A stretch of 63,725 nucleotides of DNA, the filler included, from Dugesia japonica (lineage: Eukaryota), in NCBI GenBank assembly GCA_001938525.1. It is 5 parts of 5 records of this genome, joined end to end, with 100 filler letters (N's around TTAATTAATTAA, not from the genome) between each part and the next. Parts side by side here need not be neighbours in the genome. Positions count along the whole stretch, not along the records: positions 1 to 14,987 come from MQRL01511549.1; 4 more parts are not named here. One strand, 5' to 3'. The translations under genes and the position numbers were made by a program. This document shows, piece after piece, positions 1 through 63,725 of this stretch. Under the pieces are notes generated by a model. That model was not told the DNA's origin, ran no database searches, and worked only from the letters and a program-made list of their open reading frames with translations. Positions within the stretch are counted from its first letter, which is position 1; each line of letters starts with the position of its first letter.

Positions 1-81
1 AGCCACGCCAACATTTCCTAATACTCCTATGTGCATGCACATAGGGATCAGAAAATCAATCAGGATAGAAATTCAGGATAG

Positions 82-150
82 AAGAGAGTCATAGTTACTC
101 CCGCCGTTAACCAGCGCTTAATTGAATTTCTTCACGTTGACATTCATAGC
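82..150 (-). rRNA. Short 28S (LSU) rRNA pseudogene fragment ending at the R2 retrotransposon target site
   Basis: The reverse complement gctatgaatgtcaacgtgaagaaattcaattaagcgctggttaacggcgggagtaactatgactctctt closely matches the conserved eukaryotic 28S segment ...CTGAATGTCAAAGTGAAGAAATTCAA...GGCGGGAGTAACTATGACTCTCTTAAGGTAGC. The match stops just before AAGG^TAGC. Confidence 0.9.
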
Positions 151-303
151 TACATTTCTCATTAATAAAAGGTAATTTAATAACTTTGTTGGTTTTGGTT
201 TGATTTTATTTTGTTTATTATTTAATGATAAATATTTCGATATAATTTTATTTGGATATTCATTATTTAAAAAATAATTTTTTATCAACTTGAGAGAAAT
301 CAA
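151..303 (-). mobile_element. Penelope-like element fragment (thumb/linker region), same family as 49560-51520
   Basis: The ORF ISLKLIKNYFLNNEYPNKIISKYLSLNNKQNKIKPK is near-identical to ISLKLIISKVLNNSYSNKIIPKYLSSNTIYNKIKPK at 50610-50720. Confidence 0.7.
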
Positions 304-1029
304 TNNNNNNNNNNNNNNNNNNNNNNNNNNNNNNNNNNNNNNNNNNNNNNNNNNNNNNNNNNNNNNNNNNNNNNNNNNNNNNNNNNNNNNNNNNNNNNNN
401 NNNNNNNNNNNNNNNNNNNNNNNNNNNNNNNNNNNNNNNNNNNNNNNNNNNNNNNNNNNTTAAAATGTCCAGAAAAGGAATCTGAAAGTCAATTGATTTC
501 TCTTAAGTGAATTTAATAATCATTAATACTGTTAGCTAATTCTAAAATGATTTCTAAAAAAATCAGTTACAAAGAAAATATCATCTAATAACAAAGTCAA
601 AATATCGAATCAATCTAAAAAAACTTTTTTTTTGATCGAAGCTTTTATTTTAAATGAATTCTAAAAAACGATTAAAAACCTCAAAACTCTCCATAAATTG
701 TATTTATTATTACAAGTGTATTTGTTTAAAATAAAAATTATGTCAAGAATAATTCATAGTGTTCAAACAAATAATCTGAGAAATTTTTCAATAAAATAAT
801 AAATATTCTATTTTACATAAAAATTTATAAAATATTTTTTAATATTGACTTTTTAATTTGATGAAATATCTCATTTTACATAAAATTTCATAAAATATTT
901 TACCTAATAATTTCATTAAATAAATNNNNNNNNNNNNNNNNNNNNNNNNNNNNNNNNNNNNNNNNNNNNGTTTTAAAAATAAATTTTAATATTATATATA
1001 TAAAAATTAAAGAAAGATAAATCTATGAA

Positions 1030-1790
1030 TAATTCTTACATCCTCCTTCTTTAAATATTTTTTAATCTTTTCCACATTTATTTCAATAATCTTGAATTCT
1101 GAACGCTTCATTAGGTATCTTCTATCATGAATCTGTTTTATCACCTCGTATGAACCTGTATATCTTTCTTTGTCTTTTGATATGTTTTCCACCTTAATTA
1201 GCACATNNNNNNNNNNNNNNNNNNNNNNNNNNNNNNNNNNNNNNNNNNNNNNNNNNTTGATATGTTTTCCACCTTAATTAGCACATCGTCTTCAACTTGA
1301 AAATGTCTCTTTGTTGGTGTCAACTCTCCGTATTCTTCATTCTTTTCACCATTATTGTACCATTTTTTAATGTTGCATTGATGTAATCTCTGGTCGTTCT
1401 GAAGTGCCGCTCTACTTTATGTCTTCCCACTCTTTTATTGTTTTAAATACATCATCTACTTTTTATATTTTTCCTGATTTGATTTTATGTTTAATCTTTT
1501 TGTCGTTGCAACTATTCATTGTTATCTCTTTTGTTAAGTCCTCTTTGTTCCATTTATGAGCCATTAACTTATCTACAAATCCTTTAATCTTCATTTTATA
1601 AATATATTTATGTTCTTCATTCCTTCGATAATTTATAGCTTCCTCCATATCTTTAATCACTGTTGATGGTCTAAAGAAAGCCTTTCTGAATCTTTCTTCT
1701 AATCCCAATGATTCGTCTTCATTTCCATATATTCCATGCAGTTCTTTATCTATGAAAGTAACTACAAAACAAACTCTTTTGGCCTTTCTT
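1030..1790 (-). mobile_element. Internally deleted Ty3/Gypsy remnant: gag fragment joined to the integrase C-terminus
   Basis: Gag piece EEAINYRRNEE...KLMAHKWNKEDL is homologous to the gag at 60816-61500 (VLSYRRQEE...LLMAHNDKEE). It is followed by a GPY/F-like integrase tail KDKERYTGSYEVIKQIHDRRY. No RT or RNase H lies between them. Confidence 0.65.
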
Positions 1791-2269
1791 TGTTCCGATT
1801 ATATTAAAATATTTCATTTTCTTCAGGATAAATTTTTCGACATCATCTCCCAATTAGAAAAAAAATAATAAAAAATGGGTTTTCTATTTTGCAAATATTT
1901 TCTCAAAATATTAGATTAACACAACTAAATGACTGATATTAGTTTACTTTGTCTTCATTTCTTCCTGTGAAAAAATATCAATTTCGCGTTTTTTTAAATA
2001 AATAAATGCATCTGATAATATTAATACAAATCAATAAAACAGAAACGATATGTAAAAAAAAACAATTTAATTATATTAACTGAAAAAATAATACATCTAA
2101 TTATATTTTTTGTAATCTACTTACAAATTATGAGTAATCAAATTATTTTTATTTATGTTAAAAATTTAAAATAACAAAAAAATTTACTAATTTAATTAAC
2201 GTTTCGTAATTTTTAGTATTTATAATATTGATTACTGATTTTTTGATTTTGATTCCTGACATAATTTGT

Positions 2270-2650
2270 CAGCAAATCATTTACAATTTCATCATTACTT
2301 AACCTGAATTCAATACACAGTTAATTTAATTTCTTACTCGTTTCTCGAACTTTGCAAATCTCTCTTCTGATTCTTGTTTAACTGTTGCAAGCTCCATTAT
2401 CATTTCTGTAATAGATTTCTTCATTGTAAAAGTGTCTACAAACCACTTTTTGCATCTTCTTGCGTAATTCCATCCCACTTAAAAATTTTTCTAAAAACTC
2501 CGGCTTCTTCTGATAAGAATAGATAAAAAATTCCCATCAAGCTTAAATCATTCACAATAAGCCATTCATCGAATTCTTTCAGCCATGATGTAGCTTCTGA
2601 AGCATCTTTGCCATTATATTTTTTTATATTTAAATTGATCACCTGAGTCT
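2270..2650 (-). mobile_element. Ty3/Gypsy gag N-terminal remnant
   Basis: IKKYNGKDASEATSWLKEFDEWLIVND...LFLSEEA resembles the retrotransposon gag N-terminus (F/YxG...WL). Confidence 0.55.
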
Positions 2651-3289
2651 TCTTAGGTCAGGCTTCTAAAATTAATTTTCGTTGTTAGCATGTCAAAACA
2701 TTAACATTTTCAACGTGCTAGCCAGTTAAGTTACTTCAAAAATCAGTCTTCATTAAAATATTTATTATTATTCAAAATTACAGAATTTTTAAATAATATT
2801 AAAACAAAGTATTAATCATTGTAACTACCAATCATATCAGGAATCAAGATATGGATCTGCGGTGGGAGTGCGGTCATAAGATTAAACATAAAATCAAACA
2901 TTTATTTAACAATTGCAGCATTTAGCTATGAGAAATTATTTGTCAAAATCTTTTGATAAATAAAACAATTATCCAATAATAACTAGTTTCATTGTTTATG
3001 TTTAATTAAGAAATTATACAATTGTTTTACAAAAGGTTTACATAACGTTTTTTTGAAATAAATTGTTACAATGTAAATTATATTTTCAATAGAACTCTTN
3101 NNNNNNNNNNNNNNNNNNNNNNNNNNNNNNNNNNNNNNNNNNNNNNNNNNNNNNNNNNNNNNNNNNNNNNNNNNNNNNNNNNNNNNNNNNNNNNNNNNNN
3201 NNNNNNNNNNNNNNNNNNNNNNNNNNNNNNNNNNNNNNNNNNNNNNNNNNNNNNNNNNNNNNNNNNNNNNNNNNNNNNNNNNNNNNNNA

Positions 3290-3750
3290 AAATTTTTATT
3301 AACTGCAAAAGATTTTGTCTGATTATCCGTTAACAATGGGTAATTAAAACCATCGAAACAAACTATTTACAAAGTTTAAATGACTATTAAAATAATTTAT
3401 ATCAATTTAAATGTAATTGTTGTGATATTACATAAATTGGAGAGACTTCCCATCATTTCTGCACCAAAGTTCAAGAGCATAGTAAAAATAATGAAATTAG
3501 TAATATTGTTGAGCATCGAAAAACATGTATAAAGTCAATCGGGTTTTCTGATTTTAAAGTCTTTTGCAGTGAATTTATTAATTATTGGGATAAGTGATGT
3601 GTAAAGCTTTGTTGCTAATGACATAATATTTAAAAAGATATATTCAGTTGACGGATTCAACATCGCTCTTAAAATTATGTTATTGATTATTTATTGAGAT
3701 TGCATAATTGTAATTATATAGTCATTTAAACTTTGTAAATAGTTTGTTTG
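3290..3750 (+). mobile_element. Penelope-like GIY-YIG endonuclease remnant with a partial inverted duplication
   Basis: The plus frame from ~3396 reads NLYQFKCNCCDIT*IGETSHHFCTKVQEH...VEHRKTC, a GIY-YIG/CCHH pattern. Segment 3356-3388 recurs inverted at 3718-3750. Confidence 0.65.
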
Positions 3751-4479
3751 GTCGCTTAGCAAAACTTTACATGGGAATAGAATTTAAAATTCGAGTATAA
3801 ATAAAACAATTATTATATAATACAATAACAAATAATTAAAACTTATTTCAAATATATAATAACAATATTTTTTAATTAAGTGAGAAAATGTTTTTATAAA
3901 TTGCTATAAATTAATAAAAAATGATTTTAGTATTAAAAACATAAATATACCACAAAACTTTTATTTGGAAGCTAGGAATATTTTGAGAAGCATGGTGTAG
4001 AAAAATCTTTATACGTTTATTGGACAAAACGTACAAATTTCTAATTTCTTCAGAATATTCGACAGAAAAATGAAATTATGGTTTCAAATCAGTGGAATAA
4101 GTTTTATATTAAAAAGATATTTAAATAGAAAAATTAAGACACATAGCACCTCTACGTTTTCAAAACACCAATACTATCCGTTTAGAAAAATGAAAAACAG
4201 GTTTTATTGCCAAAAACATGGTAGAGCTTGAATTAAAAGCAATCAGAAGCAAAATCCACATAGAAGGAGAATTTAAACATAATTTAATCGATCGCTGAGA
4301 AGCATTGAATATCAATTAAAGGCAGGAGGAAGATATTTTACTGCTGCATATAGTAATAACACAGCTTGATGTTTTTACCCCATCAGCAGATAATTTTAAA
4401 CATAAATGATCATTTATCCTAGCTCCATTGTCTTTGGAATAAATTAGGGAGTTAATATATTTTGAAAATTGCAAGTGTA

Positions 4480-4985
4480 GAAGATTTTCACGGTAGAAAA
4501 TTTACTCTAAAAACTAATCATAAACCCCTTACTTCCATTGCTTTACAAGAATGCCTTTTGGAATAGCTGCAGCACTTGAAACGTTTTATTAATAATTATC
4601 AAAAGTATTATGAAGATATATTAATATTTTTAGAATATCAGATTATCAGTGCAAGATTTTAAAAGAATTCAAGAATCAGGATTGAGAATTATACCGCAAA
4701 AAAGCTAGCATAAGTCAAATATTTGGGACATGCCACAAACGAGAATGACGTTTTTACTGATTCAACAAACATTGAATGGATAAAATAATTTCGCAAGACC
4801 TAAATGTATGAAGAACTTAAAAAGCTTTTTTGGGAATATTCAATTAGTATAGGTGATTTATCAATAAAAACTCAAAGAAAGCTATAAGTGTGAAAGATAT
4901 ATGTGAAAGGATAATAAAAAACTTATGTGGTCTAAAATATATAAAAGCTTTTAATGAGATGACAGAATCATTAACAAAAGCACCG
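4480..4985 (+). mobile_element. Highly degraded Ty3/Gypsy pol (RT/RNase H) fragment
   Basis: Motif remnants TNHKPL, FTRMPFGIAAALETF and FWGIFN*YR*FI in plus frames. Confidence 0.55.
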
Positions 4986-6299
4986 ATATCGAAATTCCGA
5001 GATATTATAGGTTTCAATATTGCTGCAATTTGTTTGCCTATAATACTGTATTTCCAATCCACATTTTTAACTCCGGATATAGTATTAGTAATACTTGATG
5101 CATCCTTTTTTCCGTTGATAGTTCTAATAGTTCACAATTCTCCATGATCTCTTATGATACTGCTACTAATTGTTCGTTTTGTGTCGGCTTTTGACGTGTT
5201 GCTCCTTTTGTCGTCATAGATCCTCTTGGTCGTCCATGCGCCTTTCGTTCCGTCTCTACACCGACTAATATTTTTTTATATATTTTGTGATCTGTTGTTT
5301 CTTCTTGATTATCCGTAGTTTCGATTGAATTATCTGTTGTCGTTATTTCCTCTTCAAATTCTACTGATAGACCTGTATTTTATTCTCCAAATTCGTATTC
5401 TGATGTAATTAGCGTACTTGCGTTTTGCTCGAATTCCATTAATGACGATGATTTTTGTTTTGCTCCTTCTGGTATTCTGGGTGGTGACCATATTTCGTCA
5501 TTAATATCATAGTATACTTCTCTAGGATTGAACTTATCTTTCATTGTCTTCTCCTTTTTCACTGGTTTTATTGTCATTGTTGCTGGTTCAAAATGAGTTA
5601 TTTGTATCTTTTCATCCTCTTCGCTTGATAATCCAAATAATTGTTCCATAATATCATATTTTTTGTCGTAATTTCTCTAGAGATTGTATGTCCTTTTGGC
5701 TTCGCTGATATATGGTGGTTCGTACGGTATTCTCTCCTTTATATCTCCAATTGTTTCGTATGCTAGACTGGCTATCTTAGTTTCGTATCCTTTCGGATCT
5801 ATTATTTGAAGGCGCTATTGTCGAGGTTCAATTTCACGTGTTTTTAGATCTCGCCATTTTTTAATGATTGCTCTGAACTGTATTGGCCTCCTCTCACACT
5901 CTTCCTTAAATCGTAATATTTTAAATGCCAGGTCTCTTAGTTCGTTTATTGGTAAATTACTTTTTAGAATCTGTTTTGCTTATTCTTGAACTTGGTCCCT
6001 TGAAATATTCGTTTCATTAATTCACTGTTTCTGATGCATAGTTGTTTGTTTTCTTTGTATATCTCATCATTGCTAACCTTTCTACCCATCTGTATAACTC
6101 CTGATTCAATCGGTATTGACGACTCAATGCTTGTCATGACCGTAACATTGTCACTTCTTCCGTAAAATCGAAATCTAATTCCTCAGGGTGTATTTGTAAT
6201 TCCCATGGCACTATCGGGTTCATATTCTCCACAAAATACTGCATCGTTTTCTGAAATAAACTTTCTCTTATTCGGGTATACGGATTTATGTCTCCATCT

Positions 6300-8890
6300 C
6301 CAGATGCAAATACGTATATATTCATCATTTGATCTGACCATATTCCTGACAATTTGATTGCATCACGGTCAAGATCTTCTGTGATTACCTTACCGCAATA
6401 GATTACAATATCTTCTCTTTTTACTTTTGAAATATTTTCTTTGTCTATTAACGATTCTTTATTCACATACTTTAATATCTGTTTTATCAATTTCTCCCAT
6501 GTTGTCATCATTTTTACTTCAAATTCTTTACTTGACTCGTCTGGAAAGTGAGCTGTCACTTTCACTACTTGTCTTGGCGTCTGTGCCTGCAATAAGACTA
6601 TTGCTGTTACTACTTCATTGAAATGTTCCCCACATATTAAGCCTAGTTGATTCATTCGATCTATTACCTCTATTGTTTCTCTACTTTTAATATAATTTTA
6701 ATTATTTAGTATTATTAGCCCAATTTTGCTACATTCTATTTCCACGATTTCCACGGTTCCACTTCATTTCCCACAGTTATTGTAAATTATATTTGATCAT
6801 CATATACTAATTTCAGATAATCCATTTTATCTATTTTCTCTTGATATACTTTTTTCATATTTGTGCTCATTCTACTAACTGAAATTATCAACACTTCTCA
6901 GTTGTCCGTCATCATATTCTATTGTTAATTCTGTTATCTCACCAGGTCTTAACCTGAACTCAATTAAGTGCATATCTCGATTATTCAATTTATCTCGTTC
7001 AATTATCATGTTATCAAATATAATTCTATATCTTTCCAATCCACGTTCTAGCGGTAATTCACTAAAAATATCTTTTAATTCACCGACTGTTAACGTCTTG
7101 AGTTTTTTAATTATTTTTGTTTGCATCGTTATCACTAATTTTCGTCTATAGTCGGATAATTGATTTTAACACCAACATCTGCTCCTACTGTTTCCTTTAA
7201 TACCTCGCCCTTGTACATATCGATTAACTCTGGGTGCTTACTGCGTTTTCCTCCCCTCATTAGCTGATAATAATGTTCATCCCATTATTCTCCAGTACGA
7301 CTGTTTCGGGATTCCGTCTTTACGAAATAGGGTTTCTTTGATATAATTTTCTATCGTTAACACATTCTGATAGTATTCGTGATCTGAATTATCGTCTGTT
7401 GATATTGGTGGTTCGCTAAACTCATCGATACTTATAGCAGTCATACTTGTTGGTTGTTTCAGGTTCTTTTTATTTCTACTCAATAATTTGTTTGATATTG
7501 ATCTTATCATAAATAATCTTCCTTGACTCGTACCAGGTTTGTTGTCTTCTGTTTTTGATTCTATAATTTGATCCTGTTGTTTTTGGAGTTTCAGATGTTT
7601 AATAAGCGGAACAATGTAACTCATGTAACATTCATCCAATGATTTCAAAATTTCCTCGGTTGCTCGAAAATCTAAGTGCGACCATAATTTTTCTTTATCT
7701 TTACACACTCGTTCTTTGTCAGTCACTCTGACTTTTAGTTCTCATCCTGGTTTGACTCAATAAGTATATGCATGCTCATTAACATCACCTTGATCTACAA
7801 TCATTGTTGGAGTATGTATTATATATTCCGTTATCGGTTTCGGCCACTCTAATTTCGATAAAGCTTCCAGTAGATCTCGGACTGTTAATCCTTTGATTTT
7901 CACGACTCATAGACGATGGTATTTTGTCATTTCTTGTAAGTTCGTTGAATTCCACATCTTTTCGCTTATTAGTACTGGCTTGATTGATTCTCCAACCCAG
8001 ATAAAATAATCCTTGCTTTTGATTACTTTATTACCTCAGCTTTGTATTCCTCGATTAGCGGCTTTCCTTTCTCTTTCGTTGTAATATCCATATGACCTGG
8101 ATCCGTTAACTCTACCAAATGATTCATTGTCATCCCATAACGTCGCCTGTTTAATTTATTTTTTAAATTCCGTGTTATTGCGAATATGTTTTTGATAGCT
8201 TTTGTCGAATCATTTACATCTTTGATCGGCGCTATAGGTTCCTTGATAGCTCGTTTTACCTTTTGTAAGACTTCGATTGTCTCGATTTCTTCTTTGATTG
8301 TATTATCTACATCATCTTCAGTCTCAGATATATCTTTAGTTTTCATCATATTTACTTGTGTGATTAACCGTTGATTGCTTCTTGGAGCTTTTATTTCTGT
8401 TCCCGTCATCATCAGTTTTATCTCTTTTATGCAGTTTTCTATTTTTTATTAATGATAACTGATTCTTTTGTGGGTAAAATGGTTGGTTTGAAATTGAATT
8501 GATTGGAAAAGTGCAAATTTTTGTATTTGTTGTAATTGATTCTCGTATTTCATTAGTATATCGATGTAACTTTCTTTTAAATGAATTTATAATTTCTTCC
8601 AAAGTTCAAAATTGTAAGTATTGCCACACTGGTTGTTTTCTTTTATAAACTTCCGGTAAATTCAAGACTTGTATTATCTCTTTACGTCCAGGCCTGATTC
8701 CATAGTTAGTTATAGGAGCATCGACATCGTCCTGTTCAATTACTCTCGTCTTTGAACATATTACATAGTTGTCTAATGGCTCTTCTAATACTTGTTCGTT
8801 TTTAATAGCACAAAATAGTCCTCCCATCGTATTGTTTTGCAAGGTGACCTGACATGGTGCTATTTTTTTGTCTGATTCTTTGAAATGTTT
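6300..8890 (-). pseudogene. Array of ~5 divergent ubiquitin-like (beta-grasp) domains in the element A polyprotein
   Basis: Repeated TxxxL...YxI...I(E/D)...Yx(I/V/L)(R/K)PG units at ~8660-8890, 7725-7900 and 6900-7170. Also TIENYIKETLFRKDGIP at ~7300-7365, and VKVTAHFP...FEV...IVIYCGKVITED...LSGI at 6310-6570. Confidence 0.6.
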
Positions 8891-9439
8891 AGTTTTTTGT
8901 ATATCGTAACTATAAAATCGTCTGGCTTTGTTTGCTCTCTCATTTCGTTTTCGTATTCCCAGATCATTGGCTGCATTCCTCCCTGATAGTTGGGTTTAGA
9001 TGGCTACATTCCATTAGTTCCATAACGTGATTCATTTATTTCCTATAAGTCTTTCTGTTGATCATGCATTTGAATACTTGTATTAATTTGAGTTTATATT
9101 CTACCAGTCGTTTTACCGATGTTTGTTCACTCTTTGCGATCTTTACTTCCGTTTCATTGACTGTTCGCATCATATTCACTCGACCTCATCTCATCTGCGC
9201 AACCCGCTTGTTCCTGTTTGAGTTTATCATATACTCGTCGTTAAGTTGCTTCATGTTTGTGCATTTCTTGTTGCATCATGTTAACTCGCTGTTGACTCTG
9301 CTTCTGGTTATTCTGTAATTGTGGTCGTAAGCTATTATTTTGTTGTATCCTATTTTCGATTGCTTGATTATTTGATTTGTTATTGAAGACTTGGCTATTA
9401 TTTCCATATCCACTTCCTCTCGTATTTCTGAAGCAATTT

Positions 9440-10500
9440 CTGTTACAAGTATAAAATACAATGGGTTTTGATGTATAATATTGATCTGCTGTTTTTCCTG
9501 TTCTCTGGCATAATTTACAAGTTGATGGCACTAAATGACATTCTCTGGCTATATGTCCATATTGCCCACAGTTAAAGAAGTTTTGATTACTCGCTGGTTG
9601 CCAATTATTTGGTCTATTGCCACCTTCTCCTCTTGAGTTATTTAGTTGTCTTCTGTTGTCGGAACGATTCGGTCACGGAGTCAATGATTTTAGCAAAGGT
9701 TGCGTATTTGCTGGTATTGAATTCGTTATCTTCGGGACCTTCTTTTCTCCTGAGTCTTGCTCCTCAATTTTAAAGATACTAGCTAGTTTCTGCGTAGCTT
9801 CTACTTTTTGTGATACTCTGGCTACGTTTATAGCTTGTTCCACCGTTTCTGGTTGCATTAAATTAACCCGCTTTCGCACTTCTGAGTTTCTTAGACCTTT
9901 AATAAATATTCCAAGAATTACTTTATCTTGCACCTCGTCTCCGAGGGCTAGTTTTCCGAGTTTCTACAATTCTATTACAAAAGCTGGAAAAGATTCATCA
10001 TTCATCTGTCGTCTAGCTGAAAAATCTTGGACTTCCTGTCCTTGTAATGTCAATAGTTTGAAGTTGTCTTCTAAGATCTTTTTAGCATCCTTCCATGTTT
10101 TTACACCATCGTTGACTAGTTTTGCTTTATTTCAGTATATCGTTTTTGCTGATCCTTTTAAATATAATGGTAATTGCTAGACTGCTCTCTGCTCACTCTA
10201 TCTGCACGCTTTTCTATGAATTTCGTATGCGGCTATGAAATTATCTAATTTCTCCGGGTTGCCCGAATAATGTTCTTCATTGAACTCTGTTTTCCATACT
10301 GATTCAAGTTTAACTTTAGTTCCACTTAGGCTGTCGTCCTCCGGTTTCTCAATAGGGCTAATCATTGTGTCTTGGTTATCCGTTTCATTTCCTGACATAA
10401 TTGATTCGTCACTAGATTCTAGACTGTTACTTTTACACGTGTTCAATTGACTTGATGGTCGATAGATTTTTTCCACACTGGTATGTTCAGATCTCACTGT
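9440..10500 (-). pseudogene. Gag capsid core and zinc knuckles of giant element A (disrupted by stops)
   Basis: ORF-track pieces 10198-10497, 9673-9933 and 9241-9531 join through in-frame stops. The knuckle at 9538-9583 reads FFNCGQYGHIAREC. Confidence 0.8.
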
Positions 10501-11499
10501 CAGGGCTTGTCCTTCCTGAATTCGATTGGCTCAACAATATTATACTGTAATTGCATTTTGGATCGCCGATTGGATTTGAATCTGATTCGCTAGTTTTGTA
10601 TGTTTCTGTTAAGTTATCTGTAGATCTTGTTGGAGTTGATGGAGTTCCTGGTTCTGTTAAGAATTATTGATTGTATGGTTTCTTGCTTTGTGGATTGAAC
10701 GATGCTGTTTTACTTTTCTTTTCCAAATGAATATGATTTCTTGTCTTTTGTCTAATTTCGTAGATTGTATCTGTCTGCTGAACTCGCAGTGATGAATTAG
10801 TTTTCGATCGTTTGATTTATTGAATAATATGAAAGTAAAATATGATAGCCTCCTGGCTTCTAAATTCTAGATCACTTCTTTTTTCATGTATCATTAGTTC
10901 TTATTAGTAGTTTGTTTAATATTAATACACATGCGCTTTATTATTATTTATTATTCATATACTTTTTATTATTTATTATTATATTACGCAATTTATTAAT
11001 TTTTTAATTCCTATACTTTGTTAGTTCACACAGTTCACATTTTTGCACACCTTTAATTAGTCATATATATCATATTGCACACATTATCATTGTAGGTTCA
11101 TTTTACGCCCAACTTATCTACCAATTTATTTCGTTTAATTCATTAAGTTTTACCCGCGATTTGACTTTCATCTATACTCGATTTTATTTCTCTTTAATTG
11201 TCATACCGTATTTTATTTTCATTTCTACTTTGGCCATACTTATCCCATCGTCAATTCACATTAATACACATTAATATCTTTATTCCAAAATTTCTACAAT
11301 CTTTCCTGATTGCTGCTCTGCATTTTCTAATTCTTGTTTCTCTTCTCACGATGTATATTATTTAAATTTTATTCCTCAATTTTTCCAATATCCTATATCA
11401 TGAGTTCATACTTAACTATAATTATTTTATAAATTTCGTCATTATTACGGTAAAATCTCCTTTAACATTATTCCTTAAGTCTTTTTGCAATCGGTAGGC

Positions 11500-12740
11500 C
11501 ATTTCAATTCAGCTCCGATTATTATTTCCATACTTCAATATATTTAAGTGACCAATAGTCTATTCTTTCAGCTTCGGTTATCTTTAAATCACGAGGTTCC
11601 TATTTCAGGAGTAGCTGGTAGTCTATTTCGATTCGGCTTCAGGCTCTCCAACTAATGTGTCAATTCTCTCTAAACTGCATTTTTTAGAGTAGCTGTGAGT
11701 CTATTTTCTTTTGGTTCAGCTCCAATCTACTCTTTAATGTGAAGCATCTCAGTAAAATGTGAAATTTCACTGATTTGTATTTTCCGTGCTGCTCGGACGT
11801 GAGATTATAGAGAAAACTCTTCGGGGTTTCCAACTCTTGCTAAACTGATTCCAATTTTGGTAACCAATGTACCTTCTAGTCAACACTGAAATACAATAAT
11901 CACAAGTTTCTCCGAATCTATTTTGGCTGATTCTACCATGACTCATTTCACCTTATCAAATAAAATTCTGTAGGGCTATGAGCAGATAGCTGTAGAGAAT
12001 GGATTTCAAGGCGAATCCACGCCAACCGAACTGCCGTAGATGGTCAACCTATCATTTACGGATGCCTAACTTTGCCGACACCCTCATTGATTTCTTGTGA
12101 ATCGTGACTTATCTTCTCTAGATAAATCTTGTATTGTGATTCTTTCGTCCTGAGAACTATCCACAGTAGTTAGTTCCCGAGAGCAGTACTCTTTATCCAC
12201 AGCCATGAAGCTCGAAGACAGTCTCAAGCATATCTCCAGAAGATATTCTTTCACTACAATTACTTCGAAGATTTCTTACCATTAGTCAATAATAACGTCC
12301 TCTTTCTTGGTCATTAGACAATCATTAGGGCTATCCTCTTGGAAGTTGATCAAGCTTCGGATTCTAGCTTACTGATTGCCAGCCCTATTTTCCAAAATTG
12401 ATCCTATTATCACGACACCTTTTCCTAGGGTACTTTCACATATCTATGATTACTTCGAGTCTTCTTTCCAACTCAAGGTTTTCTTTCAAAACAATTTCTA
12501 ATATCTCGATACTCTGGCAAATCCCGAGCTCATAATTTGTAACTCTAAAACCTTCGATTAATACAAAATAATAAGTATTCTCGTGAGTGGTTCCTGCTGG
12601 ACACCACAGTAATAAAACTTCCTGCAATACTATCGTCCCCTTCTCCATTCCTTTTTCGATTAAGATTTCGATATTACCTCGCATGGGTCTACCTGTGTTG
12701 ACTGTCCCGATACCCATCCCGCACTTCTTGATAAGTATAG
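11500..12740 (-). ncRNA. Conserved structured 5' leader of giant element A (paralogous to 16560-17710)
   Basis: Colinear non-coding similarity with element B, with no shared open frame and compensatory stem changes (TGGATT-tcaaggcg-AATCCA vs GTGAGTG-tcaaggcg-CACTCAC). Confidence 0.6.
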
Positions 12741-14987
12741 CTTTTAGTTAATCATGTTGCAGATTACTCCTTGAATCTACAATAATTCAGTCGTTAATAC
12801 GTTTGGTTACTTTTGATTGATTCATCTACTCGTCATAATTCCAATTATTATCTCCTTCATCGTTTAAATTTCTCAATTAATTCTAGTATTTATGTTTGCG
12901 ACCCTTACCCAACTTAGTCAATTTATTTCATTAATTTTTTATAATTTCCATATCATTTAACCATTCATATCGTTTTAATTTTTCTCCACATTATTCCTTT
13001 AATTTCTTCGCAATAATTATTCGTTTATCTCTAAAACTCCTTAAAAAATATCTCTCTTTATTCTTATTAATTCATTTTAACACTTTCCGCATCATTTTAA
13101 TAATATTTATCTAATAATCTCGATTCAATATATTTAATTCATGTCATACTTATCTTCAATTGAGTAAAAATTAGATTTGCATATTTTAAGGTTTTTATGT
13201 TGAATTAACTTTCCATGGGAGTAATTAAAATTTTAACTAACAGTGTTATTTACCGAATAGAATATGGAAATATTTTAATTTTAATTAACTATACTAAACT
13301 ATAATAGTTTAAACTATATTTTATTTTAAAACATTAACTGTTTCTAAAATATCAGAATATTTTATACTTTTAAAATTAGAATTTAATAATTTAATTTATT
13401 TTATTATTATAAAAGCAAATTTGTTTTGCTAGTCCATTTTAATCTAACCCCTCGCAGCTATTATTAAACTGTGTGGCAAAACATTCATTTTACTGATTTC
13501 AAATTAGAATCGTGGCAAACATGTAAGTCTATTTTTACTATTTATAAAAATTAATTAATTGTTTTTTTGTGTTCATTTAGGAACCTAGCACAAACTTAAA
13601 CCAACGGAGGCTTTGAATTATTGAACATCGATCTACAGTGTATGCATTAACTTTAGTTACACAAAGTTGATACAAGGCCATCAAACCATTCAGAATGTAT
13701 ACGGAATCATAATCCTGATGTCACTTGCATAAAATACAAATCCGATGTTTTATATGCTCTATGGTTTGATAGGAAATACTTGGAAGATAATATGAATCGA
13801 TTGTAAGTGAGAAATAGTGTATTGTTTTGATTTAATTTCAGGATTACTGATTTACACTTAGCAAAATTAATCCAGTTGTTTCTGAATCGGAATCTGTTAT
13901 TCCCAGCTATATTTCTGTTGAAGATGGAAATGGAGAAGATATTGATTATGAATTATGTATTTTATTAAATACTTATTGAATAATTAGTAACGTTACTATT
14001 GAGAACTAAATTAATTTCCTGCTATTAATTATTTATGCAAAGTTTAATTAGATTTGTGATGTTTTGAAAATAAGCTGATGAATTAATTTTGAAATATTTT
14101 TAATATGACTCAAATTGTTTATTTTACATTTCAGATTATTTTCATAAATCTTTTTTAAAAGCTATTTTTATTATTAAGAAAGTTTAAATATTCCACCATA
14201 AGCAATAAAAACAGAAAAAAAATTTTACATAAAAATATATTTCCAAATTGAATTAGATAATTCAGTACGTATTGAAAGATTAGAAAAATGGCATCAAATA
14301 AAGACCACACAATTGGAAATAATAAAGGTAATTCTGGAATAATTCACGATTATTTTTATCCTTTTAAAATACAACGCGAGGTAATTTTTAACTTTAATGA
14401 TAATCTTTATTGACTTGCTAGAAGTTTCTATTTATATGTAATCATGTAAATACAACATGCTTGGTGTCTAAATTTGTTGTTTGATATTTTCAAGATATAC
14501 TTATTAATGAATATTTCGTCATATTCATGTTATTAAATAACTTTAAATAAATTTACAAAAGGTTTAGTTCTAAAATAATTAGTACTTATCTTAGCGGTTA
14601 ATTTTTAAATAAGTTAAACTTTGTCAAATAATAATTTGGAAATATTTATTATGAAAAGTTATTTATAATTTTTATTTTAATGATAATCTTTATTTATTTG
14701 CTGATGTTTAATAGGGCAAATTTAATGTAAAATACTTCGATGAGAAGATCTTTGATGATAAACTACTTATGTCATTTAGATTGCAACTGTTGTTTTTATT
14801 CTATTTGCTTTGTTTGGTGCTTATTTGAATAAATAACATAATAAATAAATAAAAATAGATAAATCATTTCTAAATATCACTTACTCCACAGTGTGCACTC
14901 ATCAAACCTCGGGTAATTGTCATGTCAGTTAAATAATACCCCCGAACTATTTGTGTTAGCTCAGCTCATTATATTAATAATCGAAAC

Positions 14988-15087
14988 NNNNNNNNNNNNN
15001 NNNNNNNNNNNNNNNNNNNNNNNNNNNNNNNTTAATTAATTAANNNNNNNNNNNNNNNNNNNNNNNNNNNNNNNNNNNNNNNNNNNN
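14988..15087. other. Artificial scaffold-joining linker (44 N + TTAATTAATTAA + 44 N)
   Basis: Exact 100-bp pattern with a six-frame stop core, repeated four times in the window. Confidence 0.97.
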
Positions 15088-16559
15088 TTTTAATTGATTT
15101 TTGTAATGTGTTACTTATGATTTTAATTTGGATTTAAAGTCAAATAATATGAATAATGTATACATTTTAATTTAAATTATTAGTTAATTAATTTTAAACT
15201 TGTAATAAATCTTGTTTAAATTCATAGTTTGCAATATATGTAAACTTTTCAAATTTCAAATTTAATTTTACAAATAAAAAATATAGACTACGTTTTAAAA
15301 TATGTGTAAATTTTCTTTTAGTTACTTAAAATTTTAATAAATTTATATAAAAATTGAATAATTATACTAAGTTCCTTAAGCTTTCTTCGATTTCATTGGA
15401 TTTTCACCAACCATCCAACTTGACCAATAACAAGAATTATGCTCCAGATTTTAAGAATTATATGAAAAATGTNNNNNNNNNNNNNNNNNNNNNNNNNNNN
15501 NNNNNNNNNNNNNNNNNNNNNNNNNNNNNNNNNNNNNNNAAAAATGTATACTTATGGAATGACCACTTATTTTACACTTTGTTCTTTCGGATTTTACCAG
15601 TCTAATATAAAGTTTGGCGCTTTAAAATGATGATATCCAGAATCAGTAAACATTTCTCTATCTTATAGATCCTTTGATGTTCAAATTTCACTGACTTTTT
15701 ATTTTTTCAAAATTTGATGGTTTATCATTAGAGACTATAATTATACATGAGGGCAACCCATAATTAATACTTGTTTTTAATTTATTTCATTAATAATACA
15801 GTTTGATGATTTTTATCCGTATTAATATTGATATTTGAAATATTTTCAATTACTGCATTCTCCTCGTGGTCTTTTTCTTTATAAGTGGTTGACATGGTAT
15901 CAGTATCACTTGATTCCGAACTTTATTCCGAGTATTTTCGATTTCTACTTGACGCTCTTGTCGTAGATATACTATCATTAACTGATTTAGATTTGTATAA
16001 ACTTTCTAGATCAAGGTCTTCTAACAAATTGGCTATTGAGTGGTTTGGTTCGGTTATGGTGTCGAATTCTCTTTGTATTTCGTCGTTAGACGGAAACGAA
16101 CTGGGTGATTCGGATGCTGAAATTGATAAAAATTGATTGAAGTGTCGAGACGGCCTGTTTTATTATTATTTAGGCTGAATTGGATCATTTATTTACAAAA
16201 GACCTTCTATGTTCGGTACTTTCTCTAAAATTGTATTGGGGTTCCTGATTATCTATGATTGTTAATTTGATTGGCTCGTATATTGATTGGTGTATCTCGA
16301 ATTTTGGAACATTGAAATATATTTTGTTTTGGTTTCTGAAAATAAATAAGATGGCCCTACGGCTTCTGCACACATTCAAATATTATTATCGCATTCATTA
16401 ATTAACCACTTTTACAAAGTATCCAGAACAACTTGCTGGTAATCAACTCACAACTGCAATATTTACTACAATGTCTTACGTTCATATTTCGATATTTTTT
16501 TTCAAAATAACTTATAATCGTTTCTTCCAACAGTTTATTTGCTTTGAACCCTCTCTTTA

Positions 16560-17710
16560 TGTAGCCTGTAATCTTTTATTTCAGCTTTAGTTGGGCGACA
16601 ATTTCGATACTCAATTTTCAATAATACTTCAATATCTCAATGCTTGAGTCAGTTGACAGTCTATTTTGATTCAGCTCCAACCGCTCGCTAGTATGAAGGT
16701 TCTCAGTCAGAATCCTATGATCCAGCTGATGTGTAACTACGACGCTACCCGCAATCGCAATACAAAAATAATTTTCCAAAAATAAACAACACTACTGATG
16801 CCACACTTGGGCTAACTATAGTACCACCTTGTCAAAACTGAGTTCTCTGATCGCAAGATACCATGGACAATATGCGGCCTTGTCCTACCGGGATTTACCA
16901 CCCTAAAATCTAAAGCTCTGTAGAGCTACGGGTAGTTAGCTGTATGGAGTGAGTGTCAAGGCGCACTCACGCCAACCGAACGCCATATGTGGTCAGCTTA
17001 ATCAATGCCATGCTCATTGCCGGCTCCTTCGTTTATTCTCCGGGAATTCTTGAGTTTATCTCGCTTGGACTAAACTTCATTCTTCTGGCGTTGAAGTCAG
17101 ACAAAGTATCCAACTTCTGAGATCAGTACTCCTTATTCGAAGCGTTGAAGCTCGAAGTCCGACCCAGCATATCCACGGAAGATCTTCCAGTCCAATAACT
17201 ACTTGGAAGATTCCATTCTTTAGGTCAATAACAATTTCAATCATTTCAGTTATTAGACGATCATTGCGGCTGTTCCTTCAAAGTTGATCAGGCTTCTAGT
17301 TTCAGCTTACTAATTTCAGACCCTATTTTCCCAAATTACATCTACCATTATGACATCTTTTTCTCAGTTGCTTTCAGATATCCATCGTTACGCTCGAAAT
17401 TGTCTCTCTTCAAATCACCATAATTAAAATTCTTCAACAACATTTAAATCTAAATTCCAAATAATTATCTCATATGAAACCCTCAATTAAATCACCAAAT
17501 AATACCAATAAACTCTCGAAAATTTAATTTCCAGTAATAGTAACTACTCGATTATTGTTTCATATGACTCCGTAACCATAGAACCCCACTGTTACACCTC
17601 ATCCTCATCTCCGTTCATTTGTCGATCGAATTCTTGGTTACCACTCACTTGGGTGACCTCCCTGTGTTGACTGTCCCGTTACCTATCCTGCACTTCTTGA
17701 TAAGGTATAA
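16560..17710 (-). ncRNA. Conserved structured 5' leader of giant element B
   Basis: Blocks shared with 11500-12740 in the same order: TCAAGGCG...CACGCCAACCGAAC, CAGTACTC, GAAGCTCGAAG, AAGTTGATCA.GCTTC, CCCTATTTTCC, CCTGTGTTGACTGTCCCG and GCACTTCTTGATAAG. Confidence 0.6.
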
Positions 17711-20352
17711 CAATTTATTCTCCAAATAAATTTCATTGATTAACTACATTAAAATACTCCAAATCATTTGTCGCCCCCTCTTCTCCGTAAATTATATTAG
17801 TTAATCGACAATCAAAATCATTCTCTCATCATTTTTAATCTCATAACTTTCAGTTTCCATTACTCCATTATCGGTGCCATATCATTACTACTCAAATTAT
17901 TCATTATTCATCAATAACAGTTTGCATCTCGTCAATTCAATTATTATTCAATTCCAATAAATTATATCGTCACAACATTAATTACTATTGTCAATTATTA
18001 TTCATCCTGAATTTAGGCTTCATTTATTAGCTCATCTCGTTTACTTTAATATTAATATTCATTCTGATTCATTCCCACATCCCGACAGGATACGTCTCGA
18101 TCCATTAATTTACTCCCCATACTCATTGTTTCACCTTCTCAATGGAGGTTCTAATCTCAATAATTATTACTCTTCTTTATTATTCTTTGATTTATAGTCA
18201 TTATCGCTTCTACTTTATGCTGAGCTGCTTCATTTACATTAAATCATATCTTTACTCATTTAGAATTTATAACTCGCCTCGTTAACTTTTATTTATTCAT
18301 TCATTGCTGCATATCAATTTCAACTACGCTTCTTTTACTATATTGTTACTGGTCATTGGTTTACCCACCCCAAAAACTCGCTTCTCGTTCCGATTTTCTG
18401 CTGCTAAATGTATGTTAAAATTTATTCAATACTTGCCTCATTACTAATACACTTCTAATGCTGCTCCTTTTTTTATGCTTAAATGTCAAATGTCTATTGA
18501 CTCACATCCAGTTTCTACTACTGTTGTTTTCATAGACAACTGACCTGTGCGTCAATCTGATTTTCTCCGCTTTTATCTAAAATCCCTGCCGATTACTCAA
18601 CAAATATTCCATGACCAGCTGCAGCAATTTGGTTCTGATGTTTCACACAAACTGCCCGGCCTGATCATTGTTTACTTGTTGATTCATTTAATACGTGATG
18701 CTCGAAGTGAGGCCTTCCGAATGAGAAGAGTTGCGAGATACATCTTCTAATCTCACAACTATGCTCATTTGAAACCACTCTATTATAATTTCATCATTAT
18801 TTGTTTATTTATTATACTTTATTTAGTTTAATATTTATACCCTCGTTAGATGCTCCTTACCACATAATCCGGAGATGCAGTGCATGTGAGTCCCATTTCT
18901 CTCTCACACACTTCACTTCCAAATCTTTTGGTACATTCATTTTCCTACACATTTGTTTATGAATTACTCATAAGATGTTTAATATAAGTCTATCTCGATA
19001 CTTGGTGTGTGCAAGTTCTCATGACCCACTCTCACCCGCCAAGCATTTGAAACACCGTCTGATTTTTATCATTATCTCATTTCATAATTAAGTTAACTGC
19101 TGTTTGATATAAATTATGCTCGCTGTCACATGAAAGATAAGCAGCTTGTAAATCTCACTCTATTTTTGGACGCTCATCATTATCTGTGCAGCATCCTTAC
19201 AGGACACACACAATAACTCGATGCCTGTGTCGAATCGTAATACAAAAATTTTGCCGCAACTATTTAACTCACTTTATAGCCTCGTTTAAACTCAACTTTT
19301 AATCTTTCACTTCACCTCTCATTACTCGAATTTATCGCTACTCTTTACACAAAATCTTAACCATGCTTTGCCTGTATCTTATTATGTTCCTATTCTCTGT
19401 GTGCATTATAATTGTCTTATATCATTGTTCTTTTAAATGCGTGCTATGTTCTTTACTCTCTGCCTATCTGTATCAACTAATAATACGTGCTAACTAACTC
19501 AATACTTATGTTGTACTTATATTCTACTGTAATAATTATTATTTATTGGTTGATTTTAAATTATCTATAATTATTCAAATAAAATAAGATAATAAAATAT
19601 TATATCCAATTATCCAAAATTCTACCTTGTTTTAAATATGTAATTTACATCGAATTTAAATTATCTAAATAATATTACTAATATATATTAATAAAAATAT
19701 AAAGTATCCGAGTATTACCAGTGCTAAAATCATTATGCCAATATAAATAAAATCAGTACCAAGCTCATCAACAAAAGTTCATTTTTAATTTAGCTGCTTA
19801 TCAAACTGTACTCAATCTTTATTGAAATACTTTTATAAAAAATCGTTTACTAAAAATTATTTACGAAATTTATTTACTGAAATTTATAAATGAACATTAT
19901 AATAATAAATAAATTATTAATTATACTGCGCATGTTAAAAAAGTACATTAATAAAATATTAATGCGCAAAGTAAAGAATATTAATCAAATTATCAATCTT
20001 ACATGATTCGAGTGCCATTTTCATCGACAAAATAACTGCATAATTTTTAAAACTTATCTGCATATTTGGAACATAATTTTATTATTCAATGCTATTCAAT
20101 TACAAATATATTCGATTTTACAAATATGCATATCCCAATTAGATTTTTCCGCGGCCATTTTCCGAATGTAATTCGCACTTTGCATTTTCATTCATTTACA
20201 ACATTAGTTCTACTCGTTTCGTTAAAATTATCATAATTGTGCTATCTTTGTAGTGGCATTACTGAAAATTACGTTTAACTGGATAACAAGATTTAATAAT
20301 TAGTTTTCTGAAAATTAATAGTGTATGAAAGAGATTTAGATCGATTGCGTAG

Positions 20353-20370
20353 TTCTCGGCTGAGCCCCCA
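20353..20370 (-). promoter_or_regulatory. Primer-binding site, tRNA-Pro-like
   Basis: The minus strand reads TGGGGGCTCAGCCGAGAA, compared with the canonical tRNA-Pro PBS TGGGGGCTCGTCCGGGAT. It lies 7 nt downstream of an LTR-type ...AACA end. Confidence 0.65.
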
Positions 20371-20725
20371 AACCACTTGTTGGGTTTTTAGGATTTTTAT
20401 TTTTAACTTAAAAATTCTATTCACTCTCATTCACCTCCAATAAATTTTCACCTAGTCTAGGGGCAACCTAAAAACCTCAAGCGTGTGCATCACCTCTGTG
20501 ATGTGCTCCTCTCTTTCCTATGGTTCAACGCAACTGTGCGGTATCGCATCGTATTTGCAGGAAAACTGAACCCCACAGTAATGAATCTCTTTTTGCTCAG
20601 TATTAGTTTATCTTATTTCTATAATTTCATCCTTATCAAATATCATTTAGTGAACATACAACAAAAACAAATTGAGAACAATCCATTTTCAATTAACCAC
20701 ATTTATTTAAATTGATAATATGTGC

Positions 20726-21100
20726 TCATTTGGTATCCAAATCCACGGTCGTGTTCATGGCTTCTGTGGATGGCGGCGGTTCTCGGTAATTCATCCACAA
20801 GGTTCGTAGCGTCAGGAGCATCGCACTCTCCCGATCAGCATACGTTTTAATTACATCAACCATGAGGCGATAAACGTGCTGAAGGGACAATTCGTTTTCT
20901 TTTAACTGGTTGTACTTCCCCGTAGCCTTTATAACTTGCCCCTTCAGTTGATGGATCTCATTCCACATATCTCGCCACTCCTCTGACAATTTGTTTCTTT
21001 CTCCAGCAACATCCACATACAAGTACCCGAACTCGTCGATATACGCGCTCAAATCTTCCTTAGATTCATCTCGGCTCTCATTATGATTTGGTTCCTGCAT
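20726..21100 (-). CDS. Intact 124-aa coiled-coil ORF or terminal exon inside the LTR of element B, function unknown
   Basis: GC-richer open frame preceded by an acceptor ttgattacag| and followed by AATAAA ~20 nt after the stop. Heptad-like segment LSEEWRDMWNEIHQLKGQVIKATGKYNQLKE. Confidence 0.5.
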   Translation of the reverse strand: MQEPNHNESRDESKEDLSAYIDEFGYLYVDVAGERNKLSEEWRDMWNEIHQLKGQVIKATGKYNQLKENELSLQHVYRLMVDVIKTYADRESAMLLTLRTLWMNYREPPPSTEAMNTTVDLDTK

Positions 21101-21709
21101 CTGTAATCAATCAATTAAGGTCATTCAACTCCATAAACTAATGCAACAAAAATAGTTTTTTTAAACGATTCTTCGGCCTGGAAACTATCTTTTCCTCTCC
21201 ACCGCTTCATTACGCAAACCAGAGAAGACGGTCACTATTTGCAAGCATCTTTTCTCGTTTTCATCATCTTCAAGACTCCTCTACATGATTAATTGAAATT
21301 TTCTCCCTATACTAACAGCATAACAAAATATGGATTTACTGAGCTACGATAATACTAAGATTTTTATTAAACTGACTTTGAAATATTAGCTACTACAAAT
21401 CAACTTGAATATATCTAAGTCCCAATAATTGATCCATAATACGGACGTTAATAAAACGACATTCTTAAAGGTTTCACTATAACGAAAATCTATAGTTTCA
21501 CTTTCCAGACTGCCAAAAATATAATCCACAGCAAGCTAATTTGATTCATGTAGAATTCAAACTGAGGACTTACTAGTATGGATATTAATAACTTTAATAC
21601 GAAAAGAAAAACTCAACAATAACTAAAAGTTACTGCTGAAAGTTCCTCCAATCGAAAAAAAATTTGATTTGTTAATATAAATTGTTACTAAAGTTTCATG
21701 AAAAATCAA

Positions 21710-21813
21710 AACAAATTTCACTATGACGAGAAAATATAATTAACAAATTTCACTATGACGAGAAAATATAATTAACAAATTTCACTATGACGAGAAAATA
21801 TAATTAACAAATT
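21710..21813. repeat. 32-bp tandem repeat, ~3.2 perfect copies
   Basis: Unit aacaaatttcactatgacgagaaaatataatt at 21710, 21742 and 21774. Confidence 0.95.
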
Positions 21814-22354
21814 CTTTAATTGATATAATTTATTTTACGAAAAATTTAAAATTAAATAAAAGAAAACTAAAATAAAAGTAACCATAACGAAACGAGCATA
21901 ACTTATTTGTAAAATCTGCAAACTCATAGTTATCCGACTCCACATGACTGACTGAGCTCTTCTATCTGTTCCTCTTTAGAACATTCGCATAATCTCTGCT
22001 AAATTATAGTCAAATCCACCTTTTATTTCCTTAAGAGCTTATCATTATCAGCATATTTAGCATATATCAGTATATCTCTCATATATATCTATCATCTAAC
22101 AGTCACCTCACTTGTGTCTATTACACTCACATCTTTACCACCTTTCGCTTATTTCGTCCAGATTTTTCAAGAGCTCGGTCATTAATACGGAGGCAATTTC
22201 TTGGAATGGCACTCGATTACGGTAACTATTAACAATAAAAAATGAAAAAAAGTTTTACTTCGCTTGTGTTTTTCCTTTTTTTTCAATTGTCCAATCTGAT
22301 TTATCCACAAGTATTGCGCTTCTGCTTCAATAATTAACCTCTGCTCCAATGACT

Positions 22355-22515
22355 ACCTTTAGGAATTTTTAAAATAAACTTCTCTTTTGAATTAATTCAC
22401 CTTTAAGAATTTTAAAAATAAACTTCTCTATTGAAATAATTCACCTTTAAGAATTTTTAAAATAATTTTCTCTATTGCAATAATTCACCTTTAAGAATTT
22501 TTAAAATAAACTTCT
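22355..22515. repeat. 44-bp tandem repeat, ~3.7 copies
   Basis: Unit acctttaagaatttttaaaataaacttctctattgaaataattc at 22355, 22399, 22443 and 22487. Confidence 0.9.
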
Positions 22516-23220
22516 GCTTATTTTTCAAGTGCAATCTTTTTTATTCGATTTTTTATAGTTTCCCATTAGCCGGCCAATCACCTGCAATTTTCACTCAATC
22601 TGGGTAGATGATTAGTGCAGTTTGTGTGCCGTCTTCTCTTCTTATTGTGTCATCATAATTTGTGCACACCAACTTTTGCCCTATATTTTATTTCTCAGTC
22701 ACCTCGTGTGACCTTTGTGATGAATCGGCTAGTTGTTAGGCCAAAACCTTGTCTAGCACGGAATGATTCAGCTAATCTACTGATTATTTTTGTGTTATTT
22801 TTCATCAGCTAGACAAAGACTAATGACTGGACCAGTCGTAATTATAATAATTAAATAATATCAAATGGATAACATCCATTAATATAATAAATATAACAGG
22901 TCGTAGAGACCTTTCTAATATAATATTATAAAATTTTAGTTTTTTTTTTATTATTACGTTCTTCTTTCCCTTTCTACTTATATTATTTTCAGTTTTGTAA
23001 CATAAGATTTGGGTCTTTCCTGCCCAATTTTTCATTTTCGATATGTAATAATATTCTCATAACATTTATAATAATAATAATTACATAATAATAATAACAA
23101 TAATAATTATAACGATTCTCTTGAAAATATTTCTGGCCCAGTTCATCAATTTCGTGTCTATTATTTCCCATTCTATCCATTTTCACTATTCTCTATTTCT
23201 TCTTTATCTCGAGTAATTTT

Positions 23221-23320
23221 NNNNNNNNNNNNNNNNNNNNNNNNNNNNNNNNNNNNNNNNNNNNTTAATTAATTAANNNNNNNNNNNNNNNNNNNNNNNN
23301 NNNNNNNNNNNNNNNNNNNN
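23221..23320. other. Artificial scaffold-joining linker
   Basis: N run + TTAATTAATTAA + N run, 100 bp. Confidence 0.95.
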
Positions 23321-23337
23321 TAATAATAATAATAATC

Positions 23338-23377
<40 letters not shown>

Positions 23378-23390
23378 TAATAATAATAAT
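23321..23390. repeat. (TAA)n microsatellite
   Basis: Direct reading. Confidence 0.95.
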
Positions 23391-36478: not shown

Positions 36479-39400
36479 TTGGGGATTGCTGGGATGTCAA
36501 CGCCGAAGCTTGATGGACGAATTGAGGATGGAAACGGATTGGTACAGTTGGGCTCGATGCTAAAACCGGTGATCGCCTGGCTTACAGACACACTGGACGG
36601 CGCCGCCCAAGTACCGAAAACAAGTAAATATTTTTCGCGCACTTTGCGCAAACTTAGTAAAAATTTTAGTAATTTTCTCTTTAACTCTTCAAGTAATATT
36701 TTGAGTAACAATTTTTGTAATATTTCCTTAAACAACTTTAATAATATTTATTCGAATAAGAGTTTGTTATTCTCAATTTTTCTTGAAAACGTTTACAATT
36801 TTGCCATTGAATGCTGCCTCGCGGAACCAATTACCCTTAAGAAATGCGCAATGATTCTTTTTGGGGATATTAACTTTATTATCAATTTTTGTGATGATGA
36901 TGTTAAACTTGTGGATAAGCAGCAGGGAATAAGGGGGCAAAATTCATCTCTTTTTTCGGAAAAAGGCGATAAAGAACAGAATTTGGCAGAAAATAAGAGT
37001 GAACAAGAAAAACGAACACACATTGCATATACTTGCCACAATCATCGCAAATATAGGGAACACACAAAAAAATGTAAATCTCCAAAGAAATGTACCTTTT
37101 CTAAGACGGTTAATGAAAAATACACACAATCTAAGGAGGTTTTCAAGACAAATAGGGAAATTTTAGTTCAGGATAGTAAGACCTTGGAAAGTAGAACAAA
37201 TAAAAAGGATGAAACACAGAATGAAAAACGAGATATTGTAGTTAAGGTTAAAGTGGAACATGCAGGTAACAACAACACAACATACAAGGACGCACTTAAT
37301 AAAACATCGAAAACGAATCGAAGACGAATCCCGATTTAAAAAGGTCAACTTCCAAAAAATAACAAACATCCATCTAAACAACATTAAAGATCAGGATGCT
37401 CCTTTAGCAAATGTTCTTCTTCATAACCATAGGGAATTCACCGTTTATTTAGACAGTCCACATAGTAACCCACAGAATAAAAGAATAATGATCATTGATA
37501 AGTACTTGAAATGCTTAAACGTTCTCTCTGCAAATATCAATGATTACGAAAAAATCACGGATAACTTTAGCTCGCGTATTAAATTTTCTGCGGCTAAAAT
37601 AGGAGAGTCTAGTGACATTATAACAAAAATAAGCTGACTAGCTGAGAAACCAGGCACCATGCCAAAGCATAACAAAACAGGCAATACTCATAGCTTTAAG
37701 ACCAAACCAATTTCAAAAAATAAATTGTAAAACATTGCATCTGAAATAAGCTTTAGAATATCTAGGGTCTGCAATAAACTCGCAAAAATAGCCACCATTA
37801 AATTAAACACTTTGCATACCTCACTGCTCTGTGTTTGAAAAAAGGAATCGAAAGACATAAAAATATGTTTGGATTTCAGACAATTGAATGTAGTAACGAA
37901 AAGACAAGCCTTTCCTATGCCTAATGTCGATGAAATGCTGGACAAGTTAGATGGAGCCAAATATTTTAGTTCAATAGATTTGGAAAATATATACAGAGCA
38001 GGTAGAGCTCGAAGAAGAATCTCAAGAAAAAATAGCGTTTTCAACCAAGCACGGACAATATTGTTTTAATAGAATGTCATTTGGCATCGAGGCGGAACAG
38101 GTGGCATTTCAGGAGATGATGACAAAAGTTGTAGGCATAATCAATGGAGCCATGTTTTATCTTGATGACATTTTGATATGAAAAACAATAAAGATCAACA
38201 CTATGAATTCATTGAAAAATTATTGACGGAAAAAATGAAGGCTGGTCTAAGAATTAATCCGGAAAAGGGTCAGTTTCTTCAAAGCGAAATCAAGTTTCTT
38301 GGACACATAATTAGCAGGGATGGTGATCCATCTAAAATAAAAGCAATAAGAACATTTGGCAAATCTAACTGTGTGAAGAAGTTACGAAGTTTCTTGGGAA
38401 TTTGTAATTGTAAGTAAATATTTTAGACAGTTAAATTTTTTGATAGTTCGACCGAAGTTGTTAACGAAAATAGTTTGATAAATAATTAATTAACTTCATG
38501 TAATAAAGTTAGAAAATTTAATTGAAAATATTTTTTGATTATAAAATTTTGTAAATTGAATTATTTTCAAAAATTTAATGAAGAATATTTTTGCTAAACA
38601 TTAAATTTTGTAAGATGAATTATTTTCTAAAATTTAAGTAAGAATATTTTTAAATAATTTCCGTCAGAATTAAATAAAAATGTTAGCTTGTTTAAAAAAT
38701 TTGTAAAAAAACAAATTGAGAGTGAGTTTTTTTGTTGTCATTAAATAAATCTTAGAATGAAAAGTGTTCAATTTTTAAATGAAAAGATGAATGGTACAGA
38801 TTCATCTAACAGTAATTATTACAGAAAGTTTATAGAAAACTACTCAAGAAAATCAAATATATTAGTGCAGTTGTGTAGCGGACCAAGCCACAAGAAATTA
38901 GAATGAACAGATGGAATAAACGATACTTTTGAAGGTCTAAAAAAATCTCTAATGACTGCACCAATATTGTGTTTTCCGGACATAAACAAAGAATTTATAT
39001 TAGATACATGTGCCAGTTTTGATATAATTGGAGCAGTATTGTCACAGAGAGATAAAGAAGTAAGAGAAAGAGCTGTTGCCTATGGATCACACTCAATGAC
39101 GAGTCATGAAAAGGGATACTGCATTACACGAAAAGAGTTATTGGCTGNNNNNNNNNNNNNNNNNNNNNNNNNNNNNNNNNNNNNNNNNNNNNNNNNNNNN
39201 TTATAAAGCTCTAACTTTCATGATGACGACAAAGAAACCAATTACGTCACAATTCCAGACATGGATTAATTATCGGAGCAGTTTAGATATGGTTTTGGAA
39301 TATAGAAAACGAATTCAACATGATAATGCAGATATATTATCTAGACCAAGATGTGAGGTATGTGTACAGTGTCAAATTTCATATGAAGATGCCAAGAAAT

Positions 39401-39930
39401 GGAAGATTAAAACGAGAATACGGAGTCAATTGAAAAGGAAAAAGAAGATCACTTAAACATTTCCAAGGAAACAGATTTGATCAAGAAAATGGAAATTACG
39501 GATAACAAACTACGTGAAAAACTAGAAGAAATACATAAATTATTCTGTCATGCAGGAGTTGAAAAGGTGTACCAATATATGAGAAACAAATATATTGCAA
39601 AGAATTTGTGGAGCCAAATACAGAAGTTAGTTCGTAGTTGTGGAAATTTTCAGAAGACCAAAGTAGTGACAATAGCAACTAAAGAGAAGACAAACAGTTT
39701 AGAAGCTACCAATTTATTTGAAGTGATATTCACAGACATATGTGGGCCAATGCGGGAAACAAGTGGACGGAAAATACATTCTTGGAATAATTGACCAGTA
39801 CAGTAAATATCTGGTTTCTGTACAATTGCCTAGACAAGATTGTGAAATAATTCAAAAGCTATTTTTGAAAAGTGGGTATTAAGATTTGGATGTCCGAAAG
39901 AGATAAGACTAGATTGTGGAAATCTTTTGA
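36479..39930 (+). mobile_element. Decayed Ty3/Gypsy element(s): gag with CHCC motif, RT, RNase H and integrase N-terminus
   Basis: Gag PKLDGRIED..WL and TCHNHRKYREHTKKCKSPKKCTF. RT CLDFRQLN..AFPMPNVDEMLDKL..YFSSIDL, MSFG and FYLDDIL. RNase H FILDTCAS..IGAVLSQ..YCITRKELLA..NADILSR. Integrase HKLFCHAG..VRSCGNFQ..FTDICGP. Confidence 0.9.
38409..38811. mobile_element. Solo LTR (403 bp, TG...CA) inserted in Gypsy pol, 5-bp TSD GTAAT
   Basis: GTAAT at 38404-38408 and 38812-38816. Removing the insert restores FLGICNYYRKFIENYS. Confidence 0.85.
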
Positions 39931-39949
39931 ATCAATATTAGTGATGAAA

Positions 39950-40640
39950 ATTTTGAGGCAGAATTAAAATGTGCAGTTAGTCTGGAGTGTACTCCAGATT
40001 TCAAAGTCATAGGTTTGAAAAATATTGCTGAAGATCACACTAAATAATTTTTACAATTTTCAATGTTATTAAAAAAGACTTGTTATTCCTAAAATTGAAA
40101 CATAAAATTTATAATAAAACATTTTTTTAATTTATTTAAATGTGGTGAATGAAAATTTCTAAAATGACAATTTGATATAGAATGTTAAAATCAATATTTG
40201 CGAATTTTGATGTAGCATTTAGCTCTCTTAGTATTTTTATTAACTGATTTTTAATTTTCAAAACAAAATCTAACATAGTAGGAATTGAATTCCATCTGTG
40301 ACAAAAATCAAGTTCTTTTTCATGAATTTTATCGATTTTCTTATTTTTTATAGTTCTTAAATAAATTCAATTTCTTCAGAAATTTACATAAATTGACAAT
40401 AACCTGGGTTGTTAAAATCATCATCTTCATGTCTGCTGTCATTTACATTATATTTGTTGGATATGGGTTTTTTGTCAAATACATACAGTTGTGATAGATA
40501 GATGAATCGCGTGGCTTAAACACAACTGTGACATTGGAAGAATAAGTCATCCATACTTAACCCTGACGCTAGCTCCGTCATCTTTACTTGTCGCTAATAT
40601 TGTCTTCTTATATCATATAATATTGTCTTCTACTCCAAAA
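39950..40640 (-). mobile_element. hAT transposase remnant
   Basis: Minus-frame motifs DDGASV, CLSHAIHL (CxxH) and HRWNSIPTML (RWNS). Confidence 0.6.
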
Positions 40641-40689
40641 CTATAATTTATTTTATGGAAAATGGTTAAATTTAGTAGTGCGATTTGCT

Positions 40690-41310
40690 GGTATAAATAG
40701 CAACCGTGAACAAACGCGAAACGGATGATGGTTAGCGTTATCAACAACAATTAATAAAATTGAGGCAAGCATTGCATGAAAAACGGCCAATTTTCCAATA
40801 GACATGAGACGGTGTTGTTACAGCATGATAATGCTCGACCCTACACTTTGATTTTAGCAAGGAATACGATACCAGAATTCGTATGGAAAGTTTTAAATAA
40901 TAATTTCACACCTCGGGTATAAATTTATATGTTTACATTAAGGTGTGAAAGTTCACACCAAAGGTGTCAATTTCGCAGTTTACATTAGGGCGTGGAAGTT
41001 CACACCTGAGATAATGTAAACACCATACTCACCAGACATCGCACCAAGTGATTACCACTTTTTTCGCTTAATTCAACATGGCCTTTGTGAACAGCACTTC
41101 AACAATCATTATGATGTCCAGAAATGGCTTGACTATTGGGCAAATTCCAACGAAGAAAATTTTTTTTATCGTGGAATTTATTTGTTACCAGAAAGGTGGG
41201 AAATGTTAGCAATGGTGGACGCTACTTTGAATGAGATGTTATGTAAAAATAAATGTATTTGGAGTTTTTATTTTTAAAAAACAGCGAGAATTAATGCAGC
41301 TACCTAATAT
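40690..41310 (+). mobile_element. Mariner transposase 3' part plus right TIR, interrupted by a small palindromic insertion (~40897-41020)
   Basis: LQHDNARP and PYSPDIAPSDYHFF motifs. The end aaaaacagcgagaattaatgcagctacctaaTA is TIR-like. Confidence 0.85.
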
Positions 41311-42302
41311 ATGCCTTAATTTAGTCTAATTAAATATTCATTTTAAAATAATATCATTTTCAAAGCAAAGAATAAATGGTAGTGAAACATCGAGTTTATG
41401 ACAAAAAGTCGACGGAACGATTATTTTCATTTACGTAAATTTTTTTGTTAGACTACTATCTTAAAAATAATAAATATTTCAACCGGGTTTTGTACTTGGG
41501 GACTTTTTGTCCGGTTACTAAATAATCACTTCAGCCATTCATTTTTAAAAAATTTGCTAAGTTATAAAGTATCATAAGTACATATTTAATAAAATTCTGA
41601 ATAATCCAATTATTTTACACGATTTAGAATTAACATAAATTCACTTTCCATTCTTACACGATTTAACTCCTATTGAGAAATTAGAAAAATTAAATTTCAA
41701 GAATAAATTAATTCGCGTTGAATCATGTGATAAACGGCAGTGTAATGAGAATTGAATGTAATTTTTAAAAGCTTTCTTACGATTCTCAAGATCACGTGTA
41801 CAGCATGCGGCCCGTGACCCAAGTCCATGAAAAATACGTATTTTTTACAGAAAAAATTAATTCGAAGTTATATAGTACTTCTAATATTAGTAATGTACCA
41901 CCTTCTGGGCGAAATTTTTGTATGCATAGCTCGTGACATTGATGATGTGCCCCATCTAGAATAAAGGTTGTATACAACTACTATAGATACTTTCCTCAAA
42001 ATACGTGACAAGTTTCACTAATTATTAGAAACTTAAAACGTTAAACTCAATAACAAAATCCAAGTTTACATTTTTCCTGTATTTCAATATAGTTGTCTCA
42101 ATAATCTGAACAGTTCAATTTTCGAATAGTACTTTACTCAAAGTCGAAATAATTCATTCAACTCCACAAAACTTTTATTTACATTATTCATTAAAACTTA
42201 AGTAAATTTTACAAAAACCAGTAAGACTTTCGTAAAATAAATTTCCGGCAGAAGAAAGCATTTAAACGAAAAATAAACTTTATACTTTTTAAACGAAAGT
42301 AT

Positions 42303-43410
42303 TTATTTTAAATTATGGTTTTCAGCCTGAATGCTTAAATGATTTAATTTAGACGCATTTGAACCAGGGAGAACAGATGCGATTTGAACATCAGTTTTCT
42401 TGGATCTATCAGAACCTGCATGATGATCAGATCTAGATCTTTTTGCCGGCGTAGATGAACTTGTGGACGGCGGTGTATTATTCAAATTTCCCTGATTTGA
42501 AGATTCTGAGTAGGACTTAGCCGTTTTTGGATCAGAATATAGATCAAGAATTTGATGACAAATATCTTCCATAACCTAACTAATATTATTTGAAATAATA
42601 TTTGGAAAATTTTACTTCAATAGTCATTCCTTCAACAAAACTTTCCCACCACTTTTGGCCAACCTGTTGATTGTCCCAACTTTCTATTTCTTGTTTATTT
42701 AATTTTGTAGCTAAATATAAAACAGCACAAGCTACAATCTCTGGCTCCCATTTTAAACATAAATTAGTTCTCAAACTATCATTAATAAATGTCCATGACA
42801 TCTGAACAAGTCTCTCGACATTTGTTTGTTTACCTTGATCTATATAATTACGTTTAAATATAACATAATACCTTTAATTTTTTGAACATAGTTCAACAGG
42901 TATTTGTAAGGATGAGAGACTTGTAAATCGAATTTTATGGTTTTCAGTAAAATTCTTTCCATCGTCATAATTTCTTCCTAATAATATTTGAAATTTTATT
43001 AGTGTAATAAAAGCAATGCCTTAGGATCACTTCCAAATTCGTTAAAATGTTTTTTATCTAAAATAGATTTTGTCATTGTTACTATGTCTCGACATTTCTT
43101 AGGAGTTTCTTCAACTTTACCGGCCAAAAACAAGCAACATGAGGCTGTCAACTAAAACTGAAAGTCGTTTATTATAATTTAATATGCTTACAAATCTTGG
43201 CATAGTTTTAAAAGAATGAAACATATAGAATCTGTGAAAATATACCATAGCTGTAGCACATGTATCATATTTTAGGCCCAGCTTATTACCAAGTTCACTA
43301 ATGAAAGTTGCTCCTTCATTACGATACTTATCTTCAATTCGAGGATCAATTCCGTCCGTTAAAGATGGTGTATTCCTCAATTCTTCTTTTTCAAAGTACC
43401 AACATGGCAT
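42303..43410 (-). CDS. CCNK: Cyclin K, 5 exons (43410-43192, 43151-43020, 42977-42872, 42839-42616, 42575-42303), 317 aa
   Basis: The spliced product reads [16 protein letters not shown]...[15 protein letters not shown]|[22 protein letters not shown]...DPK|[24 protein letters not shown]...[22 protein letters not shown]...|[13 protein letters not shown]. These are diagnostic cyclin K motifs, and the frame is preserved across all junctions. Confidence 0.95.
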
Positions 43411-44181
43411 AGACTTTTAAAAATCATTATTAATATTTTATACTAATAAAATCAAAACTACATGTTCATCCATTATTCAAAACCAAAGCCAATATATTAA
43501 ATTAAACAAATAAATAATTTTAAACAATTTAATTTTAGTTTGAAAATTTCAGTACGATAAAAATTTCAGTGCTAAAACAATATTTATACAAAATGAAAAC
43601 TTTGACTTTTAAAGTTATAATAATGACTAAAGATATTTTTTTTGACAAAACTAAATTAAAATAAATTTTTTAATCAAATCAAAATGGTAATAAAACCTAC
43701 ACATAAAATCTAATTTATTAAATTAATTTGATGAAATATTTTGGTAAAATAAGAACAGCCATTAAGTAGTATTGCTCGATTTTAAATGTAAAGCATCTTT
43801 TGGTTTTTTCATTTAAATTTATTAAATATTTATTTTGTCATATTTTCTCTTAAAATGTTGAAACTACAAATAATACAATTAGAACTGTGCTTTATCGATA
43901 AATTAAATATATGATATATATGTTTGAAATAGTTTAAAGAAGTTTTATATTTTACAAGCAAAGTTGAATCGGGTTAATTGCATAGNCTCAGGTCCATTTC
44001 AAGAATGTGAAGTTAGCCTGAATGGCAATTAAAATATATTTAAGTTTAATTAAAATATACTTCAATAAGCAACGTGTGAATAATAATGTAAACTTTTTAT
44101 TAAATCTAAACTTTACATAAATTTTTAAAAACATGCTAACTGATTTTAAAAAATCAACAAGTGAAATTAAACAGTAAGATT

Positions 44182-47100
44182 CAGTGGCGTAGCGATGGGG
44201 AGGAGTCTATCTTGCGCCGGGTGCTACTCGCAGAGAGGCACCAAATCATCCCCATAAGAAACAATATATTCTGTATTCAAAAAAAAATTTAATTTAATTA
44301 ATTAATCCTAATTTTTTTCTTTTTATGACTTATACCATGGTCAATCTGTGCTTGAAAAAATCTTTTTGTTTTTATTTTAATTAAAGCAGGAATCATAAAA
44401 ATTGTGTGAAAATTTAGGTTAAATTTTATGTTCATTAGAAATGGTACACATACGTTAAAGCTGATGGTACGACATTTTATTTTGGTTATGCTTGTTATTT
44501 TAAAACGATAAAAAATAACACACAACTGGTCAACTTACAATTTCAGATCGTTCGACATGTAGCAGTATTTGAAATTTTTGATTTCAAATTTTAAATTTGT
44601 CAATAGTGTTTAAAATATTTATATATTAATTGTATTAAAATAGTGTTTAAATGATTGAAGATATCGATAAGATTCAAATTTTACCATAATTTTGTTTGCA
44701 ATTTCCAATAAAGTAAGTTCTCTTTTTAATATTTTATTTACTGCTGTGTTGTTCAAAAGTAATATTTAAATTAAATTAATAAACATTAATTTTTTTTAGA
44801 TCATGTTAATGCAAGGAAAAACTTAGTAGTTTTCAAAATCGGAAAAGAAAACTAAAGCAGGAAAATGAAGCTCAGATATCCAGATTAATAATGGAATCAT
44901 ATTTAGTAATAAAATAGCAAAAGAAAAAACCAGAAAATAAGAAGGATGAAGAAGAAAAATTAGATTTAGGCTGTTCTCGTACTGCTGCGAAACTTTTATG
45001 TAATAACACATCACAACAAATAAACGAGCATAAAGATAATGTAGAGAGGGGCCCAAGTGCATCAGATTTTTCATATATATGTCAATATCTAATAAAAAGT
45101 ATAGAAAATGCAACAGAAACACTCAATGTAATTCCGGACGCTCTGGAGTTTAAATATGTTTCTTATTAAAAATTGAGTCATAATCTTCAAATGATATCTA
45201 ATCAACTTTGCACAGAAACGATTATTTGCGGATCCAGCATATTTCAGAATAAATCCAGTCTAAATGCAATTGCAACATCAGATAATCGTCTAATTCCAAA
45301 ATCTTGGTTTAATCGACGGGCCACAATTGAAGAACAAAAAAATAATGCAACTCGCTTCTATTGTTGTTTAGTGTTTGTTACATATAATCCCGTTACATCT
45401 GATTTAATAAATGGCTTGAAAAGGTTAAATTGGCTAGCCATGAAATAAGTCCAAATCCTCTAAAATCGTTTACGACCTGGAAAGAAACAGAAAGAAGATT
45501 AAGTAATGAAACTGGAATTGATGCATCATTAGAAGCAAATATACAATCCAAAAAAGAACTGTTGCTAAATATACTGCAATGAATATTAGCTTTTGTGAAG
45601 TATCTGATTATACAAATTCTTTGTCTACGTGGTCATATTGAAAATCTGTTGCTTCAAGATGGTATAAATGTCGGAAACCTATTATATTTACTTTAACTTG
45701 TACCTCAACTTGATCCAATACTAACAAATTATCTTTAAAATGTCATGGAAATGCCAAGAACTGTCTCATATCTATTACAACAAATTCAAAATGAATTTTT
45801 TCAATTTTTGACATGCACAGTTCGAAATCTACTATTAAGTGACATCAAAAGAAACAAATATTATGGACTTTTATTTGATTTGACTGCTGAAATCACTCAT
45901 CGAAAACAAATGTCACAAGTCTTAAGGTTTGTATATATTGATTTAACCATCAGAAATGTTTCTATCAAAGAATTATTTTTGGGATTTATCGAAATACATG
46001 CTAAAAAAGCAGGAATTGAAAAAACAAATTTAGAAAAATAGAATTCCGATCGGATTTCATTTTGAAACTGGATTACAATGTTTAGTAATGCTTCTGTGAT
46101 GTCAGGTCTAATATCTCGCGTCCAACAAAGAAATGTGGAAAAAACAATAAAGTATTATTTGCAAATTGTGATAACTACTCATTCCTTTTAGTAGGAGTTA
46201 CTGCAGCTTATCAAGAACCAGTCGTTGTAACATGTTTTGGAATAATTGAAAACATCTCTTTTTATCACGTTCGACATTACAATGTGAATATTTATAAAAT
46301 GTTTTAAAGAAAATTGTTAAACTTGAATCTAAATTACGATGAAGCGGTTAGCTTTCTTGTCGATGAACCGGAAGAATTTTTTAAAAAATTAGCTAAGAAT
46401 AGTACTACCACAAGTGATACCAGATGTAAAGCTACAATTTTATTGCAAAATAAACTGAATTTTAATTTCATAACATTAGTCGATTTCTGGCATAAAATTG
46501 TGAGGAGAATTGATCATGTTCAGCTCAGATTACAAGATCCAAAAAAGAACTTTATAGAAGTGTTACATGATCTTGAATTATTAGCAACTGAACTTGCATA
46601 AATTTGAGACAAGATTTGTGAAGAAGCTTTAAGAAATAACTAAGTCTCTTTGTGAAAAATGGGATGTTGATACAATGATCCGTGATGCCAAAAAAGCCCG
46701 GAGAATTGGCTAGAGATATTGGCATTTACGCAGAAAGTGAAATTTCTCGCGTTATGAAAAACATTCTTGATCGTCTGTAGCAGGAAATATGTTCTCGATT
46801 TACATGAATAAGTGATCTTAATTTCAAATTTGGATTTTTACCGGACTTTGAAAATTTATTAAACAAGGATAATGTTGATAACGTTCTTGAAAAGAATTGT
46901 AAAAATTTGAGTGGATTTTATAAAACAGATTTTAATGAACGGAACTGTGTTGAAATAAGTAATTGCAAGATTTTACTCCGCAGTGGAAAAGAAATTGAAC
47001 CTAAGACTCCATTAAAGCTAATTACCTTTATAATTTTGTATGGAGAAGATGTTATCTCAAACCTGACAGTCGCACTTCAAATACTTCTTACTACTTTAGT

Positions 47101-47300
47101 ATCAATTGCTGGCTGTTAACGTTCGTTCAGCAAATTAATTTTGACTTATCTACGATTAACGATGTAACAAGATCGCCTAAGTAACCTAGCATTTTTAAAT
47201 GGAAAAAGAAAAAGTTGACATAATCCACTTTGATGAAGTTAATTTGCTTCATAAAAGGCAAGAAAAATGTAAACATAATAATTAATTATGATAATGTAAT
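44182..47300 (+). mobile_element. hAT transposon (ZMYM1/Tip100-like transposase), decayed
   Basis: Left TIR CAGTGGCGTAGCG at 44182. Transposase motifs LRGHIE, QQIQNEF, YYGLLFDLTAEITHRKQMSQVLRFV and ELFLGFIE, and dimerization motif ALQILLTTLVSIAGC*RSFSKL. Confidence 0.85.
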
Positions 47301-49559
47301 ATATTATTATTATTAATTGTCGCTGTTTATACGGTTTAAGTGTAAAGTATTGTGTTTGAAAATCTTTCTGTTTTATTTAATAGATAATTTCCTTAAATAC
47401 TTTTAGTGATTGATATATTAGTAAATAAAATACCATTAAAGAAAATATGATAACGAAAATTATTGTGATAAGGAAGCCACTGCTATATATTATTTTTCTA
47501 TATGTTCGTCGGGTTATCGAAAGGTATGGGAGCACCAAGAAGGCATTGCAAAACACACATGCTGGTATGATGAATGGGTTCCAGTTTCTCCTGTTCATAT
47601 GGATTAATTTTTATAATAAGTTAAAAGCGTAACTTTAATTAATAATTCTAATTAACAATACAAGTTTTTATAGTTAAATTACTTTTTTGTAATTATTCTT
47701 TAACTCATAATTACTAGTAATGATTATTTTTTTAATTCGTTATTTGTTGATAGTTTAAATTGAAGATACTCAATTTTGTTATCAATCGTACGTTGGTATC
47801 GAGCGTCTTAATGTCTGTGTATACTTCAATTTTGGTGAATAAATCGAGGAATCATTGTGTTGAGGTTTTAACTAGGTGGGTTGATTTTTCCCATATAATT
47901 AATTCCAGGGTGGTCGGCCTAGTAAAACTCCGCGGAGAATTTAATCTGGTGTCTCCAAAAATCCAGATCTTCGGAATGGAGCCGTTGACTCAGAATCCGA
48001 GTACAGACTCGCCTTCCTTTGGTTTGGGTTCCTACTTCATGACACTCACTCGATTTTCAAAACATACTTATTAATTTATTAGATTTCAGTTTATACATCG
48101 CTTATTAGATTTTATTTTAGCAGTTAGTTGAGTCCTAATAAATTATAAATTCTTTTTTTGGTTATTTATATTTAACTGAGTTATCTTAATTGCTACTTTT
48201 AGTTTAAAAATCAACACCCTATGTTTTTATAGTTATAAAGAACAAAAGAAGCTAACAAGTGAAAAATATATTCAATTACCAAAACTTTCACTTGTTATGT
48301 AATAATTTAATAATTAGGACAATCAATAAAACTAGCGTGGTCTGGATCCCGATTCGGAGCATGCGCACAGAAATTATCTGACTTATCGTAACGACCAATT
48401 ATATTCCACTTAACTATTAACTTGGGGTCTCCATCTGCATAACGACACTGATTATTTTGAGTTCTATAACTTCGGCCATTCATTAAGTCGGAAATCGTTG
48501 CTTCCAAATCTCATATGGATAAAAAGTTACCGTTAAGATTCTCGATTTCAGTAAATTTCCAATAATGAAGATTGATTAAGATTGCTTTTTTAGTTGATAA
48601 ATTTGATGAAAATTTCATCGGTATTTATACCGGTTTTCAGATACAACCTCGTTCTTTCTATTGGTCAACGGGGGTTGTACGATTTTTCTAACGTTCTTAT
48701 TGGCTTGATCGTCACATCAGTACTTTTTATTGGTGGTTATTTTGGGATTCCACAATTATTGTTCAATTTTCAAACCCTCGTATCTTCTTTTTTAGTCATT
48801 CAATGAATTTTTAACTTTGATTTTCAAAATCTTCAATTTTTTCTCGACCAGAATCGTCTTAATTGCTAATTTTTTCACAATGGGAAGACGTTGTTTTTGC
48901 CATATTTTCATAAAATATTTAATCTTCTTTTAAAAATAAATCATTTTAATTCGTATGATTTATTTTAATTATATAAATAAATTTTTTATTTTATTTTCTT
49001 AAATAATTATTATATGTTCATTTCTTGGTGTTTCTAATCTACATTTAATTTAATTTCATCGTGTTTTTCTTTCATTAATTAATTTAATTAATTCCTTTCA
49101 TTTATTTTCTCTTTCACCAATTATTAGTTCAATATGATTTTCTTAGTTTTGTCTAATGAACTAATTGTTATTCGTTATTTTCTTTTGCTGGCTGATAGAT
49201 TTTATTACTTCTTTTCTTCCTTTTGGCTTTCTTATTTCTGAGTTATTTCTTGCTGCAACTTTAGATTTTGCTGGTTATTACGTTGGTTTTAACTACCAAT
49301 ATTGGTTTTTTTAATTACTTCTTTCCTTCAATGAATTGTGGCTTTTCTTTGTCTGGATTCTTTGTTTCTTCATTTGGTGACTATAATTTCATTTTCGGCT
49401 TTATTTACAGTCATTTTTATTTTCCATACCAGGTATTTCACCTCAACAATTGTATGTGTCATTTGCAGTATTTATTTTAATCAATGTAATTGACATCTTA
49501 AGCTGTAGATGCAAGCTTTAATCATTGCAATATTTGATGAATTAGTGACTCTTGTAGTG

Positions 49560-51520
49560 GCAGCATCATCTAATGTCAATATCTTAGTTTTCATTCATCA
49601 ACAGACAAAAAAATAAATTGGGAGTTCTATCTGGACAGACCTACGATGAAATTTTTTCTGAACATTTAAATAAAAATGAATCAATGGCCCCTAAAAGACT
49701 ACCAACTACAGAAGAAATTAATTTCAACAAAGAATTAATTCAAATAGCAGAAAAATATCAAGACCCATAAAATCTTTACTTTTAACAGTTAAATCTCATA
49801 AATCAGTTCCATCCTCGATGTACTGCGTTCCTAAAGATCACAAAACAACAATGAAAGGAAGATCTATTGTAAACACATCTGACACTCCTTCTATTGCATT
49901 ATACAAACTTATGGCAGATAAATTAAATCACTATTAAGTTTTATTCCAGCACATTTTAAGAATTTTTATGAGTTTATCAAACGAATTAAAAATTATGACT
50001 CGATGAGTGATGATAAATTTGGTTCATTAGATGGAACAAATCTAAATGGATCAATTTCAATTTAGGGACCTGAAAATGTTCTTGATATTGTAAGTGACTT
50101 CTTTGAAAGATACAAAGATACAGATATTTCAAAATTCATCCAAAATGATTTAAAATATCTTATTGATTTGTCTCTTCTCTGATAGGATTTTCATCAGNGA
50201 ACAACTTTTTAAACAAAAATGGTTAACAATTTTCTCTCTAATTCTAGCGATAATTTTCATGAACTTCTTAAATCAAACAAGAAAACTCAGTTATGGTTTT
50301 GATACATAGATGATATTTTCTTTATAACTAATTCTCCTTTAGAGAACATTTTAGAATTAGCCTACTAACATTAATGTCACTTTAGAAAAATTAATTAACT
50401 TTCAAATTCATTTTTTTGACACTTTAATCTAAAAGAAACCTGTTGAAATATTAACTACCCAATTATACACGAAACTATTTCACAGTGGACATATATTACC
50501 TTGGACTAGTAATTAGACTAGTAAAAGATTACTAACAGCCAGAAAATTGGTATAATTAAAGGTGGAAGAATTTGATCTGAAAACTATTTCAAATGAAGTA
50601 ATAAATTTGATTTCTCTCAAGTTGATAATAAGTAAAGTCTTAAATAACAGCTACTCAAATAAAATTATACCAAAATATTTATCTTCGAATACAATTTATA
50701 ATAAAATCAAACCAAAAACAAACACAGTTATTAAATTAACTTTTATTAATGAGAAATCTAGCGAAATTATGCAAAATATAATTTAAAAAAATTTAACCTC
50801 AAGCGCAATCCAAGAATTATATTCCAAAAACCCTAGCACCTTTAGGCATTCAATTACAGAAACCACAACAAAACTTTGGTGGTCCCAAGTGCTAGAAATA
50901 GATGTCACTTATAAAATAACATACACCAATACGTAAAGAAACATATATATGTAAAACATGCAGAACCATCCTAACCAGAATAAAAGAACTTCTCAAAGAA
51001 AAAAGAAAGTTAAGTCTTCAAACACTTTCAACAAAAACATAAAATTTCCCCAGAACAACATCATATAACATGGAAAATACTAGGAACAGGCTACATTTTC
51101 ACACTTCATAGAAAAAAACATGAAGAATTACTAATTAAAGAAGATAATCCTAAAATCAATGTAATTTATTATAATTAAACAATTAAAATTAAAAAAATTG
51201 AATTACCCAATTAAAGTTTAGTAAAAATAAATATTGAATGCATTTAATATAAAAGCTTTGATCAAAAGTTTGATTTTCTTATTGATATCGAATTGCTATC
51301 CAATATCAATAAAAAAACCAAAATTTTGATCAAAGCTTTTATATTAAATGAATTCTATAAAACGATCAATGGTTATGTCCANCAATTATTCTCGCAATAA
51401 TTGCAATTGTAAAATATTGAATGAATCAAAAAGTCAATTCCTGACGAAGACAAATTCAAAAATTCGAATTACTATCAAAAACAAATAAATTTGATTGAAG
51501 CTTTTATTTTAATGAATAGA
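49560..51520 (+). mobile_element. Penelope-like retroelement (RT + GIY-YIG) with pLTR-like 3' repeats, decayed
   Basis: RT motifs PSSMYCVPKDHK..GRSIV..DTP, FGSLDGTNL and WF*YIDDIF. GIY-YIG remnant VTYKIT...YICKTCRTILTRIKE. Inverted repeat at 51241-51350. Confidence 0.85.
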
Positions 51521-51973
51521 ATAAATATGTTTGATACTAAAAAAACAAATTTAATGATTTGAATTTTTGTTGAAATAATATTTGTTTTATTACTAACACA
51601 GGGCATCTTAAACTTTTTTCACTCACGACCCNNNNNNNNNNNNNNNNNNNNNNNNNNNNCCTATATAAATATGAAAGATATACAAATATTTTGTCAAATT
51701 CACAGTAACGTGTTAGTGTGCGCACTAATTCAAACCTTTTTTGCGTGAGTGTGTGTGAGTGCGATTCTGTTACAAATACACATCTCGATTTTATAAATTC
51801 GTATATATAATTCGTATATATATTTGACATATTTTATATCAAAATCTTTTTACCCCAAAATTTTGCTAAGCGACCCCATTTGGGGTCACGACCCATAGTT
51901 TAAGAAGCTATAATAAAATATTTTATTTTAAAATTATTTTTGCCTAATTACATTAAAATGATGTAATATATAA

Positions 51974-52262
51974 CAGTGGTCACCAACCTTTGTGACTTCA
52001 CGGATCAATAAAATAATGATTTGTAATCCGGCGGACCTATGAGGTATTTGTTGATAATTAGTAAGTAATTCTTTCTTTGCCTTTAATTTAAACACCCGAA
52101 ATTCTGGAATGTTTCCAGAATTATCCAGTAAAAAGTACAGTCGAGTACTATTTTGAGGTCGAAAATATAGCGTTATTTTTAAAAATTTGACTGGGTTTTA
52201 AAAGGTTGAAATATGCCATTTTTACCGAAAGTTTCTTAAGAACCACAGATTGAAGACCACTG
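51974..52262. mobile_element. hAT-Charlie-like MITE
   Basis: CAGTGGTC...GACCACTG termini, with imperfect 8-bp flanks atatataa / ttctataa. Confidence 0.65.
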
Positions 52263-52639
52263 TTCTATAATACATTTTTTTTGGTAATTTAACGAATATT
52301 TTAAAAGAATTTTATGGAATTATTTTTTCATAATGATTAGTTATATTTTCAATAATATATCAATTTATGTATTTTACAATGAGACCAGTTGGAAAATGTA
52401 TCGTGATGAGATTGAAAACCTAAAACATAATCCAAAGATCAAGAAATTTGAGATAAAGAAGAAGTAAAGCATATACCATTTCACTATTATTCACATGTTG
52501 TATGCATTGAGAAATTTGAACAAACCGATACGGCCAAGGAATAAAGGTGTAAGTCAAAAGAATAAAGCAACATATATTTAAAAAATTTGGGAAATAGAAT
52601 CACAAGAAGCAATCTGAAATTTTATAGTGCCTAATTTTA

Positions 52640-54316
52640 TAGTGACGGAATCCAGATGACAGTTAGCTTTGGATGAGGCTACGAGTCGAGTTCAGAACCC
52701 CTATAACAGGGATGCGGGAATTCTAGTGGACAGAACAAACCTTCCTCCACCAAAAACCATCTTTCAACGAGAGGTTGACACCACCAAGCGCTGGTTTTAC
52801 AAGCGGTGGCCCAACCAGACCTCCGAACCAGCTTCCACCACGGCCTCCTCGCCTGATATGGATAATTACCTGGAGAATTACTAGTGATTTTTAACGTTCA
52901 TGTTTAATGTAATTAAAACTTTTTCATTTGATTTTAGCGTTGTTTCTTAATAGTCTCAGCTAGTCGAGACTTTTCTAATTGAAATATTTTGTTTTGCCCT
53001 TAATTTACCAACTCCACTCATGGATAATTATTTTCGTTCAGAGTTTAGTATTCAATATACCATTTTTATTTGCGTACAAGTGCTGTAATATGTTTATGAT
53101 TGGTAATTCCTTGTTGTGTAAAAACAAATTAAACGTTGTTTAAGATCTAATTCATTATAATCTCTTCAATCTTGACAATTTAATTATGAACGAGTTAACT
53201 TTAGCTGAACACGCTGGTTTTGTTTCAAAATTTAATGGTGTATCTTTTAAATTCACTTAATCATAGTCTCTTTCAGTGACTACTTCACATTCCAGCTCCG
53301 TCTTTCCTCATAAAAAGATGAGAAAGGATAGTGAAGACGTAGACATGACTTGAGACCTCTTTCGTTTGGTTAAATGGAAATGGAAGGCCCGGGGCCACGG
53401 AAAAAGCTAAATCAAGCCGTGATAAACGATGATGTAAAGAATATAGGCTCGAGGCCAAAGCATCGCATGATAAGGAACGCGATTGGAAATGACAACTCGA
53501 GTTTTTCGCCGAAGTTATCCGGTCGTTCCCTGACCCCGGAAATAAATTGGTGACTGATCTCTTAAATATGCGCCAGCAAATTCCGGTGGAACCATGTTGA
53601 TCGACAAGGCAACCCAAACCCGCAATTAAGATGTCTTTAGCTCAATAAATCAATTGGTGTTAAACTGATTTCTTTTATCATATAACAAATTAGAAATTTA
53701 ATCTTTGAACTCTACATTTACCATTTTTTCTATTTAGTGCCAAGAATTTGCCTGCCGAATAGTTTGCAACGTTGCCACAAACTACTCCAAACATTTATCC
53801 TTGAGCGGTATTACGCCAAACGATGTGAACGGACGTTGCTCCGGCACATCTACCAAAAATTGATTTTGGAGAAATTGGAGACTATAAGTAAGAAACAGTT
53901 GGAAATGGCCAGCCGCACCAACAATCAACTAATTAATAAAGTAAATTTACTGAAACAATATATCGCAGACCTGACCGCACGCTTGGAAATTGAGAGTTAG
54001 GCTGCTTGGAACAGTGACGACGATTCGGCGCGTTTGAACTTACGAACGACGAGCCCGACTAGTGGCTAGACTCTGAGGCATTAAATCTTTTGTGAAATAA
54101 AAACTACTTATAACTCAGTTGTCTTGATAAGCATAAGTAAAAGGGGAAATATTGAGCCCGAAACAAAGAAGTGTGTGTAGTTTCTCTAAGTAATGGTTGG
54201 GAATCAACTACTCCGTTCCAAAAGCCTAACTAGGGACGTTAGGTAAAATTCTTCGTGGCGTTCCCATATTGACTCCATCCTGTAATAGAAATTGATTTAA
54301 ACCCACGGAACAACAA
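52640..54316 (+). mobile_element. Probable LTR of a related giant element containing a decayed spliced gene
   Basis: Three GC-richer exon-like blocks after acceptors (ttttatag|, tttcag|, tttag|). The last encodes a coiled coil and is followed by AATAAA at ~54097. The 3' motifs are colinear with the end of LTR B and end in ...aacaACA. Confidence 0.4.
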
Positions 54317-55260
54317 AACAAATGAAAAAAAATTTATACATTTTTTTTTAAATAAAAGATTTTACAAGGCTAAGTTTTATTTCAATTATCGATGCTATGT
54401 CAGAATACCGGTTACTCCGGTTCAGTATGAGTTTTGACTGGCAATGGAAACAGCTCGACGAAACACTGTAGATCGGTTTCGTCGAGGTGCTCCACTAACT
54501 CAGGAAATAAGGAGTCGTGTGCGTTTTCGCTACTTCAAAATGAGCGTAGTGTCTTCATTAAATCACTTGGCATATTCTAAATGATAAGAGATTAACTCTA
54601 GGTTGAATCAACATAATTACTGGCCTATCAGTTTAGCACTAAATTTAATGAGATAAACAAATAGACGGCTCACAATTTTTGAGTGGTAACCGCATTTACT
54701 ACAAAACTTTAGCCCGAAGATGGAACCAACGCCTGATTTAACAAAATGGAGGACAGCGAGAATCCCGTCATTACGATTACCGACCTGTAGGAGTAGTGAT
54801 GCTAATCATAATACTCCCAATAGTGATATCCTTGAATGTGAATTCACAAAGTTAACAATAACACTTAAACTAATCCGAACCATGATAATAACATTAATAT
54901 TGAATAGGGTAGGGCTTATTGATAACTAATAATAAGTATAATAAAAATGATAAACGTCGTCAATATAAGATAAGGTGGTACTAATGAGCCAAACCATTAA
55001 TTTTAATCCGGGAATTGACAGTCCCCTCTGCCATGTACAGTAGAAATTGAGTCGGGGACGATGGTTTGGTCTACTTGAGGAGATGATTCTACTAATTTGT
55101 CTAAATATACGGGCCCAATTTCCAGGATGCCGAAGTGATAGATAATCAGTAATCCTGATGAAATATTTAAGATCCTCCTTTGTTTATTAAGGCAAAATTC
55201 AAAGCTCGACATCAGAACATCATATTTTATAGCTAAACAAAATATATATATATATATATA

Positions 55261-55360
55261 NNNNNNNNNNNNNNNNNNNNNNNNNNNNNNNNNNNNNNNN
55301 NNNNTTAATTAATTAANNNNNNNNNNNNNNNNNNNNNNNNNNNNNNNNNNNNNNNNNNNN
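55261..55360. other. Artificial scaffold-joining linker
   Basis: 44 N + TTAATTAATTAA + 44 N. Confidence 0.97.
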
Positions 55361-55850
55361 GACTCCACACACCAATTCATTCTTCGAAGATCATGCTTTG
55401 CGTATGGTATAATGTAGGTAGTATCTTTCACAACAAATTTCTAGAAAAGGGACAGAAACGTGTGAAAGATAGGCTGCTTCAAAATCAACCGGGTCTTATC
55501 AATAGAAAGAAAGTTAATATGCTAACAGCAAAAATGTGTGAATCTAAATGAAAATTTTCCCACATCAGCCATATTCTTCAGATATTTCTCCAACTGACTT
55601 CCATCTTTTTTTGGCCCTTAACTATCATGAATCAAAAATTCTTTAAAAATCGATGAGATTGAATTGAATGTCTCGAAAATTGATTTTAATAAGGGATTTA
55701 TAAACTGTTACCTTGTAGGAGAAATGTAGTAGAATTTGATGGAGATTATTTTTTATGAATAAACTTTTATTTAGTTTATATTTTTAGCATTTTTATTTGA
55801 CTTTATTATTTTGATTTAAAAACCGAACGAACTTTCTTAGTTACTTAACA
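55361..55850 (+). mobile_element. Mariner transposase remnant plus right TIR
   Basis: KIMLCVWYN and PHQPYSSDISPTDFHLF motifs. The end aaaaaccgaacgaactttc is TIR-like. Confidence 0.8.
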
Positions 55851-58849
55851 GTAACGAACCTGGTTTAAGTTTAGATTTACGTATGCTTTTGCATGATTTA
55901 GTAACATCTTTTATNGATAAAAGATAATTAAATTACTAAATTAATTTGATGTTTTGTTCTGTTTGTGTAAAAAGAAAATATAAAAAAAGATCATTATTTT
56001 ATGAAAATATCTATTACAAGAATATTTTCTAAGAGGTTTAGATAATAAATGTTATGTTAGTTTTAATACTGAAAATTGTGTTTATTATATAAAATATGAT
56101 AATTTCTGTACGAAAAACATTACTCAATTCTTAACACATGTAATCTTAAATGTTGCAAAAATTGAAAAACTTCATGAAATTTCCATGAAAAGTATTTACA
56201 TAATGAATATACTGCCAACATAATGAGGATAAAACAATTTTTAATTTTTTTTAAAAATTATATAAATATTATATATAAAATTTNNNNNNNNNNNNNNNNN
56301 NNNNNNNNNNNNNNNNNNNNNNNNNNNNNNNNNNNNNNNNNNNNNNNNNNNNNNNNNNNNNATCTAAATTCAAACCAAATTCGTTAATTATAATTTGATA
56401 TCAATGATAAATATCAATAACATTATGATTGAAGCAACATTATCATCGCATTGATTTACTTAATTGAATTTAAATCGATATCAATTCAAAATATTTTTCC
56501 ATTTAAGGATTTGTCATTTAATCAATTATAAAGATATGAATAAAATATATGAATAAAGAAAAATTAAGAAATCAGATAATACTTCTATCCTGAAATATGG
56601 TAAACATATAGATTTTTGGCAATTAAAAGACGTTATAAATATTGCTATAGATATTGCAGAAGCAGCTTGAAATTGTGTTTATATATTGCATCTTTCAAAG
56701 TACATCATGTTTTTTTAATAAATGTATACCATATTTATCGACAGAGGTAGTATTTATTTTATTGAAATATTATATGACAATTAATTATTACTTTTATTCT
56801 TAGTAAAGCTGATAATTTAGCAAGAAATTATTGAATTACAATAATTTTGAATAAAAATTTTATAAAATGAGCAAATTAATTTCTCGAAATTTTTTTTTTT
56901 ATTAATACGGTTAACCTTCCTAAAACACTATTTGTTACAACATGATTTCATCGTAAAACGATAAGACTAATTATGGAAAGCAGCATAAAACACATTTAAA
57001 TCTGCAACAATCGAAATATGCCAGAGCTTTATGTTTTAGTACACAGTTAAAGCCTTAACAATGTCTCATGTAACATTGTTCACACTGTTGCGTTTTACTG
57101 GAAATTATCGACCTTACTATAGGAGAGATGCTTGTACACAACGAAAATATGAAATTCCGTGTTTTAAATATTACTTATTATTTCATAAGTAATATTTTAA
57201 ATATTGAATTTGGAATATTATTATTAGAAAAGCGTTCGAATAAATGTATATATAATTTTTTTTATTAATCAAATTTACTAAATTTTTAATGCATCATATG
57301 TAATACATAAATAATGAAAATATTTATATTTCTTTCTATTTTAAAATTTTCATTTTAAAAATTAAAACACAATGAAATTTTTAACAAAAAATTTCCATTC
57401 TAGATAGACTAGTAAAATGAAAGACTATAAACAAAGAGTAAAAAGGAAAGAAAATTTCAAAATGGACTGAATCAGATGTAAAAATTATTAATACCTCGCC
57501 AGGTGTATGTGATCAGACGTCCAATAATAACTAGAAAATTATCACGGAGGAAAATACATTTAATATCAATTTTGTCTAGTAATTTATCAGAAAATATTTA
57601 TTATCATAGAAAATCAACCAAAAAAATTAAGTAAAATAAATCGATAAAAGTATTTTTGATAAAAGTAAATTAATTTACAAGGTATAATGCAAAATTGAAA
57701 ATAAATGAATTGAACCTTAATTAATAACATGAAAATTTTTCTAATAATTAAAACATCTAAGGTATTTCAATTTTGAAAATCTTTTTAAATAAAAAACAAT
57801 ATCATTAGTTTTTAAGACTTAAAATAACAATTGAAAATAATTTGATTTAAATTAGAATAATTTTAAAATTCAAAAAAATTGTAAGATTAAAAACTATTTT
57901 AAAATATATAAGATAATCTTATCAAATGTATNNNNNNNNNNNNNNNNNNNNNNNNNNNNNNNNNNNNNNNNNNNTTCGTAGCTTCAAAACTGATGTTGCT
58001 CAAAATTTCCATCACACTTACTTTTTTATTAATCGTGATCAATAAATTTTCATGAGAAATATAAAGACAAAATTTACACGCAAACGTTTCACGCAACGTC
58101 TGATAGGGCAAAATAGTATACAAGAAGAAAAATGCCAACTTAGGCTTGCAACCATAAAGCTTTGTAAAACATTGTTCTAAACACAAAAATTTCAATTAAT
58201 TAATTTTTATGAATTCATTCTTTACTAATTCTAGTGACAGATCCAGGTATTTTTAAAGGGCAATATTAAAAAAAGTTAAACAATGTTATTATTTTAGTAG
58301 AAAATTTAAATAATACATCGTAAATGTTTATGTACAAGAAATACACTTACATTCTAAAGAAATATTATACTTATACATGCAACAGTTACATTACATTATA
58401 ACATTCAACAAGAATATTATACCTATAATATATGTATATAACAGGAGTGGCCAGCTATAGTGATGTTAGGAGCCATATTTTACTAATTAATTTTTTAAGG
58501 AGCCATTAATTTATCATTAAATTTAGCTAAATATTTTAAATATGATCATATTATGGTTGTCGTTGTATAGACCGTCAAATACATACTCTCAAGTGCCAAA
58601 TGCTCATCAGGAATTCAGTGCTTTAATACAATAAAAAAATAATGAGCTTTTGAATGATGTATTTTGGTTTTGTTTAGTAATATGGCTTTCAATAAGTAAT
58701 GTTCTAACAAAATTTATTAATTTGACTAGATTTGAGATAGAAAACGAAATACAGACTTCAATTTCCAATATTGGAAAATCAATTTATTTCATAATCATAT
58801 TTAACATCTATTATATCTATATGAATATTTATTAACGCTACACATAATA

Positions 58850-60300
58850 ATCTATCTTGGCGTATTTTATTTCTAAAGTAAATCTTTAATCTTTATAAGC
58901 ATGATAAACGTCTTTCCGTTTGAAGTCGTACTAACAGGTACGGAAAAAGTAATGGATATCAATGAAAATATTACCGGATAAAAATCCTCGTCATGATAAT
59001 AAAAAGGTTCTTCCAAAGTTGAAAATAATTAAGTTTCAGGTTGAGTGAATTGCTTCAAAAATAAAATTTCCTCATTTTGCTAATAACCTATATATTCACT
59101 TAAATAGCCTTTCCATATCGTTTCGTAGCTTTTGGCAAAAGAAACAATATTCGAAAATGGATAGCTTGCTATGGAGGAATGCCCGTTACTGCGGATCTGA
59201 CCTTGAATATATCTATGAATGCAATATACACGCAGTCAGAATGATAATTTCAGTCAAAACAATATAATTTGACAATCTCACACAAACTCTTGGTAACTGT
59301 TTGAAACACTTTCCTTTGCCCTCTGAACAATTATTCAAATATCTACAAAATTTTCAACAATTTTTTTGATCGCCATAAAATGGCTGGATTAGCACTTTGA
59401 AGCATTCGAAAAAGTTGAATGTGTTGAATCTTGTCACAATAGATTGGAGTGACATTTTAATATTTTTAACAGTTTCTATCTTGTGGGGCTCTTTGTTAGA
59501 GCAGCTTTTAATATGACAATCAATGAATTAAAACCGCTTCAATATGACTTGATTCACAATTGTGTAGTAAATGTGAAATACAAATTCCATATATAAGCTT
59601 TGAGTAGAGCGTTTTCAAAGCCTTGCTAGCAGCTAGCATATAAAGTGCTGCATCAGATATTAAAAGGTAATAAATTTTGTTTACGAATTCTACATCTTTT
59701 TGGATGTTTTCATCAATTATTTGACACATCAAGGAAGCATTTTGTGAAGAATTCATTGTCTGACAATTTACTAAATACTAAATCTGGAGATTCGTAATAA
59801 ATACAATTAATGTGTTCACAAAGTTTAATCCAACAATATCCGTTTAGTCAGTAATCAGAAAACATTTTGCTCCATCAAAGTGTACAATACATCTATCAAT
59901 TACATCATTTGTAATTATCTGAATATGGGCTCTTGTATTGGTTTGGAAATGCAAAGGTTTCTTTAATTCCTAATATAAATCATTTATTCTTAGCATTCAA
60001 TTTATGCAGAGGAATGTCTGTCCCAGAAATGCTTTTTTGATCTTGAAAGTCTATAAATGTTCACAAAACAGGATACGATTCATCAATTTTTGGTTTTCGT
60101 ACAATGTTTTCGGAAATTGGATGTTTTTAAACTTCTGTGAGATTCAATAAATTTATTTATTACAATAAACGCTGGTCAGATAAAACTTGCAAAATCATTT
60201 GTTGTTTGAGTTGACTGTGAATTCATTTGGATAAGTGCACTTACGGTGTATCTATTGATTTACGAAGATGTTTTACATATTATTAACAAGTTTTCAGTGA
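58850..60300 (-). mobile_element. hAT-superfamily (CGGBP1/DUF659-like) transposase remnant
   Basis: LLISDAALYMLAASKALKTLYSKLIYGICISHLLHNC (SDAAPYM and CxxH-like motifs), with a dimerization-like PVSTTS near 58930. Confidence 0.7.
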
Positions 60301-60815
60301 TTTAAGATGTGATTGACTTTATTAACCGAAATTTCCCTAGTTATTAATAATTAAGTAATTACTATATCATTAGGTATGAAATTTTGGATTTCCTGAAGTT
60401 CAAAATTTGACAGTCGATACTTTTTTTATTTGACATTGACAATTATTTGGTTTTGATTAACTTTATAGATACGTCATTACTCTTTTAAACACACGTTTTA
60501 ATTTCCGATTATATGATGATTTGTCTTTTTTAGATCACATTTTCAGAAACAATGAATGTCAAAAATTCGTATTATTTTCGAATATGAGTTCCGTCATGGA
60601 ACCAATACAAGGCAAACAGTTCGAAATTTAAATGATGTGTGTTAGGATGTTTTAATATCCAACTTAAAAATTTTATGAAAAGTTAAATATTAATTAAAGA
60701 AATTTCAAATAAAAAAAAGAAAATAATTAAAACAATTAATTGTTTTAATATTGCTATTTTGTTAAAATAATTTTTTCACTAGACTTACTTGCAACTTATT
60801 AATAAATATTTATAG

Positions 60816-61600
60816 ATGGAAACTGCAGAAAGTATAGTAGCGGCTAACGCAAGTACGACAAAGGACCTATTCGTACAAGCTTTGAGGCCAAAAACATATC
60901 GAAAAGGAGATCTTGTTAAGAAGTTTATAGTCGAATGCCGAAAGTATTTCGATGCAGCAAATATAACCAAGAGTACCAGAGAACTGGTAATTGTGGACCT
61001 ACTTGATGATAAATTGAGTAGATTCGAAAAAACCGATGATGGGTATGGTTACGAAGATAGACTATGAAGTTTATTCGTCAAGGAAAAGTTATTTGTAAAG
61101 GATATTGAAAGCGTATTGTCATACAGACGACAAGAAGAGGATTTTGCCAGCTTTGTGGAAGAAATAGACAAGATGGTTGAGTTACTGATGGCACACAACG
61201 ATAAGGAAGAAATGAGTTACAGAGGAGCCCTGATGAAGAATAACGAACAATACCATACGTTCAAACGACGAGAGGATTACCAGACAAACAGAAATCCAAA
61301 GCCGATGGAAAACAAACAAAAAGAGATATTATGTTACTGTTGCAATAAGCCGGGGCATATAAGAAAAGACTGCCCATCGACACCCATAAGAAAATGTTTA
61401 GGATGCGGATTGACCGAACACATAAGGCGTTTTTGCACGAAGATTAATTGCCAAAATTGTACACTTAAAGGACATTGAGCAAATGAATGTAGAACGTCTG
61501 ATGGAAGGATTCGGCAGATAAGAAGGCAGACCGAATATGATAGACAAAAATGGGGTCAAATTAAAATAGGATATTCGACGCAAATCGAGGTGTTGGTGGA
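60816..61600 (+). mobile_element. Ty3/Gypsy gag remnant with three CCHC knuckles
   Basis: CYCCNKPGHIRKDC, CLGCGLTEHIRRFC and CQNCTLKGH*ANEC. Homologous to 1463-1708. Confidence 0.85.
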
Positions 61601-61916
61601 CATGATAAATTTTTCGAATTGAAAACGAATTTTCAACTCAAAATTTGGCATAAATTTTAGAAATTTTTCATGTCTAATTAGCATTAATGGAATTATTTAT
61701 ATTGGGATTGCAGCAAAATGAATAAATTAGCAAATGAGTTAATGTTCAGCTGTCATTTCACAATTTTTACGATCCTATCAGAAACATTAAAAAACCAGTT
61801 CTAATGTCTCCAGAGACAAAGAGTAATTAATCAATAGATTTTATGAAGTTCAGTTAAAAATGTTAACAAAAATTATTAAATATTATAATCAAATGATAGC
61901 ATTTCGTAGAAAATAC

Positions 61917-62109
61917 CTGTAAGCAAAATTTTCTGCTTGTTTCCTAGATCCTATTAACTGAACGATGGCATAAAAAACTTGTTCATCGAGCATTCGCTCT
62001 TGTTTTTCTAATACTAAAATAAAATTTTGACCGAAACAGCTTTGCATCATCACCCAATCAACTGCTCCAGGGAGGTTAATATCTGTNGCTAAAAACACTA
62101 TGTCTTCAC
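61917..62109 (-). CDS. SIAH1: Internal exon of a Siah/seven-in-absentia E3 ubiquitin ligase (substrate-binding domain)
   Basis: [38 protein letters not shown]...[20 protein letters not shown], bounded by ttttcag| and |gtattt. Other exons were not found in the window. Confidence 0.88.
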
Positions 62110-62367
62110 CTGAAAAAAATTTACTAGTTTCAGTAATTTTTTTTATTATTAAATAAGTAAAAAATGTATGCATAAAATCAGTGCTTCCCAAACTTATTAC
62201 AAAATCGTTAAATAATATTTTACACATTAAGGAGTGCTCACCGTATCACAACATCTAAATCGTAACTGAACATTCAAAATTATTTTTACAATTTCAATTA
62301 TTGCAAGAATAATTGTTGGACTTAACAATTGATAGAACTTTTAATTTCTTTAAATTAAAAAATCACA

Positions 62368-63352
62368 GGGCAATTCGTCACAGGACAATTCGGTGTGGAC
62401 AATAATTTTTCTGGGAGCAACGGCAAAAATAAAATTTTTTATTTTTCGTATTTCAAATTTTTTATGTTTTGCTAATCATAATAATTACTGAAAAAATTTA
62501 AATAACTAATGTATTTTTGTAATAATATTGTAGGAATATCACTGGGGGGGATATACATAGACTAATTAATGTTTATCAATGTTATTAGCAAAGCATATTA
62601 AATACGATGTCTGGTTAGATAGAAATATGTATTTCATGGGTGGCCAACACGAGGCCCGCGGGCCGCCTTGAACATTTTTACGGCACGCAAGGTAAATTAA
62701 ATTGGAATTAGCAGAAAAATCATAAAACGTTTAGGTAAAAATTTATTGAATTTATTTTTGAAACTTTTAACAGTTAAAATAAATTACTAGTGTTACATAT
62801 TTCTTTACAATGTGAGTTTAATATCATTATTATTATATTATCTATGTTTACATATAAGAATAATAGTAAAGACTCATTACATTACAATTTTTCACTCCTA
62901 AAAAAATGTCTATAGTGGTTCTAAATCTAATATGTGGTTATAATTTTATATGCGGCCCGCGGAGTTATGATGTATTTCTAAAGTGGCCCTTAAGATCATT
63001 TTGGTAGGCCATCCATGATGTAATTGCTAATAAAAACTAAAAAAATATGGTAAAAACAAATTTTGTATTGTTTCATTGTAATCGATTAAATTAATGTTGT
63101 GACTGTATCCCCACAAATAATCCGTTAATTTTTGTATAGTTGGTTTTATTATGTAAATTTCCATTAACATTATAACTGCACAAAATTGATCATTAAACTT
63201 TATACTAACATTAACTTTGATTTTGATTTGTTCTGACAGATTAATTTTAAAATTTTTAACCGCCATAAGTAAATTTTAAGTACATAATTATGTCAGTACG
63301 AAATAATTTATTGATAAAATGGGCTACGAATTGTCCTGCGACGAATTTTCCC
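62368..63352. mobile_element. MITE-like element with ~25-bp inverted termini, hosting a nested hAT MITE
   Basis: gggcaattcgtcacaggacaattcg pairs with cgaattgtcctgcgacgaattttccc as an inverted repeat. Confidence 0.6.
62635..63017. mobile_element. hAT-Charlie-like MITE with 8-bp TSD
   Basis: CATGGGTGGCCAAC...GTAGGCCATCCATG termini, ggcccgcg subterminal motifs, and TSD atgtattt / atgtaatt. Confidence 0.85.
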
Positions 63353-63665
63353 GACAATTAAACGGCTTTTATCAAAATATTTTTTTGTTACTGGCAGTAA
63401 TTCGAATTACTAACAACCAAAACAACATTTTGGCTGAAGCCTTTTATTTTATTGAAATATTAAAATTTAATTACAAATTATTGTAAATAATTTATAAAAA
63501 TAATTAATGATTATACAAATTAGAATACGAAAATTTAAATTATACAAAATAAAAATATCAAAATATAAAATATTGAACATTAGAAAATACAAATATTTTG
63601 TAATTAAACATTTTTTCAAATTATTATAAGATCAAAATTTTTAAAATACAAAAATATTAACTTTC

Positions 63666-63667
<2 letters not shown>

Positions 63668-63725
<58 letters not shown>
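63668..63725. repeat. (TAA)n microsatellite
   Basis: Direct reading. Confidence 0.95.

Follow-up and report, generated by a model that had tools for sequence, protein, structure and literature searches.

A decayed, probably Burro-like retrotransposon copy of Dugesia japonica with a repeated module behind Gag and candidate ubiquitin-like domains

Among LTR retrotransposons, none is known to exceed Burro-type elements in size. What fills the space behind Gag in such an element? The question is raised by a locus in a 63,725-nucleotide, AT-rich stretch of Dugesia japonica DNA (the window; five parts of assembly GCA_001938525.1 joined end to end), where a preliminary description read a minus-strand ORF of more than 4 kb carrying a tandem array of five ubiquitin-like units after Gag. 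The features of the locus are collected in Table 1.

Table 1. Features of the element, in window coordinates
Feature	Position	Strand	Evidence or remarks
Junction, cut end meets oppositely oriented fragment	5000..5006	.	7 contigs of run X4 with loose ends at 5003
Remaining ORF1 of truncated copy, ~415 aa	5044..6294	-	low stop density in path frames; no family assigned
U5, stop-free ~93-aa domain	6295..6574	-	unrelated to U1-U3
Module 3, partial	6800..7249	-	core U3 ~6905-7176, frame break near core start
Module 2, ~280 aa	7250..8079	-	core U2 ~7715-7999, helical tail 7560-7714, linker including unit 4
Unit 4	7280..7357	-	counterpart of stretch preceding module 2, no core of its own
Module 1, ~300 aa	8080..8990	-	head, alpha/beta core U1 ~8655-8925, helical tail 8470-8654, linker
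Zinc-knuckle region	9430..9590	-	1 recognisable CCHC knuckle + 2 degenerate
Gag capsid domain	9889..10167	-	Pfam Retrotrans_gag E 2.5e-4, 21.7 bits, below cut-off 24.1
Probable 5' LTR region	11574..13040	-	boundaries approximate; summed contig depth above internal part

A truncated copy from a many-copy family

The sequence supports a Gag-led, very long ORF1 from a many-copy Gypsy-type element. ORF1 starts near 10398 on the minus strand, and Gag was recovered upstream of the units, as first described, through matches to Retrotrans_gag and to zf-CCHC (9538-9576, E 1.1e-3) that both fall below the Pfam cut-off; the two degenerate knuckles were seen by eye only. A search with Gag as query returned 7 Gag proteins out of 2,894 candidates (26-30% identity, E down to 1e-55). 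The nearest have three knuckles each, one homologue (P0010) runs on into an integrase zinc finger (PF17921, E 2e-20) and another (P0012) also has a RING finger (E 6e-9). The C-terminal half of a further homologue (P0009), maybe a chimeric gene model, shows Cys/His-rich stretches downstream of Gag with no Pfam match there, and one segment that we take, by eye, to be reminiscent of a peptidase motif.

The frame is not continuous. Between 10398 and 5044 (-), the best coding path holds 27 stops in 1,782 codons and consists of nine frame pieces joined by 8 frame switches, compared with 328 stops in 3,553 codons in an off-frame control. The piece ends are estimates and 9150-8870 is poorly resolved; past the knuckles, the longest stop-free piece measures 187 aa. 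That protease and RT are missing downstream was confirmed by Pfam in the pieces scanned, and the scan of 5044-6021 and 6035-6730 gave no match to any family; the path runs for at least 1,782 codons before the cut with no protease. This absence of protease, RT and the rest of pol is explained by truncation: the window copy is cut short on its 3' side at ~5003. The junction is real in the genome because a contig of depth 3.8 crosses 4700-5032 with 0 differences; beyond ~5003, the other copies have a different sequence. On the far side lies a decayed many-copy fragment (4100-5003, +) with RT-like motifs by eye and only RT_RNaseH at E 0.098 in Pfam, which could belong to another element or be an inverted piece from the same family.

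At the 5' side, contig depth collapses beyond ~13040-13400. The LTR assignment there is inferred, because the window contains no 3' LTR or second LTR copy at the 3' side, and no primer-binding site was identified for it. Its segment 11961-12739 shares 68-77% DNA identity with 16911-17709 upstream. A second element, related to the first, is represented at 15800-19000 (-) by a 5' portion with a similar S/T-rich leader, which ends before any Gag match.

How does the window copy relate to its family? Contigs from four of six sequencing runs were placed on 3500-14500, with 3,221-8,395 contigs per run in 4/4 runs and deep coverage throughout from ~4600 to 13040. Over the module and Gag stretches, contigs of depth 1,060-1,768 were 7-11% different from the window copy (16/228, 22/304, 33/306 and 45/~445 letters), whereas window-identical contigs had a depth of ~4. 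Contig depth does not translate into copy number; nevertheless, this contrast points to a homogeneous family with many copies, in which the window copy is older and decayed. Among 40 listed differing places (1,154 in total), 25 fall in the coding path; these are the best-supported ones, at which nearly all contigs differ from the window copy, and 4 of them lie in stop codons, where ~0.4 would be expected (calculated by hand). For 2 of the 8 frame switches, a length difference is listed only a few bases away. The stops and frameshifts look private to the window copy, and unbroken copies of the family would encode Gag together with the modules in a single polyprotein frame.

Other parts of the window hold further, separate sequences. 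A host gene resembling cyclin K, its introns very short, lies at 42300-43420 (-); it is 97% identical to one protein and at most 70% to others. For its exon 43192-43416, the best named matches are from molluscs (~62-68%) and parasitic flatworms (60-63%), which points to a likely spiralian host; a planarian agrees with these matches and with the AT-rich composition. Long A/T-rich ORF pieces at 30691-34141 (+) and 34144-34925 (-) recall, by eye, a protein-primed DNA polymerase and Maverick/Polinton neighbours; the polymerase-like piece gave no Pfam match at E <= 1. Also present are a decayed Gypsy RNase H-integrase fragment (39100-39900, +; Integrase_H2C2 E 3.4e-8), a further zinc-knuckle Gag-like fragment (61068-61490, +; zf-CCHC E 1e-4), fragments that resemble by eye mariner and hAT-type transposases (40921-41280, + and 45391-47191, +) and a degenerate array of ~41-52-bp units (26860-28120). 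The identical 100-base gaps at 14988-15087, 23221-23320, 35168-35267 and 55261-55360, each a 12-base palindrome amid N's, are scaffolding marks and not biology.

A module of about 290 residues repeated behind Gag

The three segments on which the array was founded are indeed mutually similar. They translate as quoted in one minus-strand frame (8666-8830, 7724-7885 and 6920-7090 for U1, U2 and U3), with pairwise BLOSUM62 local scores of 67, 50 and 67 (z 10.8, 6.3 and 10.7; 5,000 shuffles each). With the 99th percentile of the region-wide null at 50-52, the score of U1 against U3, taken alone, is borderline. At a mutual identity of ~25-30%, the paralogy of U1, U2 and U3 is supported by these comparisons.

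The true repeat unit is a module of 280-300 aa, larger than the ~80-aa units first described, and it is present ~2.7 times behind Gag. Module 1 aligned with module 2 over ~240 residues (score 131, z 15.7, 0/3,000 shuffles). Module 3, which is partial, aligned with module 2 (score 82, z 8.4, 0/3,000) and weakly with module 1 (z 2.4). Taken alone, the helical tails that follow U1 and U2 are similar as well (z 7.3). When the repeats were compared as DNA, no similarity was left (scores 20-25); thus, the duplication is old, and the persistence of likeness in protein suggests long selection.

The peptides of the two additional units are present at ~7280-7357 and 6295-6574, and as copies of U1-U3 both were rejected (0/6 pairs significant, z -1.4 to -0.1). 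Unit 4 is part of a linker, because it is similar to the stretch ahead of module 2 (7200-7400 vs 8020-8230: z 4.2, 8/3,000 shuffles). With unit 4 reassigned, U5 unrelated and the cores separated by spacers of ~220, 180 and 110 aa, the five-unit tandem array does not stand.

Fold and possible role of the domains

Are the domains ubiquitin-like? Three analyses of U5 agree on the ubiquitin clan, and this domain probably adopts a beta-grasp fold. The same fold was proposed for U1-U3 from an alignment by eye, which proved statistically unsupported: all sequence tests against ubiquitin were at or near shuffle level, with a profile that covers ubiquitin only (mean identity 88%) and has distant ubiquitin-like families beyond its reach. 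A local match of unit 4 to this profile (2/2,000 shuffles) concerns a unit picked by eye for ubiquitin likeness, which ranked below other tiles in the blind scan. The predicted order of elements in U3 is strand-helix-strand-strand-short helix-strand, that is, a beta-grasp minus strand 1. We regard the chances that the triad core is a beta-grasp as evenly balanced.

In an alternative reading, U5 alone is ubiquitin-like and represents the Ubi2/SUMO-like motif described for the ORF1 of Burro, whereas the triad is an internal repeat of another small alpha/beta domain; the finding would then add essentially nothing new. We regard this as a serious possibility with a less than even chance of being right. 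It fits with the lack of relationship between U5 and U1-U3, with the near-shuffle scores of the triad, with PMC6431247, which gives one such motif per Burro ORF1, and with the U3 model, which matches little-finger-type folds and not beta-grasp. That model, however, omits the strand on the other side of the frame break and reaches a mean pLDDT of 49, and its element order is the one given above for a beta-grasp minus strand 1; moreover, the glocal ubiquitin scan places the U3 tiles at ranks 4-7 of 525 (z 1.8), and a profile restricted to ubiquitin leaves room for more distant relatives. A poly-ubiquitin-like array, cut by host deubiquitinases for processing or acting as a decoy that mimics ubiquitin chains, would agree with the several candidate units within one polyprotein and with a glycine-lysine pair of U5, which follows a hydrophobic strand, is invariant in the U5 alignment and matches ubiquitin G47-K48 by eye. 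Yet the expected processing signal is absent: in the coding path no unit is followed by di-Gly, GG occurring only at 9624, 8982, 8824 and 7254 (as read in the decayed copy only). Head-to-tail units with high identity to ubiquitin are absent as well, the cores being set 110-220 aa apart, diverged from one another and at shuffle level against ubiquitin. Without di-Gly and with such spacing, deubiquitinase cleavage or conjugation is therefore unlikely, and we consider the array reading very improbable.

The many host-like domains that PMC6431247 reports in Burro elements could also suggest capture, with the modules deriving from a host multi-domain gene and travelling with the element as passive passengers. 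This seems very improbable, since a search of 1.84 billion representatives with the 967-aa read-through gave no relative at E <= 0.001, the region equals Gag in composition skew and, in 4/4 runs, in depth, and its repeats have kept protein but not DNA similarity, as if under long selection.

What could the domains do? In cellular proteins, integral beta-grasp domains are binding surfaces. An even chance is what we give to the reading on which we build here, a decayed, 3'-truncated giant Burro-type copy whose ORF1 has grown by module duplication and whose domains are built-in binding surfaces, not cleavable ubiquitin. ORF1 would have grown behind Gag by tandem duplication of the ~290-aa module, with its possibly ubiquitin-like core, and the modules are followed by the unrelated, likely ubiquitin-like U5. 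Made together with Gag, the modules may either stay on the particle or be freed by the element's own protease, and would offer several docking surfaces to host or element proteins. By analogy with the MATH, RING/BIR and BCL2-like cargo of Burro, our best guess is that ubiquitin-system or cell-death regulators would be the likeliest partners. In a bolder and more doubtful version, a recently amplified giant Gypsy family carries four integral ubiquitin-fold domains of two origins fused behind Gag, three that arose by tandem duplication of the ~290-aa module and one independent. Displayed jointly on the Gag particle, they would bind the host's ubiquitin or cell-death machinery in a multivalent manner, and Burro's single Ubi2/SUMO-like motif would here have been enlarged into a module.

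Comparison with Burro and other known systems

Burro and GYPSM1 are described in PMC6431247 as giant Ty3/Gypsy elements of planarians, with an ORF1 of ~4,900-5,100 aa that has its accessory domains ahead of the protease. The cargo listed there comprises MATH, BIR, ankyrin, BCL2-like, env-like and dUTPase-like domains; about half of the giant ORF1 is without annotation, and a single Ubi2/SUMO-like (PF11976) motif lies between MATH and BCL-2. Thus, the belief that no such domain had been described in an LTR retrotransposon has to be given up: a ubiquitin-like motif in a Burro-type element is already published, and only its repetition would be new. In the retrotransposon literature searched, 'Ubi2' or 'SUMO-like' appeared only in PMC6431247 among the matches listed, and no report turned up of a retrotransposon with more than one ubiquitin-like domain, although Grohme 2018, Lee 2026, supplements and the Repbase entry may annotate more. 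Passages from PMC8532177, PMC11410931 and PMC13238120 contain nothing on domains, and term searches in PMC6338049 and PMC13524379 gave no mention of ubiquitin. Burro1 is said, second-hand, to protect planarian stem cells via a captured RING/BIR region (PMC13465017).

As Burro is described there, the window element shares with it (i) an N-terminal Gag, with two or three CCHC knuckles in Burro and one plus two degenerate by eye here; (ii) a very long accessory region behind Gag, placed in Burro between Gag and protease; (iii) a ubiquitin/SUMO-like motif in that region, here likely U5; and (iv) a high copy number, with decayed copies bearing stops and frameshifts in both. It differs in that Burro has one Ubi2/SUMO-like motif, where the window element has a ~290-aa module ~2.7 times and a separate unit, and in that MATH, BIR, ankyrin and BCL2 gave no match within ~1,400 aa after the knuckles, most being expected beyond the cut. 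Judged from the published description of Burro, the element is probably Burro-like.

The locus shows one route by which a giant ORF grows, internal duplication of a ~290-aa module, and it provides domains that are small, expressible and accessible to tests of fold and binding partners. Were the triad ubiquitin-like, the element would hold a multivalent ubiquitin-fold platform without precedent in the literature searched; were only U5 ubiquitin-like, it would be a decayed copy like any other, bearing a motif already described.

Outside retrotransposons, polyubiquitin precursors also have several ubiquitin-like units per reading frame, whereas the window units are not head-to-tail 76-aa repeats, lack di-Gly and show no significant sequence similarity. 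A functional analogy is provided by coronavirus nsp3 Ubl1. This ubiquitin-like part of a viral polyprotein acts as a binding surface and, according to PMC9938351 and PMC8769549, binds the nucleocapsid protein; it comes from an unrelated RNA virus and stands outside any tandemly repeated module. For U5, most of the best structural and Atlas matches are integral, non-conjugated beta-grasp domains (plexin RBD, FERM F0/F1, RA, PI3K ABD/RBD, PB1, UBL of Get5 and PLIC2); like the window units, these are embedded in long proteins and lack a terminal di-Gly.

Follow-up and report, generated by a model that had tools for sequence, protein, structure and literature searches.

A conserved non-coding block with predicted RNA structure ahead of the first open frame of two diverged retroelements in Dugesia japonica

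Introduction

Very large retroelements have to choose, export and translate an RNA of great length, and how they do so is an open question, on which a handle is offered here by two diverged elements, A and B, that lie in one analysed stretch of Dugesia japonica DNA (the window: 63,725 nt in all, made up of AT-rich scaffolds joined by N spacers). A first-pass annotation had proposed that both carry the same non-coding leader block, conserved as a cis-acting structured RNA that would serve as an IRES, a packaging or dimerisation signal, or a ribozyme. The question is what this block is, and what it could do for such an RNA.

Results

Two elements on different scaffolds share one block

A and B lie on different scaffolds, as first reported (the separator occupies 14988-15087), and both are read on the minus strand, so that the RNA is the reverse complement of the strings quoted in the first-pass annotation, all 14 of which were found within the block. 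Using blastn we recovered the ordered block that the two elements had been said to have in common, with 68.2% identity over 500 nt between A 11961-12453 and B 16911-17391 (E 3.2e-32), and 77% over 113 nt between A 12633-12739 and B 17599-17709 (E 2.6e-14). Local alignment of the two blocks gave a score of 698, against a best of 116.5 in 30 shuffles, and judged by their sequences they are homologous far beyond chance. The flanks downstream of the blocks scored 122.5, and those upstream 354.5, a value that has no shuffle control beside it and looks like AT-rich noise. Identity per 100 alignment columns was, from the 5' end, 0.76, 0.54, 0.45, 0.72, 0.69 and 0.71, and in the next six bins toward the 3' end 0.55, 0.74, 0.54, 0.58, 0.66 and 0.61. 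The flanks and ORF starts had been described as unalignable by eye; the two ORF starts do have one 33-nt island in common. Coordinates of the block and its parts are collected in Table 1.

Table 1. Positions in the window of the conserved block, its predicted parts and the neighbouring features of elements A and B
Feature	Element A	Element B	Strand	Basis or detail
Whole conserved non-coding block	11497-12745	16570-17715	minus	blastn, local alignment; in A also contig depth peaks
5' module (A, 46 nt)	12689-12734	17658-17703	minus	local alignment; 42/46 identical
Rod, predicted (A, 130 nt)	12285-12416	17224-17354	minus	joint folding
Multibranch domain, predicted	12073-12230	17018-17169	minus	joint folding (z -4.12 vs plus -0.77)
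First 6-bp helix, 3 compensatory changes	12000-12023	16950-16973	minus	helix search
Invariant 4-bp stem	11975-11990	16925-16940	minus	loop (A 11980-11985, B 16930-16935) pairs with distal strand below
Small junction and 7-bp hairpin	11933-11973	16885-16923	minus	joint folding
Long-range helix, distal strand	11789-11794	16745-16750	minus	helix search
Repeated motif AGCYGAA...AAAU/AUAGAC	11497-11721	16570-16676	minus	A: four copies (11721, 11638, 11573, 11514); B: one full copy (16676), one partial by eye near 16585
ORF-start island (A, 33 nt)	10829-10861	16336-16367	minus	A: GCC-N4-GGC hairpin and U-tract, no AG end; B: U-tract, then CAG at the end, resembling a 3' splice site
Decayed gag, broken by stops	9241-10861		minus	PF00098 match
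Decayed S/T/E-rich frame		15830-16367	minus	tblastn of Gag relatives
PBS-like motif		20357-20370	minus	only match in window; 6/100 shuffles gave one

No third copy of the block was found in the window. Among viral contigs two patterns gave 0 matches and a 16-mer pattern gave 30 with likeness confined to the seed, and no Gag relative was found there; prokaryote genomes gave 0 matches. A metagenome pattern scan returned 1 match, in unrelated GC-rich coding DNA, which we rejected as chance.

The zinc knuckle of the A gag matches PF00098 at 22.3 bits (cut-off 20.8), a Ty3_capsid match stands below its cut-off (E 0.007), and a full HMMER scan returned 209 Gag-like proteins at E <= 0.001, the best relatives being 25-31% identical. 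This combination of a Gag capsid and a CCHC zinc knuckle places A among the Ty3/gypsy LTR retroelements. The gag is followed by ~4 kb of broken coding sequence (5001-9001) for which no Pfam match was found in the three minus frames, MATH, BIR, BCL2 and ankyrin included, this copy being decayed and cut. Several post-Gag coding pieces at 6134-8995 (minus) look ubiquitin-like by eye; for one of them the leads, at 0.76-0.83 (all <0.9), were FERM f0, Kindlin N, RA and PI3K p85B, its predicted model had a pLDDT of 37.6, and no PDB sequence match was found. A probably ends at 13400-13600, where contig depth falls off, and the window holds no PBS-like match for it. Just beyond this apparent 5' break, RNA reads (run X16) reach a depth of up to 180 at 13704-13863, with a single mate direction in the two deepest bins, and mark transcribed neighbouring sequence.

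The S/T/E-rich frame of B is likely the pre-capsid part of gag; it breaks off before any capsid match, with Gag relatives at only E 0.15 and 0.58 (tblastn). Its PBS-like motif, which we take to correspond to tRNA-Pro, lies 2.64 kb upstream of the block, in agreement with the ~2.6 kb first reported, and such a match arises in 6 of 100 shuffles. Further upstream, in the would-be LTR, we observed a 126-codon open frame (20726-21106, minus) with no Pfam match. Two short diverged tandem arrays, at 22355-22515 and 21715-21810, also lie upstream of the motif. Reverse transcriptase and integrase were found in neither A nor B, both copies being cut, and their giant size is presumed.

The block had been placed immediately upstream of the polyprotein start, and this did not hold, as 607 nt with 22 AUGs in A and 194 nt with 3 AUGs in B intervene between the end of the block and the first nearby in-frame ATG. 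From the PBS-like site to the ORF, the B leader contains 108 AUGs. Over 4.8 kb, B has 5 acceptor-like sites of the kind that ends its ORF-start island, so that one within the island is suggestive only. Pairing of the repeated motifs with the start island, as a tether, was rejected because 3-58% of other windows pair equally in nine comparisons. Four distant Gag family models (P0002, P0004, P0005 and P0010) have differing N-termini that converge on ESI(V/A), a pattern that could stem from an acceptor where the ORF begins or simply from prediction noise.

Elsewhere in the window, a separate gag-like fragment at 61068-61600 (plus) has several CCHC knuckles and Gag relatives at E down to 2e-7, and no copy of the block was found near it. 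Host cyclin K exons lie at 42586-43416 (minus), one of which (43150-43416) is 95% identical to one protein and 59-68% to mollusc, trematode and other animal proteins, which makes a spiralian host likely. Four open frames at 30781-34090 (plus), with one Endonuclease_7 match just under the cut-off, resemble pieces of a protein-primed DNA polymerase and presumably belong to a Polinton/Maverick-type element. Judged by eye, fragments at 38907-39794 (plus) resemble RNase H and integrase zinc-binding parts of an ordinary Ty3/gypsy element and three short frames at 45739-47119 resemble a decayed hAT-type transposase, and diverged tandem repeats form a C/A-rich array at 26862-27912.

The block is non-coding

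Stops in all frames tested had been reported for the block, and over A 11700-12600 we counted 3-10 per 300 nt in every frame of both strands; the best minus frame of the A gag region (8700-10800) has 0-4. Mismatches in long gap-free A/B runs are spread evenly over codon positions, with no third-position excess, the one exception being an 83-nt run with mismatches of 9/2/10 by position and stops in all six frames. Pfam gave no match in 12 read-through frames covering both blocks. At its 5' end the A block has one stop-free frame of 103 codons, and the same frame is closed in B. An antisense exon between TTCAG and GT signals was rejected for want of a codon pattern. A coding frame or spliced exon, which the first-pass annotation had named as a finding that would overturn its proposal, is contradicted by the closed frames and the lack of a codon pattern, and the A/B block is non-coding.

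Covariation and joint folding point to a structured RNA

Covariation was assessed on two full sequences, A and B. A wobble-free helix search, which demanded Watson-Crick pairs in both copies, at least 6 bp and at least 2 compensatory changes, found 2 helices, a number reached in 0 of 60 column shuffles (null mean 0.12). With six other settings the observed count was reached by 2-33% of shuffles, including 5% in a looser search (5 bp and 2 changes) and 33% at short range with 5 bp and 1 change.

We also folded A and B jointly in seven segments, with 100 shuffles each and on both strands. The z-scores (minus/plus) were -0.17/-0.12 for the 5' module, -1.01/-2.18 for the linker, -2.73/-1.72 for the rod, -4.12/-0.77 for the multibranch domain (alignment 501-720), -2.83/-3.75 for the pseudoknot region, -2.06/-2.17 for the distal segment and +0.88/-1.96 for the repeated-motif segment. 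The signal on the minus strand comes from four of the seven segments (-4.12, -2.83, -2.73 and -2.06), and the plus strand is equal or better in three (-3.75, -2.17 and -1.96); an antisense main fold was rejected since the minus strand wins in the two longest domains. Among flanking one-sided changes 7 were G-U, 4 A-C and 2 other. When the whole block was folded jointly, both 6-bp helices emerged unprompted (p 0.96-1.0), along with the covarying hairpins and the rod, capped by the apical hairpin (p 0.92-0.93). Folded from one sequence at a time, neither the rod nor the multibranch domain stood out (z -1.3 to +0.7), and z fell below -3 in 120-nt windows only at 11960-12079 in A (plus strand) and at 17460-17579 in B (both strands). 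As single copies fold unremarkably, the structural signal is comparative. The conserved cis-acting structured RNA that had been proposed is supported by the covarying helices and by joint folding on the sense (minus) strand, and the block is very likely a real structured RNA.

Within the predicted rod, 6 pairs of a basal 11-pair helix have changed on one side only, in each case by gaining or losing a G-U on the minus strand, and the rod has one compensatory pair. Its pair probabilities are mostly 0.86-1.0, with one helix at 0.56-0.67, and single-sequence folding gives its inner part a different structure. The apical 9-nt loop contains the invariant palindrome UGAUCA (A 12347-12352, B 17285-17290); palindromes number two among 101 invariant 6-mers, which is about chance level, and joint folding places this one in a hairpin loop where single-sequence folding does not. 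In the multibranch domain, the hairpin at A 12153-12177 (B 17093-17117) has 10 pairs, of which 4 have changed on both sides and 3 on one; in the 7-bp hairpin of the small junction these numbers are 1 and 3, respectively. An Sm-site-like U-tract was rejected, as it lies inside a predicted helix.

The first of the two 6-bp helices has an invariant loop containing a CGCC that complements an invariant GGCG just upstream, and with this 4-bp GGCG/CGCC stem it would form an H-type pseudoknot. By the rules of H-type geometry, the loop lengths of this first pseudoknot suit the minus strand only. The second helix, predicted to be long-range, joins the loop of the other invariant 4-bp stem to a partner ~190 nt downstream through 6 Watson-Crick pairs, 2 of them compensatory (p 0.96-0.99). 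Both pseudoknots stand as candidates because their second, 4-bp stems never vary; without them, one 6-bp helix is a plain hairpin and the other a long-range stem.

The first-pass annotation had claimed covariation for three stems, and two of these do covary. The GCTA/TAGC stem (helix 18) is invariant, its loop providing the ~190-nt pairing with two compensatory changes that goes beyond the earlier account, and the third stem quoted (helix 13), which the automatic alignment sets out of register with 2 of 5 pairs broken, covaries only with a hand shift. A hand model drawn on A and B themselves has 121 pairs in 25 helices, of which 11 pairs show two-sided changes, 23 one-sided changes, 6 are broken and 81 identical. 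None of 500 shuffles matched it and slid versions gave 0-2 two-sided changes, controls that are biased because the model was built from the same sequences. In the pseudoknot-free global fold the hand-drawn hairpins at 12232-12244, 12024-12049 (nested) and 11691-11721 (the motif) have p 0 and one further hand-drawn feature p 0.05, and all four are counted in the 121 pairs.

The two ends of the block

Conservation within the block is highest in the 5' module, which has no fold signal (minus z -0.17); a pairing partner for it was rejected, as the best partners disagree between A and B. The motif repeated at the other end is purine-rich and bipartite, and varies in number and spacing between A and B. 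It has no sense-strand fold signal (z +0.88), and its hairpin form is unsupported in the global fold. A D5-like hairpin was rejected for this motif, since the bulge varies, and is also disfavoured by the spacing, which is wrong for D5.

Contigs and RNA reads at the block

Public contigs were aligned to A at 80% likeness, giving summed depths that are not copy numbers. In run X1 core bins had a summed depth of 6,200-15,600 and the bins at 11001-11200 and 12801-13200 one of 590-1,300, the core being 5-10 times as deep as the A flanks, with 2,400-3,900 at 11201-11500 and troughs at 11501-11600, 11701-11800 and 12501-12600. Run X9, under a second organism label, gave a depth profile of the same shape with loose ends that read like B. 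From this core-peaked shape, subfamilies with unrelated flanks likely share the core. Among the variants listed (40 of 315, 17 of them in 11635-12720), contigs carry the letter of B at 9 of 13 comparable positions, so that A's differences are partly decay. Two RNA runs gave mean depths per bin on the A block of 0-5.6 (X16, both mate directions) and 0-0.4 (X19), with no joints inside it and no end piles, a depth too thin for strand, splicing or cleavage.

Discussion

Our favoured reading, held tentatively and somewhat likelier to be wrong than right, is that the block is the packaging and dimerisation signal of the full-length genomic RNA, by analogy with retroviruses. On the element's own strand it would fold into a multi-domain RNA of ~900 nt that marks the full-length genome; two genomes would kiss through the palindromic apical loop, and Gag would bind the repeated purine-rich motifs. 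The polyprotein mRNA would arise by a separate route, through use of the acceptor-like island in splicing or through an internal start, which would skip the 108 upstream AUGs and leave the block in genomic RNA only. In B the block does lie between the PBS-like site and the ORF, on the genomic strand. Retroviral packaging signals occupy the 5' UTR and nearby gag; they rely on purines left unpaired, on pairing over long distances and on a kissing loop with a palindrome, and splicing can remove them (PMC12789967). The packaging reading fits through position, strand, purine-rich motifs, long-range pairing, palindromic loop and a tolerated variable spacer, as a spacer of 194 or 607 nt with 3 or 22 AUGs fits an element with no ribosome to position. 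It is weakened by the chance-level palindrome count, the missing GC dyad and the distance from the PBS. Packaging signals usually lie nearer to the PBS than the 2.6 kb seen for this block. Conservation across families with barely aligning ORF starts could reflect a host partner rather than Gag, and packaging, IRES, export and other roles can coexist in one leader.

An IRES that loads ribosomes for the polyprotein, reaching its start by shunting or long-range pairing, seems to us rather doubtful. With 108 AUGs between the PBS-like site and the ORF of B, cap scanning of the unspliced RNA would fail, and conservation across families would suit a host partner. Viral IRESs typically fold into several domains and contain pseudoknots. 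IRES activity has been reported for the leaders of Drosophila gypsy, VL30 and LINE-1 (PMC10974842). Against this function, which was among those first offered and has lost ground, are the variable AUG-rich spacer (194-607 nt, 3-22 AUGs), the insignificant pairing of motif and island (equalled by 3-58% of other windows), the lack of IGR- or HCV-type hallmarks, with no UAUUU or CAGCC of the IGR type at positions common to A and B, and the lack of an Rfam IRES match. A broader proposal, which we give a limited chance, is that the block represents a new class of large, doubly pseudoknotted RNA that engages host machinery for polyprotein expression, as a new IRES type or a self-processing RNA. If true, such an RNA would be better conserved among families of giant retroelements than the sequence that flanks it, and a huge polyprotein would be expressed from behind a 4-kb leader with >100 AUGs.

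Less likely again is a nuclear export element for a very long unspliced genome, in the manner of the musD transport element, which sits near the 3' end and by that position counts against the comparison. The palindromic loop would be left unexplained by export alone. In its favour, such elements act independently of ORF distance and bind conserved host factors, and the predicted architecture of the block matches that of a musD-type element (PMC5767303).

Control of splicing, or a new ribozyme that would release a short mRNA by cleaving or splicing the leader, we consider improbable. B has its acceptor-like island, and GU-purine donor-like sites (10 listed) are common to A and B; flatworm spliced leaders carry an AUG (PMC9851317). 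The A island has no terminal AG, Rfam gave no ribozyme or intron match at E <= 10, and the group II-like GUGCG occurs in A only, where contigs differ from A. A group II intron was rejected, and the ribozyme first offered as a function is disfavoured, known ribozyme and intron classes being unmatched in Rfam even at E 10.

Conservation at the DNA level, as an internal promoter, insulator or enhancer with repeated factor sites and incidental structure, is very improbable for the block as a whole, since the compensatory and G-U changes of the core are unexpected for double-stranded binding sites; it could apply to the two ends only, where the most conserved stretch (42/46) lacks a fold signal and copies of the motif differ between A and B in how many there are and how they are spaced. 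That the block is the remnant of an upstream accessory ORF, such as is reported for a Burro-like element of Dugesia tigrina (PMC6431247), is least credible of all and already largely refuted, the 103-codon open frame of A and short tblastx matches in several frames on both strands being outweighed by stops that close every frame and are several times as frequent as in the gag of the same copy, no codon pattern, many indels that are not multiples of 3, no Pfam match, and Gag relatives P0002-P0013 that do not match the block.

Since many subfamilies appear to carry the block, a deep alignment and structure probing are feasible, and the block could mark such elements in assemblies where their ORFs have decayed.

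Comparison with known systems

Retroviruses and a few LTR elements are known to have large structured cis-RNAs, and the fold of this block has no Rfam match: Rfam returned 0 matches at gathering over the whole window, and two snoRNA matches at 11300-17900 (E 2.6 and 8.6) were rejected as chance. No such leader is described in the literature surveyed, which consisted mostly of titles and abstracts.

Like the packaging signals and dimer initiation sites of HIV-1, MLV, MMTV and MPMV, the block in B lies on the genomic strand with the PBS-like site on one side and gag on the other, and its predicted features, namely hairpins, unpaired purine-rich motifs, a loop palindrome and long-range pairing, resemble those of the retroviral signal (PMC12789967). 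It differs in its size of ~900 nt, in its distance of 2.6 kb to the PBS-like site and in the 200-600 nt that separate it from the ORF, and its UGAUCA has a central AU where retroviral dimer sites have a typical GC dyad (PMC12789967). The musD transport element and the MLV post-transcriptional element are likewise large folded cis-RNAs of LTR elements, with kissing-type pairing and a pseudoknot (PMC5767303). Of this kissing and pseudoknot architecture, both covarying helices are present in the block and the partner stems are invariant; unlike those elements the block lies in the leader, it has no known sequence likeness to them, and an export role would be by analogy.

With the gypsy, VL30 and LINE-1 IRESs and the viral IGR and HCV types, the block shares a structured leader before the first ORF and candidate pseudoknots. 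The dicistrovirus IGR IRES has UAUUU and CAGCC loops and a last pseudoknot that abuts the first codon, and in HCV-type IRESs a pseudoknot lies directly before the AUG. The candidate pseudoknots of the block, in contrast, do not abut the first codon: they lie 580-1,140 nt from the island, the spacer intervenes, the hallmark loops are not common to A and B, and no HCV-type match was found in Rfam. Covariance models of group I and II introns and small ribozymes in Rfam also gave no match.

A further comparison is with Burro, the giant Ty3/gypsy element of planarians, of which decayed copies are described for Dugesia japonica (PMC6431247) and whose RNA rises on smedwi-2 knock-down (PMC8532177). 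Burro exceeds 30 kb, with LTRs, a PR-RT-RH-IN polyprotein, a Ubi2/SUMO-like domain after Gag, and MATH, BIR, BCL2 and ankyrin domains, whereas the RT, integrase, LTR pair and full length of A and B lie outside the window; A's best Gag relatives are just 25-31% identical, and the excerpts of PMC6431247 consulted mention no leader RNA. In common with it are an AT-rich spiralian host and, in A, a zinc-knuckle Gag that precedes kilobases of non-RT coding sequence with pieces that look ubiquitin-like, a layout that resembles that of Burro elements and makes A and B candidate kin.

Follow-up and report, generated by a model that had tools for sequence, protein, structure and literature searches.

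Among LTR retrotransposons, cis-acting RNA structure has been mapped mostly in yeast Ty1 and Ty3. In Ty1, a pseudoknot in the 5' part of the RNA is reported to be needed for reverse transcription and to be a main Gag-binding site (PMC3681743, PMC4974528), though it could not be shown to have a role in packaging (PMC4974528). This pseudoknot of a yeast Ty1/copia element is a long-range structure, joining nt 1-7 with nt 264-270, and has been tested with mutants (PMC3681743, PMC4974528). SHAPE-predicted pseudoknots have been described for Ty3, which belongs to the same superfamily as the element considered here; these are located within GAG and POL, are called 'potential' by the authors, and none of those in the available part of the account is in a long non-coding leader (PMC11381356). 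A compact H-type motif, CPK-1, has been presented as a general scaffold that is not tied to frameshifting (PMC3835772). The planarian Burro elements have a giant ORF1 consisting of gag, CCHC knuckles and then many non-pol domains, and the portion of the Burro/GYPSM1 description available to us does not mention leader RNA structure (PMC6431247).

The window analyzed here is a stretch of 63,725 nucleotides from Dugesia japonica (assembly GCA_001938525.1), made of five parts joined with filler letters. It is AT-rich (28% GC) with N gaps, and it contains two copies, A and B, of a short motif, which lie on different contigs (N runs 14988-15087 and 15473-15539). The same 12-nt all-frame stop linker stands between N runs at 15032-15043, 23265-23276, 35212-35223 and 55305-55316; it is an assembly spacer, not biology. 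The features of the motif are the following:

Positions 12000..12019 (A) and 16950-16969 (B), no strand assigned: covarying 6-bp stem with an invariant 8-nt loop, the directly supported part.
Positions 12018..12031 (A) and 16968-16981 (B), no strand assigned: 14-nt run identical in A and B in the alignment.
Positions 12001..12023, minus strand: predicted compact H-type pseudoknot of copy A (sequence, pair counts, energy estimate).
Positions 16951..16973, minus strand: predicted pseudoknot of copy B (sequence, pair counts, energy estimate).

The loop TCAAGGCG is identical in both copies and begins at 12006 (A) and 16956 (B); CGCCAACCGAAC begins at 12020 and 16970. The original prediction had quoted one string for each copy and had claimed three compensatory swaps around an invariant loop. 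Both strings lie where it had placed them, and the swaps are borne out pair by pair. The six positions at which the stem copies differ make up three Watson-Crick swaps around the identical loop: G-C at 12002/12017 in A is A-T at 16952/16967 in B, A-T at 12003/12016 is G-C at 16953/16966, and T-A at 12005/12014 is G-C at 16955/16964. Within 60 nt, this stem is the only all-Watson-Crick helix of at least 5 bp kept in A and B in the 1206-column global alignment. A helix of at least 6 bp with three double changes was found in 0/150 column shuffles that preserved the conservation pattern; with G-U allowed on either strand, 16/150 shuffles reached the same criterion. The within-pair shuffle control of the stem (64/500) cannot be significant with two sequences, and the swaps amount to one independent comparison between two subfamilies. 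A descriptor of the compact pseudoknot, composed after the motif had been seen, matched only the A and B sites on both strands of the whole window, as against a mean of 0.13 matches in 30 dinucleotide shuffles. As judged from these sequences, the covarying stem is very probably under a pairing constraint.

Both stem types belong to high-depth, many-copy repeats in public sequencing runs. Run X1 yielded a contig of depth 5119 over 11961-12053 with one differing letter, the other contigs there having depths of 13-50. The B stem was covered by B-type contigs in three runs, with summed depths of 15,000-32,000 in X8 and X19 (the likeness threshold was 85%, a level at which the A stem should drop out). 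Contig depth is not equal to copy number and was used solely as a sign of a many-copy repeat. As both types occur at high depth, the swaps mark the divide between two lineages that have each been amplified, rather than errors private to this assembly. The window copies differ from most matching contigs at 12040 and 12066 and at 16933, 16945, 16988, 17003, 17004 and 17009. The contig tables list no difference within either stem; we do not deduce stem invariance from this, since clustered differences are dropped there, a contig with 13 differing letters over 11961-12031 having yielded only two table rows. At place 12025 in run X2, two contigs diverge by eye just past the S1 strand defined below, which suggests a third subfamily with S1 kept and most of the invariant linker changed.

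The minus-strand parse originally proposed, with an S1 of 4 bp, an L1 of 1 nt, an S2 of 5 bp, an L2 of 0 and an L3 of 4 nt, is correct for both copies. In A, S1 would pair 12023-12020 with 12013-12010 and S2 12018-12014 with 12005-12001, L1 being 12019 and L3 12009-12006. In B, S1 would pair 16973-16970 with 16963-16960 and S2 16968-16964 with 16955-16951, with L1 at 16969 and L3 at 16959-16956. S1 is GGCG/CGCC with 4/4 pairs invariant, and 3/5 pairs of S2 are swapped. Since S1 is invariant throughout, covariation is silent on the knot itself, and the conservation of S1 is not specific because the loops and the upstream bases are just as invariant. Hence the stem is supported, and the pseudoknot is a prediction. 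Such a pattern, with variable stem bases next to a fixed S1, fixed loops and 7 fixed nt ahead of them, would fit a ligand reading the loops rather than the S2 bases.

Like the Ty1 structure, the present one would be a pseudoknot in the 5' portion of the RNA of an LTR retrotransposon, with a proposed role as a Gag-binding scaffold for reverse transcription (PMC3681743, PMC4974528). However, the present predicted knot has only 23 nt, belongs to an animal Ty3/gypsy-type element and lies more than 1 kb before gag. A search for Ty1-like long-range pairing gave no convincing long-range helix common to A and B. CPK-1 is similar in its L1 (1 nt here, 1-2 nt in CPK-1), and with a zero linker in both copies coaxial stacking is possible; it differs in its S2 of 6-7 bp as against 5 bp here, and no recoding site lies upstream of our motif (PMC3835772). 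S2 stays at 5 bp because a sixth pair would consume the sole L1 base. The predicted knot would therefore not be a strict CPK-1, being one pair short. Because pseudoknots are already known in LTR-retrotransposon RNA, what is new here is at most a variant, namely a compact knot, as predicted, that an animal element of Ty3/gypsy type carries in a long non-coding region. We found no published account of the motif in the LTR-retrotransposon and Burro literature that was surveyed, the original Burro description and its supplements lying outside this survey.

The surroundings of the motif contain the following features:

Positions 9244..10530, minus strand: decayed gag of element A (Retrotrans_gag E 3.1e-5, zf-CCHC, weak Ty3_capsid).
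Positions 4847..8995, minus strand: further broken frames in the same orientation as gag, about 4 kb.
Positions 11601..12760 (B 16577-17730), minus strand: non-coding region common to A and B (alignment, no codon periodicity).
Positions 12130..12250 (B 17070-17190), minus strand: second conserved structured domain (24 pairs, 5 double and 5 single wobble-type changes).
Positions 12689..12734 (B 17658-17703), no strand assigned: most conserved island (42/46 identical; runs of 18 and 14 nt).

The minus strand carries the gag of A at a distance of 1.2-1.5 kb, 3' of the copy A stem. Its five in-frame stops were read as X for the domain search, which gave gag domains with E-values of 3.1e-5, 5.2e-3 and 5.1e-4 and zf-CCHC at 1.3e-4. 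Element A thus has both a gag (Retrotrans_gag or Ty3 capsid) and a zinc knuckle, the combination by which we recognized Ty3/gypsy elements. The contig of B stops about 1 kb past the shared region, short of any gag. In the eight pieces scanned of the frames at 4847..8995 there was no match to a protease or reverse transcriptase (RT), and protein searches found no relatives. The best Atlas matches of frame 6137-6697 are to FERM F0, PI3K p85-binding and RA domains, at sub-threshold values of 0.76-0.83, and are a lead only; these domains have a ubiquitin-like fold in common. Another frame of the element had no Atlas match, and the predicted fold of 6878-7165 has low confidence (pLDDT 51). By its decayed gag the element is of Ty3/gypsy type; its Burro-like layout is a lead only. 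It resembles Burro/GYPSM1 in Retrotrans_gag, the CCHC knuckle, long non-pol frames, very high repeat depth and an AT-rich host, but this is a likeness by description and not by sequence, SUMO-like, MATH, BCL2, env, PR and RT being known from the Burro side (PMC6431247).

Several other sequences were recognized in the window. On the minus strand about 3 kb upstream of B lies an intact 126-codon frame of higher GC (20729-21106) with no Pfam match below E 0.05; perhaps it is an accessory component, either of this element or of a different one. Just upstream of it are perfect 32-nt and 44-nt tandem arrays (21710-21813, 22355-22515). A second LTR-retrotransposon remnant at 36452-39791 (plus; RT E 8e-6, integrase zinc domain E 5e-9) does not contain the motif. 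Broken frames at 30781-34087 (plus), 34207-34892 (minus) and 29258-29575 (minus) have Endonuclease_7 (E 1e-4) as their sole Pfam match; by eye they resemble a protein-primed polymerase of a polinton/adintovirus-like element. Pieces of a host cyclin T/K-like gene occupy 42306-43416 (minus; Cyclin_N E 4e-6, CycT2-like_C E 3e-8). A Sina TRAF-like domain (61892-62245, minus; E 7e-14) is found just downstream, on the opposite strand, of a zinc-knuckle frame (61068-61475, plus), and a degenerate satellite with a unit of about 51 nt at 26870-27912.

The region shared by A and B has an identity of 57% in the global alignment, and blastn extends over about 1.5 kb at 62%. A coding reading was rejected: codon periodicity is absent, and no reading frame in the 17 ungapped blocks has an excess of synonymous changes; from the latter the region is taken to be non-coding. 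It may be a leader, or the U5 part of a long LTR: as the LTR end and the primer-binding site were not found, what we call the leader could be U5. The window has no second LTR copy, and the contigs end at gaps. The island is a candidate for the LTR end, the primer-binding region or a splice donor. The second domain contains a 10-pair hairpin at 12153-12177 with four double and three wobble changes, which is more covariation than in the reported stem. Its computed fold is -17.65 on the minus and -7.75 on the plus strand, with z values of -3.6 and -3.2 on the minus and of +0.4 and -0.6 on the plus strand. By these calculations the second domain favors the minus strand, as expected of a folded sense-strand leader. 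The claim of a pseudoknot in the leader thus stands with respect to a constrained stem at a non-coding site 5' of a minus-strand gag; the knot in it remains at the level of a prediction.

The question of which strand folds was approached through geometry and through the flanks of the stem. On the plus strand, the GGCG/CGCC register would leave 0-1 nt to span a stem of 5-6 bp, which is unfeasible by established pseudoknot geometry. Hence this register can form on the minus strand only. The original prediction that the plus strand is sterically excluded is right for this register, but it overlooked another H-type register there: the loop can pair with downstream YGCC to give a feasible knot with an S1 of 6 bp, an L1 of 4 nt, an S2 of 4 bp and an L3 of 11-12 nt, at estimated energies of -7.0 (A) and -11.3 (B), similar to those of the minus knot. 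The 14-nt invariant run would accordingly be read as the S1 5' strand on the minus strand, or as loop L3 of the rival plus-strand knot. The three swaps are uninformative on strand, as all go from Watson-Crick to Watson-Crick. Two hairpins flank the stem on the plus strand:

Positions 11965..12000 (B 16915-16950), plus strand: flanking hairpin H1 (12 pairs, 1 double change, 3 G-U-keeping single changes).
Positions 12033..12044, plus strand: flanking hairpin H3 (4 pairs, 1 G-U-keeping change on plus).

In consensus folding, a cassette of 115 nt reached -24.5 kcal/mol on the plus and -19.95 kcal/mol on the minus strand; the plus fold is free of knots and consists of three tandem hairpins with 22 pairs, four double changes and four G-U-keeping single changes. 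The preference of H1 for the plus strand is not explained by the sense-strand model. On the minus strand, the H3 segment has an alternative pairing with the S1 5' strand, or closes an outer stem with 11992-11989, and G-U-keeping changes occur at the stem base and in this outer stem. The z values were -5.0 (plus) and -3.6 (minus) for 11955-12054, and -2.8 (plus) and -4.1 (minus) for 11995-12092. Over the whole 1.2 kb the minus strand folded at -99.1 (shuffles -66.7 +/- 8.4) and the plus strand at -68.5 (shuffles -42.8 +/- 7.4), so both strands outdo their own shuffles about equally. Thus the assignment to the minus strand agrees with the orientation of gag and with the second domain, whereas the flanking hairpins prefer plus. 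We consider folding on the sense (minus) strand probable, well short of certain.

Our preferred reading is that the leader of a giant, Burro-like retroelement is structured and contains a compact H-type pseudoknot with a likely role in packaging or reverse transcription. This reading is tentative, and we give it somewhat less than an even chance. A simpler view is that the sense RNA forms a plain hairpin of 6-7 bp with a sequence-specific loop, GGCG/CGCC being incidental or an alternative fold. Covariation is confined to S2, the hairpin gains one base pair on the minus strand that is G-U in one copy and G-C in the other, and RNAalifold places the S1 5' strand in a competing 7-bp upstream helix. 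In 20,000 post hoc randomizations beside the fixed stem, any Watson-Crick S1 of 4 bp arose by chance in 6.2%, but a feasible all-G-C one in 0.14%. Estimated from stacking energies and an assumed loop penalty, with folding that was not pseudoknot-aware, the knot has -8.6 (A) and -11.2 (B) kcal/mol, while those 25 nt reach -6.5 and -9.0 in their best nested fold, a local difference of about 2 kcal/mol in favor of the knot. In a context of 126 nt and with a stricter penalty, the knot plus the rest gave about -25.2 (A) and -31.5 (B) against a nested minimum of -25.4 and -33.0, so that by this model the knot would only tie or lose. We regard the plain hairpin as unlikely, and to a similar degree we doubt that the functional fold is that of the plus strand, in an antisense RNA or first-strand cDNA, comprising the three tandem hairpins and the H-type knot of loop GGCG with downstream YGCC. 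Apart from the pairs and the knot energy given above, the run differences at 12040, 12054 and 12058 keep an A-type hairpin (12034-12061) through G-U on plus and by eye are mismatches on minus, and antisense RNAs over the 5' region of Ty1 are described as controlling copy number (PMC3681743). Yet the orientation of gag and the second structured domain both indicate minus, G-U-keeping changes are also found there, and the plus-strand S2 has no double change, its knot having to open H3. Possibly, a cassette of about 100 nt is selected to fold on both strands: the genomic RNA would form a compact pseudoknot, and its complement, as antisense RNA or as first-strand cDNA, would form a separate array of hairpins or another pseudoknot; this we consider quite unlikely.

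The structure could instead control a splice acceptor, in which case the knot would lie near the acceptor, the invariant L3 would present the branch-point A, and the folded leader would be spliced from some transcripts. In A, a six-pyrimidine tract with NCAG does lie 10 nt 3' of the knot on the minus strand, the match at 11990 being the sole Y6-N-CAG on the minus strand of the 1.16-kb region, and removal of a leader would suit the 40 AUGs that separate the island from the first gag-like frame and make plain scanning unlikely. However, the pattern is absent from the B copy in the window (most B-type contigs differ from this copy at 16945), 29 AUGs would still follow the acceptor, and contigs presumed to be RNA (a guess for runs X4 and X5) pass the site unspliced and show no joint, contigs being prone to lose rare forms. 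We consider splice control very unlikely. Conservation at the DNA level, in which proteins bind motifs belonging to an internal promoter or enhancer and the pairing is coincidental, would account for TTGAC occurring five times against 2.3 expected and AGCT nine times against about four, both recurring in the two copies, and a DNA insulator is described within the gypsy 5' UTR (PMC3383448). But it leaves unexplained why six substitutions fall into three complementary pairs and why a second domain covaries, and we consider it extremely unlikely.

We arrived at the functional part of the preferred pseudoknot reading by excluding other roles and by taking Ty1 as an analogy. A stimulator of recoding (frameshift or readthrough) was rejected, since there is no conserved frame and no slippery heptamer XXXYYYZ, on plus or minus, in the 250 nt surrounding each copy. 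Rfam gave 0 matches at the gathering threshold, and at E up to 10 two and one chance matches, none of them over the motif. A self-cleaving ribozyme (hammerhead, HDV-like, twister, pistol, hatchet) was discarded for want of an Rfam match and of known core motifs common to both copies. A tRNA search found 0. A primer-binding site at TGGCG was dismissed because the following bases differ between the copies and by eye no LTR-type end precedes it. The loop is not palindromic and duplexes simply reuse the hairpin stems, which speaks against a self-complementary dimer loop. IRESs are present in some errantiviruses (PMC3383448), but an IRES knot abutting a start codon was rejected here, 29 AUGs intervening between the knot and the gag-like frame. 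A scan with the motif pattern had 0 matches in viral contigs and 0 in prokaryote genomes; the single metagenome match (L001) lies inside a bacterial protease-like frame with its stem halves unpaired and was set aside as chance.

With these roles set aside, RNA recognition within the particle is what is left for a folded module preceding gag. A possible mechanism is that S1 stacks on S2 without a linker, which would leave the 1-nt loop and the invariant 4-nt loop exposed. The knot predicted on the element's own RNA could then serve as a scaffold or Gag-binding site and, as one module of a folded leader, might act in particle assembly or in initiating reverse transcription.

If no more than the hairpin is confirmed, this would be an ordinary leader stem-loop. 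If the cassette does fold on both strands, a giant animal retroelement would possess a two-faced switch by which RNA copying is coupled to copy-number control. At 23 nt, a module that shows natural compensatory swaps and belongs to a many-copy animal element is small enough for direct probing, and its many natural copies are a ready covariation data set. Should the element prove to be Burro-like, the motif would provide a first handle on how the RNA of a very large retroelement with a long, AUG-rich leader is recognized.
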